DNA from: Escherichia coli
GTDB lineage: Bacteria > Pseudomonadota > Gammaproteobacteria > Enterobacterales > Enterobacteriaceae
Length of the DNA: 64,000 nucleotides
Assembly (NCBI RefSeq): GCF_051903065.1
Contig: NZ_CP178438.1
Reading direction: 5' to 3' (one strand)
Shown: piece after piece, positions 1 through 64,000 of the stretch
Position numbering within the stretch: position 1 is the stretch's first letter
Layout of the letters: the number at the start of each line of letters is the position of its first letter
The notes under the pieces: model-generated
The model's database searches: none
Told to the model about the DNA's origin: nothing
Seen by the model: only the letters and a program-made list of their open reading frames with translations
Translations under genes and position numbers: made by a program

Positions 1-1291
1 CCCACATGCTCAACATAGAAACCCACATAGCGTAACGGGCGTCACGAGCCCCCTTAAATCCAGCGGGTAGCACCCATGAGGCGGACCAAATAGGCATAAA
101 TAAAGCATTTAGCCAAATCAGAATCACAACGACATGTTTAACCTGTGGATCCTGGGTGTAAAACGATGCCATAACCCCGGCAAAGGGAGCCGTTAGCCAG
201 GCGATGGCCGTTAATCCAAGAGTGGAAAGCCAGAACACATGCCGCAACTGAATCTCTGCTTGCGCTATCTGCCCTACCCCCAACCTTCGGCCTGTAATGA
301 TCGTAGAAGCAGAGCCGAGCGCACTTCCGGGTAAGTTGATAAGAGCCGCAATTGAAAACGCGATAAAATTTCCGGCAATAACACTGGTCCCCATCCCGGC
401 AACGAACATTTGGGTTAATAACCGACCACTGGTAAATAACACTGATTCGACACTCGCTGGAATACCAATCCCCATGACTTCCCAGATAATGCTAAAATTC
501 AGCGGTTTAAAATAGCTCTTTAACGAAATCCTTAGCGCAGGATTAAAACCAATCGCCAGCACCCACAAAATTGCAACTGCGCCAATATAACGAGAAATGG
601 TTAAACCCAACCCAGCCCCGACAAATCCCAGTCCCGGCCAGGAGAAAAGGCCGTAAATCAATATGCCGCTAATAATAATATTAAGAATATTCAGGCTACC
701 GTTAATCAGTAGCGGTATTTTCGTATTCCCTGCACCACGAAGTGCCCCGCTACCAATTAGAGTGATGGCAGCTGCTGGATAACTGAGTACCGTCAGCTCC
801 AGATAAGTCAACGCCAGTGCTTTAACTTCTGTCGTGGCATCACCCGCGACGAAATCAATAATTTGTTCGCCAAAATGATGAATAAGCGTTGCCAACAGTA
901 CGGCAAACAACGTCATGATCACCAATGACTGCCGCGTCGCCACCCTCGCTCGTCGTCGATCCCGCTTACCGAGACTAAATGCCACAACGACAGTAGTACC
1001 AAGATCGATAGCAGCAAAAAAAGCCATAATGACCATATTGAAGCTGTCCGCCAATCCCACGCCGGCCATCGCATCTTTTCCCAGCCAGCTGACCAGAAAA
1101 GTGCTCAGGACACCCATCAACAGGACACAGGCATTCTCCATGAAGATAGGAACAGCAAGCGGGGTTATCTCGCGCCAGAACAACACTTTGTAGCTCTTGC
1201 GTTTAGCGTGCCAGCGAGTGCCGTGAACAACCTGGCGTAAAGCAGAGGAGATATTCAAAGCCGACCTTAATTGCAAAAAGTGAAACCACAT
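1..1291 (-). CDS. yeeO: MATE-family efflux transporter, partial (C-terminus lies beyond window start)
   Basis: Minus-strand frame open from window edge to ATG at ~1289-1291; N-terminus MWFHFLQLRSALNISSALRQ..., hydrophobic multi-TM translation. Absent from ORF track because it runs off the edge. Confidence 0.8.
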   Translation of the reverse strand, partial: MWFHFLQLRSALNISSALRQVVHGTRWHAKRKSYKVLFWREITPLAVPIFMENACVLLMGVLSTFLVSWLGKDAMAGVGLADSFNMVIMAFFAAIDLGTTVVVAFSLGKRDRRRARVATRQSLVIMTLFAVLLATLIHHFGEQIIDFVAGDATTEVKALALTYLELTVLSYPAAAITLIGSGALRGAGNTKIPLLINGSLNILNIIISGILIYGLFSWPGLGFVGAGLGLTISRYIGAVAILWVLAIGFNPALRISLKSYFKPLNFSIIWEVMGIGIPASVESVLFTSGRLLTQMFVAGMGTSVIAGNFIAFSIAALINLPGSALGSASTIITGRRLGVGQIAQAEIQLRHVFWLSTLGLTAIAWLTAPFAGVMASFYTQDPQVKHVVVILIWLNALFMPIWSASWVLPAGFKGARDARYAMWVSMLSMW

Positions 1292-1451
1292 TTCAAATAA
1301 TGAGGGAGAATCAGCAAAGCTGCAAAGATTTTCGCCAACAAATTGTCTGCAAATGCAACAAACTGTTGATAGAAACGGCAAACAGTTGGGGAATTTAAAA
1401 ATCGGGTTTGACAAAAGATTTTTCGCCGTTAAGATGTGCCTCAACAGCGAT

Positions 1452-1527
1452 TCCTCTGTAGTTCAGTCGGTAGAACGGCGGACTGTTAATCCGTATGTCA
1501 CTGGTTCGAGTCCAGTCAGAGGAGCCA
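1452..1527 (+). tRNA. asnU: tRNA-Asn (anticodon GTT)
   Basis: 76-nt sequence TCCTCTGTAGTTCAGTCGGTAGAACGGCGGACTGTTAATCCG...GGAGCCA matches the E. coli tRNA-Asn cloverleaf with GTT in the anticodon loop. Which asn locus name applies is inferred from neighbours. Confidence 0.93.
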
Positions 1528-1536
1528 AATTTCTGA

Positions 1537-1564
1537 AAAGCCCGCTTTTATAGCGGGCTTTTTG
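1537..1564 (+). terminator. Rho-independent terminator after tRNA-Asn (possibly bidirectional, also downstream of cbl)
   Basis: GC stem AGCCCGC...GCGGGCT followed by TTTTT. Confidence 0.65.
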
Positions 1565-2515
1565 CTATATCTGATAATCAATTTCCTCTTCACTGTTTTC
1601 CATCACCTGCCGCTTGATATCCTCAACTGAAAGTCCTGCATTACAAAGTTCCAGAAAGCGCCAGACATAGTTACGCTGAAGTTGTCCTCGCTTCAGTCCC
1701 AACCAGACAGTATTAGCATCAAAAAGATGCCGCGTATCCAGGCGGATTAAATTCTTTTCCTCTTGTTCACCGCTGGATTGTTCGGCAACTATTCCGATCC
1801 CAAGCCCAAGAGCAACATAGGTTTTAATGACATCAGAATCCTGCGCACTTAATACAATATCTGCCAGCAAACCTTTGCGGGCAAATGCGTCATCAATACG
1901 TGAGCGCCCCGTAATCCCCTGTCGGTAAGTGATTAACGGCCACTTCGCTATTGATTCCAGCGTCAATGGTGTAATTTGCGTCAAGGGATGATCGAGTGGA
2001 ACAAGCAAACTATGGTGCCAACGAAACCACGGGAAGGCGACGAGCTGCGGGTCATTACTCAAACGCTCGCTGGCGATACCAATATCAGCTTCACCATTAT
2101 GCAACAACGTCGCAATTTCCTGTGGCGTCCCCTGGATTAGCTCGAGCCGAACCTCCGGGAAAAGTTCGCGAAAAGCTTTAATGACCTCTGGCAAGCTATA
2201 ACGTGCCTGAGTATGCGTCGTTGCAATAGTGAGAACGCCAGACGTATCGTTGGTAAACAGGTCTGCAAGCCGACGAACATTACTGGCTTCATTGAGAATA
2301 CGTTCTGCAATGACCAGTAATGCTTTGCCCGGTTCAGTCATGCCCAGCAGTCGCTTACCTCGTCGAACAAATATTTCGATGCCAAGTTCATCCTCCAGTT
2401 CCCGAATATGACGGCTGACGCCTGACTGTGAGGTAAAAAGCATATTCGCAACCTCTGTCAGGTTGTAATCCTGACGTGCAGCCTCGCGGATTATCTTTAG
2501 TTGTTGGAAATTCAC
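1565..2515 (-). CDS. cbl: LysR-family transcriptional regulator Cbl (sulfonate-sulfur utilisation)
   Basis: 316-aa ORF with N-terminal HTH (MNFQQLKIIREAAR...) and LysR substrate-binding domain; position beside nac; start codon appears to be GTG. Confidence 0.88.
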   Translation of the reverse strand: MNFQQLKIIREAARQDYNLTEVANMLFTSQSGVSRHIRELEDELGIEIFVRRGKRLLGMTEPGKALLVIAERILNEASNVRRLADLFTNDTSGVLTIATTHTQARYSLPEVIKAFRELFPEVRLELIQGTPQEIATLLHNGEADIGIASERLSNDPQLVAFPWFRWHHSLLVPLDHPLTQITPLTLESIAKWPLITYRQGITGRSRIDDAFARKGLLADIVLSAQDSDVIKTYVALGLGIGIVAEQSSGEQEEKNLIRLDTRHLFDANTVWLGLKRGQLQRNYVWRFLELCNAGLSVEDIKRQVMENSEEEIDYQI

Positions 2516-2616
2516 GGTAAACTCCGGGCAGTTCAGATTTCCCGTTATTGTTAAAGTCTAATGCCCGGCATAACAAATAATAAAAACCCGCATCTTATTC
2601 CATCCCGATATAACGC

Positions 2617-3534
2617 TTAGCTCACCAATTGCCACTGCCTTTTTTCCATCACTGGAGAACTAATCACTGACATTAACAACTCTTTCACTGCCTGTGCCTG
2701 TGGTGACAAGTTCGCTCTGGCGGGTAAATTTAATGACAAAGAGAGACTCATGGAAGGAGTGGTAATGCGTGACATCCACCCGTTTACTGCGCCACATAAC
2801 GAACGCGCGGCCGATTCAGGTAATACTGCAACGCCCATGCCGCTGGCAATCGCTGCGGTAAGCGTGGCAATAGACTCAATTTCACCAATGACTTTTGCCG
2901 TGAGTCGCCGTAGGGAAAACGCCTCATCAACACGAAGTCTAACAGCGCTGTAATCACTGGGGAGAAAGAGGTTCATTTGTGCAATAGCATTAACATCAAC
3001 GCTTTGCCCCGGGCAATCTTGAGTTCCTACCAGGAAAAGATCTTCTTTCAGCAAAGCCTGACTGGATACCCCAGCCACAGGGGAATGCTCATAAATCACC
3101 GCCATATCGAGTTGGTGATTTATCAGTTTTTCGTTAAGCACTGCACCGCTATTTTCATGAAGATAGATAACGATCTCCGGGAATTCAGCGCGAACCGCCT
3201 GTAATAAGGGCATGGTGATGGATGACGCAGCGGTTCCTGGCGCAAAGCCAATCGAGACTTGCCCCGATAATGCCTGACCAACGTTATGCACCGCCAGTTG
3301 GGCCTGCTCACACTGACGTAAAATGGCCCGCGCATGGGTATAGAGAATTTTTCCGGCGTCTGTTGGCGTAACGCCCCGTTTTGTGCGAATCAAAAGTTGT
3401 TGATTTAACTCACCTTCCAGTGTGGCAACCTGCTGGCTGAGCGCTGGTTGTGCGATATGCAATACTTCAGCAGCCTGAGTCAGGCTACCAATATCTACAA
3501 TTTTTACGAAGTATTTCAGGCGTCTGAAGTTCAT
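2617..3534 (-). CDS. nac: Nitrogen assimilation control protein Nac (LysR family)
   Basis: ORF with internal ATG at 3532-3534 giving MNFRRLKYFVKIVDIGSLTQAAEVLHIAQPALSQQV...; the track ORF is extended 10 codons upstream. Confidence 0.88.
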   Translation of the reverse strand: MNFRRLKYFVKIVDIGSLTQAAEVLHIAQPALSQQVATLEGELNQQLLIRTKRGVTPTDAGKILYTHARAILRQCEQAQLAVHNVGQALSGQVSIGFAPGTAASSITMPLLQAVRAEFPEIVIYLHENSGAVLNEKLINHQLDMAVIYEHSPVAGVSSQALLKEDLFLVGTQDCPGQSVDVNAIAQMNLFLPSDYSAVRLRVDEAFSLRRLTAKVIGEIESIATLTAAIASGMGVAVLPESAARSLCGAVNGWMSRITTPSMSLSLSLNLPARANLSPQAQAVKELLMSVISSPVMEKRQWQLVS

Positions 3535-3586
3535 GTTGCCTCCGGTTTTTAAGAATCGGCCCAAGTGCCGCCATTACTTACAACCA

Positions 3587-3606
3587 GATTGCAAGATGCT
3601 TGCCAG
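3587..3606 (-). promoter_or_regulatory. Candidate sigma-54 (-24/-12) promoter of nac
   Basis: Minus-strand reads CTGGCAAGCATCTTGCAAT, i.e. TGGCAA-N5-TTGCA, a close match to consensus TGGCAC-N5-TTGCA, about 50 nt upstream of the nac start. Confidence 0.5.
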
Positions 3607-3860
3607 TTTTATTTTGGCGTTGATGTACAAGCTAACCAACTGTCAAATAAGAGATTATGATAGATTCGTCATTTGCTCCTTTAATCAGCTGTCGCGTTCC
3701 CCTGCCCTATAAAAGGAGGGTATGCACCACGATGGTTCATTACCCAATAAGATTGAAAGCTCACCACTTTGTTGAAATTGACAGCAAACAAACAAAAAAA
3801 TGCATTTCACCCTTTGACATCACCATGCACTGCCATTAATATGCGCCCCGTTCACACGAT

Positions 3861-3936
3861 TCCTCTGTAGTTCAGTCGGTAGAACGGCGGACTGTTAATC
3901 CGTATGTCACTGGTTCGAGTCCAGTCAGAGGAGCCA
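3861..3936 (+). tRNA. asnV: tRNA-Asn (anticodon GTT)
   Basis: Identical 76-nt tRNA-Asn sequence to the copy at 1452-1527. Confidence 0.93.
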
Positions 3937-3942
3937 AATTCA

Positions 3943-3973
3943 AAAAAGCCTGCTTTCTAGCAGGCTTTTTGCT
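3943..3973 (+). terminator. Rho-independent terminator after tRNA-Asn
   Basis: Stem AAGCCTGCT...AGCAGGCTT followed by TTTTGCTTT; a diverged copy of the 1537-1564 terminator. Confidence 0.65.
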
Positions 3974-3991
3974 TTCTAATTACCAACGCTC

Positions 3992-4924
3992 TTAAAACAT
4001 CTGTCTTGAACCAGAACTAATTTGCACAGGCATTCCCGATCGACGTTGCAACGCAGCATTTGCGCGATTCACATCAACTTCTTGCCCGTTGATAAACGCC
4101 CGCAAAGATGGGGTTACCGGCAATGGCACTTTTCGGTCAGACTCATATTCTGCACGATTGCGCGACAACGGCTCATGAACTTCCAGCCAGTTCGAGCCAT
4201 CTGGTTCAGTGGTGTATTTTACTGGCTGGTCGATAATTTGCACACGCGTCCCAACAGGAACATTATCAAACAGATATTTGATATCGTCATTGCGCAGACG
4301 AATACAGCCCTGACTTACCCGAAGTCCAATACCAAAATTGGCATTGGTACCGTGGATGGCATACAACCTGCCAATATAAATCGCGTACAGCCCCATGGGA
4401 TTATCGGGCCCCGCAGGAACAAATGCGGGCAAACTCTCCCCTCGTTTCGCATATTCGCGCCGAGTGTTCGGCGTTGGCGTCCAGGTTGGAGCTTCTTGTT
4501 TACGTTCAACGGTAGTCACCCAGTTACGCGGGGTTTCTCGCCCAGCCTGGCCGATACCAATAGGAAAGACTTCCACAGTATTACTGTCTGGCGGGTAGTA
4601 ATAAAGACGCATCTCAGCGACGTTAACCACAATCCCTTTACGAACAGTGGCGGGCAAAATCAGTTGCTGCGGAATGGTGAGTTGTGAGCCGGACTTCGGC
4701 AAGAAAACATCAACGCCCGGGTTCGCTTCCAGCATGTTACTTAACCCTTGCCCGTATTGTGCGGCAAAAGTCTCCAGCGGCTGGGTATTGTGATCAGGAA
4801 CAGTTACAGTAAGCGACTGCCCCACTAAACGGCTACCCTCTGGAGGTAATGGATAAGTTACCGCCAGGCTAGTATGGCTGGCAAAAAGCAGAGCAAATGA
4901 GCAAAGAATATTTACACGACGCAT
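3992..4924 (-). CDS. ldtA: L,D-transpeptidase (YkuD/ErfK family), signal peptide
   Basis: Translation [21 protein letters not shown]... with the catalytic region ...[20 protein letters not shown]...; lies beside cobT. Confidence 0.85.
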
Positions 4925-4988
4925 CATGTCCCTTTCCTATGTCGCGAAAGCTATCCGTTAAGTATAGCTTTTATCAGACTTTTCGTTT

Positions 4989-6068
4989 TTAACTGTTCAA
5001 ATCAGAAGTCGTATTCCCCGGTAGAACAATATTACTGGCAGCAAGTTCGCCCATGTTGTTATATATCGCACAGGCAGCTTCGATGATGGGCATCGCCAGA
5101 GCTGCGCCACTCCCCTCACCTAAACGCATCTCCATATCGAGATAAGGCTCCAGCCCCAAATGCGACAGCGCTATACGCGCCCCTTTTTCTGCCGACAGGT
5201 GAGAAGGAATGAGATACGGTTTGATTGCAGGAGACATCTGGCAGGCTGCGAGCGCAGCAGCATAAGAAAGAAATCCATCCAGCAACACGGGTAAACCGCA
5301 GGAAGCAGCGCCTAACATCACGCCAGCCATTCCGACCAAATCAAATCCACCCACTTTTGCCAGAACATCAACGCCATCCTGCGGATTTGGTTGATTCAAC
5401 GTAATCGCCCGGCGCACAACATCAATTTTATTAGCCAGTTTATCTGTCGGCAGGTTTGCGCCAATCCCAACCACTTCTTCAGGATCCCGGCCAGTGATTG
5501 TGCTGACTATTGCTGCTGCCGGTGTCGTGTTTGCCATCCCCAGTTCACCTACACCAAACAGCGTGACACCATTTTTTGCCAGCTCCCGCGTATAACATAT
5601 GACGTCCAAAAGCAACTTTTCAGCCTGACGGCGACTCATTGCCGGAGCTGAAGCAATATTGCCGCTACCTCGTGCGACACGCATGTTGATAAGTCCGGGG
5701 ATAGGCTCAGCACTATCAATACCAACATCAACTACGTGGACGTTAGCGCCCGCTTGTGCTGCCAGCACACACACGCCGGTTGTTCCGCGGGTCATATTTT
5801 CAGCCTGAATGGCTGTCACTTCTTTTGGGGAAATAGCGACCCCTTCCTCCCAGACGCCGTGATCGGCACACATAACCAGTACCGCTTTTTTGCCCACATG
5901 CGGTATGCCATTCAACCCCGGCATTCCCGCCAGTTGTATGGCAAGCGCCTCCAGCCTTCCCAGGCTACCAACAGGTTTGAGTAACCCGTCAATATGCCGT
6001 TGTGCACGCGACATAGCGGCAGGATCGATAGCAGGGATCGTATTCAGTAAATCGGCAAGTGTTTGCAT
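4989..6068 (-). CDS. cobT: Nicotinate-nucleotide--dimethylbenzimidazole phosphoribosyltransferase
   Basis: 359-aa [35 protein letters not shown]...; ATG start confirmed on the minus strand. Confidence 0.9.
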
Positions 6069-6079
6069 GTCACGTCTCT

Positions 6080-6823
6080 TTATAGCAGTGCCAGCAGGAA
6101 GACCAGTTCACCAAGCTCTATAGCAGCTCCCAGCGTATCGCCGGTTTGCCCGCCCAGCGTACGTTTGAGAAGCTGACCGAGGATGAAAATCGCCACCATC
6201 GTCACCACCATAGCAGCCACACCATGCATACCCGGCAATAATACGGCAGCAAAAATAGCGGCTAAGCCGAGTGTGACGCAGGTTTGTCGCCCATCAATTT
6301 TGCCAATGAACACATTGCCAAGCCCTTCTTCCCGGGCATAACGATGACGATACATCAATAATGCGGCAGTCCCGCGGCTGACCGCACATGCTGCCGCCAG
6401 CGATGCAAGGATCGGTTCGCCACGCAGAGCCAACTCGCTTAACACCAGAATCTTTGCCAGTACAACAAAAATCAATGCCAGACCGCCGTGGGTGCCTAAA
6501 CGGCTATCACGCATGATTTCCAACATGCGATCGCGGCTACGTGCAGAAAATACACCATCACAGGTATCGGCGAGGCCGTCCAGGTGGAATCCCCCGGTCA
6601 TCAGCGCCAGCACAAGTACGCTAAACAGTGCCGCCAGTGGTACGCCACACCATGCCTGCAGCACCATGAAGACCAGCCCGCTAATCGCGCCAAGCAATAA
6701 TCCAATTAAAGGAAAAGTAATAATACCGCGAGAATAATGCTCGAAATCCAGTCCCTGGGACCAGCGACGCGGTACAGGCAGACGCGTAATAAATGAGAGC
6801 ATCGCCCAAAATAATTTACTCAT
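6080..6823 (-). CDS. cobS: Adenosylcobinamide-GDP ribazoletransferase (cobalamin synthase)
   Basis: Hydrophobic membrane protein [18 protein letters not shown]...; start overlaps the cobU stop (ATGA). Confidence 0.88.
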
Positions 6824-7365
6824 TTGATTTTTACTCCAATACCCGAAACCACCAGCCATACTTCATTAGCCGCAGCGGCCAGCTGCTGATTTACCCGCCC
6901 GGCAATATCACGAAAATGACGTGCCAGACGACTCTCCGGCACAATCCCCATTCCCACTTCGTTAGTCACTAATACAACCTTTGCGGGGCAACGTTGGCAG
7001 GCAGCAATCAACGACTGAATCTCAGCATTAATCGCCTGTTCCAGCGCCTGATAATCCCATTCATCAGGGTCTTTATCGCCGCCATAATCAAACAACAGAT
7101 TAGTCACCATTGTGGTAACGCATTCCAGCAACACAGCCTCATGCGGGTTAATGTCTGCATGAATTAATTGATCAAGATGTTGCCAGCGCTCCACTGTGTG
7201 CCAGTGCGCCGGGCGGCCTTGCCGATGATGTTCTATCCGTGCAGCCATCTCATCATCAAGGATTTGTGAGGTGGCGATATACAGAACCTGTGAAGAATCC
7301 CCAATAAGCGCCTCTGCATGGCGACTCTTCCCGCTCCGTGCGCCCCCCGTCACCAAAATCATCAT
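6820..7365 (-). CDS. cobU: Adenosylcobinamide kinase / adenosylcobinamide-phosphate guanylyltransferase
   Basis: 181-aa ORF with P-loop GGARSGKS; first gene of the cobUST unit. Confidence 0.9.
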
Positions 7366-7498
7366 ACCGACTCCTGATTCAATTGTATGATGGTATTCAT
7401 TGAACAGAACAATGGATCCCCCACCGTTGCTGACCGCAAAACATTTACGCGATTAATACTGCGCGTAATATAATTAAAAATCCAGCATTCTCAATCCA

Positions 7499-7858
7499 TT
7501 ACGAAAGAAGATGGCATTGTGGAATAGCCAGACTTCCTCGTGTTAACGTCCGACAAAATGCGTCATTGACAGCGGTTTCTCTGGAATGACAGATTTCATT
7601 CAGATAATGGATTAATGCTACAGCCCCACCAGCCGGACCAGTCAGTAAACGGGCATTGTGTTCTGCAATCAAAATTACCGTCGTTCCCTCAGAATGAGCG
7701 AGCCATTCTGGTACGGATATCTCGCTTTCAGCTGCTATCAATAGCTGCACTGAATAATCGCTATACGCATCTGATAATGATTGCACAGACCCACCGTTAA
7801 GAGGCTGGAAATCTTGCTGCCAGTCCTCACGGATAAAACCGCAGCCTCTACAGTGCAT
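7499..7858 (-). pseudogene. Unassigned 119-aa ORF in a degenerate region; possibly a remnant of the ancestral cbi/pdu locus, or spurious
   Basis: ORF with ATG start directly upstream of cobU on the same strand; no recognisable motif; in Salmonella this position holds cbiP. Confidence 0.25.
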
Positions 7859-8133
7859 TGTTGGTCAGTGCCTGCGAAGCAGACATTATCGCGCTGGTGC
7901 TTAATGCGGACGCACCGTGGTCACCTTTTTCGCCTGGCTTTATCTCGTCAATGAATCGTCCGATCATTGGAGTAGTCACCAAAGCAGATTTAGCCAGCAT
8001 GGAAGAAATATCTTTGGTGAAAGTTTGGTTACGGGAAGCTGGATCGCACAACGTGTTAGTAACCAGTGCGGTTAATAACAATAGAGTTGCAGAACTTTTT
8101 GCCTTGCTTCATACAGAAGATGTCTGTCGCTAA
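7837..8133 (+). pseudogene. EutP/PduV-family GTPase fragment (C-terminal part only, no P-loop)
   Basis: Translation ...[55 protein letters not shown]... resembles the EutP/PduV C-terminal half; the frame is closed by a TAA at 7834-7836, so the N-terminal Walker A region is missing. Confidence 0.5.
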
Positions 8134-8233
8134 TTTCGATAGGTTATCAGATGGGAATGATGACTGTGATACACAGAAAAGAATCAATGAGCAATGAGGG
8201 TTGCCGGGCAACCCTCATTGAATAAAACAGGAA

Positions 8234-8563
8234 TTACTTCGCTTCGCCGTTTTTCATTTCGCCCATAGCTTTCAGCTTCTTGGAGATATCGCGGCGTTCT
8301 TTGGAGAGCTCGGCATTTTTGATGATGTAATCGTCAACGCGATCTTCATAGTCACCTTTCATGCTAGCGATGATGCCCTGGATTGCTTCAACGCTCATCC
8401 CCGGCTTGATGTAATCACTCAGGTTGTCCAGCAACAGGACGCGCTTCTGGTTGTCACGGATCTTTTTCTCAACGTCCTGAATTTCACGTTGCAGTTTGTT
8501 CTTACGACGGAACAGACGAACAAATTCCAGTACGTCCTGGAATGAAGGCTTGGTAGTTTCCAT
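8234..8563 (-). CDS. yeeX: UPF0265/DUF496 family protein
   Basis: Internal ATG at 8561-8563 gives [38 protein letters not shown]... Confidence 0.85.
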
Positions 8564-8734
8564 TTTTATACCCCTGATAATGTGAGAGTCGGATTCGTTT
8601 AAGCAACCGCTATTCGTTAGGGCCAACATTACTCATAGCTGCCGCAGATGACAATGCTTTTATCCCTTTTCACTATCATACCCTTTATCCTTGCTGAATC
8701 GAAGCAGCAGCAAGATGATTCTGAAGTTCAGGAA

Positions 8735-9793
8735 TTATTTGCGCAAGGCCCGGCAAATCAGATTCGATAGCAACTCAAGCTGATGTGCCGTTTCCATGTT
8801 CAGCCACACATAACCATAGATTGGTGTTTCCACAACCTTCAGGTCATGGTGGTTATTGAGCAACTGACGCAGCTCTTCCACAGCATCGTTCAATTTTTCC
8901 GTATTGGCAAAAACCGGCTGCGGATTACCTTCGTACAGCGCATGAACAAGGCTCAGCAGTATTTGCTGCATCATGTGCTGGGTATCACGAAGTTTTTGCG
9001 CGTTCAATAACACGAAATGGCTGGGGCGCGTGGCCCAGTACGCATTGATTTGCAACTCCAGCATACAAACCAGATTGCGATTAATGGTCTGGATACCTTC
9101 ATATATCGATTTTGGAATACGAGTTTCTTTGCTGGCGGGCGCAATCAGCCCACGCATTTTCACGGCATCGGTCAAGAGTTTTTGTAGATGGCTTTCCAGA
9201 CGTGGGCGTTCGAGTAAGTTCGGTGAGAATGCAGATTGATAGACCCGATTATACTCGGTCAGACTTTTCGCCAGTTGAATACGCCAGTGGATGAACGCCC
9301 GTTGTGGCCAGATACCGGTAAACAACATTGCCAGTAAAGAGCCGAGGATCACATCGCCGCTTCGCCATAACGCCGTATCAATTTCACCTGTCGGGGAACC
9401 CACAACAATTGCCAGCGTCACCCCAATCAATAATCCTTGATACGGTTTCTTGCCCAGCGCCAGCCAACCGCAAAGAAACATAGCCGCCGCGCACCAGACT
9501 AACATCAGCGGTAACGAAATTAACTCCAGTTGCAGAGCGATAAGACCTAAAATCGAACCCAACACCGTACCGCCAATACGTTCGAAGGCGCGAGGGACAA
9601 CGTTACCCCAGAACGAGATTGGCCCCATAATCACCACCATGGTGACCAGCGGCCAGGTGCTTTCCGGGATAGTAAACAGGCGGATAATGAGAAAAGTGAG
9701 CAGGAATGCCAGCGCGACCCGAGTACCATGCACAATGCGGTAATGGCGGTATACCCGGATTTCAAACGGGCTTAATGACTTATCGGCACGCAC
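8735..9793 (-). CDS. yeeA: Inner-membrane protein, putative transporter (FUSC/ArAE-like)
   Basis: 352-aa hydrophobic N-terminal half plus soluble C-terminal domain; apparent GTG start. Confidence 0.8.
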   Translation of the reverse strand: MRADKSLSPFEIRVYRHYRIVHGTRVALAFLLTFLIIRLFTIPESTWPLVTMVVIMGPISFWGNVVPRAFERIGGTVLGSILGLIALQLELISLPLMLVWCAAAMFLCGWLALGKKPYQGLLIGVTLAIVVGSPTGEIDTALWRSGDVILGSLLAMLFTGIWPQRAFIHWRIQLAKSLTEYNRVYQSAFSPNLLERPRLESHLQKLLTDAVKMRGLIAPASKETRIPKSIYEGIQTINRNLVCMLELQINAYWATRPSHFVLLNAQKLRDTQHMMQQILLSLVHALYEGNPQPVFANTEKLNDAVEELRQLLNNHHDLKVVETPIYGYVWLNMETAHQLELLSNLICRALRK

Positions 9794-9991
9794 GCAGAAA
9801 CTCCGTAATGAAGATTAAAAGCGCTCATAACTCATCTGTCGGCCAGAAGGCGCGCCTCTGAATTATCCGACGGACAAACCGGGAACAGTGTAATTTCCCG
9901 GCAGGAGCGAAAAAATTGAAAGGCGCATCTTACTCTTTTCGCTTTCAAAAAAAAGAGTGGTCATCGCGTTAACACACCGCCCTGAGATGAA

Positions 9992-10465
9992 TTAGTGATG
10001 TTTTGGCTGCACAGCAACATACATTTCGATATCCCAGTACCCATCTTCCGCGCCATTGTTCAAATAAACCTCGAAGCAGGGCTTTGGTAACATTTCATAA
10101 GCACTGTCCTGCAAGAGGCTATTAAAGAACTGATACCAGGGTTTAGCAAAATCATCACCGACTACACGAGCTACCGCCACCGCATACTGACCACCTGAAA
10201 TTTCTGTCAGAATGACGCCCTCACTGTTTTCGGGAAGCGTAAAGTAACCCGGCACCGTCACGACGGTGTCGCAGCGTAATTTTTCGGCGGGTGTTTCATC
10301 TGGATTGTCGTAATAGACAGCAACCCACTCCTTCGGCACAATATTTTTACTATCTACCCACATCATCAACTGCTCAAAACCTTTCTTTACCGTCTGTTCC
10401 CACGGGCCAACGAGATGGAAACCTGCAACGGTACGTTTATCTTCCTGCTTAATCTCGTAGTTCAT
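9992..10465 (-). CDS. sbmC: DNA gyrase inhibitor (GyrI/SbmC)
   Basis: 157-aa [36 protein letters not shown]... Confidence 0.9.
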
Positions 10466-10481
10466 GACGCCTCCATTAATA

Positions 10482-10497
10482 CTGTTTTTATATACAG
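10482..10497 (-). promoter_or_regulatory. Candidate LexA (SOS) box upstream of sbmC
   Basis: CTGTTTTTATATACAG fits CTGT-N8-ACAG, 17 nt upstream of the sbmC start codon. Confidence 0.5.
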
Positions 10498-10583
10498 TAT
10501 AGTTGCAATATTAAAACCACAAGGAATGAGTGTTGATTATGCGAGCAGACTCGCACTCCTGCCAGTCTGCTGCAAAAGAAAGG

Positions 10584-11750
10584 TCAGGCCTTATGGTGGA
10601 AATAATCACTCAGGCGAGAAAACATGCTGCCTTCCCCGACAGATTCCAGGGTAACCAGCGGCCAGTGCGCCACCTGTTTATCACGGTCGTAAAGTTCAAT
10701 TTCCCCTACCCGCTGATGGGCGCTAATTGGCGCGGTGAGCTCTTTACCATCAAGGGTATATTTGGCTTTGATATGTGGAATTTCGGCTTTCGGTAGTACC
10801 ATCCAGAACTCTTGTTCTGTTCCCAGGGCGATATTTTCTTTATCGCCATACCAGATGCGTTCCGTACCGACCTTTTTCCCACGGTGCAAAATTTGCACCG
10901 TAGTAAAGTTTTGTTGCCCCCAACGCAGTAATTTTCTTGCCTCTTCCTCACGACCTTTTGCGCTGTCAGCCCCCATTACCACTGCAATGAGACGACGCTG
11001 CCCATCTACAGCCGAAGCAATGAGATTAAACCCGGCACCAGAAGTATGACCCGTTTTCAGGCCGTCAATATTCATGGTTTTATCCCACAATAACCCGTTA
11101 CGGTTTTGCTGGGTGATACCGTTCCAGGTGAGACTTTTCTCACTGTACATATGATAAAACTCGGGCTCGCCGTGGATGATAGCGCGAGAAAGCACAGCTA
11201 AATCATAAGCCGAGCTATGCTGGCCAGGTGCATCCAGACCATGCACTGTTTCAAAATGCGTATCCTTGAGATGCAGCTTCTCGGCATAGTTGTTCATCAT
11301 TTCAACAAACTGCCGTTGCCCACCGGCAATATAGTCAGCCAGAGCAACACAAGCGTCATTTCCGGAATCAACAATTAAACCACGGCTTAAATCACGTACC
11401 GATACGCGATCGCCCTCTTTCAAAAACATCAGTGAAGAACCGACAAACACCGGATTATCTTTCGCCCACGCATCGCGCCCCACGGTGACAATATCGTCTG
11501 GCGTAATGCGATGACTATCGATAGCACGATCCACGACATAGCCCGTCATCAGCTTTGTCAGGCTGGCGGGATTGCGCTGTTGATGCTCATTACCCGCGGT
11601 GAGGATCTGTCCGGTGGTGTAATCCATCAGTACCCAGGACCCGGCATGAATCTCTGGAGGCTGAGGTGAAAAAGGAATGTTTTCCGCCGCAAAACCAGAC
11701 GATAAGTTAAAAACGAACAAAGAAGCAGCAATAATAAGACGGCGTTTCAA
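10584..11750 (-). CDS. dacD: D-alanyl-D-alanine carboxypeptidase (PBP6b)
   Basis: Signal peptide and the penicillin-binding motifs SLTK, SGN and KTG are all present in the translation; probable TTG start. Confidence 0.9.
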   Translation of the reverse strand: MKRRLIIAASLFVFNLSSGFAAENIPFSPQPPEIHAGSWVLMDYTTGQILTAGNEHQQRNPASLTKLMTGYVVDRAIDSHRITPDDIVTVGRDAWAKDNPVFVGSSLMFLKEGDRVSVRDLSRGLIVDSGNDACVALADYIAGGQRQFVEMMNNYAEKLHLKDTHFETVHGLDAPGQHSSAYDLAVLSRAIIHGEPEFYHMYSEKSLTWNGITQQNRNGLLWDKTMNIDGLKTGHTSGAGFNLIASAVDGQRRLIAVVMGADSAKGREEEARKLLRWGQQNFTTVQILHRGKKVGTERIWYGDKENIALGTEQEFWMVLPKAEIPHIKAKYTLDGKELTAPISAHQRVGEIELYDRDKQVAHWPLVTLESVGEGSMFSRLSDYFHHKA

Positions 11751-11958
11751 CAGCAAACCCTCAGGAGTTTCAAATAGCTGTTCTTTTTACGGAAATACTT
11801 ATGAACTGGCTGGAATAAAGTGCAAGAAAATGTGACTACTCTCTCATTTTTATCTGACATGATCTGTTGCCACTCGCTGCCAAATTGTGGCGCTAAAGCT
11901 GATTAGCACGGTGATATTTGATACTCTGGCAGACAGCAGAAATAACGGATTTAACCTA

Positions 11959-13386
11959 ATGATGAATGACGGTAAGCAACAATCTACCTTTTTGTTTCAC
12001 GATTACGAAACCTTTGGCACGCACCCCGCGTTAGATCGCCCTGCACAGTTCGCAGCCATTCGCACCGATAGCGAATTCAATGTCATCGGCGAACCCGAAG
12101 TCTTTTACTGCAAGCCCGCTGATGACTATTTACCCCAGCCAGGAGCAGTATTAATTACCGGTATTACCCCGCAGGAAGCACGGGCGAAAGGAGAAAACGA
12201 AGCCGCGTTTGCCGCCCGTATTCACTCGCTTTTTACCGTACCGAAGACCTGTATTCTGGGCTACAACAATGTGCGTTTCGACGACGAAGTCACACGCAAC
12301 GTTTTTTATCGTAATTTCTACGATCCTTACGCCTGGAGCTGGCAGCATGATAACTCGCGCTGGGATTTACTGGATGTTATGCGTGCCTGTTATGCCCTGC
12401 GCCCGGAAGGAATAAACTGGCCTGAAAATGATGACGGTCTACCGAGCTTTCGCCTTGAGCATTTAACCAAAGCGAATGGTATTGAACATAGCAACGCCCA
12501 CGATGCGATGGCTGATGTGTACGCCACTATTGCGATGGCAAAGCTGGTAAAAACGCGTCAGCCACGCCTGTTTGATTATCTCTTTACCCATCGCAATAAA
12601 CACAAACTGATGGCGTTGATTGATGTTCCGCAGATGAAACCCCTGGTTCACGTTTCCGGAATGTTTGGGGCATGGCGCGGCAATACCAGCTGGGTGGCAC
12701 CGCTGGCGTGGCATCCTGAAAATCGCAATGCCGTAATTATGGTGGATTTGGCAGGAGACATTTCGCCATTACTGGAACTGGATAGCGACACATTGCGCGA
12801 GCGTTTATATACCGCAAAAGCCGATCTTGGCGATAACGCCGCCGTTCCGGTTAAGCTGGTGCATATCAATAAATGTCCGGTGCTGGCCCAGGCGAATACG
12901 CTACGCCCGGAAGATGCCGACCGACTGGGAATTAATCGTCAGCATTGCCTCGATAACCTGAAAATTCTGCGTGAAAATCCGCAAGTGCGCGAAAAAGTGG
13001 TGGCGATATTCGCGGAAGCCGAACCGTTTACGCCTTCAGATAACGTGGATGCACAGCTTTATAACGGCTTTTTCAGTGACGCCGATCGTGCAGCAATGAA
13101 AATTGTGCTGGAAACCGAGCCACGTAATTTACCGGCACTGGATATCACTTTTGTTGATAAACGAATTGAAAAACTGTTGTTCAATTATCGGGCGCGCAAC
13201 TTCCCGGGGACGCTGGATTATGCCGAGCAGCAACGCTGGCTGGAGCACCGCCGCCAGGTATTCACACCCGAGTTTTTACAAGGCTATGCAGAAGAGATTC
13301 AGATGCTGGCGCAGCAGTATGCCGACGATAAAGAAAAAGTGGCGCTGTTAAAAGCGCTTTGGCAGTACGCGGAAGAGATCGTCTAG
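11959..13386 (+). CDS. sbcB: Exodeoxyribonuclease I
   Basis: ATG at 11959 gives MMNDGKQQSTFLFHDYETFGTHPALDRPAQFAAIRTD... (DEDDh exonuclease motif). Confidence 0.92.
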   Translation: MMNDGKQQSTFLFHDYETFGTHPALDRPAQFAAIRTDSEFNVIGEPEVFYCKPADDYLPQPGAVLITGITPQEARAKGENEAAFAARIHSLFTVPKTCILGYNNVRFDDEVTRNVFYRNFYDPYAWSWQHDNSRWDLLDVMRACYALRPEGINWPENDDGLPSFRLEHLTKANGIEHSNAHDAMADVYATIAMAKLVKTRQPRLFDYLFTHRNKHKLMALIDVPQMKPLVHVSGMFGAWRGNTSWVAPLAWHPENRNAVIMVDLAGDISPLLELDSDTLRERLYTAKADLGDNAAVPVKLVHINKCPVLAQANTLRPEDADRLGINRQHCLDNLKILRENPQVREKVVAIFAEAEPFTPSDNVDAQLYNGFFSDADRAAMKIVLETEPRNLPALDITFVDKRIEKLLFNYRARNFPGTLDYAEQQRWLEHRRQVFTPEFLQGYAEEIQMLAQQYADDKEKVALLKALWQYAEEIV

Positions 13387-13428
13387 TTTGAAGCCTCCGC
13401 CGCTGATACGGCGGAGGACAATGTTGGG

Positions 13429-13656
13429 TCAGGCTTTTTGAACGGTGATGCTCCACGCAGCATCGCCAATCTGCTGATAATCGGTGATGGCATGTCCTTC
13501 TTCTGCCGCCCACTGTGGGATTGCTTCAGTTGCCTGGGTGCAATCAAACTCAATTACCAACTCATCGCCGCTGGCCATTTCTGCCAGTGCTGCTTTTGCT
13601 TCTATGAGCGGAAACGGACAGACCTGCGTCACCACATCCAGCTTTTTAATCGCCAT
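13429..13656 (-). CDS. yeeD: TusA-like sulfurtransferase
   Basis: 75-aa ORF with CPFP motif (MAIKKLDVVTQVCPFPLIEAK...), convergent with sbcB. Confidence 0.85.
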   Translation of the reverse strand: MAIKKLDVVTQVCPFPLIEAKAALAEMASGDELVIEFDCTQATEAIPQWAAEEGHAITDYQQIGDAAWSITVQKA

Positions 13657-13669
13657 CTTTACACCTTAC

Positions 13670-14728
13670 TTAATTTGCCGCAGCAGTTGCCAGTCGCGCC
13701 TTACGCTGCGGTCGAACATACACAAGCCAGGACGCAGTCCAGACTCCGAGAATCATAAATACAAGGCCAATCCAGCCCTGCCAGGTCATCATTGCAGTCA
13801 TAACCAGTCCATTACCGATAGAGCAACCACCTGCAATACTGGCACCGAAGCCCATCAGTACACCACCTAACCCGCTACGTACTGTTGTTTGTGCATCAGC
13901 TGCGCGAACGCGGAACTCACGGCTCGCTTTGGCTGCAATAAATGACCCCACGAAGATCCCTAACACCAGGAAAACGCCCCAGTTAATGTATTTCACGTCA
14001 CCCGCGACCAGAAATTGCAGAATATTGGCCGTTGGGGAAGTGATTCCTAACCCAAACATGCGTCCGGTTGCTTCACTCAGGGGCCAGGCTAAAAGCGCAA
14101 TCAAACCGATGAGTACAGCAGTGACAAAGGGATGCCAGCGTTTTTCAAACAGAATATGAGCGATCCCGGTTCGGCGCGGCGGTAAAGTCGCGACTTTCAG
14201 TTTTGGCTTCTTCAACTCTTTCATCACCACCCAGAGCGTTATCACCAGCAAAACGGCGACCAACGGCCACACAGACAAATTAAAAGTCTCAGCAATAGAG
14301 TTATGTTCAGTAGTGTAGTGCTGCAAGGTTTGATTTAAACCACTGGCATGTGGAGAACGCATCACCGCACTCATCACCATATAAGTGAAAAGCGCGATCC
14401 AACTGCCGATCAATCCCTCACCCGCGCGATACCAGGTCCCGGTGGCACATCCACCCGCCAGAACAATTCCCAGCCCGAAGATATACCCACCTATAACAGT
14501 ACCAAGCCACGGGAACGCCCCGGCTTCGTAAGTCAGTAGGCCCGCCTGAATTAACGCAAAAACCCCCACGCTTTGTACCGAAATTGCAATCAGCAGGGCG
14601 TAAAACATGCGATTATTTTTCGCGATATACATATCGCGAAAACCACCTGTCAGGCAAAAACGCCCACGCTGCATGACAAATCCCAGCAGAGCACCACAAA
14701 TTAGCCCGCTTAATATCATTGAAAACAT
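13670..14728 (-). CDS. yeeE: YeeE/YedE-family inner-membrane transporter (thiosulfate uptake)
   Basis: 352-aa hydrophobic polytopic protein immediately upstream of yeeD. Confidence 0.85.
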   Translation of the reverse strand: MFSMILSGLICGALLGFVMQRGRFCLTGGFRDMYIAKNNRMFYALLIAISVQSVGVFALIQAGLLTYEAGAFPWLGTVIGGYIFGLGIVLAGGCATGTWYRAGEGLIGSWIALFTYMVMSAVMRSPHASGLNQTLQHYTTEHNSIAETFNLSVWPLVAVLLVITLWVVMKELKKPKLKVATLPPRRTGIAHILFEKRWHPFVTAVLIGLIALLAWPLSEATGRMFGLGITSPTANILQFLVAGDVKYINWGVFLVLGIFVGSFIAAKASREFRVRAADAQTTVRSGLGGVLMGFGASIAGGCSIGNGLVMTAMMTWQGWIGLVFMILGVWTASWLVYVRPQRKARLATAAAN

Positions 14729-14851
14729 AAATTAATTAACCAGATGAATGTTAATGAGGAAATTATTCATGACTGGTGGAATGCAGACCAATAACCAAAT
14801 TCTCTAAATTAGAACAAATGGTTATTAATGAGGATTTCGATAAAAAAGAAT

Positions 14852-14888
14852 AAAAAAACCGGAGCCAAATGTTCATTCGACTCCGGTT
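14852..14888 (-). terminator. Rho-independent terminator downstream of plaP
   Basis: Minus-strand stem AACCGGAGTCGAATGAACATTTGGCTCCGGTT followed by a T-run. Confidence 0.6.
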
Positions 14889-14906
14889 GATTATTAGAAA
14901 AGATGA

Positions 14907-16265
14907 TTATGCTACGTCTTCGTACTGCGGAACCGGGTTACGGAAGCTCTTGGTGACGCAAGCCAGGTAAATCAGACCGATAGCAGCCCAGATCAGACCC
15001 AGAACCATTGAGCTTTCTTCCAGGTTAACCCACAGTGCACCAACGGTCAGCGCACCACACATCGGCAGGAACAGATACTGGAAGTGATCTTTCAGCGTCT
15101 TATTACGCTTCTCACGGATCCAGAACTGCGAGATGACCGACAGGTTAACGAAGGTAAACGCCACCAGCGCACCAAAGTTGATCAGCGCCGTAGCCATTAC
15201 CAGGTCGAAGTTGATTGCCAGCAAGGCAATCGCGCCAACCAGGATGATGTTCATCGCCGGAGTACGCCATTTCGGGTGTACATAACCGAAGAAGCTTTTC
15301 GGGAACACGCCGTCACGACCCATTACGTACATCAGACGCGCTACGCCTGCGTGCGCCGCCATACCGGACGCCAGTACGGTAATGGTGGAGAAGATCAGCG
15401 CGCCAACCTGGAACGCTTTACCCGCAACGTACAGCATAATTTCAGGCTGTGACGCATCCGGATCTTTAAAGCGAGAGATATCCGGGAAGTACAGCTGCAG
15501 GAAGTAAGTTGCAAAGATGAAGATCATGCCGCCAATCAGCGCGGTAAGGAAAATCGCACGCGGGATCACGCGCTCTGCATCTTTGGTTTCTTCCGACAGG
15601 TTGCTGATGCCGTCAAAGCCGGTAAAGGAGAAGCACAGGATTGTCGCCCCGGTAATCATCGGGATAACATGCGCATCGCCAGACCAGAATGGACGAGTGC
15701 TCGCCAGCGTACCAGCGCCTTCACCTTCAAATACGCCATAAACAACCATGCCCAGAATCACCGCGATCAGCACTACCTGCAACACGACGATTACAGTGTT
15801 GAAGTTCGCTACGGATTTCAGACTACGCAGGTTAAAGGCGGTCATAAAGGCCACCAGCGCCACCACAAACATCCACGATGGGATGGAAGGCACCAGAGCT
15901 TCAAAATAGATTTTCGCCAGCAGAATGTTGATCATCGGCGCGAACAGATAGTCGAGCAGAGAAGACCAACCCACCATAAAGCCGACAGTCGGGCTAATGG
16001 ATTTCTGGGCGTAAGTATATGCAGAGCCAGCAGAAGGATAGCGGCGAACCAGCTTCCCGTAGCTCAGAGCCGTAAACAGGATCGCAATCAATGCGAACGC
16101 ATAGGCTGTCGGCACATGACCATCCGTGAGGCCTGAAACGATACCAAAAGTATCAAACAGCGTCATCGGCTGCATATAGGCAAGACCCATCATTACAACC
16201 GGAACTAACGTAAGCGTTTTACGCAATTCCACGCGAGAGGTGTTTGGAGTAACGTTATGCGACAT
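14907..16265 (-). CDS. plaP: Putrescine importer (APC-family amino acid/polyamine permease)
   Basis: ATG at 16263-16265 gives [16 protein letters not shown]...; 12-TM permease. Confidence 0.9.
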
Positions 16266-16411
16266 GGTCATTCTCCTTTACGGTGATAACCGTCGCGTAA
16301 GCAAAAAATTGCCCCATTTTTTTGGATTCCTCAGCGACAACAACTGTCGATTTTTAGTAAATATCTATCCGGTACGAAGCCCGGCCTCTTGGTATGAATG
16401 ATTGGTTTGAA

Positions 16412-16449
16412 GCAAAAAATAACCGACGCTGATGAAACGTCGGTTTTTA
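16412..16449 (-). terminator. Candidate terminator downstream of yeeY
   Basis: Stem AACCGACG...CGTCGGTT with T-runs on both sides. Confidence 0.5.
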
Positions 16450-16531
16450 GTCATTTTTTGACAGCGGCGCATTGTGCCTAAATGGGGGGGAAATGACAAG
16501 AGAATGAGAGGCTTGTCATAATAATTTTTCT

Positions 16532-17461
16532 TTAAATGGCTGATTTTCCGTCATCAGATTTTGCATAAACACCGGCGATCGCACTATTTGCTAAAATTTC
16601 ATCCCGCCACCAGCCGCTGGCAAGCCCTGCGGTCTGTTCATTCCAGCCAATCCAGACGGGTTCAAAGAGAGTTTGGGCGACCACTTTCTTCTCGATTAAC
16701 GCGCCACTATCGAGAAAACGTTGCGCCAGATAACGGGGTAAATAGCCGCAGCCGAGGCCGCTAATTTGCAGCTCCAGCTTGGTTTTAAAATCGAAAACGG
16801 TAATGGCTTCTTGTTCGTCGAGAAGTTGTGAGGCCGTAGAAGCGCCTGCCTGCGCAGTGTCCCCCACCACAATCGCCCGATATCGCTTAATGATACGACG
16901 GTTTAACGGCTCTTCTTCCTGGGCTAACGGATGATGAGGCGCGACCGCAAAGACTTGTTCCAGATCGCCCAACCGCGAGAAACCAAACTCACTGGAAGAT
17001 GGTGGCTCATGCATCGCGCCAACAATAATATCCGCTCGCCCCTGAGTCAGGGCATCCCATGAACCACCGAGTACGCCATTGATAAACTTCAGGCGCGTCA
17101 CGCTATGATGTTGATAAAAAGCTTCAATGAGTGGCGCAAGCAGAGAAAAAGGAAACGTGTCGTCCACGCCAATCACCAGTTCGTTTTCCCAGCCTTCATG
17201 CAGTTTGATCGCCTGCTTTTCCAGTTCCCGCACGGTATGCAGAACTTCCCGCCCTTTCTCTAATAACATTTTTCCGGTGCGGGTGAATTTAGCGCGGTGA
17301 CCGCTACGATCAAGCAATTGAATATTAAGGTCGCTTTCCAGCTTGTGAACGGTGTAACTCAGAGCGGACGGCGTCTTGTAGAGTTTGGCCGACGCCGCCG
17401 CAAAACTGCCTTCTTTTTCTAAGGCATCGAGGATCATCAACACATCCAGCAGTGGTTTCAT
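16532..17461 (-). CDS. yeeY: LysR-family transcriptional regulator
   Basis: Internal ATG at 17459-17461 gives MKPLLDVLMILDALEKEGSFAAASAKLYKTPSALSYTVHKLE... Confidence 0.85.
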   Translation of the reverse strand: MKPLLDVLMILDALEKEGSFAAASAKLYKTPSALSYTVHKLESDLNIQLLDRSGHRAKFTRTGKMLLEKGREVLHTVRELEKQAIKLHEGWENELVIGVDDTFPFSLLAPLIEAFYQHHSVTRLKFINGVLGGSWDALTQGRADIIVGAMHEPPSSSEFGFSRLGDLEQVFAVAPHHPLAQEEEPLNRRIIKRYRAIVVGDTAQAGASTASQLLDEQEAITVFDFKTKLELQISGLGCGYLPRYLAQRFLDSGALIEKKVVAQTLFEPVWIGWNEQTAGLASGWWRDEILANSAIAGVYAKSDDGKSAI

Positions 17462-17506
17462 ACACGCCCCCTTGCAGTGCATGCGGCGTCCTGCTGGCGT
17501 GATCGT

Positions 17507-18331
17507 TTACTCCAGCGGCATTACCAGCGGATCGGGATACTGGTATTCAAACCCCAGTTCATTACAAATCCGACTGCCATCAATAATCTTACCTTTGCCG
17601 CTGTCCAGACTATTTCTGAACTGCGGAGGTTCCAGCCCCAGTAAACGGGCCATCTGCGGATAGAAAACATTACGCGCAGGGTGAGCTGGCGCACATATAT
17701 TATAGATGTGTCCGCCTTTAGGTGCCTGTAACAACAGAGTGATAGCGCCAATAACATCTTCTAAATGGACTAAATTAACACCATGTTCACCATCAGGCGC
17801 AGTTTTTCCGGCAAAGAAGCGTCCGGGATGACGTCCCGGTCCGACCAGCCCCGCAAGACGCAGAATATCGACCGAAGTACCGGGTAAATTGTGCAGCCAG
17901 TCTTCGAGTTCTTCTAATACTCGTCCACTGTTGGTCACCGGATTACGCGGGGTGGTTTCTTTCACCGTGCCTTGCGCGTCGCCATAGACAGACGTTGAGC
18001 TGGTAAAAATAATGCGGGGAATACGATGGGCCAGCGCGCTATCCACTAACTCTTGTACCGCTTGTAAATAGAACTCATCGCCGGGGCCGCTACGACGTGC
18101 CGGAAGCGTAATGACCAGGGCGTCGGCATCCATCAGGGCATCCAGATCGTCAGAATCGCAAACTAACTCAGGCTCCATGCGAAGCAGATAGCTATCAATG
18201 CCACTCATTCGGGCCGCTTCGACACCATCTTGTGTGGTTTTACTCCCGGTGACTTGCCAGCCTCGCGCTGAAAGTGACATCGCCAGCGGCATGCCTAACC
18301 ACCCTAACCCGACAATTGCGACCTTTTTCAT
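17507..18331 (-). CDS. yeeZ: NAD(P)-binding Rossmann-fold protein (epimerase/dehydratase-like)
   Basis: 274-aa ORF MKKVAIVGLGWLGMPLAMSL... Confidence 0.85.
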   Translation of the reverse strand: MKKVAIVGLGWLGMPLAMSLSARGWQVTGSKTTQDGVEAARMSGIDSYLLRMEPELVCDSDDLDALMDADALVITLPARRSGPGDEFYLQAVQELVDSALAHRIPRIIFTSSTSVYGDAQGTVKETTPRNPVTNSGRVLEELEDWLHNLPGTSVDILRLAGLVGPGRHPGRFFAGKTAPDGEHGVNLVHLEDVIGAITLLLQAPKGGHIYNICAPAHPARNVFYPQMARLLGLEPPQFRNSLDSGKGKIIDGSRICNELGFEYQYPDPLVMPLE

Positions 18332-18435
18332 CCGTTATCTCCTGATACACCTTAGATCTATAAGGCTACGCTAGCGTATCAAAACTGACAATTCATTCTA
18401 TGAATGAAATCGAAACGGTTAGCAAATATACCATT

Positions 18436-18535
18436 GCCTGATGCGCTCCGCTTATCAGTCCTACAAAAACTTCAATATATTGAATTTACGCAACATTTGT
18501 AGACCAGATAAGGCATTCACGCCGCATCCGGCAGG
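18436..18535. repeat. REP/BIME palindromic units
   Basis: GCCTGATGCGCTCCGCTTATCAGTCCTACA ... TGTAGACCAGATAAGGCATTCACGCCGCATCCGGCAGG; same family as the REPs inside the colanic acid operon. Confidence 0.65.
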
Positions 18536-18689
18536 AACAAAGCCCACTTTAGTTACAGAACACAATGTTCTTGAGGGTTTTAAAGACATATTTTCACGAT
18601 TACTTCTCTAACGTAGTCACTCCAGGCCCCCACCTTTCCCCGCTCATTCATTAAACAAATCCATTGCCATAAAATATATAAAAAAGCCC

Positions 18690-18719
18690 TTGCTTTCTAA
18701 CGTGAAAGTGGTTTAGGTT
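18690..18719 (+). promoter_or_regulatory. Candidate his operon promoter (-35 TTGCTT, -10 TAGGTTA-like)
   Basis: TTGCTT, about 17-18 nt spacer, then TTAGGTTA, roughly 40 nt upstream of hisL. Confidence 0.45.
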
Positions 18720-18757
18720 AAAAGACATCAGTTGAATAAACATTCACAGAGACTTTT

Positions 18758-18808
18758 ATGACACGCGTTCAATTTAAACACCACCATCATCACCATCATC
18801 CTGACTAG
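18758..18808 (+). CDS. hisL: his operon leader peptide
   Basis: ATG ACA CGC GTT CAA TTT AAA CAC CAC CAT CAT CAC CAT CAT CCT GAC TAG = MTRVQFKHHHHHHHPD with seven consecutive His codons. Confidence 0.92.
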   Translation: MTRVQFKHHHHHHHPD

Positions 18809-18869
18809 TCTTTCAGGCGATGTGTGCTGGAAGACATTCAGATCTTCCAGTGGTGCATGAACGCATGAG

Positions 18870-18908
18870 AAAGCCCCCGGAAGATCACCTTCCGGGGGCT
18901 TTTTTATT
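18870..18908 (+). terminator. his attenuator terminator hairpin
   Basis: AGCCCCCGGAAGATCACCTTCCGGGGGCTTTTTTATT between hisL and hisG. Confidence 0.88.
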
Positions 18909-18953
18909 GCGCGATTGATAACGGTTCAGACAGGTTTAAAGAGGAATAAGAAA

Positions 18954-19853
18954 ATGACAGACAACACTCGTTTACGCATAGCTATGCAGAAATCCGGCCG
19001 TTTAAGTGATGACTCACGTGAATTGCTGGCGCGCTGTGGCATTAAAATCAATCTTCACACCCAGCGCCTGATCGCGATGGCAGAAAACATGCCGATTGAT
19101 ATTCTGCGCGTGCGTGACGACGACATTCCCGGTCTGGTAATGGATGGCGTGGTAGACCTTGGGATTATCGGCGAAAACGTGCTGGAAGAAGAACTGCTTA
19201 ACCGCCGCGCCCAGGGTGAAGATCCGCGCTACTTTACCCTGCGTCGTCTGGATTTCGGCGGCTGCCGACTTTCACTGGCAACGCCGGTTGATGAAGCCTG
19301 GGACGGCCCGCTCTCCTTAAACGGTAAACGTATCGCCACCTCTTATCCTCACCTGCTCAAGCGTTATCTCGACCAGAAAGGCATCTCTTTTAAATCCTGC
19401 TTACTGAACGGTTCTGTTGAAGTCGCCCCGCGTGCCGGACTGGCGGATGCGATTTGCGATCTGGTTTCCACCGGTGCCACGCTGGAAGCAAACGGCCTGC
19501 GCGAAGTCGAAGTTATCTACCGCTCGAAAGCCTGCCTGATACAACGCGATGGCGAAATGGAAGAATCCAAACAGCAACTGATCGACAAACTGCTGACCCG
19601 TATTCAGGGCGTGATCCAGGCGCGCGAATCAAAATACATCATGATGCACGCACCGACCGAACGTCTGGATGAAGTCATCGCCCTGCTGCCAGGTGCCGAA
19701 CGCCCAACCATTCTGCCGCTGGCGGGTGACCAACAGCGCGTAGCGATGCACATGGTCAGTAGCGAAACCCTGTTCTGGGAAACGATGGAAAAACTGAAAG
19801 CGCTGGGAGCCAGTTCAATCCTGGTCCTGCCGATTGAGAAGATGATGGAGTGA
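18954..19853 (+). CDS. hisG: ATP phosphoribosyltransferase
   Basis: [20 protein letters not shown]...; RBS AGAGGAATAAG upstream. Confidence 0.95.
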
Positions 19854-19858
19854 TCGCC

Positions 19859-22229
<2,371 letters not shown>

Positions 22230-22230
<1 letters not shown>

Positions 22231-23296
22231 TGAGTCAGAAGTATCTTTTTATCGATCGCGATGGAACCCTGATTAGCGAACCGCCGAGTGATTTTCAGGT
22301 GGACCGTTTTGACAAACTCGCCTTTGAACCGGGCGTGATCCCGGAGCTACTGAAGCTGCAAAAAGCGGGCTACAAGCTGGTGATGATCACTAATCAGGAT
22401 GGTCTGGGAACACAAAGTTTCCCGCAGGCAGATTTCGATGGCCCGCACAACCTGATGATGCAGATCTTCACCTCGCAAGGCGTGCAGTTTGATGAAGTGC
22501 TGATTTGTCCGCACCTGCCCGCCGATGAGTGCGACTGCCGTAAGCCGAAAGTGAAACTGGTGGAAGGTTACCTCGCTGAGCAAGCGATGGATCGTGCCAA
22601 CAGTTATGTGATTGGCGATCGCGCGACCGATATTCAACTGGCGGAAAACATGGGCATTAATGGTTTACGCTATGACCGCGAAACCCTGAACTGGCCAATG
22701 ATTGGCGAGCAACTCACCAGACGTGATCGTTACGCCCACGTGTTGCGCAACACCAAAGAGACGCAGATTGACGTCCAGGTGTGGCTGGATCGTGAAGGTG
22801 GCAGCAAGATTAACACCGGCGTTGGCTTCTTTGATCACATGCTGGATCAGATCGCCACCCACGGCGGTTTCCGCATGGAAATCAACGTCAAAGGCGACCT
22901 CTATATCGACGATCACCACACCGTCGAAGATACCGGTCTGGCGCTGGGCGAAGCATTAAAAATCGCCCTCGGCGACAAACGCGGTATTTGCCGCTTCGGT
23001 TTTGTGCTGCCGATGGACGAATGCCTTGCCCGCTGCGCGCTGGATATCTCTGGTCGCCCGCACCTGGAATATAAAGCTGAATTTACCTACCAGCGCGTGG
23101 GCGATCTCAGCACTGAAATGATCGAGCACTTCTTCCGTTCGCTCTCATACACCATGGGCGTGACGTTGCACCTGAAAACCAAAGGTAAAAACGATCACCA
23201 CCGTGTAGAGAGCCTGTTCAAAGCCTTTGGTCGCACCCTGCGCCAGGCCATCCGCGTGGAAGGCGACACCCTGCCCTCGTCGAAAGGAGTGCTGTA

Positions 23297-23297
<1 letters not shown>
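22230..23297 (+). CDS. hisB: Bifunctional histidinol-phosphatase / imidazoleglycerol-phosphate dehydratase
   Basis: [19 protein letters not shown]...; start overlaps the hisC stop. Confidence 0.95.
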
Positions 23298-25375
<2,078 letters not shown>

Positions 25376-25382
<7 letters not shown>

Positions 25383-25987
25383 CAGAACAACAACGCCGCG
25401 AACTGGACTGGGAAAAAACCGACGGACTGATGCCGGTGATTGTGCAACACGCGGTATCCGGTGAAGTGTTAATGCTGGGCTATATGAACCCGGAAGCTCT
25501 GGACAAAACCATCGAAAGCGGCAAAGTCACCTTTTTCTCCCGCACTAAACAGCGACTGTGGACCAAAGGCGAAACGTCGGGCAATTTCCTCAATGTGGTG
25601 AGTATTGCCCCGGACTGCGACAACGACACGTTACTGGTACTGGCGAATCCCATCGGCCCAACCTGCCACAAAGGCACCAGCAGCTGTTTCGGCGACACCG
25701 CTCACCAGTGGCTGTTCCTTTATCAACTGGAACAACTGCTCGCCGAACGTAAATCTGCCGACCCGGAAACCTCCTACACCGCCAAACTGTATGCCAGCGG
25801 CACCAAGCGCATTGCGCAGAAAGTGGGTGAAGAAGGCGTGGAAACCGCACTGGCAGCAACGGTACATGACCGCTTTGAGCTGACCAACGAGGCATCTGAC
25901 TTGATGTATCACCTGCTGGTGCTGTTGCAGGATCAGGATCTGGATTTAACGACGGTAATTGAGAACCTGCGTAAACGGCATCAGTGA
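25376..25987 (+). CDS. hisI: Bifunctional phosphoribosyl-AMP cyclohydrolase / phosphoribosyl-ATP pyrophosphatase
   Basis: [38 protein letters not shown]... Confidence 0.95.
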
Positions 25988-26001
25988 GTTGCGGGGTAAG
26001 T

Positions 26002-26070
26002 GGATGCGATGTTGTTGTCGCATCCGGCAAAAAAAACGGGCAAGGTGTCACCACCCTGCCCGTTTTCTTT
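26002..26070. terminator. Bidirectional terminator between hisI and wzzB (two adjacent hairpins)
   Basis: GGATGCGATGTTGTTGTCGCATCC followed by AAAAAAAACGGGCAAGG...CCCTGCCCGTTTTCTTT, with A/T runs on both sides. Confidence 0.75.
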
Positions 26071-26083
26071 AAAACCGAAAAGA

Positions 26084-27064
26084 TTATTTCGCGTTGTAGT
26101 TGCGTAGAGCATTACGCCCCAGCACAATCCCCGCGCCAACCATGCCGCCCAGCAGCATCGCCAGAATCAAGGTGATTGCCTTTTTCGGACTATCGCGACG
26201 AATAGGTAACGTCGGTTTCATCACATAACGGTAAGCATGAATATCAAGATCATCAACTTTTAAGCTTTCGATATCCAGCAGGTTTTGACGAGTCTGATAG
26301 TAGTTTGGCGAGAACACCAACGGACGGGTCGCCTCATGCTTAATCATCGACTCCAGCGCTTCGCTCCCCAAAAGGAACAACGTATCTTGCGTGATATCTT
26401 CGCCAGTCTGTTGAATTTGCGGTTTTGTCACCTGCGCCTGATTCGCATACTGCAACGCTTCCTGAATCTGACGGATACGCAGATCTTTCTGCTCTTGCGC
26501 GACTACTTCCTGAGTTCTTAAAGAGTCCTGCAAGTTTTTCATACGCAGCGCGATGTTGTCTTTCAGGTCTTTTTCCAGCTCTACGTTTACCTGGTCGTCA
26601 ACTTGCTGGATATACTTCGCCAGCTGCTTCTGAGCACCTTCAGGTGTTTCACCAACATAAGACACCGCTAAAGGTAATGACTGATTTTTAACGGTAGGCT
26701 CAATGGTCAGCTTTTCTGCTTCTTCCTGGTTATCCAGCGTTTCCGCTAATGCTGAGAATGCAGTGCTGTAACGTCCGATAAGCGAAGCCTGAATGTCGGA
26801 GACTTTCGGTACAGCCGGACCGTAAATCACATTCATCGCGTTGGTATAACCAGCGATTTGCCCCACATCAGGTTGAGTAACGATAGCTGTGGAAGTCCAC
26901 TTTTCTTTGGCAACGGCCAGATACCCTATAGCCAGGGCAATAGCCACAATGACAGAGATGATAATTGTCATCTTGCCGCGCCACAACTGCACCAGTAAAT
27001 CAATCAAATCAATCTGTTCCGGGTCATGGTTTTGCCCAGAAACATTATTATTTTCTACTCTCAT
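26084..27064 (-). CDS. wzzB: O-antigen chain-length determinant (Wzz, polysaccharide co-polymerase)
   Basis: MRVENNNVSGQNHDPEQIDLIDLLVQLWRGK... with N- and C-terminal TM segments; the track ORF is extended 19 codons. Confidence 0.9.
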   Translation of the reverse strand: MRVENNNVSGQNHDPEQIDLIDLLVQLWRGKMTIIISVIVAIALAIGYLAVAKEKWTSTAIVTQPDVGQIAGYTNAMNVIYGPAVPKVSDIQASLIGRYSTAFSALAETLDNQEEAEKLTIEPTVKNQSLPLAVSYVGETPEGAQKQLAKYIQQVDDQVNVELEKDLKDNIALRMKNLQDSLRTQEVVAQEQKDLRIRQIQEALQYANQAQVTKPQIQQTGEDITQDTLFLLGSEALESMIKHEATRPLVFSPNYYQTRQNLLDIESLKVDDLDIHAYRYVMKPTLPIRRDSPKKAITLILAMLLGGMVGAGIVLGRNALRNYNAK

Positions 27065-27210
27065 CATTACCCTAACGGACGAAATAATTTTAAGTCGCCA
27101 TAGTTTAGCGATAATCGCCATGAATGCTATAGGATAAATGATAAAAATAATGAATTATTACAAAGGGAACATAAGAGAATCAGGGCGAAAATCGCCCTGA
27201 TAACAGGATG

Positions 27211-28377
27211 TTAGTCACTGCCAAAGAGATCGCGGGTGTAGACTTTGTCTGCCACATCCTTAAGCTCTTCTGCCATACGGTTGGAAATAATGACGTCGGC
27301 TTGTTGTTTGAAGGTGGCGAGATCTCGTTCCAGGCGAGAGTTGAAGAATGAGTCTTCTTTCATCACCGGCTCGTATATGATCACTTCAACGCCTTTCGCC
27401 TTGATACGTTTCATAATCCCCTGAATGGAAGACGCACGGAAGTTATCTGACCCGCTCTTCATAATCAGACGATAAATACCCACCACTTGCGGCTTGCGTG
27501 ACAAAATGGCATCGGCAATAAAATCTTTACGTGTGCGGTTAGCATCGACAATTGCCGAAATCAGGTTATTCGGCACAGACTGGTAGTTCGCCAGTAACTG
27601 CTTGGTATCTTTCGGCAGACAATAACCACCATAACCAAACGACGGATTGTTGTAATGGTTGCCAATACGCGGATCGAGACAAACGCCTTCGATAATCTGG
27701 CGAGTATTCAGACCTAAACTTTCTGCATAGCTATCCAGTTCATTAAAGTATGCTACGCGCATCGCCAGATAGGTATTAGCGAAAAGTTTAATCGCTTCTG
27801 CTTCAGTGGAGTCGGTAAACAGTGTAGGGATATTTTGCTTAATCGCGCCTTCCTGTAACAACGCAGCAAAACGTTCTGCGCGTTCTGAACGCTCACCAAT
27901 GACAATACGTGAAGGATGGAGATTATCGTAAAGGGCTTTACCTTCACGGAGAAATTCCGGAGAGAAAATAAGGTTATCGATACCCAGACGTTCTTTAATT
28001 GATTTGGTGAAACCTACCGGAATTGTAGATTTAATCACCATTACCGCGTTGGGATTAATTTCTGTCACATCACGGATGACCGCTTCCACGCTTGAGGTAT
28101 TAAAATAATTTGTTTTCGGATCATAATCGGTAGGCGTGGCAATAATAACGTAATCGGCATTTTTATACGCGTCATACTTATCTGTCGTAGCGCGGAAATT
28201 GAGATCTTTAGTCGCCAGATACTCTTCAATCTCCTTATCAACAATCGGTGACTGCTTCTTGTTAAGCATGTCCACTTTGGCCTGAACGATATCCAGTGCA
28301 ACCACTTCGTGGTTTTGCGCAATCAGAATACCATTTGAAAGACCAACATAACCTGTTCCTGAAATTGTTATTTTCAT
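27211..28377 (-). CDS. ugd: UDP-glucose 6-dehydrogenase
   Basis: [29 protein letters not shown]... Confidence 0.92.
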
Positions 28378-28625
28378 TAGCTCTGACTTCTTCCGGTTAA
28401 ACATTTAGAGTGGTCATTAATCCACCACCACAGCTTCATCTACTGCGGGATTTTTAACGCTGATGTAGATGAACTGTCAAGGCAGCGATCCTGCTGTGCG
28501 ACTCTGTATTATATCGCTTTTTTAACCATTAATTATAAAAAAAGGCCATAACCTGCCGCTTTGTATAATAAAAAAGCCCGAAGGGTTTCTCCGGGCCTTG
28601 CATTGATTAATTGATTTAAATCAGA

Positions 28626-30032
28626 TTAATCCAGCCATTCGGTATGGAACACACCTTCTTTATCAATGCGCTTATAAGTATGTGCACCGAAATAGTCACG
28701 CTGTGCCTGGATCAGGTTCGCAGGCAGAACTGCGGCGCGGTAGCTGTCATAATAGGCAACCGCAGCGGCGAAGGTCGGAACCGGGATACCGTTCTGTACC
28801 GCATAAGCGACGACATCGCGCAGCGCCTGCTGGTAGTCATCGGCAATTTGCTTGAAGTACGGAGCCAGCAGCAGGTTAGCGATCTGCGGATTTTCGGCGT
28901 ATGCATCGGTGATTTTCTGCAGGAACTGCGCACGGATGATGCAACCAGCACGGAAAATCTTCGCGATTTCGCCGTAGTTCAGATCCCAGTTGTACTCTTC
29001 AGACGCAGCACGCAGCTGAGAGAAGCCCTGAGCGTAAGAAACGATTTTGCCCAGATACAGCGCACGACGAACTTTTTCGATGAACTCAGCCTTGTCGCCT
29101 GCTGGCTGTGCTTGCGGGCCAGAGAGAACTTTAGATGCGGCAACACGCTGATCTTTCAGAGAAGAGATATAACGTGCAAACACAGACTCGGTAATCAGCG
29201 ACAGCGGTTCGCCGAGATCCAGTGCGCTCTGGCTGGTCCATTTACCGGTACCTTTGTTAGCCGCTTCATCCAGGATCACATCAACCAGGTAGTTACCGTC
29301 TTCATCTTTTTTGGTGAAGATATCTTTGGTGATGTCGATCAGGTAGCTGCTCAGTTCACCGTTATTCCACTCGGTAAAGGTCTGCGCCAGTTCTTCGTTG
29401 GTGAGGTTCAGGCCACCTTTAAGCAGAGAATAGGCTTCAGCAATCAGCTGCATATCGCCGTATTCAATACCGTTGTGAACCATCTTCACATAGTGACCTG
29501 CACCATCGGCACCAATATAGGTAACGCATGGCTCACCGTCTTCAGCTACTGCGGCGATTTTGGTCAGGATCGGTGCAACCAGTTCATAGGCTTCTTTCTG
29601 CCCACCAGGCATAATGGAAGGACCTTTCAGCGCACCTTCTTCACCGCCGGAAACACCGGTACCAATGAAGTTAAAGCCTTCTGCAGAAAGCTCACGGTTA
29701 CGACGAATGGTGTCCTGGAAGAAGGTGTTACCGCCATCAATGATGATGTCACCTTTATCGAGATATGGTTTGAGGGAATCAATAGCAGCATCCGTGCCTG
29801 CACCTGCTTTCACCATTAACAGGATGCGACGAGGCGTTTCCAGAGATTCAACAAACTCTTTCACCGTATAGTAAGGAACCAGTTTCTTGCCTGGATTTTC
29901 GGCAATCACTTCTTCCGTTTTCTCACGGGAACGGTTGAAAATAGAGACGGTATAACCACGGCTTTCGATGTTGAGCGCAAGGTTGCGCCCCATCACTGCC
30001 ATACCGACGACGCCGATCTGTTGCTTTGACAT
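28626..30032 (-). CDS. gnd: 6-phosphogluconate dehydrogenase (decarboxylating)
   Basis: 468-aa [27 protein letters not shown]... Confidence 0.96.
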
Positions 30033-30169
30033 TGTTTACTCCTGTCAGGGGGTTACCGCGGGATTTGACGGTTAAAAAGGATAACAGATATAAAATAAGA
30101 CATGCAATAAATGAATGATAGACTCAATTATTATCAATGTTTTAAAATTAAACAAATAGAGTTAAACTC

Positions 30170-30916
30170 TTAAGCGTGTTTTCTTAATGCACGCTGGATA
30201 TAATGCAGAAAATAATACATTGCCTTTACATATCCAAAACCAAGATAATAACGGTAAAACTCCCATTGCGATTTTATTATTTTTATCTTATTCGATGATA
30301 AACTTAAATGACCTTCGCGATAAAATGCTAGGTTTTTATTTAGGCAGTGGGCATAATCTATTTTTTGCAGGATTATTAGCCATAATGCCATATCTTGACG
30401 CTTTCGTATGAGTGGCATATATACTTTACCCACAACTTCCGTGTCATAAATTGCAGTAAGGCATCCGATAACATTGGATTTCAGTAAAGAAGAAAAATCG
30501 ACTTTTGATGGGGGCAGAATATCTTTTTTAATATTACCATATGCATCAATTTTACTATATGCAGTATAAGTAAGGGCGTAGCCATTCATAATCATATAAT
30601 TAATCTGCTCTTTTAGTTTATCGGGTGCCCATAGATCATCACTATCTAAAAAAGCCAAAAATCGTCCACTAGACTCTTTTATTGAGTTGTTTCTTGCTGC
30701 GCCTGCGCCTTTATTTTTATCTGAAACAAAAAGTTTTATCCTGTCATCTTGCTCAACAAATTCTTTAACTATCTGACAAGTTCTATCTGTTGAGCAGTCA
30801 TCAGTAATTAACAACTCCCAATTAGAATATGTTTGTTCTATTACCGATTTTATACTTTCCTTAATTGTGAATTCAGAATTATAACTGGGCATAATAATTG
30901 ACACAAGATAATCCAT
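30170..30916 (-). CDS. O-antigen glycosyltransferase, GT2 family
   Basis: 248 aa, IIMPSYNSEFTIKESIKSVIEQTYSNWELLITDDCSTD (GT-A fold, DxD); AT-rich. Confidence 0.75.
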   Translation of the reverse strand: MDYLVSIIMPSYNSEFTIKESIKSVIEQTYSNWELLITDDCSTDRTCQIVKEFVEQDDRIKLFVSDKNKGAGAARNNSIKESSGRFLAFLDSDDLWAPDKLKEQINYMIMNGYALTYTAYSKIDAYGNIKKDILPPSKVDFSSLLKSNVIGCLTAIYDTEVVGKVYMPLIRKRQDMALWLIILQKIDYAHCLNKNLAFYREGHLSLSSNKIKIIKSQWEFYRYYLGFGYVKAMYYFLHYIQRALRKHA

Positions 30917-30918
30917 TA

Positions 30919-31950
30919 TTATTTCCTCCCTTTATTTTGATCGTAGCCTTTCGGGTTTTTTATTTGCCAATTCCAAGAATCTCGTAGCATATCCTCTAAA
31001 TTTAATTTGGCTGACCAACCGAGTTCATTGAAGGCTAACATTGGATCAGACCAACATTCTGCTATATCTCCATCTCGCCTTGATATAACACACTTATTTA
31101 TTTTTCTAGCTATAATTCTCTCGAAAGTATCAACCAACTCTAATACTGAATATCCTTTACCTGTACCTAAATTATATATCCTGATAGAATTTTCTTTAAA
31201 CTCTGCATTCAAAGCAGCAATATGTCCATCGGCAAGATCCATAACATGAATAAAATCCCGAACTCCATATCCGTCCCTGGTAGGATAATCATTCCCAAAT
31301 ATTTTCAATGAATCTAATTCGCCTATAGCAACCTTAGTGAGATATGGTACAAGATTATTAGGAATCCCATTCGGAGCCTCACCTATCATTCCACTGGGAT
31401 GTGCTCCTACCGGATTAAAGTATCGTAATGAAATAATATCAAAACCATAATTTGCTTTCGCAAAATCACAAAGGATTTGTTCTGCCATTAATTTCGAAGT
31501 GCCATAAGGATTTGTTGTACCACCTACTTTACATTTTTCATTTAATGGAATTTGTTCAGGCTCACCATAAACCGTTGCAGAAGAACTAAAAATAATTTTC
31601 TTGGCTTTGCTATTTATCATAGCACTAAGGACACTAATTGTTCCCTGAACATTATTATTATAATATTCAAGAGGCCTACTGATTGACTCAGAAACAGATT
31701 TCAACCCAGCAAAATGAATGACCGCATCAATATCTTTATTAATAATTACTTCGTGTAATAATTCTGTGTTAAGTATATCCATTTCGATAAAGCAAATGCT
31801 TTTTTGCGTGATATTCTCTACACGCTTAATTACCTCAGATGAAGAATTAACCAAATTATCCACAACAGTAATTTCATTTTCATTTTCTAATAAGCGAAGT
31901 ACCGTATGCGAACCAATATAACCAGCCCCACCTGTTACTAGGATATTCAT
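30919..31950 (-). CDS. UDP-hexose 4-epimerase (GalE/Gne-like SDR)
   Basis: 343 aa, MNILVTGGAGYIGSHTVLRLL... with GxxGxxG and Y..K (YGTSK) motifs; AT-rich. Confidence 0.8.
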   Translation of the reverse strand: MNILVTGGAGYIGSHTVLRLLENENEITVVDNLVNSSSEVIKRVENITQKSICFIEMDILNTELLHEVIINKDIDAVIHFAGLKSVSESISRPLEYYNNNVQGTISVLSAMINSKAKKIIFSSSATVYGEPEQIPLNEKCKVGGTTNPYGTSKLMAEQILCDFAKANYGFDIISLRYFNPVGAHPSGMIGEAPNGIPNNLVPYLTKVAIGELDSLKIFGNDYPTRDGYGVRDFIHVMDLADGHIAALNAEFKENSIRIYNLGTGKGYSVLELVDTFERIIARKINKCVISRRDGDIAECWSDPMLAFNELGWSAKLNLEDMLRDSWNWQIKNPKGYDQNKGRK

Positions 31951-31951
31951 A

Positions 31952-32638
31952 TTACTCCTTACGATATCGCATGATAATTTTTCTTTTAATTCTCTCTAAA
32001 AAAGAAAGCTTCCAACTTTTAGCCCAATGATGGATAGCATAACAATCTTTTGTTATATATCTATAAAGTAATTGTGATCGTTTGGCACTACCATAAGGGT
32101 TATATGGATAAAAATATTTATCAGAGTATATTGTGATATCTTTAATAGTAGAAATATCTTGTGAATCTATTTTTTTTACACCATGTAAGTCCAAAATATT
32201 TTTTAAAAGAAAAGGAATTGTTTGCATACCATTTGCTTTTATGACAGCTGCTTTTAGCTCTTGGAAAAGCCAAAATTTGGGTTCACAACCCAAAATACCA
32301 CAACTAGGCGTATCAATATCTTCTTCGCCGATAAATGCAATATTTTTTCGCAATGCAGAAATATCCCGTACTAATTCCATATCAGTATCGAGATATATAC
32401 CACCAAAACGATATAATACATCACATCGGATCAAATCTGCAGCAAATGCAAACTTTTTCCTTTGGATCATTTCTTCAACAAAATCATTCTGACCAAATTC
32501 CTTTCTATAAGAATCCTCATTCCATAAATAGCAATCGTAATTTACAGCATGTTCTTTCCACGACTCCATACAATCTAAATATATTTTAGGGATTTCACTT
32601 TTACCAAGCCAAATATAATGAATTATTGCTGGTATCAT
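31952..32638 (-). CDS. O-antigen glycosyltransferase (GT32-like, DXD motif)
   Basis: 228 aa, MIPAIIHYIWLGKSEIP... then ...GGIYLDTDME... Confidence 0.65.
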   Translation of the reverse strand: MIPAIIHYIWLGKSEIPKIYLDCMESWKEHAVNYDCYLWNEDSYRKEFGQNDFVEEMIQRKKFAFAADLIRCDVLYRFGGIYLDTDMELVRDISALRKNIAFIGEEDIDTPSCGILGCEPKFWLFQELKAAVIKANGMQTIPFLLKNILDLHGVKKIDSQDISTIKDITIYSDKYFYPYNPYGSAKRSQLLYRYITKDCYAIHHWAKSWKLSFLERIKRKIIMRYRKE

Positions 32639-33501
32639 AACGATTTTCCTTTAACTTTATTCTTGATTTTTACAAGAAAAAGACATGTAATAAATAAAAC
32701 GAAAACAGTAAATTTTGTCTTTTTCTTTACAACTATTAGATTACTAATATTAAAAATGGGAATAAAATGAAAAACGGTTTGTTTAATGACATTAATACCA
32801 AGACCTTTTAGATTCAAGTTATTGATAACAAAAGCCATCGTGCCATTGATGTTTTTCCGCAAAAGATCAGTATAATTAGAAGTTAAACCTCCTGGTAAAT
32901 ATTCACTATAATAGATGATCTCATTGAAATATTTAAAGTAGCCATTTTCTAAAATTGAATTCCAAACCAATGCCTCAGTTATAAAATTTTCACCATCAAA
33001 AACAGGAAATTGATTTTTAAGTAAAGAATCACGTTTTATGATTAATGCTTTATCTCCCTTTGTACCTGCAAACTTTTCCAGAGAAATATTTTCAATTGTT
33101 TCCGCTTTACCTACAATCTCTTTTGTAGTTTTATACCCCCTCAGGAAAACCATCCCTTTACATTTATCATCAACAATTGCCTGGATTTTTTCATTGGCTA
33201 GAGCAATAGCGTTGGGCGTTAATATATCATCACTATCAACAATAAATATCCAGTTAAACGACGAAATTTCTATCCCTATATTTAAGGCTGTGTGTTTTCC
33301 ACCGTTCTTCTTATATCTATATATGATTTTAAATGGGGATGTCGACGCTATTTTGTCAATAACCTCTTTTAAATTATCAGTAGAACCATCATCAATTATC
33401 ACCCATTCAAAATCATAAGATTGTTGTGACATTAAGGATTCATATAATTCATAGACTAACAAAGCTCGATTGAATACAGGAGTAATTACTGAAATTGACA
33501 T
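32635..33501 (-). CDS. O-antigen glycosyltransferase, GT2 family
   Basis: 288 aa, MSISVITPVFNRALLVYELYESLMSQQSYDFEWVIIDDGSTDN. Confidence 0.75.
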   Translation of the reverse strand: MSISVITPVFNRALLVYELYESLMSQQSYDFEWVIIDDGSTDNLKEVIDKIASTSPFKIIYRYKKNGGKHTALNIGIEISSFNWIFIVDSDDILTPNAIALANEKIQAIVDDKCKGMVFLRGYKTTKEIVGKAETIENISLEKFAGTKGDKALIIKRDSLLKNQFPVFDGENFITEALVWNSILENGYFKYFNEIIYYSEYLPGGLTSNYTDLLRKNINGTMAFVINNLNLKGLGINVIKQTVFHFIPIFNISNLIVVKKKTKFTVFVLFITCLFLVKIKNKVKGKSL

Positions 33502-34793
33502 CTAACCCTTCCAAAATCATTAATCAAACGCCATGGGAAAATAATATACTTCAAACTCTGTAATTGCATTTTAAACATATTTTTAGTTTTTGGTATAAAT
33601 ATAAAAATCAAAAAGTTAGCAATAAAATAAGAAAGCAATGATACAGAAGCAGCGCCAACCGCTCCATATTTTGGTATAACAATGATATTCAAAGTTATAT
33701 TCAAAATTGCAGCAATAATGGTTTTTATCACTTCTAAATTAATATAATTCTTACTAAATAACCATTTAGATGAAAATGATCCTAAAAAAACAAAAACACC
33801 ACTCCACATATGAACCATTAATACTTGCGCCGATAAATCCATATTATCGCCATATAGTATTTTTATAATTATAGGTGACAGAGCAATCATAATAATTGCA
33901 CCATATATAGAGATTACACTTACAACTCCGCATATCCATTTCAAAAAGATAAATGATTCTTCCTCTCCTATTTTTTCAAGCTGAACAATTTTTGGAAAAA
34001 AAGCGTTCGCTATCAAACCTCCACACATAAACCAGATGGCTGATAACCTAAGAGCTGCACTAAATGCCCCAGCCTCTTTTGTACCTGTAAGAGACTCTAA
34101 TAAGATAACATCACACTGTGTAAATAGTGATACACTAATAGTTGATACAATGAGTTTACTCCCCATAAAAAAATACATTTTGACTAATTCTAAATCAATC
34201 GTCCATTTTGCTGAATAAGGGAAATAGAATTTGTATATAGTAAAACTAAAAAGAGCTTGAATTAAATAAAAGAAAACATAAGCATAAAAGACATACCAAC
34301 CAAAATATATACAACACCAAAGATAACCATATGAAACGGCCACACTACTTAGAATTGTGATAGCACGATATTTTGATTCAACCAATGCCGAATAATGAAA
34401 AAATATTACTTTAGCATACAAGCTAAAAAAATTAGCAACGATTAATATCGCCACGAATATAAAAGCGAACGGTATATCATAGTAAAAATAAATAACAATG
34501 GTAATAAAAGCAGATGCATATAATAACAGTCCTAAAAACTGTAAGAATAATGCACATCCAATCTCAGTGCCCGTTGATGATGGATTTTCAACAATTCTTT
34601 TAACTACGACTATATCAATGCCAAATAAAAATAACGATAGTAATATTTGTGAGATATTCATTATCGTTGCCCAACTACCCAAGATATCTAACCCATAGAT
34701 TCTTTTGATAGAAGCAAAAAGTGACAGCTGAAATACCAGCATGAACACTCGGTCACTCAACAACCAAAATAGGTTACTTAAGTATTTTTTCAC
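33486..34793 (-). CDS. wzx: O-antigen flippase (Wzx, MOP superfamily)
   Basis: 435-aa polytopic membrane protein, strongly AT-rich, apparent GTG start. Confidence 0.72.
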   Translation of the reverse strand: MKKYLSNLFWLLSDRVFMLVFQLSLFASIKRIYGLDILGSWATIMNISQILLSLFLFGIDIVVVKRIVENPSSTGTEIGCALFLQFLGLLLYASAFITIVIYFYYDIPFAFIFVAILIVANFFSLYAKVIFFHYSALVESKYRAITILSSVAVSYGYLWCCIYFGWYVFYAYVFFYLIQALFSFTIYKFYFPYSAKWTIDLELVKMYFFMGSKLIVSTISVSLFTQCDVILLESLTGTKEAGAFSAALRLSAIWFMCGGLIANAFFPKIVQLEKIGEEESFIFLKWICGVVSVISIYGAIIMIALSPIIIKILYGDNMDLSAQVLMVHMWSGVFVFLGSFSSKWLFSKNYINLEVIKTIIAAILNITLNIIVIPKYGAVGAASVSLLSYFIANFLIFIFIPKTKNMFKMQLQSLKYIIFPWRLINDFGRVRCQFQ

Positions 34794-34796
34794 GTG

Positions 34797-36023
34797 CTAG
34801 TTACCTTCATTGATATAGTTAACACCTTTATCAATTGCCTCCAATATATAATCAATCATACCATACACACCCTCAGTAAATGGATGATTATTTAGGAAAG
34901 TAAACATGTTATTCCCTAAAGACACATTATACATTAAATACAAAAAAGGCACTAAATTTACTACATATAAACAAATAAGTAGGGCATATTTACTCCTACC
35001 TTTTCTCTCAAAAGCTTTTAGATAAGGTAAAATAAAGTAGGGATAAAAACCAAAAATAATCATACCCAATCTATTCGAAAGTGCTGGGAAAGGTAATAAT
35101 ATTAAGAATAGAAAACACTCCTTACAAAATAAAATCTTATTAAAATCATCACATTTACTTCTCTTCCCTATCATTATAATAAAGCATATATTTACGACTG
35201 TAATGATAATATAATTTAACGGCAAACGTGTGAATTTATCGTTCCCAGAAACTGAAGTGAATTTCGATAATAGCACAGAATAAATTGGCGTATTATAAAC
35301 CACAAAAAACACAACTAAAAGTCCAATAAGAATAGAAAAAACAATTTTTGCATATGAGTATTTTTTTGAACCAAAGATCATATAAACTGCATATATAAAA
35401 ACATTAACAACTGCAGACATGTGAAAAAAAACACTCAATAAAAAAAAGATATATTTTTTAAATGAACGCTCATTTATAGCATACAGAAAAACAACCACAG
35501 ATAAAACCTGTCGAAGAAAATATGATGTAACTTCTATAAATCCTAAGTTAAAAAAGAAAAGCGATAATAAAAAAAGTTTATATTTTTTTTCAACATCTTT
35601 AAGAATCTTGGATAAAAAAAAGACGATCAGAAAATAAGTAGAAAGTAAAAATACTTCATCATTGCCATCTGAAATATACCCAATAAATTTCATGATGGCT
35701 AAAAACATAAATTCCAGCCCATCACCAAATCTTGAATAGCCAAAAACATCAATTAAATTATAATTTAACTCATGGTAAACATGAAGATACTCTGCAATAT
35801 CTCCAAATGGTTTTAGTGTGGAAAAAAAAATAATAATAAACACCAATAGTGCATAAAAATAAAAATTACGCAATACTGGGTGTAACAATGGCGAGAGGGC
35901 ACCAATAAATATCAATACAACAAGAGGGTAAAAGAATGTTGCCAATAATAACAAAGGAATAAAATATACAACACAGTTATTATTTGACAATGAATTTTCA
36001 TTGCTGTTTTTATAAATATTCAT
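34797..36023 (-). CDS. wzy: O-antigen polymerase (Wzy)
   Basis: 408-aa very hydrophobic Phe/Ile/Leu-rich protein with about 10-12 predicted TM segments, typical of Wzy; lowest-GC gene in the window. Confidence 0.68.
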   Translation of the reverse strand: MNIYKNSNENSLSNNNCVVYFIPLLLLATFFYPLVVLIFIGALSPLLHPVLRNFYFYALLVFIIIFFSTLKPFGDIAEYLHVYHELNYNLIDVFGYSRFGDGLEFMFLAIMKFIGYISDGNDEVFLLSTYFLIVFFLSKILKDVEKKYKLFLLSLFFFNLGFIEVTSYFLRQVLSVVVFLYAINERSFKKYIFFLLSVFFHMSAVVNVFIYAVYMIFGSKKYSYAKIVFSILIGLLVVFFVVYNTPIYSVLLSKFTSVSGNDKFTRLPLNYIIITVVNICFIIMIGKRSKCDDFNKILFCKECFLFLILLPFPALSNRLGMIIFGFYPYFILPYLKAFERKGRSKYALLICLYVVNLVPFLYLMYNVSLGNNMFTFLNNHPFTEGVYGMIDYILEAIDKGVNYINEGN

Positions 36024-36825
36024 ATCGGGAATATCCTTTTAGCAGAATAAATAATGCAGCTATTTTTTTAATTCTGCCGCATTTTTTTTTAAAAAGAAAT
36101 TTTTTCACCCAGAATATGAAGATATATAGTAACCCTAAATATCTACCACCACAGCGTACAAAAATAGCACTTCTATCAGATAGGGCATCTGTTTCATTAT
36201 AAATTTTTTTACCAGAACTTTCTATTGGATGCACAGTAATTGTGACAGGTATAAAAATAATATTATTTTTTGTTTTCATAAGATCCGTAACAAAAATCGG
36301 TTCTTCACCCGCTTTATATCTAGCCCCCAATCCGAAACACTCATCAAACCAAACATTACATTCCTGTATTTGATTCACATTAAGGCACATTTCTATTGAA
36401 GAAATGTTAAATGCTGACAATCTATTTAGCCTTTTCCTCATTAGCGGATATTTTTTCCTTAGTCTTCCGTCTTGCGTACAACTTTGAATTTGATAATGAT
36501 ACTTGCCTCTATCTTCGATTATTCTATCTTTTAGTTCATAAAGTCCATTAACAAGGTAAGCGACATCATCATCACTTATAATCATATAATCAACGCTTTT
36601 TTGAAATGCAGTAGCCAATAAAATGTTTCTGCTTTTACTTAACCCTTTACAGTATGTCGTTATTATTATTACATTGTTTTTCTTACAAATATCCCCATAT
36701 TGTTTTTGCTTATCAGTCACTTGATGTGAAATTATTATTAAAAATTCATCTGGTATATTTTTTATTTTTTCCCAAACCTGATTTATTCCATTATTTAATG
36801 TTGATATACCTATAGCTATTTTCAT
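36010..36825 (-). CDS. Putative glycosyltransferase (GT-A like), first gene of the O-antigen operon
   Basis: 271 aa, MKIAIGISTLNNGINQV... with ...MIISDDDVAY... Confidence 0.55.
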   Translation of the reverse strand: MKIAIGISTLNNGINQVWEKIKNIPDEFLIIISHQVTDKQKQYGDICKKNNVIIITTYCKGLSKSRNILLATAFQKSVDYMIISDDDVAYLVNGLYELKDRIIEDRGKYHYQIQSCTQDGRLRKKYPLMRKRLNRLSAFNISSIEMCLNVNQIQECNVWFDECFGLGARYKAGEEPIFVTDLMKTKNNIIFIPVTITVHPIESSGKKIYNETDALSDRSAIFVRCGGRYLGLLYIFIFWVKKFLFKKKCGRIKKIAALFILLKGYSRYEYL

Positions 36826-36854
36826 CTCGGTTATCTATTTTAGACCTATGAATA

Positions 36855-36895
36855 TAAATAACGCTACCGCCCCTGGCTTTACAGCTACCAGAGCA
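36855..36895 (-). promoter_or_regulatory. JUMPstart element with ops (RfaH-dependent antitermination) upstream of the O-antigen operon
   Basis: Plus-strand AACGCTACCGCC is the reverse complement of GGCGGTAGCGTT (ops core GGCGGTAG); surrounding CCCCTGGCTTTACAGCTACCA also occurs upstream of wza. Confidence 0.7.
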
Positions 36896-37156
36896 CTGCA
36901 TGCATGTCTACGATGTGACGAGCGTTACCCACTCGCGCTTAACTCGAAAAATTCAAACGCTAATTGTCTTACCAATCCGCTCTGGAAACAAGGAAAATCC
37001 TGGAAAACTTTGACTAAAATCCTATTGCTAACTCGTTGTTATTCTGATTGTTTATATAAAACAACGGCAGGAATATTCGCAACAAATTACTTTCGCCACG
37101 AATCCTCACTGCCGTTATAATTTTCTTATCAACCGTTACATCCGGTCAGATTTTCA

Positions 37157-38050
37157 TTATTCGCTTAACAGCTTCTCAATCCCTTTACGGAACTTCGCCC
37201 CTTCTTTCAGGTTGCGCAGTCCATACTTCACAAACGCCTGCATATAGCCCATTTTTTTACCGCAGTCGTAGCTTTCACCAGTCATCAGCATTGCATCAAC
37301 GGACTGTTTTTTCGCCAGTTCAGCAATGGCATCAGTCAGCTGAATACGCCCCCATGCACCAGGTTGAGTGCGTTCAAGTTCCGGCCAAATATCGGCAGAA
37401 AGCACATAGCGACCAACGGCCATGATGTCTGAGTCCAGCGTTTGTGGCTGATCCGGTTTTTCGATGAATTCAACAATGCGGCTGACTTTGCCTTCACGGT
37501 CCAGCGGTTCTTTGGTCTGAATGACGGAGTATTCAGAGAGGTCACCCGGCATACGTTTTGCCAGCACCTGGCTACGGCCCGTTTCATTGAAGCGCGCAAT
37601 CATGGCAGCAAGGTTGTAGCGCAGCGGGTCGGCGCTGGCGTCGTCGATCACTACGTCTGGCAGTACCACGACAAATGGGTTGTCGCCAATGGCGGGTCGT
37701 GCACATAAAATGGAGTGGCCTAAACCTAAAGGTTCGCCCTGACGCACGTTCATAATGGTCACGCCAGGCGGACAGATAGACTGCACTTCCGCCAGCAGTT
37801 GACGCTTCACGCGCTGTTCAAGGAGAGATTCTAATTCATAAGAGGTGTCGAAGTGGTTTTCGACCGCGTTCTTGGACGCGTGAGTTACCAGGAGGATTTC
37901 TTTGATCCCTGCAGCCACAATCTCGTCAACAATGTACTGAATCATTGGCTTGTCGACGATCGGTAGCATCTCTTTGGGTATCGCCTTAGTGGCTGGCAAC
38001 ATATGCATCCCAAGACCCGCTACCGGTATAACTGCTTTTAAATTCGTCAT
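37157..38050 (-). CDS. galF: UTP--glucose-1-phosphate uridylyltransferase paralogue GalF
   Basis: 297 aa, [43 protein letters not shown]... Confidence 0.95.
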
Positions 38051-38292
38051 TATTTTCCTACCTCTAAGTGGCTGATAGTGCGTAAATTATTGCCATAGAT
38101 TAGCCAAACGGTATGGCTATATACCAAAGCTTAGTTCCGCATAACTTTGATTAAACCTTGCGATAACACTACACACCATCAGCATCTGGGTTACTCGGAT
38201 TACTCGGAATTCCGCATACTGATAATTTAATCAGTACCTCTTTCCGAATAATCGTAGTCCAACCTGGTCCTTTTTTCTCTGACTCTTCTGCA

Positions 38293-39288
38293 TTACTCAG
38301 AAACAAACGTTATGTCGTCTTTTTTGGCATGGACGAATTCATACTGCAGAGTTCGATCCAGACCTTGCGACAGCGTATACGGTGCCACAAAACCTGAAGA
38401 ATGCACTTTCGTTGCGTCAAACTGTGTTGTTGCGCAGAATTTTTTCACGCGCACTGAGCTGACAGCGTATTTTTTGCCCGTAATTTTGCTCAGGATATCA
38501 AAGCAATATCCACCCAGCATTCCTAGTGGGTAAGGCAAGTGCATAGAAGGGATCTTTTTGTTCAGGCTTTGTTCAACTTCAGCAACCAACTGGTTCATGT
38601 TCAAGTCTGGCTTATCAACGTAGTTATAAACCTCATAACCTGCGGCAACATTCTTCAGTTTGTACTTGATAAACTCAACAATGTTTCCAACATACGCCAT
38701 GGACTTATAGTTAGTCCCTGCCCCCACCATCATAAACTTACCGCCAGCGATCTGTTTCAGCAAGTTATAGACGTTACCGCGGTTGCGTTCACCGAAGATA
38801 ACGGTAGGACGGATGATGGTTAATGAACGTTCTGTTGGTGCTTTGTTATACCATTCACGCAGCACTTCCTCTGCCTGCCACTTACTTTTGCCGTAGTGGT
38901 TGAAAGGATCGTGTGGATGGTTTTCGTCAGGGTTGTGTTTGTTCAAACCATAAACAGCAACGGAACTGGTAAAGATGATATTTTTAACGCCTTTTTTTTC
39001 CATGGCCGCCAACACATTGCGGGTACCCTGAACGTTGACATCATAATAGAGAGAAGTAGGGCTGACGTCATCGCGGTGTTCCGCTGCAAGTAGTACAACA
39101 GTGTCAAAACCGGCTAACGCCTGGTCGAGTGCCTGTTGATCACGAACATCGCCAATCTGTGTGATTTCTGGATAAAAGTGGCTCTGCTGTTTGTCCAGGT
39201 TCTTGATATTAAAGTCAGCAATTGCCGTTTCAAGTAGTCGGGTTCCTACGAATCCGGAAGCTCCTATGAGCAAAACGTTATCGTTCAT
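38293..39288 (-). CDS. gne: NAD-dependent sugar epimerase (UDP-GlcNAc/GalNAc 4-epimerase Gne-like)
   Basis: 331 aa, MNDNVLLIGASGFVGTRLL... with Y..K (YGKSK); sits between galF and wcaM, where K-12 has no gene; resembles the Z3206-type gne location remembered from O55/O157. Confidence 0.6.
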   Translation of the reverse strand: MNDNVLLIGASGFVGTRLLETAIADFNIKNLDKQQSHFYPEITQIGDVRDQQALDQALAGFDTVVLLAAEHRDDVSPTSLYYDVNVQGTRNVLAAMEKKGVKNIIFTSSVAVYGLNKHNPDENHPHDPFNHYGKSKWQAEEVLREWYNKAPTERSLTIIRPTVIFGERNRGNVYNLLKQIAGGKFMMVGAGTNYKSMAYVGNIVEFIKYKLKNVAAGYEVYNYVDKPDLNMNQLVAEVEQSLNKKIPSMHLPYPLGMLGGYCFDILSKITGKKYAVSSVRVKKFCATTQFDATKVHSSGFVAPYTLSQGLDRTLQYEFVHAKKDDITFVSE

Positions 39289-39445
39289 AAATCACTTTAG
39301 TCTGGTTGTTACGTAAGAAACACAAGATAAAGATGAGTACCTTCCCTGAGTAGTCAATGCTGCCCAGCCCCAGCTTTAACAGTTAGTGTGAGGATTATAA
39401 TCTTTTAGAACATTATATCCAGTAAGTTTATGAATGGTCGCAAAT

Positions 39446-40840
39446 CTACTCCCTCCGTTCCGGCAATCTAAAGTTAATCTTTTCCACATTAATAATATGG
39501 TGATTAACTCTGTCGATATCGACGGAGCTTTGCCCTTTTTCATTCACCGCATGAACATTTGCAAGAGATAGCAGTGTTTCTTTTTTCGCCATAAAGACGC
39601 CGCGAACGTCTTTGCGCATGTCAAAGTTCATGCTCAATGCGGGTCCAACAGAGGATTCCTGCATCACCTTGATATTACGCATAAAAAGATGTTGCGGTTT
39701 ATTGTGTAGCTCAAGCGACGCACGCTTCATCTCAATGTTAGTCAGTGCCACAAAGGAGACGGCATTCCCGGCGGAGATTTGGATGCCGCGCAATTTATAA
39801 GCAAGATGGGTGTTATCCAGTTGAATATTATTCACTCGGAAATTTTGCGGTATCGAGAGATATTTGCCTTTAATTACCCCATAGCCGATTAACATCCCGG
39901 CGCTATTAATCATTTCAATATTATCAATCACAAAATTGTCACAACCGTAAATAGCGACCGTCGCGTTATCAATACCTGCTTTCTTACTGAAATCCGGCGT
40001 GATATTGCGGGCTTTGATATTACGAATAACAAAATGTTTACCATTTTCAACATGGATCAACTGCCGACAATCCGATCCCGTGATATTCGCCACGACAAAG
40101 TTTTTCACTGCCTGATCTTCTGGGTAATTATTATCGTAAGTGCTTCCCGCAAGGCCTATGCCGATGCCCCAGTTGATTTTGCCGTTAGTACAGTTGATGC
40201 GCTCGATGACATGGTCGGAGATCAAAATATCACTGTCGTTAATTGCCACGTTCCATTCAATGGCGTCGCCCTGTAAGTCGCTGAACTTACAATTGGTGAT
40301 GTTGGCACCGATAATCTGGTTATGAAATCCCTGGCGTAAGATGGCGTAATTAGCGTGGCTAACGGTCAGGTTATCGATGGTCAGGTTGCGCATGACCCGT
40401 TTGTTTTTGCCGCCGATATAAATCTGCGTTACCGGACCAAAGCCGCTCATCGCCAGCCCTTTGATGGTGCAGTCAGAGCCACGCACATCCAGGGTGATGT
40501 TATGCATACTGCCGCCCTCCTCCCCTGTCACCTGGCTGCCGTCCTGTAAGACAAATCGCCCTCTGCCGTTGCCGCGCAGGCTTCCAAGGATGTGTAAAAT
40601 TTTACCGGGAGGGATAAAGATGCCGGTGTTGATATTGTCACAAACCAATCCGCCAGGCACGACGACCGTATGCCCTTCGCTGAAGGCTTGTTTAAATGAG
40701 GCGATCCAGTCGTGAGGGTTGTAGTCGTTAATGTTAACGCTTTGTCGGGCGGGAAGTGCGCGAGCAAAAGGGGTATGGAGGAAGGCAAGCGCGGAGCTTG
40801 CCGTCAGGAAGGTGCGTCGGGAGAGTTTTTTAAATGGCAT
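39446..40840 (-). CDS. wcaM: Colanic acid biosynthesis protein WcaM (Tat signal)
   Basis: 464 aa, [28 protein letters not shown]... Confidence 0.9.
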
Positions 40841-40850
40841 GCGTTCTCCT

Positions 40851-42071
40851 CTATAAAGCCTGCAGCAAGCTGGCGAGTTCTCGATTAATCACCTGCTGGT
40901 TAAAATCGTGTTCGACTTTTTCGCGCGCACGTTTGACAACCGGAGCCAGTTCGTCGGTGTCCAGTTGGCTAAACGCAGCCAGTCGTTGCGCCAGTGCGCG
41001 AGCATCGTTCTCAGGCACCAGCCAGCCGGATTTATCGGCCTCCACCAGTTCAGGAATTCCGCTATGCAGAGTTGAAACCACCGGAATACCGACCGCCATC
41101 GCTTCCATTAGCGCCACCGGAATACCTTCCATATCGCCATCCGCGCCCGTTACCGATGGCAACAGGAAGACATCCGCGTCGTCGAGCATCGCTTTCACTT
41201 CGTGGCTCGGTTTAAAGCCCGGCATCTCCACCACATCTTCCAGTTGATATTGTTCGATGAGGGTGCGCAGGCGTCGTTCCCACGGGCCAATGCCGAGGAT
41301 GCGATAGCGAAATGCCACGCCCTGCTCTTTCAACTGACGGCAGGCTTCGATCGCCACATGCAGGCCTTTTTTCTCGGTTAAGCGTGCGACGGAAATGATT
41401 TCCAGCGGCGTTGCAGGCGCTTTCACCGGACGCGGGCTAAAGCGCGTCATGTCCACGCCCATGCGCGATACGGCGATTTTTTCCCTCGGGCAGCCCATTT
41501 TTTGCAGCCTTCCGGCCCACAAATCGCTTATCGGTAACATCAGGTCGCCACGGCGGAACAGTTGTTGATATTCGGGAGTGTAGTGGTTGAGCACTTCCCG
41601 ACTGGAGATATCAATACCGTGGAAGATGGTGGCAATTTTGCCGCGAATGACACCCAGTTCGCGTAGTTTTGCTGCGGTTACCCCCGCAGGGCCAAAATGA
41701 GCGATAAAGACATCAGCATGAAATGGTGTTGCGACCTGACCGCAAATGGCAGACAAAATCAGGTTCCGCGACTCGGCACCATAGCGTTTGAGGTTGAACG
41801 CCTGCCAGGTATTTTTACGATGAATGCCACGTAACGTCTGGCTGGCGCGGTGGCGCAGTTTCGCCACTTTGCCCGTAGGTTCGTCCTGTAACCAGCGGGT
41901 TCTGGCGGCAAGGTTGTATTTCGTCCATGCCGCGTGGGTGTTCTGGGTGTCGCCTTTTTGCAGCGCGACAATCTCCACCTCAAAGCCCATATCAATAAAC
42001 GCGGTAATTTGATTGAGGACGAAGGTTTCCGACGACAACGGAAATTTCAGTAAAAAGAAGCCGACCTTCAT
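40851..42071 (-). CDS. wcaL: Colanic acid glycosyltransferase (GT4)
   Basis: 406 aa. Confidence 0.9.
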
Positions 42072-43348
42072 TTCACCTCCCCGATGCGTTCAAGCACAGA
42101 TTGCACCATCTGCATTCCTGTATAACGCTCACGACTGACAGCTTCATTAAGTCGTGCGTTCAGCGCCGGAAGTTGACCTAAGGTATCCGCAACCATCGCT
42201 TGCAGGCTACCGTCCAGTAAATGACGGATATCAATTGCCATCTCTGGCAGCCCCAGCTGCTGCATGATCCCGGCGGATTTATGTTCATAGTTGATGGCAA
42301 TCGCCGGAGTAGCAAAGTTCATTGAGATAATGGCTGAGTGCAGGCGCGTACCGACGGTGAGTTCACAGGCACCGAGAATTTTGCCCATTTCCAGATCGTT
42401 GAGTTCATCCATCACTACGTGGTAACGGGCAGGATCGCTGATGTGCTGGCGAAGATTGAGCGCCACCATGCGGTCGTCTTTGTTATAGCTGTCGATGCCC
42501 GTACAGGTGGAGAGCGCAATCACCTGATAGCCTTCGTCGAGAATGCGATTGACCACCCCGGCAAAGGCTTTTTCATACGCTTGTTGAGTGGTGCCGAGAC
42601 GTTTGTCGAACGGTGCCAGTTCGCGCAGGGTAATGGCCACCGTTTTCTGTTGTGCGGCAACGTCCAGCCAGTGTTGAACGGCATAGCTGGCAGTGAAGTC
42701 TTCGGTGTGGTGATCGACCAGCCACGCGGTATCGACGCCATGTTCCACTTTTGCGGTAGTGATATTGCTGCGTTTCATCAGATCAAGACTGACCGATTCG
42801 CGCAGGATCAGCGCGTCACAGTGACCAAAAACGTAGTTCGCCAGTTGGTTAAATTGCTCATCCTGGAAGGGACCGACGCTGTGACCAATCATAAACAGCG
42901 GCTTTTTCGCCATAAACGTGCAAAGCGCATGTTCAAACTGCGGCACGCCGTAGAGATCGACAAAAAACGATCCGCCGACCTGAATAATGGCGTCGTAACC
43001 TGACAGCAGGCGCACGAAGTCGGTGAATCCCTGGGCGATGGCGATATTACGCAGCTTGCCAGTGTCGGTGACGCGTGAGAGCAGTACCTGATGCTGGTAG
43101 CGGCGACGGAGGACTTTTTTAACGCGCCCGACAACGCCCGCCGCGCTGTTGTGTTGTTTCATTTGCAGGAACAGCGGATCGCCCATTACCGGGCGGTTGA
43201 GCAGCCAGGAAGAACTGACCGGATAGCGGCTCATCACGTCCACTTCGGCATGTGGATTGAGGATGTTGATGGCATCAAGTAAGCCGCGCAAGATGGCGCT
43301 GTCGCCACGATTGCCGCAAGTGTGGTTGCCCAGAATAAGTAATTTCAT
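42068..43348 (-). CDS. wcaK: Colanic acid pyruvyl transferase
   Basis: 426 aa, MKLLILGNHTCGNRGDSAIL... Confidence 0.9.
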   Translation of the reverse strand: MKLLILGNHTCGNRGDSAILRGLLDAINILNPHAEVDVMSRYPVSSSWLLNRPVMGDPLFLQMKQHNSAAGVVGRVKKVLRRRYQHQVLLSRVTDTGKLRNIAIAQGFTDFVRLLSGYDAIIQVGGSFFVDLYGVPQFEHALCTFMAKKPLFMIGHSVGPFQDEQFNQLANYVFGHCDALILRESVSLDLMKRSNITTAKVEHGVDTAWLVDHHTEDFTASYAVQHWLDVAAQQKTVAITLRELAPFDKRLGTTQQAYEKAFAGVVNRILDEGYQVIALSTCTGIDSYNKDDRMVALNLRQHISDPARYHVVMDELNDLEMGKILGACELTVGTRLHSAIISMNFATPAIAINYEHKSAGIMQQLGLPEMAIDIRHLLDGSLQAMVADTLGQLPALNARLNEAVSRERYTGMQMVQSVLERIGEVK

Positions 43349-43409
43349 TTTTTCCTCATAAATTTGATGCCAGGTGAGGCTGTGTTTGTTGTGTTCGTTG
43401 CCGTTTTTT

Positions 43410-43597
43410 GCCTGATGCGACGCTGGCGCGTCTTATCAGGCCTACAAGACCCGAGCACAGAACCGTAGGCCGGATAAGGCGTTCACGCCGCATCCGGCAT
43501 TCAGTGCCTGATGCGACGCTGACGCGTCTTATCAGGCCTACAGGTCCCGAGCACAGAACCGTAGGATGGATAAGGCGTTTTACGCTGCACCCGGCAA
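43410..43597. repeat. REP/BIME cluster (about 4 units) between wcaK and wzxC
   Basis: Repeated GCCTGATGCGACGCTGGCGCGTCTTATCAGGCCTACA... / ...GGATAAGGCGTTCACGCCGCATCCGGCA units. Confidence 0.8.
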
Positions 43598-43623
43598 CCG
43601 TTGTCGGAGCCTAAAACAACCAT

Positions 43624-45102
43624 TCACCCCGCCCGTAAAAGCATTTTCATTTTTTCGCTGCGACAAAACTGACGCTTCACTTCCACCACCAGCGGATGGC
43701 GCGACAGCACAATCATCACCACAAACGCCAGCACGCCCGCGGCTATTTGCACCGCCAGCAGCATCCCCAGCGCCAGTTGCCCTTTCAGCACAATGCCCAG
43801 CACATAACTGACCACCAGCGTCGGCAGCGAGAGATAAAACGGCAGCCACAAACTCAGGATGTACTGGCGATAACTGGAACCGAGCACCGGTTTAATCATC
43901 ACGAAATAGCTCAGAATGGTGTTGATAATCTGCACCAGCAGGAAGCCAAGCGTGACGCCGATTGCGCCAGCCATCTGCCCACCAATAACAATCGCCGGAA
44001 TAAACAGAAATGTTTTGAATACGTTGAATTTAAAGCTGATATCGACCCGCGCTTTCGCCATCAGCAGCGAACCAATCGGGTTACCCACTGAGCGCAGTAG
44101 CCCCACCACACACAGCAATTGCAGCACCGGAATAATGCTGTTCCACTTTTCGCCAAATACCAGCGGTACAAAGTTATTCGACACCACCATTAGCCCCAGC
44201 AGCGCCGGAAAGTTAATAATCCCCACCACCGAAAGCAGCTTGTAGAAGTTAATGCGCAGCTTTTCGGTATCGTCCTGAATTTTGGCAAACGCCGGAAACA
44301 ACACCCGGGTGATGATCGGGTTCAGCTTCATCGGCGGTACAACGGCCACGTTGTACGCCAGGTTGTATCCCCCTGCCACGCCCGCGCCGAGAATACGCGC
44401 CAGCACCAGCGTTGAAAGGTTGGTGTTGAGATAGTTGATGATGCTGTCCGCCGTCAGCCAGGCACCAAAGCGTAAGTTCGGTGCCACCGACGCCAGCGAG
44501 AAATGCAGACCGGGGCGATAAATTTTGCGGCCAAAGTAGCCAAACAGCAGCGTTCTCACCGCACTATTGACCAGATAACCGAGGATCGCGGTCATCGCCA
44601 GCGGCCAGAAATGGGCGCTAACCACCGTAAAAGTGAAGCCCGCCAGTACCGCGCTGGTTTCGATCATGCCGATTTTGTTGAACTCCAGCTCCTTTTGCAT
44701 CAACGCGCGGAACTGCTGCCCGTGGGGGATCACCACAAACGCCAGCGACAATGTTTTAATCAACGGTGCCAGGTCCGGGTTGTTCAGCACGTCACCAATG
44801 AGATCACTCAACAAAAACACCGCCACGCACACCACAAGCCCCAGCCCAACGTTCAGCCAGTACAGCGTGGTGAGTTCAAGGTGGCTGATTTCTTTTCGCT
44901 GAATAATCGAGTTAGCAATACCGAAGTCAGAAAGCGTATCTGCCAGCGCGATGATCACCAGCGACACGGTAAGCAAACCGAACTGGTGGTTGTCGATGAT
45001 CCGCGCCAGCACGGTCATCTGCACCAGCCCGAGACCGATGATGATCACCGTGGCAATCGCCGACCACTTCGCGCCGCTGATGGTTTTTTCACGTAAGCTC
45101 AT
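43624..45102 (-). CDS. wzxC: Colanic acid repeat-unit flippase
   Basis: 492-aa polytopic MOP-family protein. Confidence 0.9.
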   Translation of the reverse strand: MSLREKTISGAKWSAIATVIIIGLGLVQMTVLARIIDNHQFGLLTVSLVIIALADTLSDFGIANSIIQRKEISHLELTTLYWLNVGLGLVVCVAVFLLSDLIGDVLNNPDLAPLIKTLSLAFVVIPHGQQFRALMQKELEFNKIGMIETSAVLAGFTFTVVSAHFWPLAMTAILGYLVNSAVRTLLFGYFGRKIYRPGLHFSLASVAPNLRFGAWLTADSIINYLNTNLSTLVLARILGAGVAGGYNLAYNVAVVPPMKLNPIITRVLFPAFAKIQDDTEKLRINFYKLLSVVGIINFPALLGLMVVSNNFVPLVFGEKWNSIIPVLQLLCVVGLLRSVGNPIGSLLMAKARVDISFKFNVFKTFLFIPAIVIGGQMAGAIGVTLGFLLVQIINTILSYFVMIKPVLGSSYRQYILSLWLPFYLSLPTLVVSYVLGIVLKGQLALGMLLAVQIAAGVLAFVVMIVLSRHPLVVEVKRQFCRSEKMKMLLRAG

Positions 45103-45103
45103 A

Positions 45104-46498
45104 TCAATATGCCGCTTTGTTAACGAAACCTTTGAACACCGTCAGGAAAACGATTTTGATATCGAACCAGACGCTCCATTCGCGGATGTACTCAAGGTCG
45201 AACTCGACGCGTTTTTCCATTTTCTCCAGCGTGTCGGTTTCGCCACGCCAGCCGTTAATCTGCGCCCAGCCGGTAATGCCCGGTTTCACTTTATGGCGCA
45301 GCATGTAGCCTTCAATGAGCTGGCGATACTGTTCGTTATGCGCCACCGCGTGCGGACGCGGGCCAACAATCGACATCCCCCCGGTCAGCACATTGATAAA
45401 CTGCGGCAATTCATCCAGCGAGGTGCGGCGCAGAAAGTTCCCCACTTTGGTGACGCGCGGATCGTTCTGCGTCGCCTGAGTCACCACTTTGTCGTTCTCC
45501 ATCACTTTCATGGAACGGAACTTCCACACTTTGATCGGCTTGCCATCCATGCCGTAGCGAGTCTGGCGGAAAATAACCGGCCCAGGTGAACTGAGTTTCA
45601 CCGCCAGCGCAATGCAGCACAGCACCGGGGAGATCAGCAGCAGGATAAGCGTCGCCAGCACAATGTCTTCCGCACGTTTTAGCAAGCGGTTAACCCCGGA
45701 AAGTGGCGTGTCATACAGCGGCACCACCGGAACGCCGTTCATCTCTTCGAGACGTGAATGGAGAATGTTGAAGGTAAAGACGTCGGGGATCAGCAGCACC
45801 GAACAGGTAGTGTCCGCCAATTGATGGACCAGTTTTTTCACTCGCGCGCCGTCGCACATTTGCATCGCGATATAGACGTTATGAATCTTGCCTGCTTTAG
45901 CATCCTCGACCAGCTGTTGCAGGTTACCCGCCCAGTCGTTAGAAACGCCGCCCGGTTTCGGGTCGTGGTAAACGCCCACCACTTCAAACCCTAACCACGG
46001 CTGGTTACGGAAGCTCTCCATCAGCATTTGCCCGGCGGCTAAATCCCCCGCCACCGCGACCATGCGCTTGTTATAGCCATGATTACGCAGCCAGCCCGCC
46101 CCAATGCGAATACACGAACGGCAAACCACCAGTCCGATGCTGGTCAGCCCATACCACGCCAGCCAGATTTTCAGTTGCGTGTCGAAATCATTGTTGAACG
46201 CCACCAGTCCGGCGCTGAAAATCACGCTTAAGGTCCAGTTTTGTAGCAGCAGGGCAAATTCTGTCGCTGCCCGAACACCGCGCCATGAGCGATAAAAATC
46301 GGTGATGCCGCCCAGCATCTGGAACACCACCAGCGTAATCAGCGCCACCAACAGGTGCATGTAGAGGAATGACAGTCCGCTCACTTCGCAAACCAGCCAT
46401 AGTCCGGCAAACATGATGGTGATATCTGAAAAGCGTTGCACCATAGAGATTAACGATGCATTGGTTTTCGCTCGCTCGCGCTTTTTTAGATTTGTCAT
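45104..46498 (-). CDS. wcaJ: UDP-glucose:undecaprenyl-phosphate glucose-1-phosphate transferase
   Basis: 464 aa, N-terminal TM region plus C-terminal sugar-transferase domain. Confidence 0.9.
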   Translation of the reverse strand: MTNLKKRERAKTNASLISMVQRFSDITIMFAGLWLVCEVSGLSFLYMHLLVALITLVVFQMLGGITDFYRSWRGVRAATEFALLLQNWTLSVIFSAGLVAFNNDFDTQLKIWLAWYGLTSIGLVVCRSCIRIGAGWLRNHGYNKRMVAVAGDLAAGQMLMESFRNQPWLGFEVVGVYHDPKPGGVSNDWAGNLQQLVEDAKAGKIHNVYIAMQMCDGARVKKLVHQLADTTCSVLLIPDVFTFNILHSRLEEMNGVPVVPLYDTPLSGVNRLLKRAEDIVLATLILLLISPVLCCIALAVKLSSPGPVIFRQTRYGMDGKPIKVWKFRSMKVMENDKVVTQATQNDPRVTKVGNFLRRTSLDELPQFINVLTGGMSIVGPRPHAVAHNEQYRQLIEGYMLRHKVKPGITGWAQINGWRGETDTLEKMEKRVEFDLEYIREWSVWFDIKIVFLTVFKGFVNKAAY

Positions 46499-46552
46499 CG
46501 TTGTTCCTGTTATTAGCCCCTTACCCGCAATGGGGTAAGGGAAGATCCGACA

Positions 46553-47923
46553 TTACTCGTTCAGCAACGCCAGCAGAGTTCGCGTTCGCGCTTCCATCAG
46601 CGGCACATCACCGCGTGATTCCACATTCAACCGCACCACCGGTTCGGTGTTGGAGGAGCGCAGGTTAAAGCGCCAGTCGGCAAAGGTCATGCTGATGCCA
46701 TCGGTGCGATCCACCGCCAGCGCCTCACGGCTAAAATGCTGTTCCACGCGGTTAATCGCCTCAACGGGTTGCGCCAGTTTGCTGTTGATCTCACCGCTTG
46801 CCGGAAACGCAGCCATCCGGTCGCGTACCAGTTCGCCCAGCGTTTTCTCTTTCAGGCATACCAGTTCGGCTACCAGCAACCACGGGATCATGCCGCTGTC
46901 GCAGTAAGCGAAATCACGGAAGTAATGGTGGGCGCTCATTTCGCCACCGTAGATGGCGTCTTCCTTGCGCATCCGTTCTTTAATAAAGGCGTGTCCGGTT
47001 TTCGACATTACCGGGGTGCCACCTGCGGCAGTCACCACATCAACGGTGTTCCAGGAGAGACGTGGATCGTGGATGATCTTCGCGCCGGGATTTTTTTCGA
47101 GGAATGCTTCTGCCAGCAGGCCGACAATGTAATAGCCCTCGATAAACTGCCCTTTTTCGTCAAACAGGAAACAGCGGTCAAAATCGCCATCAAAGGCAAT
47201 GCCCATATCCGCGCCGTGTTTGATGACCGCATTGCGGGTGTCGTCGCGGCATTCCGGCAGTAGCGGGTTAGGAATACCGTTGGGGAAATTGCCGTCCGGC
47301 GTGTTGTGTACTTTGATTAATTCCACCGGTGCGCCGAGGGCTTTAAATCGGGCTTCGATGGCGTCCACCACCGGCCCCGCTGCGCCGTTCCCGGAGTTGA
47401 TCACCAGCTTGAGCGGCGTGAGGTTTTTGACATTGATATAACCGAACAGGTGATCAACGTAAGCGTCACGCAGGTTGATTTGCTGATAGCGACCGCGTTT
47501 GGTTTCATCGACGGGAGGAAAGTCGTTGGCTTCAGCCAGGCGCTGGACATCGCGCAGTCCGGTATCACCGCTGATCGGGCGAGCCCCTTCGCGCACCAGT
47601 TTCATGCCGTTATAATCCATCGGGTTATGGCTGGCGGTAACTTCGATGCCGCCATCCACGCCGAGATGGAACGTGGCGAAATAAATCTCTTCGGTGCCGG
47701 ACATGCCAATATCCAGCACATCGACGCCCGCATCCTGTAAACCTTTCGCCAGCGCCAGTTTTAAGGTTTCGCTGGTGAGGCGGACATCGCCGCCTAAAAC
47801 AATGGTTTTCGGTTTAAGAAATTCGCCATAGGCGCGACCAATACGCCAGGCAATATCTTCATTCAGTTCTTCGCCTAATTTCCCGCGAATATCATAGGCT
47901 TTAAAGCAAGTTAATTTTTTCAT
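46553..47923 (-). CDS. cpsG: Phosphomannomutase
   Basis: Internal ATG gives [29 protein letters not shown]...; phosphohexomutase motifs. Confidence 0.9.
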
Positions 47924-48012
47924 GTCGTTACCCTTTTTCAGGCAATAGTTGGCCCTGACCGAAGCGGCCAATTTTGTTTTTGTCGTTATTTACACCGCGG
48001 TTTCGCATTCAT

Positions 48013-48115
<103 letters not shown>

Positions 48116-49552
48116 TTACACCCGTCCGTAGCGATCCGCGAAGCGCACCACATCATCCTCTTCGAGATAAGAGCCGGAGCGCACTTCAATTAAATCGAGC
48201 GGAATTTTCCCCGGGTTTTCCAGGCAGTGCGTCGCCCCCAGCGGTATATAAATGGACTCGTTTTCACCAAGCAGTTTGATATCACCGTCAATGGTGACTT
48301 TTGCCGTTCCCGCGACAACCACCCAGTGTTCCGCGCGGTGATGGTGCATCTGTACCGACAAGCCTTCGCCCGGTTTCACGGTGATGCGTTTCACCTGGTA
48401 GCGGTCGCCCGCGTCGATAGAGTCATATTTGCCCCACGGGCGATAGACTTCGCGATGTACCCGATGCTCATGGCGACCATCGGCTTTGATCTGCTCGACC
48501 ACTTTTTTCACATCCTGCACCGCGTTACGGTCGGCAATCAGCACCGCATCTTTGGTCTGCACCACTACCAGATCTTTCACCCCGACGGTGGTTACGAGGC
48601 CAGATTCGGCATACACATAGCTGTTTTCAGTTTTGTGATTAATCACATCGCCATGGCAAACGTTGCCCTCGGCGGTGTGGGCACTGATCTCCCATAAAGA
48701 GGACCAGGAACCGACATCGCTCCAGCCCGCATCCATCGGCACCACAACGGCATCTGCCGTACGTTCCATGACCGCGTAATCCACCGACTCTTCCGGGCAG
48801 GCCAGAAACGCTTCTTCATCCACGCGAATAAAATCGAGATCCGGATCGACGGCGCTCATCGCTTTTTCACAGGCATCGAGAATATCCGGGCGATATTTTT
48901 TCAGTTCTTCGAGATAGCGTCCGGCGCGGAACAGGAACATACCGCTGTTCCAGTAATATTCGCCGCTTGCCACATAGGCCTGAGCGGTTTCCAGATTCGG
49001 TTTTTCGACAAACTGCGCCACTTCAAAGGCCACCGTATCCTGCTCACCCGCCGACACTTCACCGCGACGAATATAGCCATAACCGGTTTCTGGTAGATCC
49101 GGCACGATGCCAAAGGTCACCAGCTTGCCCGCTTCGGCATACGGCATGGCATTACGCACGGCGGCACGGAACGCGTCTTCATCGGCAATCACATGATCCG
49201 CCGCCAATACCAGCATTAACGGGTCGCTCTCCGGGCTATGACGTTTTGCCGCCAGCGCCGCCAACGCAATGGCAGGTGCTGTGTTACGCCCTGCAGGTTC
49301 GAGAATAATGTTCTCGGTGAGTTTGTTCAGTTGACGCAGCTGTTCCGCGACAATAAAGCGGTGCTGCTCATTGCAAATCACCACAGGGCTTTCGCACTCC
49401 ACGCCGTTCAGGCGGCAGATGGTGGTTTGCAGCATGGTGAGATCGCCTTTCAGGCATAAAAACTGCTTGGGATAAAGTACGCGGGAAAGCGGCCATAAGC
49501 GGCTACCGGAGCCACCTGCCATCACAACTGGATAGAGTTTCGACTGCGCCAT
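48116..49552 (-). CDS. cpsB: Mannose-1-phosphate guanylyltransferase
   Basis: 478 aa, [24 protein letters not shown]... Confidence 0.92.
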
Positions 49553-49554
49553 AA

Positions 49555-50778
49555 TTATCCCCGAATATCATTTATAAATTGACGTAACACGTTCTCTTTA
49601 TCGAGCGTGCGTTCGGCATATTCACGTGCCACCGTGTTGTGTTTGGGCAGCAGGAGCGCCTGACGAATCCCCGCCACCAGCGCCTCAACCGATTCCGGTT
49701 CTACGCAAACCGCAATGCCCGGAAAGGTTTCGCAAAGCTGCCCCAGTTCTGTGTGGGCTTCTGCGGTAATCACCGCGTTACCGCCTACTGCCAGAATATT
49801 GGTCAGTTTCGACGGCAATACGGCATCTGCCGCGCCGCGTTTTTGCACCACCAGATGGCAATCGCCCATCTTCAGCAGTGCGGGTAAAGCGTCATACGAT
49901 TGCAGCGGGAAAAATTGCATGTTGTGCAGTCCACGCTGCTGCGCCATTTTTTCCAGCCGCGCTTTGCCGCCGCCCTGCCCGACAATGGCAAAAATCAGCG
50001 GTTCATCACGCAGGCGTTCGGCAGCTTCAATAACGTTTTCCAGCCCCTGCTTTTCACCAATATTGCCGGAGTAAAGAATGATTTTTTTGTTATCCGGCAG
50101 GCCAAGCTGGTTACGAAGAGCATCAACATCGGCGTCTGCAACATGCTGAAAACGGGCGATTTCCGACCAGTTGGGGAAGAAGATGACGTTTTCCGCCGCC
50201 ACGCCTTTTTCGATGGCTTTATTCATCATCGAACGCGAAATCGTGGAGACGTTATCGACGTTATGCAATCCGCTACGCTCAAACGCTGTTGCCAGCTGTG
50301 CCACTTTGCCGCCTTTGCCTTTTCCGGCAAGGCCCAGCCCCAGCATGGCGTCCACTTCGTAATCCTGAATATGCAGCACGGTACGCGCACCAGAGAGTTT
50401 CGCCAGCAGGCGCATTCCCGGCGTGCAAAACAGCGTTGGCACCACGCCGATAATACGATCCGGCTTCCAGCGACGTTGCGCCATCAACGGGAAAAAACTG
50501 CTGACGGCAAAACTGCCGAGATGCAACAGGCGTTTCAGGGTGCTCGGCTGTTTTGGCACATACAGCGGGCAGCGCCACACCGTGGCGGCCCCCTCTTCTC
50601 GTTTGTAGCGCCAGGCGGAATAGTTCTCGCCCACCTGCCACTGCGGGTAGTAAGGCGGTGCGGTAATGACCCGCACCTCATGACCTTGTGCCGCCAGCCA
50701 TTCCACCATCTCGCCGGTGTACTTGCCGATGCCGGTTAACTCCGGCGAGTAGTTAATGCCGTAGACCAGTATTTTCAT
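49555..50778 (-). CDS. wcaI: Colanic acid glycosyltransferase (GT4)
   Basis: 407 aa, [20 protein letters not shown]... Confidence 0.9.
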
Positions 50779-51257
50779 AATCCGGGTACTCCGGCACGCT
50801 TCTCAGCGAGAAAATAGGCGCGGCTGTTAGCGTGAACATTGTCACTGGCGAGCAGTGCGTCCGGCGTCAGCCAGCGGTAATCGTCATGCTGTTCATCCGG
50901 CAGTAACAGCTCTTCTTCAGCGACTCTGAAGCAAAAACCGAGCACCACATAGTGAGTGGTGAAATCCGTGCCAGAGAAGTTATCGTCATAAAAGTGCTGC
51001 CAGACACCGTAAAACTGGCCTGCTGTTATCGGCAGACGCAGCCCCAGTTCCGCCATCGTCAGCCGCTCAAATGCGGCCTCCAGCGTTTCGTCTTTCTGCA
51101 CGCGCCCTCCCGGCACAAACCAGTAACCCTGCGCCGGGCGGTTGGTTCTTTTGCCAAGCAGAAACTCGCCGCGACTGTTCTCAACAATAAAGTCGAGAGA
51201 GACAAGCGGGGTGGAGCGCACTACCGTGGCAAAGTCTTCCTGACGTAAAAACATCAT
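50775..51257 (-). CDS. gmm: GDP-mannose mannosyl hydrolase (Nudix)
   Basis: 160 aa; ATGA overlap with wcaI. Confidence 0.9.
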
Positions 51258-52222
51258 TACCCCCGAAAGCGGTCTTGATTCTCAAGGAACCACTGGTAAG
51301 TGCTGGCAAGCCCCGCTTCCAGTGAGATTTCGTGATACCAGCCAAGCTGATGCAGGCGCGTCACATCCAGCAGTTTGCGCGGCGTACCATCCGGTTTACT
51401 GGCATCAAAAACCACCCGACCTTTGTAACCCACCACTTTGGCGATGGTTTGCGCCAGCTCGCGGATAGTGCAGTCAATGCCCGTACCGACGTTAATGTGC
51501 GACAGCATCGGCTGGGTGTTCTCCAGCCAGACTTCGTGCGCCAGCTCCATCACGTGAATGCTTGCCGCCGCCATATCATCGACATGCAGAAATTCGCGCA
51601 TCGGTGTACCGCTGCCCCACACCACCACGTCCGGTGCATTCTGTGCCGTCGCCTCGTGGAAGCGACGCAGCAATGCAGGGATCACATGCGAATTACTCGG
51701 GTGGAAGTTGTCATGCGGGCCATACAGGTTGGTCGGCATGACTGAGCGGTAATCGCGTCCATACTGGCGGTTGTAAGATTCGCACAGTTTGATCCCGGCG
51801 ATTTTGGCAATGGCGTAAGGCTCGTTGGTCGGCTCCAGCGTGCCCTGCAATAATTCGCTTTCTGCCATCGGCTGTTTTGCCAGTTTCGGGTAGATGCAGG
51901 ACGATCCAAGAAACAGCAGTTTGTTCACGTCGTTCTGATGCGCGGCGTGAATGATGTTGCTCTCAATCATCATGTTCTGGTAGATGAAATCCGCCGGGTA
52001 GGTGTTGTTGGCAACAATGCCGCCCACTTTCGCCGCCGCCAGATAGACCTGGTCAATGCTTTCGCTGGCAAAGAAATCATGCACGGCGCGGCTGTCCAGC
52101 AGGTTAAGCTCGTCGCGGGTGCGTAATACCAGTTCCACATCACCGCGCTGTTCGAGCTGCCGCCTGATGGCGGAACCGACCATCCCGCGATGGCCAGCAA
52201 TAAAAATGCGTTGTCTACTCAT
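51257..52222 (-). CDS. fcl: GDP-L-fucose synthase
   Basis: 321 aa, [21 protein letters not shown]... Confidence 0.92.
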
Positions 52223-52224
52223 GC

Positions 52225-53346
52225 TTATGACTCCAGCGCGATCGCCACGTCGTAGCCGTGAGATTTCAGCAGAGAGTGTTTTTTCGCCGCTTCGAGGTCA
52301 TTAGCCACCATTTCAGACACCATCTCTCTGAGGGTGATTTCCGGTTTCCAGCCCAGTTTTTCGTGCGCTTTGGTCGGGTCGCCGAGCAGCGTTTCAACTT
52401 CTGCCGGACGGAAGTAACGCGGGTCAACGGCGATAATCACATCACCCGGTTTAACGCCCGGCGCGTCATGTCCGGTGACGGAAACCACAATGCCCTTCTC
52501 TTCAACACCCGTGCCTTCAAAGCGCAGTTTGATGCCCAGCTGTGCTGCCGCCATTTCTACGAACTGACGTACGGAGTACTGAACGCCGGTCGCGATAACG
52601 AAATCTTCTGGCTGTTCCTGTTGCAGCATCATCCACTGCATTTTTACGTAGTCTTTGGCATGGCCCCAGTCACGCAGGGAATCCATATTGCCGAGGTACA
52701 GGCACGACTCCAGCCCCTGGGCGATGTTGGCGATTGCGCGGGTGATTTTGCGGGTAACGAAGGTTTCGCCGCGGCGCGGGGATTCATGGTTGAAGAGAAT
52801 ACCGTTACAGGCATACATGCCGTAGGATTCACGGTAGTTGACGGTGATCCAGTAGGCATACAGTTTGGCGACCGCATACGGAGAGCGCGGATAGAACGGC
52901 GTGGTCTCTTTCTGCGGAATTTCCTGCACCAGACCATACAGTTCAGAGGTGGAAGCCTGATAGAAACGGGTTTTCTTTTCCAGACCGAGGAAGCGGATCG
53001 CCTCCAGCAGGCGCAGCGTACCCATCGCGTCGACGTCAGCGGTATATTCCGGTGACTCAAAAGAAACCGCAACGTGGCTCATTGCGCCCAGGTTGTACAC
53101 TTCATCCGGCTGTACTTCACGCAAAATGCGCGTCAGGTTGGAGGTATCACTCAGGTCGCCATAATGCAGATGGAATTTCGGGTTGCAGGTGTGCGGATCC
53201 TGATAAATGTGATCCACGCGCTCGGTGTTGAATGACGATGCGCGACGCTTAATACCATGCACCTCGTAACCTTTTTCCAGCAGAAACTCTGCCAGGTAAG
53301 AACCGTCTTGTCCGGTTACACCGGTGATGAGAGCGACTTTTGACAT
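52225..53346 (-). CDS. gmd: GDP-mannose 4,6-dehydratase
   Basis: 373 aa, [35 protein letters not shown]... Confidence 0.95.
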
Positions 53347-53373
53347 GTCTTATTCCTCTGTATTTTTTTGAAT

Positions 53374-53922
53374 TTATTCAGTTTCAACGCGTTTGCGTAT
53401 CACCACTGCGGGATTCCCCCGGCAAACCACATTTGCCGGAAGCGATTTAAAAACACTGCTTCGTGCACCCACGACGGTGCCGTCGCCAATCGTGACGCCT
53501 GGGGCAACAAAAACATCGGTTGCCAGCCAGCATTTCTCGCCAATCACAATAGGCGTGGCGTTAATGGTGAAATGTTGACTTGCATGGTCGTGGCTCCCGG
53601 TGCATAAATAACTTTTTTGCGATATCACCGAATGTGCGCCAATGGTTATTTCACCGAGGGTATATAAATTGACGTCATCGCCGACCCACGCGTAATCACC
53701 TAAGGTTAATTTCCACGGATAGGTAATTTTTACTGACGGACGAATAACTACGTTTTTTCCTATTTTTGCGCCGAATAAACGTAATAAAAATGTCCGCCAG
53801 CGATACAATACTTGTGGCGACCAGGCAAATAATGTTGCCTGTACTGCCCACCACAATTGCACTTTAATAGCGTTGCCGCCCCGGAACCCTTTCGGCACCG
53901 AGAACCCACTTAAATCCTGCAT
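53374..53922 (-). CDS. wcaF: Colanic acid acetyltransferase (hexapeptide repeat)
   Basis: 182 aa. Confidence 0.9.
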   Translation of the reverse strand: MQDLSGFSVPKGFRGGNAIKVQLWWAVQATLFAWSPQVLYRWRTFLLRLFGAKIGKNVVIRPSVKITYPWKLTLGDYAWVGDDVNLYTLGEITIGAHSVISQKSYLCTGSHDHASQHFTINATPIVIGEKCWLATDVFVAPGVTIGDGTVVGARSSVFKSLPANVVCRGNPAVVIRKRVETE

Positions 53923-53937
53923 CGTTTTTCCTTATAT

Positions 53938-54684
53938 TTAGCTTTTGTTATATAAGGCTTTCGTCTTTGAGGTAGTACGCTGGCGTAAATGCCAGGATAG
54001 TTCTGCCCAGAAGCCAGGCACATGTAATATTTGCCGTTGGACTTTTTTGGCGTCAGCACACAATTCCATATTATTGGTGGTTGATACCCCACCCATAGAA
54101 AATTCAGACACCAGACCATTGAGTTTTTTAAATGCATAACCGGCTTTATACATTTTGGCTGCCAGCGCGTAATCAGAAGAAACTTTATATTCCAGGTCAT
54201 AACGCCATTTTTTCAAACCGGATACCGGGAAAAATATCGCCTGATGACTGGCGGGCAGGCTGTGATAAATATACCAACCCGGTTTGGCGCTACGTTTAAT
54301 TTTATGCCCGTCGCCAAAATCCAGCAGCGCATCGCCGGTGATCATCATGTTATCTTTTTGCATTTTTAACTTACGGACAAAATTTGCGGCATCCTGATGA
54401 AAAATATCGCCCGAGTTGAGAAACAACGCGAACTTGCCTTGTGCCATCGCAATGCCCTTGTTCATGGCGTCGTAGATACCGTTATCTGGCTCGCTGACAA
54501 AGCGTAGGTTATAGATACCATTGAGATTTTCCAGGTACTCACGGGTGCCGTCATTGGAACCGCCATCGACAACAATCCATTCGAAGCTGATATCGTCCGC
54601 CTGCGCCAGATGCGCCAGCGAGGCGTGTGTTTTGACTATCCCTTCGAGGTTACGAAACGCGACAGTGATTATGCTAAGCAACAT
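53938..54684 (-). CDS. wcaE: Colanic acid glycosyltransferase (GT2)
   Basis: 248 aa, [23 protein letters not shown]... Confidence 0.9.
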
Positions 54685-54694
54685 GTTCTTATTC

Positions 54695-55912
54695 TTACCT
54701 CGTAATATTTAACGCTTTTCGCAAAATAAACGGACAGACGATTAAAAATGCATATTCCGGGCTAAATATCGAACCGGTAAAAAACAGCGATACCGGAGTA
54801 AAAAGATATAATTGCACGCGAAAATTGCGGTTATCACCAAAAGCGTTGATCATCATTTTTATCACTTTCCCCATGTACCACAGCGATAAAAACACCGCGA
54901 ACCAGGAAAAATAAATAATCAGCAGATACAAACCATTGTCTATGGTTTTTCCGATATCCGCACCGTTAAATATTCCGAATGATGCGACATATTCATAAAG
55001 TGAGCCAAATCTGACTACACCGTCAATATGGGTCAAAGAATAACCGACCATCACCAGCGGACCGACAATACGATAATACGATGACGATCCTTCCGTACCT
55101 AAATCGCCCAGACGGGTGGAAATATAAGGAAACGCGATTACCACACCAACCAGGAATACAGCCAGAGAAATCAATGCTAACGGTAACTTTTTCTTAATCG
55201 CCTCTTTATTCAGATATTGAAATGCCCACTCCAGCAAATAAAACAGGATAAAGGTCATAACCCCTGAAAACGATCCGGATAATATTATCCCTGCGAGAAT
55301 CATAGCATCTGTTTTAGGCGTTTTGATACCAAACTGTTTGATGCTGAGCCAAATTGAGATTAATGCCAGAGCGAAAAATGCCGGTTCGAAATAAAGTGCT
55401 GTCGTGCGCTTGCCGCCGAATTTAATGAAATTCAGCACATAGCTGTTGCTGTAAATCAGATATTTCGAAATCGACTCCATAATACTGCTGCCACCGGTGA
55501 GGATAATTTGCGCCATCTCCACCGCCGCCAGCGCCACCACCAGCCCGACCACCAGATAAAAGAAACGTAATATCTTGCGATGGTTGTGTGGCGAAATTGT
55601 TTTAAAACGAATACTCCACACCATGCCAATAATGATCACAATATAGACAAACAGCATGGTTGAAGTGACGTATTTACTGGCATCCAGCGACTGACCAAAC
55701 AGATAGTTAAACGCCGTGAGTCCCGCACCAATCCCTAAGGCAATCATCAATTTTTTAACGCTGATGCGTTCTAAAAACAGCAGTAACAAGACAGGTAAAA
55801 AAGTGACGATAGTGATGGGGAAACTTTCACCAAGCTGGGCGATTTTGACGTTAACCAGCAGGTAGATCAGCGGCAGCAGCAGGTAGCTACAGATTCTGAT
55901 AGAAGTTGACAT
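54695..55912 (-). CDS. wcaD: Colanic acid polymerase
   Basis: Internal ATG gives [22 protein letters not shown]...; the track ORF extends 24 codons further into wcaC. Confidence 0.85.
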
Positions 55913-57104
55913 ACTCCTCCAGCATCTGTTGTCCACTGTAGGCGGCGCGGCTGCGCTGGCTGAACTCAGCCAGCGTGGTACCAAATATCGCCTGCGCGAT
56001 TTCCGGTTTGCTTAACTGGACCAGTTGCAGCACGTCTTCTTCGCTGACGGTTTTACCGCCGGATTTTTGCAACACTTCACGCGCCGCGTCGCTATGGGTG
56101 GCAATCACCGGCACGCCAATTGATAACGCCTCACACAAAATCAGCGGGTAGTTATCGACACGAGAACTGAACACCAGCGCATCCATCTGATTGAGCGCGC
56201 TCATCAGCTTACGTTTGTCGGTTTCAAAGCCGTGATTGACCACGTTGCCAGCGGTGAACGGCGAGAACTTACCGAAGGTATGCAGTTCGATTTTGTCGTC
56301 CAGCGCCATCATCTCGCGCACCAGTTGCTGGTTAGTTTTGCCGTCGTAACGCAGGTCATGCGCTACCACCGCGATTTTCGGCTTGCCCTGAGTTTCGCGC
56401 ACCGGAGGCAGATCCGCCAGAATCGCTTCGGTTGCCATATCAATACCGTTATTGATAATCCGGCAACGCCCTGGACCGTACAGGCTATTGAAAGCGTCAG
56501 CCACATGCTGGCTGGGGGAAATAAACTGACAGCCCAGCGCCAGCATCTCAAGGAATAACTGGCGTTTGCCCGCCACCAGTTGGTGTGCGCGATCAATCTT
56601 CACCGGCGGATAATTATTTAAGGTCGGGCATTTCTGGCAGCCCGTTTTCCAGCCTTCACAACCGTCAGTAAAGGCGCAGCGCCCGGTAACGCTCCAGTGG
56701 TCGTGCAGCGTCCAGACCAGAGTGACATCCGGTTTGTGGTTTTTCACCTTTTCGCAAAAGCGCACCACGCTCTTAAGATTCAACCAGTAGCTGTGCAGCA
56801 CATGAAAATGCAGGACCACCGGACCCGGTGTGCGAGTAATGGTGCGATATAACTCATTGAAATTGCCGAACAGATCGCGATTAAACAGACGAAACAGGGC
56901 AATGTTCGCCATCGCAGTCATCCGCGGCGTATGTTTGATGACCTGCGGATAGTTTTGATGGCTGACGCTCTCTTTGCCGCCTTTGCCGTAGCCGTAGACA
57001 AAATGTGACGCCAGCCCCTGTTGCAGCGCACGCTGGTGGAGATCTAACGCCACACCTGCTGCCCCGCCTTCCGCCAGTCGCACATTAAATTGCAAAATAT
57101 TCAT
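55887..57104 (-). CDS. wcaC: Colanic acid glycosyltransferase (GT4)
   Basis: 405 aa, MNILQFNVRLAEGGAAGVALDLHQRAL... Confidence 0.9.
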   Translation of the reverse strand: MNILQFNVRLAEGGAAGVALDLHQRALQQGLASHFVYGYGKGGKESVSHQNYPQVIKHTPRMTAMANIALFRLFNRDLFGNFNELYRTITRTPGPVVLHFHVLHSYWLNLKSVVRFCEKVKNHKPDVTLVWTLHDHWSVTGRCAFTDGCEGWKTGCQKCPTLNNYPPVKIDRAHQLVAGKRQLFLEMLALGCQFISPSQHVADAFNSLYGPGRCRIINNGIDMATEAILADLPPVRETQGKPKIAVVAHDLRYDGKTNQQLVREMMALDDKIELHTFGKFSPFTAGNVVNHGFETDKRKLMSALNQMDALVFSSRVDNYPLILCEALSIGVPVIATHSDAAREVLQKSGGKTVSEEDVLQLVQLSKPEIAQAIFGTTLAEFSQRSRAAYSGQQMLEEYVNFYQNL

Positions 57105-57589
57105 TTGATTACCTTCACTCGCGCTTTTTCTCCCACCACCAGCGCGTTGTCCGGGACAGAATCGAGCACCACGCTGCCCGCGCCCACGGTGACGTTGTTA
57201 CCAAGCGTGATATCACCAAGAATAATGACGTTGGCACCGAGTTCGACGCCGTTGCCAATGTGTGGACATGCCATGTTATCGGCACCACGATTGCCGATAG
57301 TGACGCCGTGGCGAATGGTAAAATCATCCCCCGCTACCACGTTTTTATTGATCACTACGGCGTAACCGTGATGGATAGTAAAGCGGCGGCCAATGGTCGC
57401 GGCAGCCTGGATTTCATAACCGAAAAAGCATTCGGTGATAATGCGATACAGCACCAGCAGCGGGGCCGCCCACAGATTGTTGAGAACGTTCTTTTTGCGC
57501 CACACCGAACAAAAATGAGCGACGCGATAGGCAAGAACCATGCAGCACGGGCGTAAACTCCAGCTGTTGGCGCGTAGATCTTCCAGCAT
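57101..57589 (-). CDS. wcaB: Colanic acid acetyltransferase (hexapeptide repeat)
   Basis: 162 aa; ATGA overlap with wcaC. Confidence 0.9.
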   Translation of the reverse strand: MLEDLRANSWSLRPCCMVLAYRVAHFCSVWRKKNVLNNLWAAPLLVLYRIITECFFGYEIQAAATIGRRFTIHHGYAVVINKNVVAGDDFTIRHGVTIGNRGADNMACPHIGNGVELGANVIILGDITLGNNVTVGAGSVVLDSVPDNALVVGEKARVKVIK

Positions 57590-57591
57590 AT

Positions 57592-58431
57592 TTAGCGCCC
57601 CCGAATACCATCAGCCAGACGTTTGCCGTTACGCACCGACAGCAGCGTCAGCAAAGTGCGCCAGGTCATGCGTTTATTGCGGATCTGGTAGAGGGTAAAC
57701 AGCTGATATTTTTTGCTGGCGCGGTCAAATTTGTCTTTGTGCTTGCGGTAAAAGTGGAAGTATCCGGAGAATTTTTTCGGTGACGAGGTGATCTGCATTT
57801 CACCGTGATTGATATGCAGGATCTGCGTCGCCTCTTCCACTTTCCACGGTTCGCCATACTCCACCACCATCCGCAGGAAGATGTCGTAATCCTGTGCCGC
57901 TTTCAGTTCGGTATCGAACAAACACTCTTTGAAACGCCATGCCCAGGTAAAGACCTGATTGCCAATGATATTGCGTTTATAGAACAGGCGGCGTGAGTAC
58001 GGCGATTTGGGATACAGTGGTAAGCTTGCCGGTTGGGAATAAACTTCTCCCTGGCATACGTAGTCGTTAGCGTACAAAAAGGCGTGAGTGACCAGTTGCT
58101 GTTTATGGGCGAGGAAGACGCTCAGACGGTTGGGTGTCCATTCATCATCATCATCGATCCCGGTGATGTATTCCCCTTGCGCCAGCATAATCGCCTGGTT
58201 ACGTACCGCGCAAGCCCCGCTGTTAATGTCGTTGTGAATGTAGGTAATACGCGGATCGTTGAGGGCGGTGACGTACTGTTGCAGTTGTTCCCAGGAGGTG
58301 GAGCAATCATCCACGATGATCATCTCCCAGTTGCTGTAGTCCTGGCGCATGACCGATTTTATCGCCCGAATCGCCAGTTGTTGGCGGTTCCAGGTCGGCA
58401 TATAGATTGAGATCAGCGGATTGTCTTTCAT
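57592..58431 (-). CDS. wcaA: Colanic acid glycosyltransferase (GT2)
   Basis: 279 aa, ...ISIYMPTWNRQQLAIRAIKSVMRQDYSNWEMIIVDDCST... Confidence 0.9.
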   Translation of the reverse strand: MKDNPLISIYMPTWNRQQLAIRAIKSVMRQDYSNWEMIIVDDCSTSWEQLQQYVTALNDPRITYIHNDINSGACAVRNQAIMLAQGEYITGIDDDDEWTPNRLSVFLAHKQQLVTHAFLYANDYVCQGEVYSQPASLPLYPKSPYSRRLFYKRNIIGNQVFTWAWRFKECLFDTELKAAQDYDIFLRMVVEYGEPWKVEEATQILHINHGEMQITSSPKKFSGYFHFYRKHKDKFDRASKKYQLFTLYQIRNKRMTWRTLLTLLSVRNGKRLADGIRGR

Positions 58432-58465
58432 AGGTTGTTCTCCCGGCTTATGAGCTGGTTTGCTT

Positions 58466-58520
58466 GCCGGATGCGGCGTGAACGCCTTATCCGGCCTACG
58501 GGGCGGTGCGAATGCAGGCG
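58466..58520. repeat. REP element between wzc and wcaA
   Basis: GCCGGATGCGGCGTGAACGCCTTATCCGGCCTACG. Confidence 0.7.
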
Positions 58521-58523
58521 TCG

Positions 58524-60686
58524 TTATTTCGCATCCGACTTATATTCGTATTCGTAATAGCCATAATCCTGATACGCGCTGGCGCGGCGGATGATGGAGT
58601 TCAGAATCACCCCTTTCACCGGAATACCGTTTTGCTCAAAGCGGCTCAGACTGGTTTCCACTTCTTTCAATGTGTTGACCGCATAACGCGCCACCATTAA
58701 CGTGGTTCCGACATGACGACCAACAATTGCGGCATCGGTCACTGCCAGAATCGGCGGCGTATCAATCAACACCAGGTCGTAGTTTTTACTCGCCCAGTTC
58801 ACCAGTTCGGCAAAGCGTTCGCTCATCAACAATTCAGAAGGATTTGGCGGTACCTGACCGCGCGGGATCAGGTCAAATTTGGCAATCGAAGTGGGTTTAG
58901 CAGCGGTAGTAATATCGCCCTGACCAATCAGAATTTCCGACAGGCCATTGACGTTATTGGTGCCCAACAGCTCGTGGGTGTAGCCTTTGCGCATATCGCA
59001 GTCGATCAACAACACGCGTTTATTGGTCTGGCTGATCACCGCCGCCAGGTTGGCGCAGACAAAGGTTTTACCGATTGACGGGCTAACCCCGGTCATCATC
59101 AACACATTGTTCTGCGCCTGCATCATCGCGAAGTGCAAACTGGTACGAAGACTGCGGATGGCTTCAATCGCCAGATCGGTTGGATTCCCCACCGCCAGTA
59201 GCTGGCTCTGTTTATAGCGTTTAACTCCTTTGATGGTTTTGACGCTATCGCGCGCTTTTTGCCACTCCGACAGAGGAATACTGGCATAGACGCTGATGCC
59301 ATGTTCTTCCAGCACCTGTGGGCTTTCGATGCCGCGATTAAACAACGAGCGCAGCAGTACACCCACGATAGAAAGCATCAGGCCGAGGATAATCGCCCCA
59401 AGGATAATCAGCCCTTTCTTCGGTTTCAGTACACCTGGCTGGGTGATTGCCGGGTCAACAATGCGCACATCGCCGACGGTGCTGGCTTCGGTGATTTTCA
59501 GCTCCTGCTCTTTATTCAGCAGTTGCATATAGACCTGCTGACCAGACTCGACATCGCGGGTCAGACGGACAATCTCCTGCTGGGTTTTCGGCATCGCCGT
59601 TACGCGACCGTTAAGTTTGGCTTTTTCGTCTTCCAGCGCCTGACGTTTCTCCAGCAGCGTGCGGTACGCCGGGTGAACTTTGGTGTAAAGTTTGGAGATT
59701 TCCGCCTCTTTAAAGGTTAGTTCGTTCAACTGCGCGTCGATGTTCACCATCGAATCGAGCACCGCTTTCGCTTCCAGCGGCAGATCAACGGAATCTTTAT
59801 CCTGACGGAAGGTATTCAGTTTGTTTTCGGCAACATCGAGGCGGCTACGTACTTCCGGTAACTGTTGCGCGAGGAAAGCGAGGCTTTTCGACGCTTCCGC
59901 CGATTTGCGCTCAATATTTTGTTCCTGATAGTTACGGGCGATGCTGTTAAGAATGTCGCGGATCTGTTCGCGATCTTCACCGGTATAAGTCAGGCTCAGT
60001 ACGCCTGCGTCTTTGCCGTTCTCCGTTACCGTCAGGCTGTTTTGCAGTTGGTTGATCATCCCCAGCGTGGAGTATTTGGTGATGGTAAACTCACTGCCCG
60101 GGCTGGCGTGAATAGCTTCAACCATCAGCGTGACGCCTTCTTTTGTCAGCATCTGGCCCGCTTGCCCACGGGCGCTAAAGCTGCCATCGCTGCTCAGAGT
60201 GTAGTTTTTATCGTCCAGCACATTAAGCGTAAACACCTGGTCCGCCATCTCTTTCGGGCGGTTAAAGGTAGTCACTTTCACCGTCTCGTTCTGCCGTCCC
60301 ATCAGGCGATCCCAGCCCGCACCGAAAATCGGGAACGTGTTTTTGCTCACCGCAATATCGAGGTCGAGATCGTCCACCGTTTTACCAAGCACCAGACGCG
60401 AACGAATCAACTGGATCTCGGCGTCCGATGCAGGCGGTTTGTTGGCTAATGCCGAGCCGATATCCTGTACTAACGAATTGCCGCTGTTTTGCTCGATTTG
60501 TACCAGTGCGTCGGCACTATAAATCGGCGTGGCGAAGAAGGTGTAAACCACGGCACAGACGGCAAATACAGCGGTGATGCCAATCACCCACCAGCGCGCT
60601 TCAATGACGGTGCCGACCAGGCGACCAATATCGATTTCATCACTGCCCGTTACCGGAGCGGCATGTTGTTTTACTTTTTCTGTCAT
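58524..60686 (-). CDS. wzc: Tyrosine autokinase / polysaccharide co-polymerase
   Basis: Internal ATG gives MTEKVKQHAAPVTGSDEIDIGRLV...; Walker A GVSPSIGKT and a Tyr-rich C-terminus YGYYEYEYKSD. Confidence 0.92.
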   Translation of the reverse strand: MTEKVKQHAAPVTGSDEIDIGRLVGTVIEARWWVIGITAVFAVCAVVYTFFATPIYSADALVQIEQNSGNSLVQDIGSALANKPPASDAEIQLIRSRLVLGKTVDDLDLDIAVSKNTFPIFGAGWDRLMGRQNETVKVTTFNRPKEMADQVFTLNVLDDKNYTLSSDGSFSARGQAGQMLTKEGVTLMVEAIHASPGSEFTITKYSTLGMINQLQNSLTVTENGKDAGVLSLTYTGEDREQIRDILNSIARNYQEQNIERKSAEASKSLAFLAQQLPEVRSRLDVAENKLNTFRQDKDSVDLPLEAKAVLDSMVNIDAQLNELTFKEAEISKLYTKVHPAYRTLLEKRQALEDEKAKLNGRVTAMPKTQQEIVRLTRDVESGQQVYMQLLNKEQELKITEASTVGDVRIVDPAITQPGVLKPKKGLIILGAIILGLMLSIVGVLLRSLFNRGIESPQVLEEHGISVYASIPLSEWQKARDSVKTIKGVKRYKQSQLLAVGNPTDLAIEAIRSLRTSLHFAMMQAQNNVLMMTGVSPSIGKTFVCANLAAVISQTNKRVLLIDCDMRKGYTHELLGTNNVNGLSEILIGQGDITTAAKPTSIAKFDLIPRGQVPPNPSELLMSERFAELVNWASKNYDLVLIDTPPILAVTDAAIVGRHVGTTLMVARYAVNTLKEVETSLSRFEQNGIPVKGVILNSIIRRASAYQDYGYYEYEYKSDAK

Positions 60687-60688
60687 TC

Positions 60689-61132
60689 TTATACCTGCTC
60701 TGCGTTCAATGCCTGCGCCCACTGGCGGGCAGACCGTTCAAGTAATGTGTACACCGCTGCAAACGTTTCCCGGCTTTTGCGATACGGATCGGGGATTTCA
60801 CATTCGTTATCCCAGTGACCAAACAGCATCACTTTGCCGCGCATCTCAGGTGCCATCTCGCATAAGCGTTCGATATGGCGCTTTTCCATGGTCAAAATCA
60901 GGTCATAGTTGCGACACAGGCGGCGGCTGATTTGCCGTGCACAGTGACCTTCCAGAGACAGTTGATGCTCTGCGGCAACGCTGATGGCGGTAGGATCAGC
61001 GCCCTTACCGACCAGCGCGCCGAGTCCAGCGGACTCCACTTTCAGCTCCGGGTGATAACGTTGCAGTAAGCGTTCCGCCGTCGGGGAACGGCAAATATTG
61101 CCGACACAGACAACTAAGATGTTGTTAAACAT
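60689..61132 (-). CDS. wzb: Low-molecular-weight protein-tyrosine phosphatase
   Basis: 147 aa, MFNNILVVCVGNICRSPTAERLL (CX5R motif). Confidence 0.93.
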   Translation of the reverse strand: MFNNILVVCVGNICRSPTAERLLQRYHPELKVESAGLGALVGKGADPTAISVAAEHQLSLEGHCARQISRRLCRNYDLILTMEKRHIERLCEMAPEMRGKVMLFGHWDNECEIPDPYRKSRETFAAVYTLLERSARQWAQALNAEQV

Positions 61133-61137
61133 GACGA

Positions 61138-62277
61138 TTACCAGTTATGAATGTCGCTGGCTGTATCCGTCATGTAACGGACACCGCTAATAGTTGGCAG
61201 CAACTGATTGATCAGACGGTTCCAGCGGGAAACCGGGGCGGTGGTGACATACACCACGTCATAAGGTTGCAGGCGGAATTCTGTCGCCATCACCAGCGAC
61301 GTGGCATCGGACATATCCAGCTGGTAGATATTGGCAATCTTGCCGTTACGCCCGCCCTCGCCTTTCAGCGGACGAATGACAAAGATGCCGCTGGCGTTGG
61401 AGGTGGTCATGTCGATGCCTTCAGCATTGCCCAGGGCTTCAGTCAGGGTCATGCCGCTAAAGTCCATTTTCAGGGTGCTCTGTTTCTTCACTTCACCCAT
61501 CACAAATACTTTCAGATCATCATTACGTGGCACGTAGAGAATATCGCCGGGGTAAAGCAGGCGATTCTGGTTGAGGTCGCCGTTTTGCATCAGCGCCTGC
61601 AAAGAAATGCGCTCTTCACGACCATTGTGTGTTAGCACCACGTTGCGCCAGTCAGCGGTGTCGGTCAGGCCACCTGCGGCGTTGATGGCATCGAGAATGG
61701 TCAGTGGTACGTTGGTAATCGCCTGTTGACCGGATTTATTCACCTGGCCGGAGATATAGGCTTTTTGCGAGCGGAAGGCGGCGATATTAACGTCCACCTG
61801 CGGGTCAGCGATGTACGTCGCTAAGCGCCCGGTAATATCACTGCGGATTTCAGCGAGCGTTTTCCCCACGACGTGAACCTTGCCGATATACGGGTAGAAC
61901 ATGGTGCCGTCAGGCTGTACCCAGTTGCCGGTGTCGCTGGAACTGCGGTACTGACCAGCTGGCGTGGTGAGTTCCGGGTGATCCCAGACGGTGACATTAA
62001 GAACGTCCCCCGGCCCGACGCGATACTGGTAATTCGCGATCTCGCTTTCCAGCGTCATATTGGGGCGCGCTACATTCGGGCGTGGGCGTAATTGGTCAAT
62101 CAGGCGCGGGGTCAGCGGATACACATTCACCATTTTGTCGAGATCGAAATCAGCGTCCTGCTGTTTGATGACGTCTTTGCCCATCGTCGACATATTGCTG
62201 CCCGGAAGTACTGTGCAACCGCTTATCAAGGTTACTGACACCAATAATGGCATCAATTTCATTTTGGATTTCATCAT
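61138..62277 (-). CDS. wza: Outer-membrane polysaccharide export lipoprotein
   Basis: 379 aa, lipoprotein signal ...[11 protein letters not shown]... Confidence 0.93.
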
Positions 62278-62439
62278 TGTTTATTTATCACTTTGGCAGA
62301 GTAATTATCCTGTGCACTATTAATAGCAATGTCGCAATGCACATTTACCTTGCAGTTAATTGAATAAAAATTTAACTGGCATCAGTCCTAAAAAAATTGA
62401 TTTCATCCGCAGGCTATTGACAGAATAATTCAGACTGGC

Positions 62440-62495
62440 TTTCAGGCATCCAGACACGCTACCGCCCCTGGCTTTTTAGCTACCAATACACTGAT
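62440..62495 (-). promoter_or_regulatory. JUMPstart/ops element in the wza 5' leader
   Basis: Plus-strand CACGCTACCGCCCCTGGCTTTTTAGCTACCA; reverse complement contains GGCGGTAGCGTG; about 180 nt upstream of wza. Confidence 0.75.
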
Positions 62496-62934
62496 TTAGC
62501 TTAATTTTTAAAACCCTCTCAACATACAGTCGTTGATGAGAAAGGGTTATTGCGGAAATTAACTTCCGAATATAAGGTGACATTATGGTAATTGAATATT
62601 GGCTCTCCAATAATGCAGGAGGAAGTGTTACAGCTAACGGAATAGCAGGCAAGGTAACAATTCGGCAATTGGCTATTTTTAAGAATTATATTAAGTGTCA
62701 TTCAATATGGTTTTTAGGAGTTTCTTTAGGTTGACAATATTTAATATTGCGTCTCCACATGCGATATTTCTTAAATAATGTTTTATTATTACCACTTTTA
62801 ATTCAGGGATAATGTGAGGTTATTACCCTCAAATAATATGAGATAAATAGTGCTACAACATTGCATTTTTGCCCCGATTTATCCATGATCGAATTGTGAC
62901 ATTTGTCATACAACGAATAGGTTTTGTACTTACT

Positions 62935-64000
62935 ATGGAATGGATTGCCGATCCGTCTATCTGGGCCGGGTTAATCACGCTGATTGTGATCGAACTGGTC
63001 CTCGGCATTGATAACCTAGTCTTTATTGCCATCCTCGCCGAAAAACTACCGCCGAAGCAGCGCGACCGCGCACGGGTTACCGGGCTGTTGCTGGCGATGT
63101 TAATGCGCCTGTTACTGCTGGCGTCAATCTCCTGGCTGGTCACCCTGACTCAACCGCTATTCAGCTTTCGCTCGTTTACCTTTAGCGCCCGCGACTTAAT
63201 CATGCTGTTTGGTGGTTTCTTCTTGTTGTTCAAAGCCACGATGGAGCTGAACGAACGGCTGGAAGGGAAAGACAGCAATAACCCCACGCAACGCAAAGGT
63301 GCGAAGTTCTGGGGCGTGGTGACACAAATTGTGGTACTGGACGCCATCTTCTCACTCGACTCGGTGATTACAGCCGTCGGGATGGTCGACCATTTACTGG
63401 TCATGATGGCCGCCGTGGTTATCGCTATCAGCCTGATGTTGATGGCCAGCAAGCCGTTAACGCAATTTGTTAACAGTCACCCGACCATCGTTATTCTCTG
63501 CTTAAGCTTCCTGTTGATGATTGGCTTTAGCCTGGTGGCGGAAGGTTTCGGCTTCGTCATTCCGAAAGGCTACCTGTACGCTGCCATTGGTTTCTCGGTG
63601 ATGATCGAGGCGCTCAATCAGTTGGCTATCTTTAACCGGCGACGTTTTCTTTCCGCTAACCAGACGCTGCGCCAGCGGACTACCGAAGCGGTAATGCGCC
63701 TGCTTAGCGGGCAAAAAGAAGATGCGGAACTGGACGCCGAAACCGCGTCCATGCTGGTGGATCATGGTAACCAGCAGATCTTTAATCCGCAGGAACGGCG
63801 GATGATTGAGCGGGTACTTAATCTTAACCAGCGTACCGTCAGCAGCATTATGACGTCGCGCCACGATATTGAGCATATCGATCTCAACGCGCCGGAAGAA
63901 GAAATCCGCCAGTTGCTGGAGCGAAATCAGCATACGCGGCTGGTGGTTACCGACGGTGATGACGCAGAAGATTTGCTCGGTGTTGTTCACGTTATCGACC
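62935..64000 (+). CDS. yegH: TerC-family membrane protein with C-terminal CBS/CorC domains, partial (runs off window end)
   Basis: ATG at ~62935 gives [34 protein letters not shown]...; open to the window end, so absent from the ORF track. Confidence 0.85.

Follow-up and report, generated by a model that had tools for sequence, protein, structure and literature searches.

The galF-gnd locus of an Escherichia coli O38: an O-antigen gene cluster with a probably Gne-like epimerase, and gnu in its flank

Escherichia coli serogroup O38 and Shigella dysenteriae type 8 are known to share one O-antigen gene cluster (PMC4379981, PMC6650469, PMC8795385). According to published reports, the same cluster is present in Escherichia marmotae HT073016 (PMC6650469, PMC8795385), where it is 99.41% identical to that of O38 and 99.24% identical to that of S. 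dysenteriae type 8, and the E. marmotae carrier agglutinates with the S. dysenteriae type 8 antiserum (PMC6650469). The O38 reference strain is E. coli NCTC9038 (Iguchi et al. 2015, PMC4379981). Another described component of such loci is Gnu, the epimerase acting on UndPP-GlcNAc, whose role and gene position upstream of galF have been reported (PMC3682973, PMC7685785).

The window, that is the whole 64-kb stretch of E. coli DNA analysed here, contains an AT-rich block at 30170-36825, which is the catalogued, and thus already known, E. coli O38 (= S. dysenteriae type 8) O-antigen cluster, an ordinary locus of the kind that determines the serotype. Its genes, the neighbouring genes and the leader element are as follows.

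26084..27064, minus strand: wzzB, O-antigen chain-length regulator (PGAP annotation of the identical record)
27211..28377, minus strand: ugd, UDP-glucose 6-dehydrogenase (PGAP annotation of the identical record, its coordinates converted by +24032)
28626..30032, minus strand: gnd, downstream boundary gene (TIGR00873, 770 bits)
30170..30916, minus strand: last operon gene, GT2 glycosyltransferase of 248 aa, TuaG-like (NF047683 TuaG)
30919..31950, minus strand: GalE-family UDP-hexose 4-epimerase of 343 aa (TIGR01179, 437 bits, cut-off 262)
31952..32638, minus strand: GT32-type (retaining) glycosyltransferase of 228 aa with a DXD motif (Gly_transf_sug PF04488, E = 6e-12)
32635..33501, minus strand: GT2 glycosyltransferase of 288 aa (matches to numerous NCBIfam GT2 models, best E = 1e-15)
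33486..34793, minus strand: wzx, O38 O-unit flippase of 435 aa, GTG start (Polysacc_synt PF01943, E = 8e-8; 11 hydrophobic segments)
34797..36023, minus strand: wzy, O38 O-antigen polymerase of 408 aa (EpsG PF14897, E = 1.2e-14; 11 hydrophobic segments)
36010..36825, minus strand: first operon gene, predicted divergent GT2-like GT-A-fold glycosyltransferase of 271 aa (named WffK in S. dysenteriae)
36861..36898, minus strand: JUMPStart element with the ops motif (GGCGGTAGCGT), an exact 38-nt match in the spacer between galF and the first gene
37157..38050, minus strand: galF, upstream boundary gene (TIGR01105, 688 bits, cut-off 659)
38293..39288, minus strand: gnu, UndPP-GlcNAc 4-epimerase (PGAP product name), outside the AT-rich block

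The block had been described in the earlier note as an AT-rich island, and its composition agrees with this: GC content is 30.5% as compared with 50.9% in the remainder of the window. The windowed calculation gave 27-36% GC for each 500-bp window across 30000-37000 and about 42-59% on either side, and when the entire 64 kb were scanned in 1-kb windows, all of those with GC below 40% fell inside 30001-37500. The contrast with the flanks thus holds, but the flanks are not uniformly at 50-55% GC as had been supposed, since ugd (43.8%), gnu (45.0%) and wcaM (47.4%) are below 50%. The seven cluster ORFs are intact, tightly packed on the minus strand between gnd and galF at exactly the coordinates previously given, and their GC3 is 21-26%. 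Their products are indeed rich in residues such as Phe, Ile, Asn and Lys, the share of F+I+L+N+K+Y being 40-58% in the cluster proteins versus 30-40% in those of the flanking genes. Neighbouring cluster genes either overlap, by 4-16 bp, or lie 1-3 bp apart, in keeping with a single operon.

The assignment to O38, a serogroup not named in the earlier note, follows from nucleotide comparison and from the names of the exact proteins. By megablast, the interval 30033-37156 shows 100% identity to E. coli 23CRST027 and 99.5% to NCTC9038; a single gap-free piece spans 100% of it in 9 complete genomes, in which the same seven genes are annotated. NCTC9038 shares the gene content, the gene order and the location between galF and gnd, with per-gene nucleotide identity of 99.1-99.7% (99.69% for wzx and 99.19% for wzy, the two genes to be compared with a serogroup reference) and about 35 substitutions over the block, whereas the flanking gnd and ugd are more diverged from the window (96.4-97.2% identity). 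The exact Wzx and Wzy sequences carry the NCBI names of O38 family flippase and polymerase, and wzx and wzy are annotated as O38 family in the 23CRST027 and NCTC9038 records. Copies of the remaining cluster proteins are known from S. dysenteriae (under the name WffK) and from E. fergusonii; S. dysenteriae proteins fall into the same 90% clusters as the WffK-like and GT2 proteins of the window. The host backgrounds of S. dysenteriae type 8 and E. marmotae HT073016 differ from that of the window. The block is carried by only 12 of the 5426 complete E. coli genomes, in agreement with the earlier view that it is not the O16 cluster of K-12; beyond the 12 O38 genomes, the top matches listed span only the 310-bp galF-proximal spacer.

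The pathway type, proposed earlier as Wzx/Wzy-dependent, was upheld by the profile matches of both proteins, Wzx matching PF13440 in addition to PF01943. None of the NCBIfam HMMs matched Wzx, Wzy or the GT32 protein, the identities of these three being based on Pfam and on the NCBI names of the exact sequences. None of the seven cluster genes encodes an ABC transporter component (wzm/wzt), and wzzB lies nearby at 26084-27064, while WecA and WaaL are encoded outside the 64-kb window. Altogether, Pfam and NCBIfam profiles, a homologue profile and fold comparison agree with all seven gene identities proposed before.

As to regulation, JUMPStart with ops is a signal for RfaH-dependent antitermination. 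The window contains one exact 38-nt match to the element, with none expected in shuffled sequences; on the minus strand CAGTGCTCTGGTAGCTGTAAAGCCAGGGGCGGTAGCGT lies 35 bp 5' of the first ATG, in agreement with the placement, upstream of the first gene, of the conserved 39-bp JUMPStart, which contains GGCGGTAG. We predict that the element at 36861-36898 serves as the RfaH-dependent antitermination signal of the cluster operon. In this AT-rich DNA the scan for promoter and terminator consensus sequences was uninformative, the sites found being no more numerous than in shuffled sequence.

With respect to the supply of sugars, the absence of rml, man, fnl, per, glf and sialic-acid genes from the cluster, as claimed before, is borne out by the gene identities. 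The more general statement that the locus has no dedicated sugar-pathway genes does not stand for two reasons. First, the GalE-family gene of the cluster is itself a precursor gene, with a Cys gatekeeper as found in epimerases able to use N-acetylhexosamines. Second, another dedicated epimerase gene, gnu, is located at 38293-39288, outside the interval considered earlier. Situated 242 bp upstream of galF, it has 98.5-98.6% nucleotide identity to its counterpart in O157:H7 strains, as expected of a close orthologue of the characterised O157 enzyme, and occurs in just 1322 of the 5426 genomes. In spite of its position beyond the AT-rich block, gnu is a functional part of the O38 locus, and its presence suggests that the first sugar is GalNAc rather than GlcNAc.

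Over its full length the in-cluster epimerase shares 51% identity with E. coli GalE, and a Cys is aligned with the gatekeeper Tyr299 of the latter. Because of this Cys we consider the enzyme to be probably Gne-like and able to make UDP-GalNAc. It could instead be a plain GalE producing UDP-Gal only, in which case GalNAc would enter the O unit only as the first sugar, made by Gnu. The enzyme passes the equivalog model TIGR01179, PGAP names it GalE, and GalE and Gne are not yet separable by sequence alone (PMC3682973). Nevertheless, we regard this alternative as unlikely. The size of the pocket at the Tyr299 site decides the use of UDP-GlcNAc, and the advice given is to read a gene of clade A as probably gne when it belongs to an O-polysaccharide cluster (PMC3682973). 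Here the bulky Tyr is replaced by Cys, the best PDB match is the Y299C mutant of GalE (1lrk), and the Cys is retained in the 66%-identical orthologue from Enterobacter ludwigii. Furthermore, E. coli has a housekeeping galE, located outside the 64-kb window, with which a second enzyme specific for UDP-Gal would be redundant.

Among the four transferases, the product of the first operon gene is a divergent one. Alone, the 271-aa ORF gives only a weak match to Pfam GT2 (E = 0.005) and an NCBIfam match below the cut-off, and it is designated "hypothetical protein" in all PGAP records; if it were a non-working transferase, the O unit would comprise four sugars, provided by WecA and three transferases. 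We find this very improbable, since 18 of 26 homologues match PF00535 at E <= 0.001, and D85-D86-D87, along with other residues, is invariant in homologues down to 24% identity. The AlphaFold model (pLDDT 94.8) is confident and resembles GT-A transferases: Foldseek places TarP, WrtF and SpsA, all of them GT-A enzymes, at the top of the PDB matches (E about 1e-10), with a range of 1e-10 to 1e-8 when GalNAc-T2 is included. The gene also keeps its first position in the E. ludwigii cluster (57% identity) and overlaps wzy by 14 bp, suggesting translational coupling. The homologue profile, the invariant DDD and the modelled fold lead us to predict that this protein is a GT-A-fold glycosyltransferase.

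Among the other three transferases, the GT32 protein, "glycosyltransferase family 32 protein" in PGAP, also matches Caps_synth and TcdA_TcdB, and its DXD region is like that of TcdA. The 288-aa GT2 protein has a C-terminal hydrophobic segment (residues 261-280), and its best PDB match is to residues 94-203 of K4 chondroitin polymerase. The 248-aa GT2 protein matches NF047683 TuaG over its full length with 271.6 bits, under the cut-off of 400, and has its best PDB match to residues 375-500 of the same polymerase. This likeness of the two GT2 proteins to K4 chondroitin polymerase and TuaG hints at transfer of GalNAc and GlcA; it should be taken as a lead and not as an assignment, because the PDB matches of both are confined to the nucleotide-binding half of each protein.

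That the block is a decaying or inactive cluster in a strain that is rough, like K-12, is extremely improbable and was rejected for the window: although three transferase genes are split in the NCTC9038 record and an IS903B-family transposase is present in the matched region of the duck isolates BL12 and BHD6, all seven ORFs of the window are full length, in agreement with the intact annotation of 23CRST027, and the NCTC9038 breaks, absent from the window, are three 1-bp deletions in homopolymer runs, typical of assembly error.

Taken as a whole, we are highly confident that the block is the seven-gene operon of O38, transcribed from JUMPStart/ops, downstream of galF, in the direction of gnd and directing O-unit synthesis via the Wzx/Wzy pathway. 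The assembly probably proceeds as follows. WecA, encoded elsewhere in the genome, would form UndPP-GlcNAc, which Gnu would convert to UndPP-GalNAc. The four GT-A-fold transferases (the WffK-like protein, two GT2 and one GT32) would then add one sugar each from a UDP donor, in an order and with sugar identities that can be only provisionally deduced; the linkages are expected to be beta in the case of the three GT2-type enzymes and alpha in the case of the GT32 enzyme. The in-cluster epimerase with its Cys gatekeeper may supply UDP-GalNAc and possibly UDP-Gal, and ugd would provide UDP-GlcA, should GlcA be present in the O unit. The unit so formed would have five sugars, the four transferases and WecA being consistent with the earlier estimate of about this size, and would include GalNAc at the reducing end and probably a second GalNAc; Wzx would flip it across the membrane and Wzy polymerise it, with WzzB setting the chain length and WaaL joining the chain to the lipid A core. 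The structure of the O38 or S. dysenteriae type 8 unit was not found in the searchable text of the literature, the review by Liu et al. (2019) giving structures in a table. The final structure could also be altered by side-chain modification if prophage gtr genes or O-acetyltransferases are present elsewhere in the genome.

In practical terms, the block assigns the source strain to serogroup O38, which cross-reacts with S. dysenteriae type 8; this is of help in in silico serotyping and keeps Shigella and E. coli from being mistaken for each other. It also follows that, where O-antigen loci are found by base composition alone, the functionally linked gnu is missed, for it sits in the flank of normal GC content.

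[quoted passage not shown] This design is employed where GalNAc is the initial sugar and also an internal one (PMC3682973). These systems have transferases, Wzx and Wzy unrelated to those of O38, however, and Gne activity has been demonstrated for O86, whereas for O38 we infer it.

A closer counterpart of the whole cluster is found in the galF-gnd locus of E. ludwigii GCA_049316685.1, whose seven genes correspond in kind and order to those of the block, gnu again lying upstream of galF. We found no mention of the relationship between the two clusters in the searchable literature. With 32.3% GC, the E. ludwigii locus is AT-rich like that of O38, and the Cys gatekeeper recurs in its epimerase; rmlB- and rmlA-like genes follow gnd there. 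Protein identity to the window is only 54-67% within the cluster, as compared with 87-96% for gnu, galF and gnd; the E. ludwigii cluster is an old orthologous form and not a recent transfer. It is quite possible, though we lean slightly against it, that the O38/S. dysenteriae type 8 cluster represents one branch of an old O-antigen form that different genera have in common. Should the O units of the two clusters be identical or almost so, the clusters would constitute a natural pair for mapping the residues that determine the specificity of Wzy, Wzx and the transferases.

The AT-rich block of seven minus-strand genes between gnd and galF is the catalogued O-antigen cluster of E. coli O38 and Shigella dysenteriae type 8, i.e. 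an already known cluster and not a new one. Its nucleotide sequence (30033-37156) is 100% identical to that of E. coli strain 23CRST027 and 99.5% identical to that of NCTC9038, the O38 serogroup reference strain. The block is carried by 12 of the 5426 complete E. coli genomes, all 12 having wzx and wzy annotated as 'O38 family', and NCBI also applies this name to proteins with precisely these Wzx and Wzy sequences. O38 and S. dysenteriae type 8 have been placed in one O-antigen cluster group (Iguchi et al., PMC4379981). An E. marmotae cluster is reported to be 99.41% identical to O38 and 99.24% to S. dysenteriae type 8, and agglutination with S. dysenteriae type 8 antiserum was shown (Liu et al., PMC6650469); the same similarity between O38 and type 8 was found by Yassine et al. 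(PMC8795385), who cite known cross-agglutination. The assignment follows from the naming, the identity and these three papers taken together.

Features of the locus (window coordinates)
28626-30032: gnd, passing the NCBIfam equivalog cut-off
33486-34793, minus strand: wzx (Polysacc_synt, E = 8e-8; 11 hydrophobic segments)
34797-36023, minus strand: wzy (EpsG, E = 1.2e-14; 11 hydrophobic segments)
36010-36825, minus strand: first cluster gene in transcription order, a glycosyltransferase (GT) of 271 aa, called from homologue profile, DDD motif and GT-A fold
36861-36898, minus strand: JUMPStart element of 38 nt with ops motif, 35 bp upstream of the first ATG
37157-38050: galF, passing the NCBIfam equivalog cut-off
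38293-39288, minus strand: gnu, the UndPP-GlcNAc 4-epimerase gene, between wcaM and galF

The seven ORFs have exactly the coordinates given in the earlier note (30170-36825), and the compositional contrast described there was borne out: this interval has 30.5% GC vs 50.9% for the remainder of the window, each 500-bp window between 30000 and 37000 has 27-36% GC while both flanks have approximately 42-59%, and, when the whole 64 kb were scanned, all 1-kb windows below 40% GC fell within 30001-37500. Some genes of the flanks, for which 50-55% GC had been proposed, are below 50%: ugd (43.8%), gnu (45.0%) and wcaM (47.4%). GC at third codon positions is 21-26% in the cluster ORFs, and F, I, L, N, K and Y make up 40-58% of the cluster proteins vs 30-40% of the products of neighbouring genes. 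Between adjacent cluster genes there is either an overlap of 4-16 bp or a gap of 1-3 bp, the spacing expected of a single operon. A second ops motif (GGCGGTAGCGT), at 62456-62466 (minus strand) upstream of wza, presumably marks the colanic acid operon's JUMPStart.

Profile matches, supplemented for the 271-aa gene by homologues and a modelled fold, agree with the labels previously given to all seven genes. The proteins of 288 and 248 aa are clear members of GT2, the 228-aa protein has a GT32-type Gly_transf_sug domain, and the 343-aa protein exceeds the GalE equivalog cut-off (437 bits vs 262). The 271-aa protein is the weakest call of the cluster: alone, it matches Pfam GT2 weakly (E = 0.005), and it is hypothetical according to PGAP. 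The database search yielded 27 homologues; PF00535 is matched at E <= 0.001 by 18 of the 26 aligned ones, and the DDD motif (residues 85-87) is invariant in the alignment. The AlphaFold model (pLDDT 94.8) resembles the GT-A enzymes TarP, WrtF, SpsA, and GalNAc-T2 (E = 1e-10 to 1e-8). UniRef lists the S. dysenteriae copy as WffK.

[quoted passage not shown] The alignment places a Cys of the epimerase at the position of Tyr299 in E. coli GalE; among PDB structures the protein is closest to the GalE Y299C mutant (1lrk), and the Cys also occurs in the Enterobacter ludwigii orthologue, 66% identical. According to evidence summarised by Cunneen et al. (PMC3682973), pocket size at this site of GalE decides the use of UDP-GlcNAc; the same authors regard a clade-A gene located in an O-polysaccharide cluster as a probable gne. 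The gene at 38293-39288 is named UndPP-GlcNAc 4-epimerase by PGAP, is 98.5-98.6% identical in nucleotide sequence to the copy of O157:H7 strains, and is present in only 1322 of the 5426 complete E. coli genomes; gnu upstream of galF is used as a marker of GalNAc as the initial sugar (Liu et al. 2019, PMC7685785).

From this gene set we infer the following assembly scheme. UndPP-GlcNAc would be made by WecA and converted by Gnu to UndPP-GalNAc, which the four GT-A transferases, using UDP donors, would extend by one sugar apiece. The resulting unit of five sugars would be flipped by Wzx and polymerised by Wzy, with chain length set by WzzB. Since GT2 enzymes are inverting and GT32 enzymes retaining, three of the linkages would be expected to be beta and one alpha. 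No rml, man, fnl, per, glf or neu genes are present, which supports the earlier proposal of a unit composed of common UDP-hexoses. GlcA may be added to the proposed sugars as a weak lead, because the 248-aa GT2 aligns with TuaG over its full length (271 bits, under the cut-off) and with residues 375-500 of K4 chondroitin polymerase, the 288-aa GT2 aligns with residues 94-203 of the latter, and ugd adjoins gnd.

Between the window and NCTC9038 (27000-40000), substitutions per 500 bp number 1-4 inside the cluster, 13-22 in gnd and ugd, and 5-14 past mid-galF. This distribution fits recent sharing of the cluster between lineages by recombination, with probable junctions near gnd and within galF. 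Records of E. fergusonii proteins sharing 90%-identity clusters with the O38 Wzx and the 248-aa GT2, and of an epimerase copy under Shigella boydii, indicate that the cluster is spread over several Escherichia and Shigella lineages. In the NCTC9038 assembly, 1 bp is missing from each of three homopolymer runs, G5, A4 and T6 (opposite 30510, 32272, and 36758), which splits three glycosyltransferase genes in the annotation; these are probably assembly errors and not real pseudogenes. In duck E. coli BL12 and BHD6 an IS903B-family insertion interrupts the O38 cluster, leaving two match pieces over ~8.2 kb, and in GS04 the match is split by an unnamed insertion into two pieces over ~7.9 kb.

Direct comparison of 24 kb (20000-44000) with the 23CRST027 record gave 100% identity. 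The order there (his operon, wzzB, ugd, gnd, O38 cluster, galF, one extra gene, colanic acid cluster from wcaM to wza) is the usual chromosomal one. The annotation of the matching record also contains a truncated EutP/PduV-family microcompartment pseudogene at 7837-8133 (plus strand), beside cobUST, and two tRNA-Asn genes (1452-1527 and 3861-3936).

The co-occurrence of a gne-type gene (UDP-GlcNAc 4-epimerase) and gnu has also been described for E. coli O86 (PMC3682973). A similar locus is found in E. ludwigii GCA_049316685.1 (10001-16658 of its galF-gnd region), which carries all seven O38 cluster genes in unchanged order, with gnu, galF and gnd placed likewise, and differs in having rmlB- and rmlA-like genes after gnd. 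Its cluster has 32.3% GC and encodes proteins 54-67% identical to those of O38; it appears to be an old orthologous form and not the result of a recent transfer.

Follow-up and report, generated by a model that had tools for sequence, protein, structure and literature searches.

Gene layout of the window

We analysed a 64,000-nucleotide stretch of the E. coli chromosome (the window), in which the his operon, the O38 O-antigen cluster, galF, the colanic acid cluster and yegH follow one another. The 2.5 kb stretch used for the searches (35800-38300) was 100% identical to E. coli 23CRST027 (NZ_AP045789.1), a record that agrees with the window from end to end in both coordinates and annotation, and the same stretch was found at 99% identity or more in 11 other genomes. 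The his operon is encoded on the plus strand. The O38 O-antigen operon lies on the minus strand between 36825 and 30170, where the list of open reading frames, the RefSeq annotation and a scan of GC content together delimit seven genes in the order hypothetical gene, wzy, wzx, family-2 glycosyltransferase, family-32 glycosyltransferase, galE and a second family-2 glycosyltransferase. The gnd, ugd and wzzB genes, also on the minus strand, come after the O38 cluster. In the preliminary description the first gene of the O-antigen operon had been placed at 36825; the ATG at this position is the start both of the open reading frame and of the RefSeq CDS, and the CDS is the first of the seven O38 genes. 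It spans 36010..36825 (minus strand) and encodes a hypothetical protein of 271 aa (WP_032216225.1), for which a comparison with the Pfam glycosyltransferase-2 family, PF00535, gave a weak match (E = 0.0033) that is below the curated cut-off.

Upstream of the O38 operon, an intergenic region that is conserved from galF to the JUMPstart element (36899..37156, minus strand) presumably carries the O-antigen promoter. It is preceded by galF (38050->37157, minus strand, from the annotation) and by a gene for a gnu-type GlcNAc-PP-undecaprenol 4-epimerase (38293-39288, minus strand), which sits between wcaM and galF. The colanic acid operon, wza-wzb-wzc-wcaA...wcaM, is made up of 20 genes and occupies ~22.8 kb on the minus strand (39446..62277). 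Two Rfam families other than JUMPstart were matched in this region. The algC RNA motif (RF02929, 77.3 bits) was located in the cpsB-cpsG intergenic region, directly before the start of cpsG (47928-47977, minus strand), and naRNA4, a REP-type nucleoid-associated RNA (79.7 bits), was located between wcaK and wzxC (43468-43538, plus strand), a position inside the colanic acid operon. Elsewhere in the window, two tRNA-Asn genes with equal Rfam scores were found on either side of cbl-nac (1452-1527 and 3861-3936, plus strand), an STnc240 sRNA match was found upstream of plaP/yoeI (16412-16486, minus strand), and the his operon leader was present at 18784-18907 (plus strand).

Two JUMPstart elements in the leaders of the polysaccharide operons

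The preliminary description had pointed to a segment shared between positions 36855-36895 and 62455-62490. The plus-strand strings concerned were found inside both ranges, CGCTACCGCCCCTGGCTTTacAGCTACCA at 36862-36890 and CGCTACCGCCCCTGGCTTTttAGCTACCA at 62457-62485. The Rfam JUMPstart model, RF01707 (gathering score 35), matched exactly two sites in the window, both on the minus strand. One is in the O-antigen leader (36860..36898), with a score of 58.8 bits over model positions 1-38 of 38, and the other is in the wza, or colanic acid, leader (62455..62493), with a score of 57.3 bits over the full model. Read on the minus strand, the O-antigen copy is CAGTGCTCTGGTAGCTGTAAAGCCAGGGGCGGTAGCGTT (36898->36860) and the wza copy is CAGTGTATTGGTAGCTAAAAAGCCAGGGGCGGTAGCGTG (62493->62455). 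Alignment of the two 39-mers bore out their claimed likeness, with 33/39 identical bases and an exact 20-mer in common, and revealed no similarity between their flanks beyond the 39 bases.

The JUMPstart sequence was reportedly described by Hobbs and Reeves in 1994. The comparison was made with the Rfam consensus, CAGCGcAcUGGuAGCUG.UAAgCCAgGGGCGGUAGCGUG, instead of the printed 39-bp one, and both copies, at 39 nt each, fit CAGcGcAcUGGuAGCUG-UAAgCCAgGGGCGGUAGCGUG over the full length of the model. The last base is T in the O38 copy and G in the RF01707 consensus; we found nothing substantive that sets the two copies apart from the known element. Like the known JUMPstart, both are situated just upstream of polysaccharide clusters on the sense strand; they fall between annotated CDSs, in the untranslated leaders of the two long operons. 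In each copy the final 12 bases constitute the ops element, and GGCGGTAGCGT is present on the sense strand in both leaders. The two segments are known JUMPstart/ops signals, and their presence at both loci was already known. The result is confirmation of a textbook regulatory signal at the expected places, and it helps the annotation by establishing the strand, where the O38 operon has its 5' end and where the serogroup-specific DNA stops.

It is hardly credible that the two sites resemble each other by chance or through low complexity and have no function. A degenerate 38-mer built from both copies and searched with up to 3 mismatches had 2 matches in the window compared to 0 in 100 shuffles, the Rfam E-values for the whole window were 6e-11 and 2e-10, and conservation of the two copies extends over thousands of genomes. 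A second alternative is that the shared 39-mer acts mainly as an RNA element, whose hairpin affects stability, processing or translation, and not as a DNA signal. The Rfam model does include a 5-bp stem, CUGGU...GCCAG, which can be drawn in both copies, and the only difference within it, where the wza copy has U in place of C, still allows a G-U pair. However, the folding energies of the 39-mers were no better than those of shuffled sequences (z = -0.2 and 0.0), the minimum-energy fold of the wza copy was without the Rfam stem, and two sequences alone permit no covariation test for the stem. Moreover, the best-conserved part of the element is its unpaired 3' half, which corresponds to the ops DNA signal for which a complex with RfaH has been solved. 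We therefore consider a predominantly RNA-level role improbable and treat the two elements as JUMPstart sequences with ops DNA signals at their 3' ends.

The O-antigen leader and the edge of the serogroup-specific DNA

The O-antigen leader matched 3714 of 5426 complete E. coli genomes, 2660 of these at 95% identity or more, and the stretch from galF to ops was 95-99% identical in most of the matching E. coli. The JUMPstart copy was identical in 12 O38 genomes, including NCTC9038, which we take to be the O38 serotyping reference strain. Among 60 matching genomes sampled evenly, most alignment rows ended at query position 300, equivalent to position 36861 of the window, and a longer query broke at the same base, which is the 11th base of ops. 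The GC content falls at the ops edge, galF having ~49% and the O38 genes 27-34%; DNA of the latter composition is of the kind coated by H-NS. Because similarity stops at 36861 and GC drops there, the JUMPstart marks the galF-side edge of both the serogroup-specific DNA and the transcription unit.

The cluster boundary that had been proposed on the galF side is therefore upheld, with the caveat of the gnu-type gene at 38293-39288, beyond galF. This gene was present here and in 3 other loci that were fetched, and it was missing between wcaM and galF in all five named rfbB-led loci (K-12, O103, O18, O25b and O7). Some content tied to certain O-antigen cluster types is thus located past galF. Since gnu is upstream of galF, and only in some cluster types, the JUMPstart does not bound every O-antigen-related gene.

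On the other side of the edge, the end of ops is separated from the ATG at 36825 by 34 nt. This spacer (36826..36859, minus strand) is AT-rich and serogroup-specific and has no clear Shine-Dalgarno sequence. We compared this arrangement with the galF-rfbB leader of E. coli K-12, where the JUMPstart occupies the same position after galF and the 38 bases up to T11 of ops are identical. In K-12 and other rfbB-led clusters position 12 is G and the start codon comes ~75 nt after ops, whereas O38 has T12 and 34 nt, and its first gene is AT-rich and unrelated. A scan of the O-antigen leader against the sigma-70 consensus yielded only a weak, chance-level site (minus strand 37179-37150, 9/12 match). 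Across both leaders, scans for sigma-70 promoters and terminators likewise returned only weak sites at chance level.

The wza leader

Of 5426 complete E. coli genomes, 4824 contain the wza leader (62278-62700), almost always with at least 95% identity, and the leader in the window was 97.4% identical to that of K-12 over 423 nt. This degree of conservation indicates that the element in the window is the same as the one known from the promoter region of K-12 cps; the JUMPstart of the K-12 cps/wza leader is one that Stout is said to have reported in 1996. Comparison with the K-12 cps/wza leader and with the cryptic RfaH locus wza-wcaM of CFT073 showed the same locus, and no difference was found. 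The distance from the end of the wza ops to the wza ATG at 62277 is 177 nt. Usually silent, the wza operon requires activation by Rcs, and the action of RfaH on it is conditional on Rcs-activated initiation. A search for the RcsAB box with the consensus TAAGAATATTCCTA, allowing up to 3 mismatches, found none in the wza leader; the five matches in the window were at the level expected by chance. RefSeq also annotates a hypothetical protein of 49 aa on the plus strand of the wza-yegH intergenic region (62585-62734), opposite the presumed wza promoter region. This reading frame has no overlap with the JUMPstart.

Probable recognition of the ops elements by RfaH

The ops core GGCGGTAG is located on the minus strand at 36864-36871 and 62459-62466. 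This is the non-template (sense) strand of both downstream operons, and the position of the core on the coding strand is in keeping with the preliminary description. The ops element is reportedly that of RfaH-dependent operons such as rfb, rfaQ/waaQ, hly, kps and tra, as set out by Bailey et al. in 1997. When compared with the ops of these operons, both copies have the core and T11 on the non-template strand of the 5' leader. The full 12-mer of the wza copy (62455..62466, minus strand), identified by the core search and read from the sequence, is the canonical GGCGGTAGCGTG. The 12-mer of the O38 copy (36860..36871, minus strand) is GGCGGTAGCGTT, in which G1 is at 36871, T6 at 36866, T11 at 36861 and T12 at 36860; relative to validated ops elements, the canonical G12 is replaced by T.

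In the solved complex, the non-template ops strand read by RfaH forms a small hairpin that is closed by a C3:G8 pair and has a loop of G4-A7 (Zuber et al. 2018, PMC5995543). T6 is flipped into a pocket of RfaH and G5 is packed against the protein, RfaH recruitment needs G4, G5, A7 and G8, and polymerase pauses at ops at C9 and U11 (PMC5995543). The RfaH-contacting and hairpin bases, C3-G8, together with the pause base T11, are intact in both copies in the window. When we folded the ops 12-mers as DNA, the energies were near those of shuffles, and the pairing of the predicted mini-hairpin differed from that in the published crystal structure. The rfaH gene itself is outside the window; K-12 rfaH matched 5425 of 5426 complete E. 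coli genomes, a set to which the 23CRST027 genome, identical over the searched 2.5 kb, also belongs.

ChIP data from CFT073 bear on both loci. In the wild-type strain, RfaH was detected downstream of the ops in the O-antigen leader (Hustmyer et al. 2022, PMC9765446), and it was detected on wza-wcaM after the promoter had been relieved of H-NS/StpA silencing (PMC9765446). RfaH was kept on the polymerase across whole transcription units (PMC9765446). For RfaH control of colanic acid, the same paper refers to Navasa et al. 2014 (cited in PMC9765446). Since both elements carry every RfaH-contacting base, RfaH-dependent processive transcription is by far the best explanation, and the two elements are very probably JUMPstart sequences with ops 3' ends that make the transcription of both operons RfaH-dependent. 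The earlier proposal of RfaH-dependent antitermination of both operons gains support from the full-length signals, the CFT073 ChIP data (PMC9765446) and the near-universal occurrence of rfaH, which together suggest that it applies here.

RfaH loading and its consequences at the two loci can be outlined by analogy with the published orthologous leaders. Polymerase would initiate at a promoter that precedes each element and would then enter the untranslated leader. With ops in the transcription bubble, the non-template strand, which is the minus strand of the window, would be exposed and would fold into the hairpin with G5 and a flipped-out T6, while the polymerase would pause around C9/U11. RfaH would then bind both the exposed ops DNA and the polymerase, exclude NusG and travel with the polymerase. 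Pausing, Rho-dependent termination and H-NS silencing would be suppressed along the O38 operon (36825->30170), and the same suppression would be expected along the 22.8-kb colanic acid operon (62277->39446). RfaH would probably also aid the recruitment of ribosomes at the first O38 gene, which is poorly equipped with a Shine-Dalgarno sequence.

A variant base at position 12 of the O38 ops

Positions 11-12 of ops are TG in the wza copy and TT in the O38 copy. T11-G12 is a pause-inducing dinucleotide common to all validated E. coli targets (PMC5995543), and it is missing from the O38 copy only. We examined how frequently this variant occurs. The eight other serogroup loci that were fetched first (K-12, O103, O18, O25b, O7, ET729, EC-TO75 and E5) all read ...GCGTG. 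When matches to the 39-mer were ranked by coverage, T12 was found in at least 37 of the 2387 genomes with a GTAAAGCC-type JUMPstart, and it was found in 7 of the 1593 genomes matching a GTTAAGCC-type query, among the matches listed. Counted among the matches listed in the BLAST ranking, T12 occurs in ~1-2% of E. coli genomes and in several serogroups. Twelve of the at least 37 genomes are O38 genomes, and T12 was present in all 12. Six loci that were fetched later also have T12, among them O93, wecB-first, IS1-disrupted and galE-first clusters, the last of which reads GGCGGTAGCATT. The sequence downstream was unrelated among the fetched T12 loci. Position 12 therefore falls where conserved DNA gives way to variable DNA, and it occasionally varies.

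The loss of G12 raises the alternative that the O38 ops is weakened or non-functional, that the operon relies little on RfaH and that the motif is kept only as a recombination edge. With T12 the consensus pause loses its +1 G, no compensating YG comes next (GCGTTATTTATATTC), TG is found at positions 11-12 in all validated E. coli targets, and homology between serogroups stops exactly at ops position 11. However, positions 1-11 of the O38 ops are intact, including every RfaH-contacting base. In addition, a substitution at this position has been characterised: G12C abolished the U11 pause in vitro but kept RfaH recruitment (PMC5995543), and in vivo, as read from the source data, the RfaH effect with G12C was ~20-fold compared to ~40-fold for the wild type (PMC5995543), which is still large. 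T12 is furthermore fixed in 12/12 O38 genomes, NCTC9038 among them, and it is present in O93 and at least 3 other cluster types, and O-antigen-producing strains therefore tolerate it. A loss of function of the O38 ops is therefore unlikely. By analogy with G12C, the O38 ops is predicted to still recruit RfaH, and because G12 is missing it is predicted to pause less at U11. The element would work and may be somewhat less efficient.

The absence of the G12 pause base from a small minority of natural O-antigen leaders, including that of O38, is the only new detail in this analysis. As position 12 is at the junction, it might be rewritten when clusters are exchanged, and serogroups might then differ in RfaH drive if G12T lowers pausing or loading; we put this forward as a tentative idea that is possible but rather doubtful. 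If it were true, there would be natural differences between serogroups in the strength of RfaH on O-antigen expression. The T12 leaders offer a ready-made natural test of the contribution of the ops pause to RfaH loading in vivo.

Other copies of the ops core in the window

GGCGGTAG occurs five times in the window compared to 1.28 expected. The three copies outside the two leaders are all without the upstream JUMPstart half, and each was rejected as an ops. The first, at 10171-10178 (minus strand), is intragenic on the sense strand of sbmC and reads GGCGGTAGCTCG, with no T11. The second, at 60986, is intragenic and antisense in wzb, and the third, at 63046, is intragenic and antisense in yegH. 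In the published CFT073 ChIP data, no RfaH was found at any ops-like site within coding regions (PMC9765446), which suggests that intragenic sites of the sbmC type do not load RfaH. The copy antisense to yegH overlaps a terminator-like hairpin followed by a T-run (63046-63062, minus strand), an overlap that is probably fortuitous.

Follow-up and report, generated by a model that had tools for sequence, protein, structure and literature searches.

The open reading frame (ORF) that lies between galF and wcaM in the window, i.e., in the whole 64,000-nucleotide stretch of Escherichia coli DNA that was analysed, is best read as gnu, the gene for an UndPP-GlcNAc 4-epimerase that would make the lipid-linked first GalNAc. 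The probability of this reading is estimated at about 0.9. A gnu gene between wcaM and galF has already been described and is an ordinary feature of E. coli, present in roughly a quarter of its genomes. The identity, intactness, motifs, fold, position, and distribution of the gene come from the present analysis. For the substrate specificity of Gnu, the source is published work on the O157 enzyme, one residue away from the window protein.

Identity of the Gene

The ORF listing gives one uninterrupted reading frame with an ATG start, and its translation contains no internal stop. The product matches the Pfam families PF01370 Epimerase (1.2e-30) and PF01073 3Beta_HSD (4.4e-27), and the strength of these matches makes a chance ORF far from likely. 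The protein shares 330 of its 331 residues with the E. coli O157:H7 protein WP_000999466 (Gnu, Z3206), which has the same length and is encoded at the same wcaM-galF position, downstream of an identical promoter-like region. The initial annotation had pointed to such a Z3206-type location in O157 and O55 strains, and the near-identity and the shared position bear this out. [quoted passage not shown] The window protein belongs to a cluster built at 90% identity (P0001, 2299 members) that is named as UndPP-GlcNAc 4-epimerase, and RefSeq/PGAP gives it the same product name. Comparison of the window and O157 alleles revealed 13 synonymous differences and one non-synonymous difference, a ratio that indicates purifying selection on gnu.

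The NCBIfam profile search of the Gnu protein returned no model at or above its cutoff. The galE equivalog TIGR01179 (cutoff 262.3) reached 71.5 bits and covered residues 5-170 only, and NF007956 reached 55.7 bits against 394. Since the TIGR01179 score falls below the cutoff, the protein is not a member of the GalE family. A direct comparison with the GalE-like protein of the O-antigen cluster gave a similar picture: the identity is 30% and is confined to the N-terminal ~160 residues, and the C-terminal substrate domain is not GalE-like.

The features of the locus are collected in Table 1.

Table 1. Features of the gnu locus and the adjoining O38 cluster (window coordinates).
Feature	Coordinates	Strand	Description and evidence
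O38 O-antigen gene cluster	30170..36825	-	Weak GT2-like orf271, wzy, wzx, GT2, GT32, gne, GT2; megablast, annotation, Pfam
In-cluster GalE/Gne-clade UDP-hexose 4-epimerase	30919..31950	-	343 aa; TIGR01179 437 bits (cutoff 262)
JUMPstart with ops	36860..36898	-	5' leader of the O-antigen operon; Rfam RF01707 58.8 bits (gathering score 35), E 2.9e-12
galF	37157..38050	-	Downstream neighbour of gnu; TIGR01105 688 bits (cutoff 659), NF007516 665 bits; RefSeq annotation
gnu-specific segment	38068..39431	.	1364 bp: galF-gnu spacer, gnu, and most of the gnu-wcaM spacer; BLAST of the H5 junction
gnu CDS	38293..39288	-	331 aa; predicted UndPP-GlcNAc 4-epimerase (EC 5.1.3.26); ORF call, O157:H7 identity, RefSeq product name
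Sigma-70 promoter-like site	39394..39421	-	TGGATA, 16 nt, TATAAT; 10/12 consensus matches; ~105 nt upstream of the gnu ATG, in the gnu-specific segment
wcaM	39446..40840	-	Last colanic acid cluster gene, upstream neighbour of gnu; NF007517 1020 bits (cutoff 808); RefSeq annotation

Motifs and Fold

The Gnu protein carries the NAD-binding motif GASGFVG at residues 9-15 (G9-x-x-G12-x-x-G15) and the catalytic residues S108 and Y132-GKS-K136 (Y-x-x-x-K). In an alignment of 115 family members, which reaches down to 34% identity, G9, G12, S108, and Y132 never vary, and the conservation of G15 and K136 is 90% or higher. An AF2 model displays an extended-SDR fold with a pLDDT of 96.3 and a pTM of 0.93. 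This confident model was obtained with 115 diverse family representatives as input; a shallow alignment (24 sequences with at least 80% identity) gave a pLDDT of 61.6. The closest solved folds are sugar 4-epimerases, namely 8rdh from P. horikoshii and the UDP-GlcNAc C4-epimerase 6wjb from P. protegens, with TM values of 0.72-0.76 and 20-22% identity. When the PDB is searched with the sequence instead, the sterol-acting NSDHL (6jkg) comes out on top. Sequence and fold searches of the PDB found no structure of Gnu itself. No transmembrane or strongly amphipathic segment was found in the protein sequence, so the sequence gives no account of how Gnu would reach a membrane-embedded substrate.

Genomic Setting of gnu

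The gene order of the window is yeeO, his, wzzB, ugd, gnd, the O-antigen cluster, galF, gnu, the colanic acid cluster, and yegH, which is that of a standard E. coli chromosomal stretch. galF is the conventional left border of the O-antigen locus. Much of what the initial annotation had said of the position of the gene was confirmed. The ORF and the profile matches of its neighbours establish an extra, intact SDR gene between galF and wcaM on the same strand, and the intergenic gaps measure 157 nt between wcaM and gnu, for which 160 nt had been quoted, and 242 nt between gnu and galF. The gene had also been placed outside the O-antigen operon. The exact ops nonamer GGCGGTAGC is found at 36863-36871, within the JUMPstart element (RF01707) and between galF and the first O38 cluster gene; gnu lies upstream of this leader and is therefore outside the RfaH-dependent O-antigen operon. 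Two further exact copies of the nonamer occur on the minus strand, one at 62458-62466, close to the 5' end of the region with the colanic acid cluster, and one at 10170-10178, in the his region.

That wcaM lies directly beside galF in genomes without the gene was checked in strain H5, in which the two are separated by a gap of 174 bp. When the H5 junction was compared with the window by BLAST, homology broke off at 38067, which is 17 bp ahead of the galF ATG, and restarted at 39432, 14 bp past the wcaM stop. The megablast breakpoints are concordant (query position 144 corresponds to window position 39432). With H5 as the reference, the 1364-bp gnu segment thus stands where genomes that lack gnu have ~143 bp of unrelated spacer. 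No direct repeats or IS remnants were found around the segment.

A different arrangement was observed in E. coli G6/7 (NZ_CP060061.1). In the stretch 1501-3232 of the extracted locus, which corresponds to window positions 38053-38285 and beyond, the galF-gnu spacer is kept, an IS1A element stands in place of gnu, and of wcaM a truncated pseudogene is left. IS1 seems to have mediated a deletion that took out gnu together with the end of the colanic acid cluster.

The O38 Cluster and the Predicted Role of gnu in It

In megablast, the O-antigen cluster of the window is 100% identical to that of strains with an O38-family annotation of wzx and wzy and 99.5% identical to that of NCTC9038. The comparison with strain ECNB21-M121 covered the interval from galF to wcaM (1395 bp) and the O-antigen cluster (6.8 kb), and both are 100.0% identical. 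The cluster has no annotated initiating transferase; it contains three clear glycosyltransferases, wzx, wzy, and gne only, besides a weak GT2-like ORF. The latter is the first cluster gene (36010-36825, minus strand, 271 aa), which is annotated as hypothetical, shares 14 nt with the start of wzy, and has a sub-threshold GT2 match of 17.8 bits against a cutoff of 23.3. Its product may be a fourth, divergent glycosyltransferase.

The second GalE-like ORF that the initial annotation had seen inside the cluster is real, as its TIGR01179 score demonstrates. Its product aligns without gaps to residues 1-337 of E. coli GalE and has Cys at gatekeeper position 299, at which GalE has Tyr. Among PDB entries, it scores highest against the Y299C mutant 1lrk, crystallised with UDP-GlcNAc (392.6 bits versus 387.5 for the wild type). 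[quoted passage not shown] The Cys299 gatekeeper therefore predicts the use of UDP-GlcNAc/UDP-GalNAc by the in-cluster enzyme. RefSeq names the gene 'galE: UDP-glucose 4-epimerase GalE'. It is more likely a gne whose predicted product is a UDP-GlcNAc/UDP-GalNAc enzyme that probably also acts on UDP-Glc/UDP-Gal.

Such a pair of epimerases has precedents. In O86, gne1 (= gnu) lies upstream of galF and the GalE-clade gne2 (= gne) lies in the cluster, as in the window, and both are required. [quoted passage not shown] The gne of O86 is the first gene after galF, whereas that of the window stands sixth among the seven genes of the cluster. The gnu and gne pair of O125 has the same two-epimerase layout and has been read likewise (PMC9680116). 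By analogy with O86 and O125, the pair in the window predicts an O38 unit with GalNAc as the first sugar and with GalNAc and/or Gal later.

The predicted use of gnu in O38 antigen synthesis has to be weighed against a second reading of an intact gene. gnu could be functional and yet a passenger in the O38 strain, brought in by recombination between galF and wcaM, with an O38 unit that starts with GlcNAc. The gene lies on a separate segment outside the operon and has a GC content of 45%, in contrast to 27-35% for the O38 cluster genes, which suggests that it can be exchanged independently of the cluster. The apparent IS1-mediated loss of gnu in strain G6/7 points in the same direction, as do 10 cases among the serogroups surveyed in PMC3682973 in which gnu or gne is present though the O-unit structure predicts neither. 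However, in the same survey, the occurrence of gnu upstream of galF, or its absence there, agrees with what O-unit chemistry would predict for 104 of 115 E. coli serogroups (its Table S2, a set to which O38 does not belong). Twelve O38 genomes span the full cluster query, and ECNB21-M121, the one inspected in full, has gnu. The ORF is also intact and bears the mark of purifying selection described above. Hence, a passenger gene is considered quite unlikely, and the preferred reading is that of a gnu that would serve the O38 pathway.

The Substrate of Gnu and the Older Name gne

The title of the original paper (Wang 2002) names a UDP-GlcNAc C4 epimerase gene, and the initial annotation likewise saw a gne-like UDP-hexose 4-epimerase. 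The part of this assignment that stands is the NAD-dependent SDR 4-epimerase; the substrate does not. In the account that PMC3682973 (Cunneen 2013) gives of Rush et al. 2010, the O157 enzyme was inactive on UDP-GlcNAc and converted UndPP-GlcNAc, the product of WecA, into UndPP-GalNAc; PMC7685785 summarises the conversion likewise. In these citing papers, the substrate specificity of Gnu traces to this one biochemical study. As a consequence of that result, the gene was renamed gnu and 'gne' was kept for the GalE-clade enzymes. In the scheme of PMC3682973, gnu forms clade D and gne, with the GalE-clade enzymes, clade A. A 2019 review (PMC7685785) and studies on O125ac (PMC9680116) and LL004 (PMC8657804) use the same gnu assignment, and the wcaM-gnu-galF spacing of LL004 equals that of the window. 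With UndPP-GlcNAc as the substrate and no reported activity on UDP-GlcNAc, gnu is not a second UDP-hexose 4-epimerase. The proposed division of labour, in which the two epimerases would supply UDP-Gal and UDP-GalNAc, was consequently abandoned. Gnu would instead make the lipid-linked first GalNAc, and Gne, with its Cys299, would provide UDP-GalNAc, and probably UDP-Gal, for later residues.

The view that the protein is a soluble UDP-GlcNAc (or UDP-Glc) 4-epimerase, a 'gne' that supplies UDP-GalNAc/UDP-Gal to WecA or to a glycosyltransferase, is nevertheless understandable. The protein has an extended SDR fold whose nearest solved structures are UDP-hexose/UDP-HexNAc 4-epimerases, it matches galE models weakly at its N-terminus, and it contains no membrane segment. 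Some orthologue entries are called 'UDP-glucose 4-epimerase' or 'UDP-N-acetylglucosamine 4-epimerase', and the 2002 title has the same import. Against this stand the lack of UDP-GlcNAc activity that PMC3682973 relates for the O157 orthologue, the altered LPS after either knockout in O86, the restriction of the TIGR01179 match to the N-terminal half with a C-terminal substrate domain unlike that of GalE, and the fact that the cluster already contains a GalE-clade enzyme with a small gatekeeper residue. Taken together, they make a soluble nucleotide-sugar epimerase highly improbable.

Comparison with the two established epimerase groups helps to place the lipid-linked enzyme Gnu. The GalE/Gne clade A (TIGR01179) belongs to the same superfamily and shares the NAD+ motif, the S/Y/K residues, and C4 epimerisation, with a TM of ~0.73 between the Gnu model and 1nah and 1lrk. 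Its identity to the Gnu protein is, however, ~20-30% and limited to the Rossmann half, and its substrates are UDP-sugars, in contrast to the polyprenyl-diphosphate-linked sugar of Gnu (PMC3682973). WbpP/WbgU (GnaB, clade B UDP-GlcNAcA 4-epimerases) are also SDR 4-epimerases of N-acetylated hexosamines and were formerly called 'Gne' too (PMC3682973). They differ in their clade, in their UDP-linked uronic acid substrate, and in being always paired with a WbpO-type dehydrogenase, a partner that is missing here.

The initial annotation had named a dehydratase or reductase as best match, or a disrupted ORF, as grounds for giving up its assignment; the closest relatives are epimerases and the ORF is intact. 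A different SDR chemistry, with a 4,6-dehydratase or 4-keto reductase acting on a sugar precursor, has a negligible chance and was rejected for 38293..39288: dehydratases do appear among the fold matches, and there are sub-threshold NCBIfam matches to the LegB 4,6-dehydratase (81.6 bits), the RmlD reductase, and dTDP-glucose dehydratase, but these matches lie far under their cutoffs, the top fold matches are epimerases, the protein is nearly identical to an enzyme reported as a 4-epimerase, and the correlation with GalNAc-initiated O units would be left without explanation because the formation of GalNAc needs C4 inversion only.

Proposed Pathway

In the proposed pathway, the first step would take place at the cytoplasmic face of the inner membrane, where WecA, which is encoded elsewhere (ECA cluster), would load undecaprenyl phosphate with GlcNAc-1-P. 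Gnu would then invert C4 of the lipid-linked GlcNAc and convert UndPP-GlcNAc into UndPP-GalNAc. By analogy with GalE, a hydride may be abstracted by a tightly bound NAD+ with the help of Tyr132, Lys136, and Ser108, and, after a 4-keto intermediate, returned on the opposite face. The O38 glycosyltransferases would extend the UndPP-GalNAc primer with UDP-GalNAc, and probably also UDP-Gal, provided by the in-cluster Gne. The completed unit would be flipped by Wzx and polymerised by Wzy. In this scheme, gnu would be expressed from its own 1.36-kb segment, outside the operon controlled by RfaH/JUMPstart and probably from its own sigma-70 promoter.

Putative Promoter and Transcription

Both gaps flanking gnu had been suggested as places to look for an independent promoter. 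The gap between wcaM and gnu contains the promoter-like site of Table 1; a consensus scan of the minus strand of the gnu-galF gap found no such site. Cronobacter and AP025685 share the -10 element 'TTATAAT' and the preceding 'TAAAAG' ahead of their gnu genes, and O157 has an identical site. The 39394..39421 site is thus a putative promoter that, judged from its sequence and conservation, probably functions. No intrinsic-terminator-like hairpin or stable RNA structure was found on the minus strand of the wcaM-gnu gap (39289-39445; fold z-score +0.84). With no terminator between wcaM and gnu, transcription of the Rcs-regulated colanic acid operon could continue into gnu and galF.

Distribution and Wider Family

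gnu with its flanks was found in 1314 of 5426 complete E. coli genomes, at 95-99% identity. In twelve E. coli genomes, the copy of the region is divergent (80-90% identity). The gene also occurs in two 'plasmid' records which, given their lengths of 4.8 Mb and 439 kb, are probably chromosomal or carry a wrong label.

Orthologues with at least 80% identity are spread across Enterobacterales. Some of them, at 82-87% identity, stand at the head of wzx/wzy polysaccharide clusters. The order is wcaM-gnu-galF followed by the O-antigen cluster in Cronobacter, yegH-gnu-galF-wzx in AP025685, and cpxA-gnu-...-wzx-wzy in Xenorhabdus. An exhaustive search for the Gnu family (E <= 1e-30) yielded 365 clusters at 50% identity. 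Among the more distant relatives, P0139, P0148, P0188, and P0195 (39-48% identity) are fused to GT4 glycosyltransferases, each on one contig, so that fused gene calls or assembly errors are possible. In another relative (P0250, L012:5001-6944), also from a single contig, the Gnu-family domain is fused to a PF02397 Bac_transf initiating phosphoglycosyl transferase of the PglC/WbaP type, and the neighbouring PglF-, DegT-, and PglD-like genes form a bacillosamine-like cluster. The GT4 and PF02397 fusions are consistent with action on lipid-linked sugars.

Significance

The gnu locus itself offers no new biology, and the value of its analysis lies first in annotation. The gene should be named gnu rather than gne or galE, and the in-cluster 'galE' is better called gne. 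The predicted O38 unit, with GalNAc as its first sugar and a further GalNAc and/or Gal, can aid the assignment of the first sugar and of glycosyltransferase order when O-antigen structures are read, and the enzyme is of relevance to glycoengineers who want an UndPP-GalNAc primer.

Two broader readings are regarded as unlikely. In one, the Gnu family is a branch of a much wider SDR class that modifies polyprenyl-attached sugars; in the other, E. coli transcribes gnu either from a conserved promoter of its own or by read-through out of the colanic acid operon. If the latter were true, an own promoter or Rcs-linked read-through would mean that the choice of the first sugar is regulated apart from the RfaH-dependent O-antigen operon.

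Follow-up and report, generated by a model that had tools for sequence, protein, structure and literature searches.

BIME-2 repeats in the colanic-acid operon of Escherichia coli: strain variation in the wzxC/wcaK spacer and a possible role in the operon transcript

REP elements inside operons

The REPs of the three spacers considered here, along with their indels among strains, were already listed by Iguchi et al. 2011 (PMC3158064), who reported indels of four and two units at wcaK-wzxC and cpsG-cpsB and a conserved unit at wcaA-wzc. In a few cases, the REP indels coincided with recombination junctions, and the candidate functions considered were mRNA stabilisation, transcription control, gyrase and IHF. 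These REPs flanking the O-antigen locus are the same elements as those analysed here, that is, ordinary, already described E. coli REP/BIME repeats. However, the earlier study covered a handful of O157 strains and did not class the units as Y, Z1 or Z2, nor the elements as BIME-1 or BIME-2. New in relation to that work are the unit classing, a range of 0 to 12 units at one of the sites, an alternative repeat allele and a cross-species view.

BIME-2 elements are built from inversely oriented z2 and y units, separated by short linkers and present in multiple tandem copies whose number varies among strains, whereas BIME-1 elements are single-copy pairs of z1 and y joined by a long L linker, in which an IHF site is often present (Ton-Hoang et al. 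2012). The closest parallel to the array described below is REP325 of K-12, which comprises 12 alternating Z2/Y units between yjdM and yjdN, co-directional genes of one operon, and is the source of naRNA1-6. REP325 protects the upstream yjdM mRNA and lowers downstream yjdN expression ~8-10-fold, partly via Rho; no role of REP325 or naRNA4 in nucleoid compaction was detectable (Harris et al. 2026). In the same study, canonical REPs in tandem gene pairs were associated genome-wide with higher upstream/downstream ratios, with wide scatter, the effects of REPs were strongly context-dependent, and REPs did not generally lengthen mRNA half-lives (Harris et al. 2026).

The array between wzxC and wcaK resembles REP325 in the alternation of Z2 and Y units, the short linkers, the tandem arrangement, the location between co-directional genes of one operon and the match to the same Rfam model, and some E. 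coli alleles of this spacer also reach 12 units. It differs in containing four units, one of them decayed, in having a 96-bp module instead of the 77-nt repeat plus U spacer of REP325, and in belonging to a JUMPstart/RfaH-type operon. The intercistronic REPs of malE-malF and hisJ-hisQ are described as classic mRNA stabilisers (Newbury 1987; Stern 1988). They, too, are within-operon REP hairpins downstream of the protected gene, but they belong to other operons and were tested experimentally. For colanic-acid and group 1 capsule operons, a stem-loop attenuator that is overcome by RfaH has been reported immediately after wzc, and expression downstream of wzc is reported to be RfaH-dependent. The Y-type REP of the wzc/wcaA spacer occupies the same position, directly after wzc, and because it is the sole strong hairpin of that spacer, it is probably the reported attenuator.

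Organisation and class of the repeats

We analysed a 64,000-nt stretch of E. coli DNA (hereafter, the window) that contains the his operon, an O-antigen cluster and the colanic-acid (cps/wca) operon, with a his leader at 18784-18907 (Rfam match) and two JUMPstart elements on the minus strand, at 36860 and 62455 (Rfam). The JUMPstart before wza implies that the operon is read by RfaH-modified polymerase. The cps operon is encoded on the minus strand, and in its direction of transcription the array spacer follows wzxC and precedes wcaK. Megablast searches retrieved a 100% identical stretch from strain ECNB21-M121 and near-identical stretches annotated as wcaK and wzxC from thousands of E. coli genomes. 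The REP-bearing spacers, of 275, 192 and 92 nt, are the three longest gaps in the operon, all other junctions being 54 nt or shorter or overlapping. Every REP unit is extragenic, lying in a spacer between annotated genes; the sole ORF that overlaps the array, a mechanical 68-aa ORF with a TTG start, is spurious.

The wzxC/wcaK spacer (43349-43623, 275 nt; bounds from ORFs and the K-12 annotation) holds four units in strict alternation, Z2>, Y<, Z2> and a degenerate Y< (Table 1). The two modules of this array form a direct repeat with a 96-bp period (43409-43483 compared with 43505-43579, 93% identity), and the nearest unit lies 26 nt from the wzxC stop codon. The cpsB/cpsG spacer (192 nt) contains Z2>, Y< and a half Z2>, and the wzc/wcaA spacer a single Y. 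The initial annotation had placed REP/BIME elements at these junctions, with about four units between wcaK and wzxC; its bounds for this array, 43410-43597, are exact, and the flanking genes agree with RefSeq annotation. At wcaA/wzc, for which 58466-58520 had been given, the unit is present but ends at 58499, about 20 nt earlier.

Table 1. Features of the REP-bearing spacers, their flanking genes and the repeat pair upstream of hisL (positions in the window)
Feature	Position	Strand	Evidence and remarks
BIME-1-type element upstream of hisL	18436..18532	.	Z1-type unit, linker and Y unit; both units decayed
Z1-type unit, 29 nt, upstream of hisL	18436-18464	+	Matches a Z1 consensus; folds weakly
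Y unit upstream of hisL	18499-18532	-	Folds weakly
wcaK, pyruvyl transferase, downstream of the array in operon sense	42068..43348	-	426-aa ORF; RefSeq annotation, in K-12 and in identical or near-identical genomes
Complete BIME-2 array of two 96-bp Z2-Y modules in tandem	43409..43600	.	Direct repeat and spacer bounds
Z2-type REP unit 1 (GCCTGATGCGACGC...GGCCTAC)	43410..43445	+	Hairpin -21.9 kcal/mol on operon-sense RNA, z -4.7
19-nt tail-to-tail linker (AAGACCCGAGCACAGAACC)	43446..43464	.	Read from sequence; inside the 96-bp repeat; second copy at 43542-43560
Y-type REP unit 2	43465..43498	-	Hairpin -21.3 kcal/mol; first half of the Rfam naRNA4 match
7-nt head-to-head linker	43499-43505	.	Read from sequence
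Z2-type REP unit 3	43506..43541	+	Hairpin -22.8 kcal/mol; covers the second half of the match to Rfam naRNA4
Degenerate Y-type REP unit 4	43561..43597	-	Weak stem, -9.4 kcal/mol, z +0.7
wzxC, flippase, upstream of the array	43624..45102	-	492-aa ORF; RefSeq annotation, in K-12 and in matching genomes
algC RNA motif, cpsB/cpsG spacer, just upstream of cpsG	47928..47977	-	Rfam RF02929, 77.3 bits; kept across species
Z2-type REP unit, cpsB/cpsG spacer	48014..48049	+	Hairpin -21.9 kcal/mol
Y-type REP unit, cpsB/cpsG spacer	48061..48094	-	Hairpin -21.1 kcal/mol
Half Z2, 13 nt (GCCTGATGCGACG), 1 nt from the cpsB stop	48102..48114	+	Direct repeat of 48014-48026
Single Y-type REP unit, 92-nt wzc/wcaA spacer	58466..58499	+	Same sequence in K-12; sole strong hairpin of the spacer
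JUMPstart upstream of wza	62455..62493	-	Rfam RF01707, 57.3 bits

With its Y and Z2 units in alternating orientation, the wzxC/wcaK array is near certainly a BIME-2 element; equally near certain is the assignment of the cpsB/cpsG repeats to a second, shorter BIME-2 and of the wzc/wcaA repeat to a lone Y unit. All the BIME-2 features examined by sequence (alternation, tandem copies and strain-variable number) were found at the first two sites. The linkers of the array are short, 19 nt and 7 nt, with no long L linker. At none of the three operon sites did we detect the BIME-1 hallmarks, namely a Z1 unit, a long linker or an IHF consensus.

REPs, or palindromic units, are defined as extragenic imperfect palindromes 30-40 nt long whose stem is interrupted by a mismatch or bulge. 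Membership in this family is apparent from several properties of the operon units, which are imperfect palindromes of 34-36 nt. The foot tetranucleotide CTAC occurs at 43442-43445, 43538-43541, 48046-48049 and 58496-58499, and its counterpart GTAG at 43465-43468, 43561-43564 and 48061-48064. Units were scanned by Hamming distance and local alignment, and those of long alleles were counted by iterative local alignment; the full-length Y and Z2 consensus strings were derived from the units of the window itself, which makes their zero-mismatch scores circular. When at most two mismatches were allowed, the 13-mer core matched the window 20 times, compared with 6.9 +/- 2.6 matches in shuffled sequences, none of 100 of which reached 20, and all seven exact matches lie at the three operon sites and the hisL pair. 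The REP class is supported independently by the Rfam naRNA4 model (RF02564; the Y-Z2 pair of REP325), which matched 43468-43538 on the plus strand (79.7 bits, E=1.6e-12), by the published identification, and by genome-wide copy number: of 5,426 E. coli genomes, 5,425 carry matches to a 501-nt query, at a median of at least 38 places each.

In the operon-sense RNA, all but one of the seven operon units form imperfect palindromic hairpins with energies of -21 to -23 kcal/mol (z-scores between -3.9 and -5.1), sharing the structure (((((((..(((((....)))))..))))))). A failure of the repeats to fold in this manner had been proposed as the observation that would overturn their identification; it applies solely to the decayed fourth unit of the wzxC/wcaK array. 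The fold of the whole 275-nt spacer reaches -124.8 kcal/mol, compared with -87.7 +/- 4.9 for shuffles (z -7.6). Between 43200 and 43800, no intrinsic terminator (hairpin plus U-tract) was found on either strand, the last hairpin on the operon-sense strand being followed by AAAAAACGG and not by a run of U, and no sigma-70-like promoter was found on either strand. Given that neither a promoter nor an intrinsic terminator was found in it, the spacer appears to be read through from upstream.

The pair upstream of hisL has a different composition. It fits BIME-1 in outline, its 34-nt linker carries a one-mismatch IHF consensus at 18473-18485, and its units fold weakly (-6.7 and -9.2 kcal/mol). Assignment of the operon repeats to the same family as the hisL pair, as made in the initial annotation, holds at the level of the REP superfamily but not at that of the class, with BIME-1 upstream of hisL and tandem BIME-2 arrays or a lone Y in the operon. 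The suggestion that the operon repeats bind IHF is at odds with the sequence of their spacers: no match to the IHF consensus WATCAANNNNTTR with up to one mismatch was found in any of the three, and IHF goes with the BIME-1 linker.

The cpsB/cpsG spacer also contains an algC RNA motif, which was absent from the initial annotation. Foldable REP units lie 21-26 nt from stop codons, and the non-folding half Z2 alone abuts the cpsB stop. In 2015, Liang, Rudd and Deutscher reportedly described REPs within ~15 nt of stop codons as translation stallers; at the distances of the foldable units, this ~15-nt rule is probably not satisfied, and we rejected translation stalling as an explanation.

Variation among E. 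coli strains and across Enterobacteriaceae

Comparison of unit counts with K-12 gave four units in both genomes at wzxC/wcaK, the same unit at wzc/wcaA, and ~2.4 units at cpsB/cpsG compared with a 13-nt half unit in K-12. The wzxC/wcaK spacer is 275 nt long in both genomes, and the fourth unit is less decayed in K-12: in the alignment, the window copy has three substitutions more, and its score as a fraction of the maximum is 0.56, compared with 0.78 for K-12. The cpsB/cpsG spacer of K-12 is 104 nt long, compared with 192 nt in the window, the difference being an 88-bp indel bounded by the direct repeat GCCTGATGCGACG. In a sliding comparison, divergence from K-12 amounted to 2.5-4% in each segment of the operon, without a step at any REP site. 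The idea that the repeats mark segment boundaries within the operon is therefore unsupported; moreover, the cpsB/cpsG site lies between two genes that belong to one GDP-mannose pathway.

Variation in E. coli was surveyed with flank-only queries, reading 60 rows spaced evenly through the ranked list of 4,641 matching genomes, that is, a systematic sample and not a full count; the flank match was absent in 785 genomes. In this sample, the wzxC/wcaK array spanned 0 to 12 units, its length changing in increments of 96 bp. Four units were the most frequent state (17 of 60 rows), followed by two (12) and none (9); six units were found in five rows, plus one allele 12 bp short, eight in four, ten in three and twelve in four, and the remaining rows comprised three alleles of different sequence, one internally deleted allele and one partial match. 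In the example alleles, which span all sizes from 2 to 12 units, the alternation of Z2 and Y is strict; an O157:H7 example carries two units and an ST131 example ten. The empty allele has a 71-nt spacer and is 204 bp shorter than the filled one, the missing segment lying between 8-nt imperfect direct repeats. The main spans at cpsB/cpsG differ in 88-bp steps: the window-like span of ~516 bp was found in 35 rows of the 60-row sample for that site and the K-12-like span of 425/428 bp in 16, with spans of 604 bp in four, 690/692 bp in two and 452 bp in two, and one further row partial.

The different-sequence allele of the wzxC/wcaK spacer, present in BL21, in APEC O1:K1:H7 and in ~5% of genomes, is a 161-nt spacer without REPs that contains the GC-rich palindrome CCCCTCGCCCCCTGGGGAGAGGGTTAGGGTGAGGGGG. 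This palindrome is itself a dispersed repeat, found at a median of 16 places per genome; by its size and copy number, it is a candidate member of the BoxC family listed for E. coli in PMC2267715. With ~15% of the sampled E. coli lacking any unit at this site and ~5% carrying a different repeat, the array is dispensable. Rather than a conserved component of the operon, it is an insertion specific to certain lineages and variable in copy number.

Across species, a search with a degenerate WcaK N-terminal pattern yielded 120 loci from species-representative genomes, 111 of which have wzxC directly upstream. In these 111 Enterobacteriaceae species, the median wzxC-wcaK spacer is 30 nt; 74 species have spacers of at most 40 nt, 16 of 41-99 nt and 21 of 100 nt or more. 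Long spacers contain REP-like units in Escherichia and Citrobacter, GC-rich CCCTCTCCC...GGGAGAGGG palindromes in Enterobacter, Lelliottia, Pluralibacter, Pseudenterobacter, Buttiauxella and Kosakonia, and other sequences in a few cases, such as Mangrovibacter; Salmonella arizonae has a 62-nt spacer with a REP-like unit. The spacer is ancestrally short and has been filled repeatedly, lineage by lineage, by unrelated palindromic repeats. The cpsB-cpsG spacer has a median length of 109 nt in the 30 species whose locus extended that far, and typically consists of a species-specific REP-like hairpin just after cpsB and a conserved algC RNA motif before cpsG.

Possible functions of the array

The explanation that we favour, with a probability of about 0.6 for the whole, combines the BIME-2 identity of the repeats with a role at the RNA level. 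The mechanism itself, in which the array would serve as an mRNA stabiliser and partial attenuator, has in our estimate slightly better than even odds. From the observed sequence class, folding potential, position and polymorphism of the array, we infer a series of events that would begin with its co-transcription, on the minus strand, within the long cps mRNA. The transcript would form four hairpins or a long Y:Z2 duplex, which would block 3'-to-5' exonucleases and protect the message from wza to wzxC, and would in addition partially attenuate transcription into wcaK-wcaL-wcaM, in a manner dependent on Rho or on pausing. The upstream-to-downstream expression ratio would then rise, scaling with unit number. 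The initial annotation had suggested that the repeats act as mRNA stabilisers or partial terminators; by the precedent of REP325, this is the best-supported role, but the array is not an intrinsic terminator, and because a U-tract terminator is absent, any attenuation would depend on Rho or pausing. RfaH excludes NusG and Rho. Considering this property together with the JUMPstart upstream of wza and the requirement for RfaH downstream of wzc, RfaH-modified polymerase would be expected to override much of the attenuation, so that the net effect would be modest and conditional. The case for the mechanism is weakened by the dispensability of the array, by the short spacers (at most 40 nt) of 74 of the 111 species, by the ongoing decay of unit 4, by the context dependence of REP effects stressed in the REP325 study and by the possible cancellation of attenuation by RfaH.

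The same observations give substantial weight to a neutral or selfish origin, under which REP/BIME elements in a permissive spacer would expand and contract by slippage, inter-repeat recombination or the activity of RAYT (TnpA-REP), with no selected function; we regard this as the less probable account, although one that has to be taken seriously given that the array is missing from ~15% of E. coli and most relatives and that its fourth unit is decaying. The presence/absence polymorphism and the variation from 0 to 12 units in clean 96-bp steps are as expected for such a passenger, as are the cpsB/cpsG indel bounded by a 13-nt direct repeat, the 204-bp difference between the empty and the filled allele, flanked by imperfect 8-nt repeats, the decayed fourth unit and a spacer that in most species is ~30 nt long and empty. 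Copy-number variation among strains is, furthermore, general for BIME-2, and in vitro work connects it with TnpA-REP recombination (Ton-Hoang et al. 2012). However, 21 of the 111 species have an expanded spacer, mostly with REP-like or GC-rich palindromes of unrelated families, and the spacer has two alternative occupants in E. coli, which together suggest more than one accident, a pattern that an insertion hot spot would explain as well; moreover, the comparable REP325 array measurably affects its neighbour genes. An array without a selected function would be compatible with a side effect on expression. A third account, in which crossovers next to the O-antigen locus occur preferentially at the REP sites, which would delimit the exchanged segments and mark recombination junctions, appears improbable. 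REP-containing indels do occur at similarity junctions, including wcaK-wzxC in one strain pair, but in just a few cases (Iguchi 2011, PMC3158064), and while the K-12-like and window-like cpsB/cpsG alleles differ in flank identity (~93% and 97-98%, respectively), divergence from K-12 stays at 2.5-4% throughout, with no step at the three sites.

Functions at the DNA level have also been considered. Binding and cleavage by gyrase independent of transcription, removing supercoils around the 21-kb operon, is an unlikely explanation of the array, although binding of gyrase there is a possible role that would not exclude one in the RNA. In Topo-Seq data, cleavage sites are over-represented in BIME-2, with a preference for Y units, two of which are present in the array, and increase when transcription is blocked, but just a subset of BIME-2 elements is cleaved. 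The proposal of the initial annotation that the repeats bind gyrase is thus documented for a subset of the class, with no locus-specific record by gene name: wcaK, wzxC, cpsG and cpsB do not appear in the Topo-Seq supplementary files searched, a weak argument given that sites may be listed by coordinate. In addition, unit 4 of the array, one of its two Y units, is degenerate, and array-free strains exist. Far less probable is an IHF-binding element of the RIP/RIB type. Such elements share the REP superfamily with the operon repeats, and IHF binds the L linker of BIME-1, a linker of this kind with a one-mismatch site being present upstream of hisL; however, the operon sites are BIME-2 or a lone Y, with linkers of 5-19 nt and no consensus match, and lack Z1. 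A small-RNA gene resembling naRNA4, whose Y-Z2 transcript would bind HU and condense the chromosome, is about as improbable, and we rejected this reading. The plus-strand match of 79.7 bits at 43468-43538 does exceed the gathering score of 59.5, but it is antisense to the operon, and the operon-sense match, at 55.4 bits, falls below that score; no promoter-like site was found on either strand, practically every Y-Z2 pair would be picked up by the model, and a role of REP325 or naRNA4 in the nucleoid was not borne out when re-examined in 2026.

REP/BIME elements are textbook repeats of E. coli, and the finding is by itself of little consequence. It is only mildly new, in the range of 0 to 12 units, in the existence of an alternative repeat at that position and in the recurrent filling of the spacer across Enterobacteriaceae. 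For annotation, it means that repeat DNA accounts for the 275-nt gap in the operon and that the naRNA4 call is a generic REP match and not a gene; for assembly and typing, differences in multiples of 96 bp or 88 bp at these sites represent genuine polymorphism. A more speculative possibility, which we consider quite unlikely, is that the wzxC/wcaK spacer acts as a natural expression dial, the number of modules setting how much transcript reaches wcaK-wcaL-wcaM. If so, the extent to which the colanic-acid repeat unit is pyruvylated or completed would be tuned strain by strain, and the filling of the spacer in a fifth of the 111 species would reflect selection for a hairpin barrier, beyond a permissive landing site. 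The range of 0 to 12 units at one intra-operon site offers a natural series for the proposal that REP arrays tune the ratio of upstream to downstream expression.

Alternative alleles of two REP-bearing spacers

The wzxC/wcaK spacer, which in the window harbors the four-unit BIME array, exists in E. coli in filled and empty forms. The filled and empty alleles differ by 204 bp, and an 8-nt imperfect direct repeat, CGTTGCCG / CGTTGTCG, lies at the edges of this segment; it may mark either the site where the array first inserted or a deletion that occurred afterward. REP is absent from this site in about 5% of E. coli genomes, APEC O1:K1:H7 and BL21 among them, in which the spacer is 161 nt long and carries a GC-rich palindrome, CCCCTCGCCCCCTGGGGAGAGGGTTAGGGTGAGGGGG. 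This palindrome is a dispersed repeat, found at a median of 16 sites in each genome. The size and copy number of this repeat fit BoxC, making it a candidate member of that family.

At cpsB/cpsG, the window and K-12 alleles differ by 88 bp; because the direct repeat GCCTGATGCGACG lies at the bounds of this difference, the comparison points to deletion or expansion through repeat recombination. All that remains in K-12 and in about one-fourth of the sampled genomes is the 13-nt half REP beside the cpsB stop codon. The flanks of the K-12-like alleles are the more diverged, with about 93% identity vs 97-98%. The same spacer contains an algC RNA motif, located between the REPs on one side and the cpsG start codon on the other; across 30 Enterobacteriaceae species, most cpsB-cpsG spacers conserve its core, GGTCAGGGCCAACTGTTGCCTGAAAAAGGG. 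The REP interval delineated here in the initial annotation covers the repeat units and ends before this motif, leaving it out.

Coordinates of features in the window and in the compared loci
Feature	Location	Strand	Remarks
Two tRNA genes	window 1452-1524 and 3861-3933	+	Rfam, equal scores
STnc240 sRNA family	window 16412-16486	-	Rfam
Filled wzxC/wcaK allele	window 43396-43617		counterpart of empty allele, L003 212-231
68-aa TTG ORF	window 43408-43614	+	mechanical prediction; wholly within BIME array
algC RNA motif	window 47928-47977	-	Rfam RF02929, 77 bits
K-12 cpsB/cpsG spacer segment	L001 8058-8084		compared with window 48014-48114
REP-less wzxC/wcaK spacer	L005 161-321 and L006 161-321		APEC O1:K1:H7 and BL21
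wzxC-wcaK spacers of other genera	L082, L086, L073, L032, L054, L063, L128, L068		

The wzxC-wcaK spacer in other genera

Across 111 species, the median length of the wzxC-wcaK spacer is only 30 nt. Expanded spacers of 120-270 nt are found in Pseudenterobacter, Enterobacter, Buttiauxella, Pluralibacter, Lelliottia and others, where one to four GC-rich CCCTCTCCC...GGGAGAGGG palindromes account for the length; in Citrobacter and Salmonella arizonae, the spacer is occupied by REP-like units.

Other features of the window and annotation within the array

The hisI/wzzB spacer (26003-26070) contains a short hairpin, GGATGCGATGTTGTTGTCGCATCCGGCA, that resembles the remnant of a REP. After it comes a GC-rich hairpin with A and T runs on its two sides, which has the appearance of a bidirectional terminator. 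Iguchi 2011 (PMC3158064) lists hisI-wzz among the REP sites of other strains. STnc240 and the two tRNA genes, all located toward the left end of the window, are unrelated to the REP/BIME finding.

The TTG ORF in the BIME array is a repeat artefact and should not be annotated. The Rfam model naRNA4, built on the Y-Z2 pair of REP325, matches positions 43468-43538 antisense to the operon with 79.7 bits, above the gathering score, and on the operon-sense strand with 55.4 bits, below it. This model behaves as a generic detector of Y-Z2 REP pairs, and therefore naRNA4 entries in annotated E. coli genomes probably represent repeat matches rather than sRNA genes.

Follow-up and report, generated by a model that had tools for sequence, protein, structure and literature searches.

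The gene for the Wzy-type colanic acid polymerase, wcaD, is almost certainly translated from the ATG codon that opens the N-terminus MSTSIR, and the 26-nt out-of-frame overlap of this gene with wcaC is, to judge from the compared sequences, ancient and fixed in the colanic acid operon throughout the Enterobacteriaceae. The open frame that continues upstream of this codon, up to a TTG, matches chance expectation and represents an accidental lack of stops in the +1 frame of wcaC; on the same comparative grounds, its 24 codons contribute no residues to WcaD. Combined with a possible coupling of the two genes through RNA unfolding, the ATG start, the ancient overlap and the accidental extension make up what is very probably the best explanation of this junction.

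The identity of both genes in the 64,000-nt stretch of Escherichia coli DNA analyzed here (the window) was assessed using family models, and the coordinates of all features are collected in the table below. WcaC matches the NCBIfam equivalog model TIGR04015 with 892.5 bits (cutoff 784.85), and the alignment is full-length (model positions 1-405 against residues 1-405) and takes in the C-terminus inside the overlap; GT4 Pfam domains were also matched. WcaD matches the equivalog model TIGR04010 with 871.7 bits (cutoff 589.65) over positions 1-404 of 404, and accordingly is classified as the colanic acid polymerase, with the polymerase activity on repeat units assigned by homology. The gene order is wza-wzb-wzc-wcaA-B-C-D-E-F-gmd-fcl-gmm-wcaI-cpsB-cpsG-wcaJ-wzxC-wcaK-L-M, with wcaD located between wcaC and wcaE. 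The RefSeq/PGAP reference NZ_CP083585.1, which differs from the window in 9 of the 64,000 bases, has the two genes annotated with the same start codon, the same 405-aa products and an identical 26-nt overlap; in no respect does the window depart from the wcaC-wcaD junction as annotated in the colanic acid (wca/cps) operon of E. coli and Enterobacteriaceae. The finding is a re-derivation of the existing annotation and, as such, is already known; its value lies mainly in quality control, given that the annotated ATG start, 405-aa product and 26-nt overlap are right. Long overlaps frequently raise the suspicion of a misprediction; this one is genuine and ancient.

Features of the wcaC/wcaD junction (positions in the window; positions with a sign are relative to the wcaD ATG)
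Feature	Position	Strand	Remarks
wcaD CDS, Wzy-type colanic acid polymerase	54695..55912	-	405 aa; ATG 55910..55912
Longest wcaD ORF	54695..55984	-	TTG start; 429 aa
wcaC CDS, colanic acid glycosyltransferase	55887..57104	-	405 aa; TAG stop 55887..55889; ORF list, TIGR04015, RefSeq
wcaC/wcaD overlap	55887..55912	-	26 nt; wcaD in the +1 frame relative to wcaC; read directly
Nearly invariant 42-nt block	55887..55928	-	-16..+25 relative to ATG
Predicted mRNA hairpin	55889..55929	-	-17..+23; Shine-Dalgarno sequence in 5' arm, AUG in loop, last wcaC codons to UAG form 3' arm
ATG start (MSTSIR)	55910..55912	-	26-nt overlap with wcaC
wcaD Shine-Dalgarno sequence GGAGGAG	55914..55920	-	within wcaC codons L395-E396-E397
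GTG candidate start	55934..55936	-	8 codons upstream of ATG; 50-nt overlap with wcaC
TTG candidate start	55982..55984	-	24 codons upstream of ATG; 98-nt overlap with wcaC
24-codon upstream extension of wcaD frame	55913..55984	-	non-coding in wcaD frame; part of wcaC only
TAA closing the wcaD frame upstream	56012..56014	-	33 codons before ATG; codon-by-codon reading

As the original prediction stated, the wcaD frame is open for exactly 24 codons above the MSTSIR start, the overlap with wcaC reaches exactly 98 nt when counted from the TTG, and the shorter start still overlaps wcaC by exactly 26 nt. In the wcaD frame within wcaC, 14 of the 405 codons are stops, that is, approximately one per 29 codons, and because of this density, the open run of 33 codons is unremarkable. 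Among the annotated genes in the window, 17 of 59 could be extended upstream to another in-frame start without meeting a stop.

The start of wcaD was analyzed in a comparison set that consists of the window and 80 other Enterobacteriaceae species (81 rows). All 81 rows share the ATG, the 26-nt overlap and the CTGGAGGA in front of the ATG, in which only the last base varies (G, A or C). The possibility that the longer ORF is real, such that WcaD would be translated from the TTG or the GTG and would carry an extension of 24 or 8 residues (peptides from VPRWLSSASAAAPPTVDNRCWRS), is compatible with the open frame in the window and with both TTG and GTG being permitted bacterial starts; moreover, TTG is kept at codon -24 in 56 of the 81 species and GTG at codon -8 in 51. 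However, the respective candidate starts are missing from the other 25 species, which have TCG, TTA or TCA at codon -24, and from the other 30, which have GCG at codon -8. The number of open codons in the upstream wcaD frame ranges between 13 and 76, with a stop inside the 24-codon extension in 6 of the 81 species and no upstream in-frame start at all in two species. The extension evolves like wcaC third positions, unlike the wcaD reading frame: its variation is the highest at wcaC codon position 3, which is position 2 in the wcaD frame (1.26 bits). The same wcaC phase is seen upstream of -17 (1.20 bits at wcaC position 3, wcaD-frame position 2), and the phase of wcaD appears from +26 on (1.10 bits at wcaD position 3). 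The search for a ribosome-binding site at each candidate codon, which the original prediction had proposed, gave the strongest anti-Shine-Dalgarno duplex at the ATG (-9.3 kcal/mol), with weak pairing at the TTG (-6.0 kcal/mol) and none at the GTG (+0.9 kcal/mol).

The family model and the public data also argue against the longer forms. In the 429-aa long ORF, TIGR04010 aligns to residues 25-428, which places its position 1 on the ATG, and RefSeq uses the ATG start, also for a divergent allele (79% identity). Among approximately 15 billion predicted proteins, the exact 405-aa WcaD was found on at least 1000 contigs, whereas neither the 429-aa nor the 413-aa form occurs, and the N-terminus MS[TR]SIR is present in the four full-length, non-chimeric family representatives whose sequences were examined. 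The literature search yielded no report of an experimentally defined WcaD start; a paper on S1 acetylation that includes wcaD and ribosome profiling is silent on the start codon. The preference of the original prediction for the MSTSIR start is thus borne out by the comparative data, the family model, RefSeq and the absence of long forms, and an N-terminal extension of WcaD seems very improbable.

The sequence around the start codon is nearly invariant. The core of the Shine-Dalgarno sequence (GGAGG, -8..-4), which ranks among the operon's stronger ones, ends 3 nt before the ATG. Column entropy in the 42-nt block is approximately zero except at positions -2, +5..+7, +9 and +16..+18. At the codon level, 8 of the 185 degenerate wcaC codons with an invariant amino acid are invariant themselves, and 7 of these 8 are located inside the block. 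The synonymous sites of the CTG and GAG codons at the Shine-Dalgarno sequence are frozen, and none of the 11 other wcaC CTG codons for an invariant leucine is invariant. In E. coli genomes, the block is identical to that in the window in 4724 of 4811 cases, compared to 614 of 4736 and 3046 of 4811 for the flanking 42-mers.

The same segment of the mRNA is predicted to fold into a hairpin with a minimum free energy of -16.7 kcal/mol (z = -3.68); 0 of 200 shuffled sequences was as stable. The hairpin persists in the predicted structure of a 201-nt context, and in an 81-nt context, z is only -1.27. In other species, the corresponding values are -11.9 to -15.2 kcal/mol and z = -1.7 to -3.5, and the upper stem is, in most of them, weaker than that of E. 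coli. All species keep the hairpin, though only through invariance, with pairing in 99% of cells (67 distinct sequences). Analysis of covariation in the 81 sequences, using RNAalifold and explicit pair counts, detected no pair changed on both sides, both arms being invariant. Because both arms are frozen, without covariation, the conservation of the hairpin is inseparable from the constraints of dual coding and of the Shine-Dalgarno sequence. Upstream of the Shine-Dalgarno core, the informative synonymous wcaC sites that are frozen in the 81 species are -14 (CAG) and -10 (CTG versus TTG), for which the predicted partners are +20 and +16, respectively. These two sites are the entire synonymous support beyond the Shine-Dalgarno sequence and the overlap; the frozen sites -8 and -5 lie in the Shine-Dalgarno core and were not counted toward the hairpin. 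The spacer of 3 nt between the Shine-Dalgarno sequence and the AUG is short, which counts against the hairpin. Among the eight matches to Rfam 15 in the window at the gathering threshold, none is near 55887..55984. We dropped the idea that the GGA motifs might serve as a CsrA-type binding site, given that they are located in the predicted stem rather than in a loop.

One reading of these observations is that the 42-nt block is a conserved regulatory hairpin that would keep the wcaD ribosome-binding site closed unless wcaC is translated; under this reading, which is possible albeit rather doubtful, dual coding freezes the 3' arm of the element and thereby keeps covariation from appearing. Translational coupling of wcaC and wcaD as such is plausible. 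The two genes are on the same strand and overlap by 26 nt, and the consensus scan of positions 54500..57300 for promoters and terminators, in which the counts were at or near the shuffle expectation, found none at the wcaC/wcaD junction, which gives no indication that wcaD is transcribed separately; this is the arrangement expected of a coupled pair. The mechanism that we propose is that the wcaD ribosome-binding site would be locked in the predicted hairpin, with its 3' arm formed by the end of wcaC; as ribosomes complete wcaC, they would open this structure, briefly exposing the Shine-Dalgarno sequence and the AUG; and the synthesis of WcaD would follow the translation of WcaC via RNA unfolding, not via a restart of the same ribosome. 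We regard such hairpin-based coupling of wcaD to wcaC as a realistic possibility that stops a little short of being probable.

It could equally be imagined that WcaD initiates independently at the ATG via its strong Shine-Dalgarno sequence, uncoupled from wcaC, in which case the hairpin would be incidental and the block would reflect dual coding along with selection on the Shine-Dalgarno sequence and the start codon. This may well be the case, even if we do not deem it probable in its own right. The Shine-Dalgarno sequence, the start codon and the two overlapping frames explain all frozen positions from -8 to +25, and the lack of covariation, the low z in the 81-nt context and the rank of the wcaD Shine-Dalgarno sequence within the operon are all in line with uncoupled initiation. 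However, no variation is seen among the 81 species at -14 and -10 either, two synonymous positions located outside both the Shine-Dalgarno core and the overlap, whereas elsewhere only about one in 177 comparable wcaC codons is invariant, and the isolated hairpin surpasses all shuffled sequences in stability. Furthermore, at the wcaB/wcaC junction, which served as a control (72 loci of the same set), the constraint ends at the Shine-Dalgarno core, with synonymous sites varying right up to -3.

If coupling exists, RNA unfolding is more likely as its mechanism, as far as the predicted structure goes, than simple termination-reinitiation, whereby a ribosome ending at the wcaC UAG would back up approximately 23 nt and restart at the wcaD AUG, aided by the Shine-Dalgarno sequence. 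The 30S subunit could indeed be captured by the Shine-Dalgarno sequence, and bidirectional post-termination scanning has been proposed for the coat-lysis pair of phage fr, with its 34-nt overlap (Adhin and van Duin 1990, as cited in PMC10666635). However, in the reporters and synthetic constructs of Tian and Salis, as these are summarized in the review PMC12548453, coupling falls with overlap length and is absent at -25 nt, and because of this result, termination-reinitiation is not the obvious mechanism at the 26-nt overlap; for long overlaps, of which MS2 coat-lysis is an example, the same review favors the unfolding model. In native E. coli gene pairs, scanning has also been concluded to be an infrequent, local event (Huber et al. 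2023, PMC10666635), and the spacing of -26 nt is not that of -4 or -1 type reinitiation. Reinitiation at this junction thus seems unlikely.

A programmed +1 frameshift in the overlap, which would fuse WcaC to WcaD with the internal Shine-Dalgarno sequence acting as a stimulator as in prfB, is suggested by the +1 offset of wcaD from the wcaC frame and by the strong GGAGGAG just upstream of the overlap, but appears to be extremely improbable. Across GAG UAU GUC AAC UUC, the required spacing offers no slippery codon with a stop or rare codon behind it, and a search for a prfB-like site, which would be expected about 3 nt downstream of the internal Shine-Dalgarno sequence, showed that the UAU GUC AAC UUC after this sequence lacks a shift-prone codon or in-frame stop at that distance. 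The invariant ATG 3 nt after the Shine-Dalgarno sequence is more simply interpreted as an initiation site, and the proteins listed in the homologue search fit WcaD alone in length and query coverage, with three exceptions, namely, one WcaD-GT2 fusion and two ENA artefacts.

The wcaC/wcaD overlap is the longest in the window. The statement in the original prediction that many other junctions in the his and wca operons are tight 1-4 nt overlaps holds inasmuch as such overlaps exist, but "many" amounts to 7 of the 26 junctions; these seven, unlike wcaC/wcaD, are of the true -4 or -1 type. Among the 19 wca junctions, three have a 4-nt overlap (wcaB/C, gmm/wcaI and wcaK/L) and six have gaps of +1 or +2 nt; among the seven his junctions, hisD/C has a 4-nt overlap, hisC/B, hisB/H and hisH/A have 1-nt overlaps, and hisA/F and hisF/IE overlap by 19 nt and 7 nt, respectively.

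The word-indexed protein search retrieved only relatives with at least 82% identity, and an exhaustive search of a library of 50%-identity clusters contributed one usable intermediate, P0138 (46% identity). At the P0138 locus (L086), the overlap is 14 nt in the same phase, with the start moved 4 codons downstream and a TAG present 3 codons upstream of the position equivalent to the E. coli start; the hairpin sequence of the E. coli junction is not conserved at this locus, and only a weak analogous hairpin was found. For P0155 (51% identity), the gene caller gives a 26-nt overlap, and P0161 and P0173 are located on fragmented, low-quality contigs.

If the hairpin is real, the wcaC/wcaD junction would be a natural case of unfolding-type coupling at -26 nt, where reinitiation reportedly fails. 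The hairpin could then explain how cells match the Wzy-type polymerase to the enzymes that build its substrate, with WcaD output being tied to, and probably held below, the output of the glycosyltransferase. It would also follow that recoding the end of wcaC alters WcaD expression, which is relevant for re-engineered colanic acid operons.

Like the pairs coupled by start-stop overlaps (ATGA at -4; TAATG or TGATG at -1; Huber et al. 2019, 2023), wcaC and wcaD are co-directional and belong to one operon, and the phase of -8, -11 and -14, which is shared by -26, is reported to be commoner among long overlaps (PMC10666635). Unlike in the -4 and -1 overlaps, the wcaC stop and wcaD start codons are 23 nt apart. 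The footprint of a terminating ribosome extends from roughly +8 onward. At the 26-nt overlap, unlike in MS2, such a ribosome would still partly block the 30S subunit at the AUG. Compared to MS2 coat-lysis and rpmI-rplT, the structure at wcaC/wcaD is a predicted one that shows no covariation. There is a likeness to these two systems, MS2 coat-lysis (-50 nt) and E. coli rpmI-rplT (+52 nt): the ribosome-binding site of wcaD resides in a predicted hairpin that is partly translated as the end of the upstream gene, and the overlap exceeds the length at which reinitiation is efficient (PMC12548453).

The wcaC gene for a colanic acid glycosyltransferase and the wcaD gene for the Wzy-type colanic acid polymerase overlap, and the wcaD frame contains three candidate starts (see the table; signed positions are counted from the wcaD ATG at 55912, on the minus strand). 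The original prediction chose the ATG but held the start to be ambiguous, given 24 open codons upstream (55913..55984); a codon-by-codon reading of the junction reproduced all its numbers exactly. Within wcaC, the wcaD frame is interrupted by 14 stops in 405 codons, or about one per 29, so that the 33 open codons upstream of the ATG are unremarkable. For 17 of the 59 annotated genes of the window, the frame upstream likewise holds an ATG, GTG or TTG that is reached before any stop. The open extension is no more than chance. The start of wzc (60686..60722, minus strand) is ambiguous in the same manner: the ORF list has a GTG start and 732 aa (58524..60722), and the annotation an ATG 12 codons downstream and 720 aa, 2 nt past the wzb stop; for sbcB, too, an in-frame start lies 24 codons upstream.

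Features of the wcaC/wcaD junction, in window coordinates
Feature	Position	Strand	Remarks
wcaC	55887..57104	-	405 aa; stop TAG at 55887..55889; within the colanic acid (wca) operon
Longest ORF containing wcaD	54695..55984	-	TTG start, 429 aa
TAA closing the wcaD frame upstream	56012..56014	-	codon-by-codon reading
Candidate start TTG, first possible in the wcaD frame	55984	-	98-nt overlap with wcaC
Candidate start GTG	55936	-	50-nt overlap with wcaC
Candidate start ATG	55912	-	26-nt overlap with wcaC; gives MSTSIR
Predicted hairpin	55889..55929 (-17 to +23)	-	in line with the unfolding model

To compare the junction across species, we used one genome per species, which yielded 80 Enterobacteriaceae loci from different genera, including Salmonella, Citrobacter, Enterobacter, Kosakonia, Buttiauxella, Cedecea and Mangrovibacter, in addition to the window. 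Every one of these loci, like the window, has the ATG, CAGATGCTGGAGGA before it and an overlap of 26 nt. The open frame upstream of the ATG ranges between 13 and 76 codons in length; a stop interrupts the 24-codon extension in six species, and two species lack any upstream in-frame start. At codon -24, 56 species carry TTG and 25 carry TCG, TTA or TCA; at codon -8, 51 carry GTG and 30 GCG. From -300 to -17, column entropy is highest at the third wcaC position (1.20 bits, vs 0.51 and 0.38 at the first and second); these third positions are second positions of the wcaD frame, a pattern that coding in that frame upstream would not allow. From +26 on, the periodicity is that of wcaD (1.10 bits at position 3, 0.12 at position 2), indicating translation in the wcaD frame directly after the wcaC stop, and the ATG is the only conserved start at or before +26. 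Judged by this pattern of conservation, the column entropies settle the start question for the ATG at 55912, and the ambiguity is resolved in favour of the start originally chosen.

The ribosome-binding site points to the same codon: predicted pairing with the 16S 3' tail is strongest at the ATG (-9.3 kcal/mol, among the stronger values of the operon), compared with -6.0 at the TTG and +0.9 at the GTG. The Shine-Dalgarno (SD) core GGAGG lies at -8..-4 with a 3-nt spacer, within wcaC codons Leu395-Glu396-Glu397.

Annotation agrees. The window differs from E. coli ECNB21-M121 (NZ_CP083585.1) at 9 of 64,000 positions, with no indels, and RefSeq begins wcaD of that genome at the ATG, with a 26-nt overlap; a K-12-derived strain and a divergent wca allele (79% identity) carry the identical annotation. 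Both proteins belong to their NCBIfam equivalog families, in the matching operon context: the WcaC model aligns end to end, and position 1 of the WcaD model aligns to residue 25 of the long ORF. The exact 405-aa WcaD occurs on at least 1000 contigs, whereas a collection of about 15 billion predicted proteins contains neither the 429-aa nor the 413-aa form. MS[TR]SIR opens the four full-length, non-chimeric family representatives whose sequences were read. A 521-aa ENA protein from the homologue search (P0017) is chimeric: its unrelated N-terminal part of about 126 aa continues in frame into WcaD at about residue 11 of the latter, probably through an insertion, engineering or misassembly. This is the already known, correctly annotated wcaC-wcaD junction, an ordinary finding.

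Among more distant relatives, the gene calls of one at 51% identity put the overlap at 26 nt. The only intermediate relative retrieved, locus L086 (WcaD 46% and WcaC 47% identical), carries a TAG three codons before the site that corresponds to the E. coli ATG, and ATA at that site itself; its start is called four codons further downstream, which leaves an overlap of 14 nt in unchanged phase. In this region (L086 3980..4014) the start has seemingly moved four codons downstream, or to either of two intervening GTGs. This locus comes from an AT-rich assembly (GCA_022258985.1) with a rearranged colanic-acid-like cluster.

The original prediction also held that many junctions of the his and wca operons are 1-4 nt overlaps. 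Such overlaps exist, but at only 7 of 26 junctions, by annotated distances checked on the window sequence. Three of the 19 wca junctions (wcaB/C, gmm/wcaI and wcaK/L) are 4-nt overlaps and none is a 1-nt overlap; besides wcaC/D at -26, six are gaps of +1 or +2 and the rest range from +5 to +275. The seven his junctions comprise a 4-nt overlap (hisD/C), 1-nt overlaps (hisC/B, hisB/H and hisH/A), hisA/F at -19, hisF/IE at -7 and hisG/D at +5. The wcaC/wcaD overlap is the longest of these; only hisA/hisF (24606..24624, plus strand; 19 nt) and hisF/hisIE (25376..25382, plus strand; 7 nt) otherwise exceed 4 nt. In the O-antigen cluster, annotated as O38-type wzy/wzx, the annotated overlaps are 14 nt (hypothetical gene/wzy, 36010..36023) and 16 nt (wzx/GT2, 33486..33501), both on the minus strand.

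The junction is nearly invariant at the nucleotide level. Of 4811 E. coli genomes, 4724 match the window exactly over the 42-nt block from -16 to +25; for the flanking 42-mers the corresponding counts are 614 of 4736 and 3046 of 4811. Among wcaC codons with an invariant degenerate amino acid, the codon itself is invariant in 8 of 185, seven of which are codons 393-405; the synonymous sites of the SD-carrying codons are frozen, and so are none of the 11 other invariant-Leu CTG codons. At the control wcaB/wcaC junction (a -4 ATGA overlap, 72 of the same loci), synonymous variation extends up to -3 and the SD core alone is damped.

A hairpin predicted over the junction holds the SD in its 5' arm and AUGUCA in its loop; its 3' arm runs over the last six or so wcaC codons to the U of UAG. 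For E. coli the predicted energy is -16.7 kcal/mol (z = -3.68), a stability that none of 200 shuffles matches, and the hairpin recurs in 81-nt and 201-nt folds. Its upper part is weaker in other species, for which the values are -11.9 to -15.2 kcal/mol (z = -1.7 to -3.5); pairing is kept in 99% of the cells of the species alignment. At +5..+7 (55905..55907, minus strand), E. coli has AAC and nearly all other genera TCG, which alters both proteins (WcaC Asn400 vs Ser; WcaD Thr3 vs Arg); with AAC the predicted hairpin is three pairs longer (-16.7 instead of -12.4 kcal/mol). The weak hairpin of L086 (-9 kcal/mol, z = -2.0) again has the AUG in the loop and a 3' arm abutting the wcaC stop. The species alignment shows no compensatory change in any hairpin pair, since dual coding holds the 3' arm fixed and the 5' arm is bound by the SD and the encoded amino acids. 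Synonymous sites -8 and -5 fall within the SD core; the only positions favouring constraint beyond dual coding, amino acid and SD are the invariant synonymous sites -14 (CAG vs CAA) and -10 (CTG vs TTG), predicted to pair with +20 and +16. Inside wcaC, in the extension region (55954..55975, minus strand), lies a perfect 9-bp hairpin (GCUGGCUGAGUUCAGCCAGC) that is probably incidental; this region is highly variable among species, so the hairpin looks E. coli-specific.

No Rfam family covers the wcaC/wcaD junction, and the promoter scan gave no sign of a separate promoter there. Elsewhere in the window, JUMPstart elements (RF01707; 62455..62493 and 36860..36898, minus strand) precede wza and the O-antigen cluster, a placement expected of long RfaH-dependent polysaccharide operons. 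Matches to the algC RNA motif (47928..47977, minus strand; immediately upstream of cpsG) and to naRNA4, a REP-derived element (43468..43538, plus strand; in the 275-nt wzxC-wcaK spacer), lie in large wca intergenic spacers, and REP-like repeats occur in the cpsB-cpsG, wzxC-wcaK and wzc-wcaA spacers. Rfam also finds the His leader (18784..18907, plus strand), the sRNA STnc240 (16412..16486, minus strand) and two tRNA genes (1452..1524 and 3861..3933, plus strand), tRNA-Asn by annotation of the matching record.

The original prediction took wcaC and wcaD to be probably coupled in translation, which is plausible. A ribosome with UAG in the A site would cover about +8 onward. At the wcaC UAG it would hold the 3' arm and leave the SD and AUG exposed, but would partly obstruct a 30S subunit at the wcaD AUG. 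The folding predictions make hairpin-based unfolding a reasonable, if tentative, mechanism at this junction. Plain independent initiation of wcaD, from its own strong predicted SD, is nearly as likely. Backward reinitiation, by ribosomes returning from the wcaC stop to the ATG, is improbable next to either: in synthetic constructs, coupling drops as the overlap grows, with none at -25 nt (2025 review, PMC12548453), and Huber et al. 2023 (PMC10666635) conclude that ribosomes at native E. coli gene pairs seldom scan after termination, and do so locally. Among long overlaps, -26 belongs to the commoner phase (-8, -11, -14 and so on; PMC10666635). The defining feature of start-stop overlap coupling is absent from the wcaC/wcaD junction, but with its predicted hairpin the junction may work like unfolding-type coupling; the 2025 review states that the RNA-unfolding model suits long overlaps such as MS2 coat-lysis (PMC12548453).

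Follow-up and report, generated by a model that had tools for sequence, protein, structure and literature searches.

RfaH binds RNA polymerase, replaces NusG, counteracts pausing and Rho-dependent termination and couples transcription to the ribosome, all of which is established. Its recruitment site, the 12-nt ops element, has the same consensus, GGCGGTAGnnTG, in the non-template strand at waaQ (rfaQ), hlyCABD, kps region 3 and F tra, each with a long leader in front of a long envelope or secretion operon. These operons have other promoters and regulators, whereas wza, the first gene of the colanic acid (cps/wca) operon, also requires RcsAB as an activator and stays silent under standard culture conditions. 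Group 1 capsule clusters (E. coli K30 and Klebsiella cps) likewise carry a JUMPstart element before the homologous wza-wzb-wzc module and show RfaH-dependent read-through of a hairpin after wzc, a result reportedly owed to Rahn and Whitfield in 2003. In these clusters, however, the JUMPstart lies after galF and before wzi and expression is largely constitutive, in contrast to the colanic acid element, which lies after an Rcs-dependent promoter by yegH.

The same element as the one analysed here, differing only at strain level, is that of the wza leader of E. coli K-12 and CFT073 (Hobbs & Reeves 1994; Stout 1996; Hustmyer et al. 2022). A 2023 paper ascribes colanic acid transcription to 'a JUMPStart-RfaH antitermination mechanism' and refers for this to Stout 1996 and Hobbs & Reeves 1994. 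One paper says that cps 'presumably' needs RfaH, and according to secondary sources RfaH is needed downstream of wzc. In CFT073 lacking hns and stpA, ChIP-seq placed RfaH along wza-wcaM and a sigma70 peak before wza; in ΔrfaH the RfaH signal was absent (Hustmyer et al. 2022). In their list of sites the ops GGCGGTAGCGTG, placed at -190 from wza, is classed as lying in the non-template strand of a leader and as having RfaH signal; in wild-type CFT073 they found the wza locus bound by H-NS and silent. In K-12 grown in rich medium under standard conditions RfaH is reported on two operons only, which fits a need for Rcs induction at wza. Together, the silence in CFT073 and the two-operon result in K-12 mean that RfaH acts at wza conditionally, upon Rcs activation or loss of H-NS.

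We analysed a 64,000-nt stretch of an E. coli chromosome (the window), in which the colanic acid operon and its leader read on the minus strand:

62455..62466, minus strand: ops element GGCGGTAGCGTG, RfaH recruitment and pause site (exact 12-mer match)
62455..62493, minus strand: JUMPstart element CAGTGTATTGGTAGCTAAAAAGCCAGGGGCGGTAGCGTG, 39 nt, with ops as its 3' end (Rfam RF01707)
61138..62277, minus strand: wza ORF, 379 aa, beginning ATGATGAAATCC (NCBIfam PRK15078, polysaccharide export protein, 729 bits, full length)
39446..40840, minus strand: wcaM (WcaM match, NCBIfam, 1019 bits)
39446..62277, minus strand: colanic acid operon from wza to wcaM, 20 co-oriented ORFs, 22.8 kb (ORF list and annotation of identical E. 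coli records)

The preliminary description, made by eye from the letters alone, had noted a motif on the reverse complement about 180 nt before the wza start. We found there an exact 12-mer, whose 3' base lies 178 nt and whose 5' base lies 189 nt upstream of the wza ATG (A at 62277), and which reads on the wza sense, that is, the non-template strand, where it matches the 12-nt consensus given above. The interval marked at that time, 62440-62495, encloses the complete 39-nt JUMPstart. Against Rfam RF01707 this JUMPstart scores 57.3 bits over model positions 1-38 of 38 (gathering score 35; E = 1.6e-10 for the whole window), and it is placed in the 5' leader, on the sense strand, of a polysaccharide cluster of which wza is the first of the 20 co-oriented ORFs. 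Allowing up to one mismatch, the ops 12-mer has two matches in the window (shuffle mean 0.43), both of which fall within JUMPstart matches above the gathering score (62455..62493 and 36860..36898). The reading of the motif as an RfaH recruitment site was borne out by a canonical ops in a full JUMPstart, by its position on the non-template strand, and by the CFT073 RfaH ChIP-seq data set, whose entry gives the same 12-mer at a matching distance from wza (-190). The ops elements of CFT073 rfaQ and tssH are also identical to it. The wza ops/JUMPstart is already known, and nothing here is new to biology in that respect.

The second JUMPstart of the window belongs to the O-antigen (rfb) cluster, and after wcaM the order is a 331-aa epimerase ORF, galF, this JUMPstart and the O-antigen genes:

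38293..39288, minus strand: 331-aa ORF of the NAD-dependent sugar epimerase/dehydratase family
37157..38050: galF
36860..36898, minus strand: O-antigen JUMPstart (Rfam, 58.8 bits), between galF and the first O-antigen ORF
36010..36825: first O-antigen ORF

This element shares the core GGCGGTAGCGT with that of wza, but its ops variant, GGCGGTAGCGTT, has at position 12, which is +1 of the pause, a T where the wza ops has G. It lies about 35 nt before the first ORF, as against 178 nt at wza, and the promoter context differs; the O-antigen cluster is not known to be Rcs-controlled. The best NCBIfam matches of the 331-aa ORF are all below cut-offs; we take it to resemble gne, and presumably it is not found at the same position in K-12.

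Within E. coli the leader is highly conserved. A comparison with the K-12 wza leader, which the preliminary description had proposed, showed the JUMPstart to be identical: the yegH-wza intergenic region is 98% identical to that of MG1655, differing by 14 substitutions and one deleted nucleotide over 666 nt, all of them outside the JUMPstart. The same region is 100% identical to that of several E. coli chromosomes, and 4818 of 5426 complete E. coli genomes contain it. A 61-nt segment that includes the element occurs in 4817 of the 5426, at an identity of at least 99% in 3934 of these.

Beyond E. coli, we compared 80 loci from one-genome-per-species contigs, picked solely by similarity of the Wza protein (87-100% identity); 79 of them have upstream DNA, and the counts refer to these. 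About 18 named genera were sampled, including Citrobacter, Salmonella, Enterobacter, Kosakonia, Lelliottia, Phytobacter, Franconibacter, Atlantibacter, Trabulsiella, Buttiauxella, Cedecea and Siccibacter. The ops sequence is conserved in 76 of the 79 loci. In 74, GGCGGTAGnnTn is present on the wza strand with its 5' end at -186 to -199. One further locus (L006) carries GACGGTAGCGTG at -189, with a single mismatch and still an Rfam match at 41.8 bits, and in one, Citrobacter amalonaticus (L046), GGCGGTAGnnTn lies at -308. The latter locus has an intact JUMPstart (2139..2177), and about 118 additional nt separate ops from wza, giving 308 nt versus about 190. Among 41 diverse sequences, ops positions G1-G8 and T11 are invariant save for one G2A variant (L006), and only positions 9, 10 and 12 vary (CGTG, CATG, CCTG, CGTA and CATA), the same pattern as in the published consensus. 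When 76 leader sequences were aligned over the 660 nt before wza, conserved and free stretches were seen to alternate, and the JUMPstart including ops was the best-conserved block of an otherwise diverging leader.

The three remaining loci, from Pseudescherichia vulneris, 'Escherichia sp. ESNIH1' and UBA7338 (L036, L037 and L040), have wza still beside yegH and a different leader, without ops or JUMPstart within 2.5 kb. Judged from these sequences, the Pseudescherichia group would represent a lineage-specific loss of the RfaH entry site, in which the whole leader was replaced. The JUMPstart is thus not indispensable, since three related lineages keep wza without any.

Upstream of the JUMPstart, the alignment points to a promoter and to sites for its activator:

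62624..62652, minus strand: candidate sigma-70 promoter, -35 TTGCCT (62652..62647), 17-nt spacer, -10 AACACT (62629..62624), found by conservation
62715..62728, minus strand: RcsAB-box-like site TAAAGAAACTCCTA, 10/14 against the consensus TAAGAATATTCCTA, with its centre about 105 bp before the predicted transcription start
62680..62693, minus strand: second RcsAB-box-like 14-mer TAATATAATTCTTA, 10/14 against the consensus, 35 bp downstream of the first

In the 76-sequence alignment, CTTGCCTG, 17 nt, then TAGCTG(C/T)AACAAT are kept across genera and the flanks diverge; the spacer of the candidate promoter ends in TGT here and in TGC in most other genera. TTGCCT-17-AACACT is, plausibly, a weak, activator-dependent promoter. 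Transcription would then start near 62616, giving a leader of about 340 nt with ops at about +151..+162. This agrees with the wza leader of about 340 nt that we take to have been mapped in K-12. A mapped wza transcription start was not found in the openly readable literature. The block TTGTCAAyA-TAAAGAAAATCCTAAAA, which holds TAAAGAAACTCCTA, is kept in nearly all genera, and CTTAATATTAATCTTAAAA, which holds TAATATAATTCTTA, is conserved across genera as well; from sequence likeness, we infer that both are RcsAB boxes. The literature is said to describe one RcsAB box at wza, and here there are two box-like sites. The consensus string TAAGAATATTCCTA was confirmed in PMC12388358. In a 2008 paper, Stout 1996 is the source given for a single promoter upstream of wza, and Wehland & Bernhard 2000 is that given for the RcsAB box. 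The candidate -35/-10 pair and the RcsAB-like boxes precede ops by 130-270 nt, and this phylogenetically conserved putative promoter region fits the proposal of a long 5' leader in the preliminary description. In CFT073 the sigma70 peak before wza, taken with the RfaH signal, points to transcription through ops.

Three other candidates in this region were set aside. The sole intergenic match of the consensus promoter scan, TGGAGA-16-CATAAT (62609..62582), lies in a poorly conserved stretch, and TTGCCT-17-AACACT was preferred to it. An earlier RcsAB-box candidate, TAAGAAATATCGCA (62773..62760), is only moderately conserved and was replaced by the two strongly conserved boxes. A hairpin upstream of ops at about 62547..62510 (CCCTTTCTCA...TGAGAGGG), which had surfaced via a weak, spurious miRNA match, is not conserved, and its T-run is broken in K-12. 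The poorly conserved stretch between the candidate promoter and the JUMPstart measures 120 nt. On the plus strand, opposite to wza, a 49-aa 'hypothetical protein' (62585..62734), annotated in RefSeq E. coli records, overlaps the conserved promoter/RcsAB region and is probably a spurious gene call.

Conservation resumes between ops and wza:

62368..62430, minus strand: leader blocks GAATTATTCTGTCAATAGCCTGCGG and TTTTTAGGACTGATGCCAGTTAAATTT (62430..62408 and 62393..62368), conserved across genera
62278..62318, minus strand: conserved translation-initiation region GCACAGGATAATTACTCTGCCAAAGTGATAAATAAACA, about 40 nt directly before the ATG

The blocks after ops are as conserved as the JUMPstart and include TTTTTAGGACTGATGCCAGTTA and GCACAGGATAATTACTCTGCC, with two invariant GGA motifs, the second of which sits in the context ACAGGAU, similar to a CsrA site. 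These blocks, like the JUMPstart, are also present in a paralogous Kosakonia locus (L073), whose promoter is unrelated. RfaH recruitment may be only part of the role of the wza leader, the conserved blocks forming an undescribed post-transcriptional control module, a proposal we regard as doubtful. The 20 nt before the wza ATG (CCAAAGTGATAAATAAACA) are conserved and contain no GGAG or AGGA resembling a Shine-Dalgarno sequence, which fits RfaH-assisted initiation of translation. The leader has a G+C content of 34%, versus 49% for the window, in line with the reported binding of H-NS.

On this evidence we are highly confident that the element is the JUMPstart/ops of the colanic acid operon leader, the entry point of RfaH. 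That a 12-mer is short is all that speaks for a chance match without function, the probability of which is negligible given the full 39-nt Rfam match, an element identical in K-12, and a sequence and position kept in 76 of the 79 loci. Indeed, chance is excluded because the two matches in the window both lie in Rfam JUMPstarts, K-12 is identical and the position is conserved across about 18 genera. One might also suppose that ops is not transcribed and is an inert relic, with the active promoter lying between it and wza. The 177 nt in between do hold conserved blocks without an assigned role, and in a K-12 evolution study, which speaks of 'the Pcps JUMPstart element', insertion of IS1 between the JUMPstart and wza enhanced the colanic acid phenotype. 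However, the RfaH ChIP signal at wza needs same-strand transcription through ops, the conserved -35/-10 pair and the RcsAB-like boxes are found before it, and the promoter scan returned no consensus promoter between ops and wza. A position held within 13 nt across genera is, moreover, hard to explain for a relic, so that this explanation appears very improbable.

The remaining alternative is that the JUMPstart works also, or instead, as an RNA element, the upstream half of which forms a stem-loop (UUGGU/GCCAG) acting on RNA stability, processing or translation. Rfam does treat the JUMPstart as RNA, with a stem of 5 bp in its model; 99% of the cells of this stem can pair, the stem is compatible with the data, and conservation in the upstream half (CAGTG...TTGGTAGCT...GCCAG) reaches past the 12 nt known to be required by RfaH. 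However, compensatory changes affecting both sides of a pair are absent, and the observed values are attained in shuffles (127 and 110 of 500). The 340-nt leader folds no better than shuffles either (z = -1.13), and conservation of the upstream half could equally reflect constraints at the DNA level. A role as RNA is unlikely in our view, and we retain the reading of the element as the RfaH entry site.

For an RfaH entry site, the scheme at wza would be as follows. RNA polymerase would start at the promoter activated by Rcs, some 340 nt before wza, as conservation suggests, and about 150 nt into the leader would transcribe GGCGGTAGCGTG and pause. The 12-mer fits the consensus pause, with G2 as the G at -10, T11 as the pyrimidine at -1 and G12 as the G at +1. 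In the paused complex the non-template ops strand would be exposed, and RfaH would bind it, open and clamp onto the polymerase in place of NusG; it would then suppress pausing and Rho-dependent termination, and its refolded C-terminal domain would recruit the ribosome. When the ops 12-mer was folded as single-stranded DNA, the hairpin reached only -0.9 kcal/mol; the hairpin register in crystal structures differs from that of this computed fold. Thus modified, the polymerase would finally pass through the leader, which is AT-rich and bound by H-NS, then the hairpin that follows wzc, and the operon in its full 22.8 kb.

The preliminary description had put the operon at roughly 24 kb, which is slightly high: between the wza ATG and the wcaM stop codon (39446) we measured 22.8 kb, and counted from the predicted transcription start the length is about 23.2 kb. 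Intrinsic-terminator-like sites within the operon are no commoner than in shuffles, which fits a role of RfaH directed mainly against Rho and H-NS. Between the wzc stop and the wcaA start there is a REP-like hairpin, GGCCGGATAAGGCGTTCACGCCGCATCCGGC (about 58466..58496, minus strand), corresponding to the point beyond which RfaH is reportedly required. Rfam further matches a naRNA4/REP in the wzxC-wcaK gap (43468..43538, plus strand) and, inside the operon and directly upstream of the cpsG/manB phosphomannomutase ORF (46553..47971), the 'algC RNA' motif (47928..47977, minus strand; 77.3 bits versus a gathering score of 33.8). Elsewhere in the window it matches the histidine operon leader (18784..18907, plus strand; 131.6 bits), two identical tRNAs (1452..1524 and 3861..3933, plus strand) and the sRNA STnc240 (16412..16486, minus strand), all of which are ordinary for this chromosomal region.

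Descriptions of the element date from the 1990s, and its binding by RfaH was shown in 2022. A 12-mer read by eye rightly flagged where RfaH enters a 23-kb capsule operon, so the logic of this kind of annotation works. The survey has some practical value in that it shows the ops-wza distance to stay at 186-199 nt (74 of 79 loci) and marks the conserved putative promoter/RcsAB region and leader blocks, which should be kept intact when colanic acid overproduction is engineered.

Follow-up and report, generated by a model that had tools for sequence, protein, structure and literature searches.

A conserved RcsAB-box-like element close to the published RcsAB box upstream of wza in Escherichia coli

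Introduction

The Rcs envelope-stress phosphorelay induces colanic acid in what has become a textbook model, and the wza/cps promoter is in wide use as an Rcs reporter. Rcs control of the wza promoter region is already known and well studied, and the exact operator bases matter both for reporter design and for annotation of the regulon. Which bases upstream of wza form the RcsAB box, and what are the other box-like sequences in the same interval? An earlier note on the DNA studied here, a 64-kb window (by which we mean the whole stretch analysed, 64,000 nucleotides), had singled out a weak RcsAB-box-like sequence at 62676-62692, about 400 bp upstream of wza, as a candidate for this box, and had called its exact site uncertain.

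The published E. coli/Shigella wza RcsAB box is TAAAGAAACTCCTA (Table S1 of PMC4381331, compiling Wehland & Bernhard 2000 and Stout 1996). An RcsAB box has the consensus TaAGaatatTCctA, in which T1, A3, G4, T10 and C11 are the five most conserved bases. The structural RcsB motif is TN(G/A)GAN4TC(T/C)NA, in which N4 is a free centre, and the reported RcsB half-site is the right half of the box.

Results

The wza-yegH spacer and its conserved blocks

The wza product encoded in the window is 99-100% identical to E. coli Wza (b2062 in the K-12 annotation), and the gene is separated from the divergent yegH by an AT-rich spacer of 657 bp (Table 1). This spacer is ~98-99% identical to K-12 MG1655 2137244-2137901, with a single 1-bp indel, and the K-12 RefSeq annotation places no promoter or binding-site features in it. 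The spacer was found in 4831 of 5426 complete E. coli genomes, about 11% being without it, and in one E. coli strain (NZ_CP184062.1) an IS1 insertion lies within it. To follow its conservation beyond the species, 80 yegH loci were collected, one genome per species, and the spacers of the 72 with a divergent wza were aligned; these Enterobacteriaceae species span more than 20 genera. Four upstream blocks on the wza strand, A, B, C and D, rise above a randomised background.

Table 1 Features of the wza-yegH region (window coordinates)
Feature	Position	Strand	Description
yegH (TerC family)	62935..64000	+	divergent from wza; continues past the window end
Block A	62760..62773	-	third RcsAB/RcsB-box-like site TAAGAAATATCGCA; TAGGAWATATCGCA in most other genera
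Block B	62715..62728	-	published E. coli wza RcsAB box TAAAGAAACTCCTA
Block C	62676..62695	-	wza strand CTTAATATAATTCTTAAAAA; reverse complement of the flagged site
Block D	62612..62660	-	candidate sigma-70 core promoter of wza
Block D, -35	62652..62647	-	TTGCCT; followed by a 17-bp spacer
Block D, TG	62632..62631	-	
Block D, -10	62629..62624	-	AACACT; predicted start ~62617
JUMPstart element with ops	62455..62493	-	Rfam RF01707, 57.3 bits, E = 2e-12
ops	62466..62455	-	GGCGGTAGCGTG; RfaH loading site in the wza leader
wza	61138..62277	-	ORF; ATG at 62277; first gene of the colanic acid (cps) operon

The published box is block B, not the flagged site

The published sequence TAAAGAAACTCCTA has a single exact match in the window, at block B, and a single match in K-12, identical and at the orthologous position (2137682-2137695). 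Conservation around it extends over 62711..62737, with TTGTCAACC before the box and AAAA after it (on the wza strand, TTGTCAACC to TCCTAAAAA), and block B is near-invariant in the 72 species. The sequence flagged earlier is present at its locus, but its interval was a few bases off: relative to the actual 14-mer, TAAGAATTATATTA at 62680-62693 on the + strand, it took in four extra upstream T and missed the final A. Read on the wza strand (62693..62680) this 14-mer is TAATATAATTCTTA, and it sits 403-416 bp upstream of the wza ATG, so the distance of about 400 bp and the placement in the Rcs-controlled wza promoter region both hold.

The flagged 14-mer and the published box therefore differ in sequence and in position. 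They lie 35 bp apart start to start and 22 bp edge to edge, with B further from wza. The earlier note had itself proposed aligning the interval to the experimentally defined K-12 box, and had accepted that a defined box elsewhere in the interval would refute its candidate; since the box is located elsewhere, that is what happened. That the flagged 14-mer is itself the experimentally defined RcsAB box activating wza is thus extremely improbable: it lies in the right promoter region and matches the consensus as well as the true box does, but the published sequence is a different one. Block A, which keeps all of the capital-letter positions of the consensus, was also considered as the published box and is ruled out by the Table S1 sequence (PMC4381331).

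The consensus count does not single out block C

The flagged 14-mer matches the consensus TaAGaatatTCctA at 10 of 14 positions in either orientation, the number given earlier, and block B also matches at exactly 10. Counting consensus matches alone fails to pick the true box, as box and decoy tie. Within block C a degenerate left half is joined to the canonical right half TCTTA (TAAGA on the + strand), after which comes an A-tract. Four of the five core bases are kept; the exception is C11, replaced by A, in the + strand reading, and G4, replaced by T, in the wza strand reading. Block C is thus not a consensus box with all five core bases, a standard that cannot be strict because the validated wza box B is also without G4.

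Taken alone, the consensus match of block C is at chance level, and the earlier description of the match as weak was right. In the whole window, 62 14-mers agree with the consensus at 10 or more of 14 positions; when the spacer is shuffled, 1.6 such matches occur on average, and 76% of the shuffled copies have one or more. At three mismatches or fewer, 5 matches were observed against 4.6 expected, and block C is not among them. The same 14-mer occurs again at 33740-33753, within an exact copy of the 15-mer TTAATATAATTCTTA (33739-33753) inside an AT-rich ORF (33486-34793, - strand) that presumably belongs to the O-antigen region. This second copy is there by chance and illustrates how readily AT-rich sequences of this kind give matches. 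Full-text literature searches with the site sequences returned unrelated papers only.

Conservation and clustering set block C apart from chance

In block C, 17 of 19 positions reach 90% conservation or more among the 72 Enterobacteriaceae, and the spacers flanking it are randomised. Its common variation is confined to box positions 7 and 9, both within the N4 centre of the RcsB motif, so that block C shows the pattern of a dimer site, with invariant half-sites around a free centre, across the 72 species. Its location, ahead of JUMPstart and wza, falls within the promoter region of an exopolysaccharide operon that is activated by Rcs.

When the spacer was scored with a weight matrix derived from 16 published boxes other than the wza box, blocks A (9.9 bits), C (9.2) and B (8.4) came out on top, ahead of a next site at 5.9. 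Block C is second best in the spacer (9.2/9.0 bits, leave-one-out) and ranks within the top 9-15 positions of the 64-kb window; its 9.2 bits compare with 10.9-19.1 for the 16 sites that built the matrix and with 8.4 for the validated wza box when left out. Scores of at least 7 are retained by C in 65 of 72 species, by B in 48 of 72 and by A in 49 of 66.

Block A, with the top score of the spacer (9.9/9.1 bits), retains T1, A3, G4, T10, C11 and A14 and is conserved in 49 of 66 species. It varies at positions 2, 3 (A/G), 6, 9 and 13, as expected for TN(G/A)GAN4TC(T/C)NA, since the variation is limited to positions that the RcsB motif leaves free. The published box lies 45 bp downstream of it, and the Table S1 compilation (PMC4381331) does not list block A. 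Blocks A, B and C are packed into 94 bp, and at least three such sites within 120 bp occurred in 0 of 1000 shuffles. Their spacings are constant within 1 bp across species (A-B 53-55, B-C 34-36 and C-D 31-32 bp). Because of this conservation and clustering the flagged site stands above chance. As part of the colanic-acid (wza) promoter region, the flagged 14-mer is real and deeply conserved, and block C is an element separate from the defined box within the same promoter region.

Many RefSeq E. coli genomes annotate a 49-aa ORF (62585-62734, + strand), which overlaps B, C and D, as a hypothetical protein (WP_162829205.1). The call is almost certainly spurious, because the reading frame is disrupted in 69 of the 72 related species; a coding explanation for the conserved blocks was rejected on the same count.

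A candidate core promoter and the role of block C

Block D (TTGCCT-17-TGnAACACT) lies ~70 bp downstream of block C. Scored with a simple sigma-70 model, it outranks every other site on the wza strand in each of the 72 species, always at the same aligned position, with a mean score of 10.5 against 5.7 for the next conserved position, and its two halves keep an unchanged separation in 61 of the 62 species scored. A simple promoter scan returned one site only (62609-62582), which is unconserved. An RNA-structure explanation for block D was tried and rejected (no significant fold, z = -0.96), the only Rfam match being JUMPstart. Block D would be either the wza core promoter or a second promoter.

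With D as the core promoter, block C could be an auxiliary, promoter-proximal RcsB/RcsA (FixJ/NarL-type) box between the defined box and the promoter, a reading suggested by the half-site pattern, the matrix score and the fixed spacing, and to which we give about an even chance. Several points weigh against it. Block C is without the core G4 on the wza strand or C11 on the + strand; class I sites do not classically centre at -69.5, where C would lie, although the start from which this is counted is only predicted; and the Table S1 compilation (PMC4381331) gives one wza box only.

In the main alternative, which we regard as less likely, wza has a class II promoter dependent on RcsAB, and block C supplies its -10, discriminator and start. 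Box B, at -49 to -36, would then overlap the missing -35, the TATAAT inside block C at 62690..62685 would be the -10, transcription would start at ~62679 to give a leader of ~402 nt, D would become a second promoter or a leader element, and the resemblance of C to an RcsAB box would stem from AT-rich promoter sequence. The hexamer is perfect in Escherichia, and upstream of it there is no -35 (AAACCA), as is typical of activator-dependent promoters. The distance from the TC of box B to the first -10 base is 29 nt, identical to that at rprA when the annotated RprA 5' end is used; the literature places RcsB-only boxes just upstream of the -35, and the succession of B, variable stretch and C resembles activator site, spacer and -10. 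Across species, however, the hexamer is poorly kept: among the eight commonest variants of C, which cover 70 of the 72 species, A-11 and T-7 are both retained in only 28 of 70, and the commonest form is TATTAA. The alternative TAATAT, 3-4 bp nearer B, is universally conserved but in the wrong phase. A -10 function would also leave unaccounted for both the invariant TCTTAAAA downstream of the hexamer and block D itself, the best and universally conserved sigma-70-like site, with no RNA structure signal, and the rcsA promoter is a case where RcsAB works from well upstream.

In CFT073 the region upstream of wza is occupied by H-NS, which silences initiation; the CFT073 dataset gives the wza start site as 'NA'. 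Together with the A-tracts and AT-rich sequence, and with a consensus match that is itself at chance level, this occupancy is what would favour conservation of block C for another factor, be it H-NS/StpA nucleation on curved AT-rich DNA or a different regulator, the likeness to an RcsAB box being incidental. We think this quite unlikely: base-for-base conservation across genera over as much as 19 bp is not usual for H-NS sites, conserved half-sites around a variable centre fit a dimeric helix-turn-helix protein, and the TC(C/T)TAAAA motif of C is common to the validated box B and to the yjbE and rcsA boxes.

The leader and the yegH side

JUMPstart is conserved in most of the 72 loci, and its ops, for which an RfaH ChIP signal is reported in CFT073, lies ~189-190 nt upstream of the wza ATG. 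Between species the distance from block D to ops ranges from 154 to 191 nt, and that from ops to the ATG is nearly fixed. Downstream of ops, the wza 5' leader (62285-62440, - strand) contains long stretches at least 90% conserved across genera, such as AATTATTCTGTCAATAGCC, TTTTTAGGACTGATGCCAGTTAAAT and GCACAGGATAATTACTCTGCCAAAGTGATAAATAAACAATG, a degree of conservation that suggests post-initiation or translational control elements. Further conserved blocks lie directly upstream of yegH (62857-62934), for example CAATTCGATCATGGATAAATCG and AAAATGCAATGTT; they presumably belong to the yegH promoter or leader, and no Rfam family matched them.

Discussion

Upstream of wza, the published RcsAB box has two conserved neighbours that resemble it, and block C, the site flagged earlier, is one of these. 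Returning to block C as an auxiliary RcsB/RcsA box, we propose a model in which sites A, B and C, with their fixed spacing, would form an operator array upstream of the sigma-70 core promoter D, with box centres at ~-149.5 (A), ~-104.5 (B) and ~-69.5 (C) from the predicted start. Under conditions in which the Rcs phosphorelay is active and RcsA is stable, the box array would be bound by RcsA together with phosphorylated RcsB, and the occupied array could then recruit RNA polymerase to D, relieve H-NS silencing there, or both. RcsAB would thus act from upstream, as at rcsA, and possibly against H-NS. Transcription from D would yield a ~340-nt leader carrying JUMPstart/ops, the site at which RfaH loads. 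What we infer in this model is the binding of protein to C and to A, the position of the start and the mechanism of activation.

A bolder version, which we put forward tentatively and at somewhat less than an even chance, replaces the single RcsAB box with an array: in Enterobacteriaceae, three phased RcsB-family boxes (A, B and C) ahead of a conserved extended -10 promoter would drive wza, and C, the most conserved of them, would serve as the promoter-proximal contact or anti-silencing site needed for induction. The mildly new point is that the wza promoter appears to hold three conserved RcsAB-like boxes, where the Table S1 compilation (PMC4381331) gives one. Should the flagged box be functional, the known regulatory model would be refined and not changed.

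How does block C compare with Rcs boxes already described? Its closest likeness is to box B, with which it shares promoter region, strand, orientation, a 10/14 match and near-invariance across Enterobacteriaceae, as well as a canonical right half TC(C/T)TA (TCCTA in B) followed by AAAA and a degenerate left half; AAAA also directly follows the yjbE and rcsA boxes. The two lie 35 bp apart and differ in standing: RcsA/RcsB binding and a mutational requirement are known for B from the literature, whereas C is putative. Downstream of the yjbE box, a search for a class II -10 or for elements like C and D gave nothing clear. Among strong RcsAB boxes, exemplified by E. coli K30 galF TAAGATTATTCTCA (Table S1, PMC4381331) and Erwinia amsG TGAGAATAATCTTA, the galF box is identical at 12 of 14 positions to TAATATTATTCTTA, the majority form of C in other genera; C differs from both in having T for the core G at position 4. 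The Wza homologue search, whose best 120 matches were all close Enterobacteriaceae-type Wza, did not reach Erwinia amsH/amsG.

Two further systems offer contrasting precedents for the pair of B and C. At rprA and osmC, the RcsB box is RcsA-independent and class II, abutting the -35; the 29-nt geometry of rprA (box TGAGACGAATCTGA) is reproduced by B and C at wza, and under an rprA-like geometry C would be a -10 region and not a regulator site. The K-12 rcsA promoter offers a different arrangement. In the stretch described in the literature as RcsAB box1 it carries TTAATATAATTC, a 12-mer identical to 12 nt of C and overlapping the stop codon of fliR. The canonical box TAAGGATTATCCGA, with AAAAA directly after it, lies 33 bp downstream of this 12-mer. 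The shared 12-mer is of modest significance, as 5% of shuffles share some 12-mer between the rcsA and wza regions. Because the RcsAB box1 region lies ~170 bp upstream of the rcsA start, paired boxes do allow RcsAB to act from afar at this promoter. In its spacing, 35 bp against 33 bp, the B/C pair at wza resembles rcsA box1/box2, and the rcsA pair acts from ~-170; unlike at rcsA, the order of the canonical and the non-canonical box is reversed at wza.
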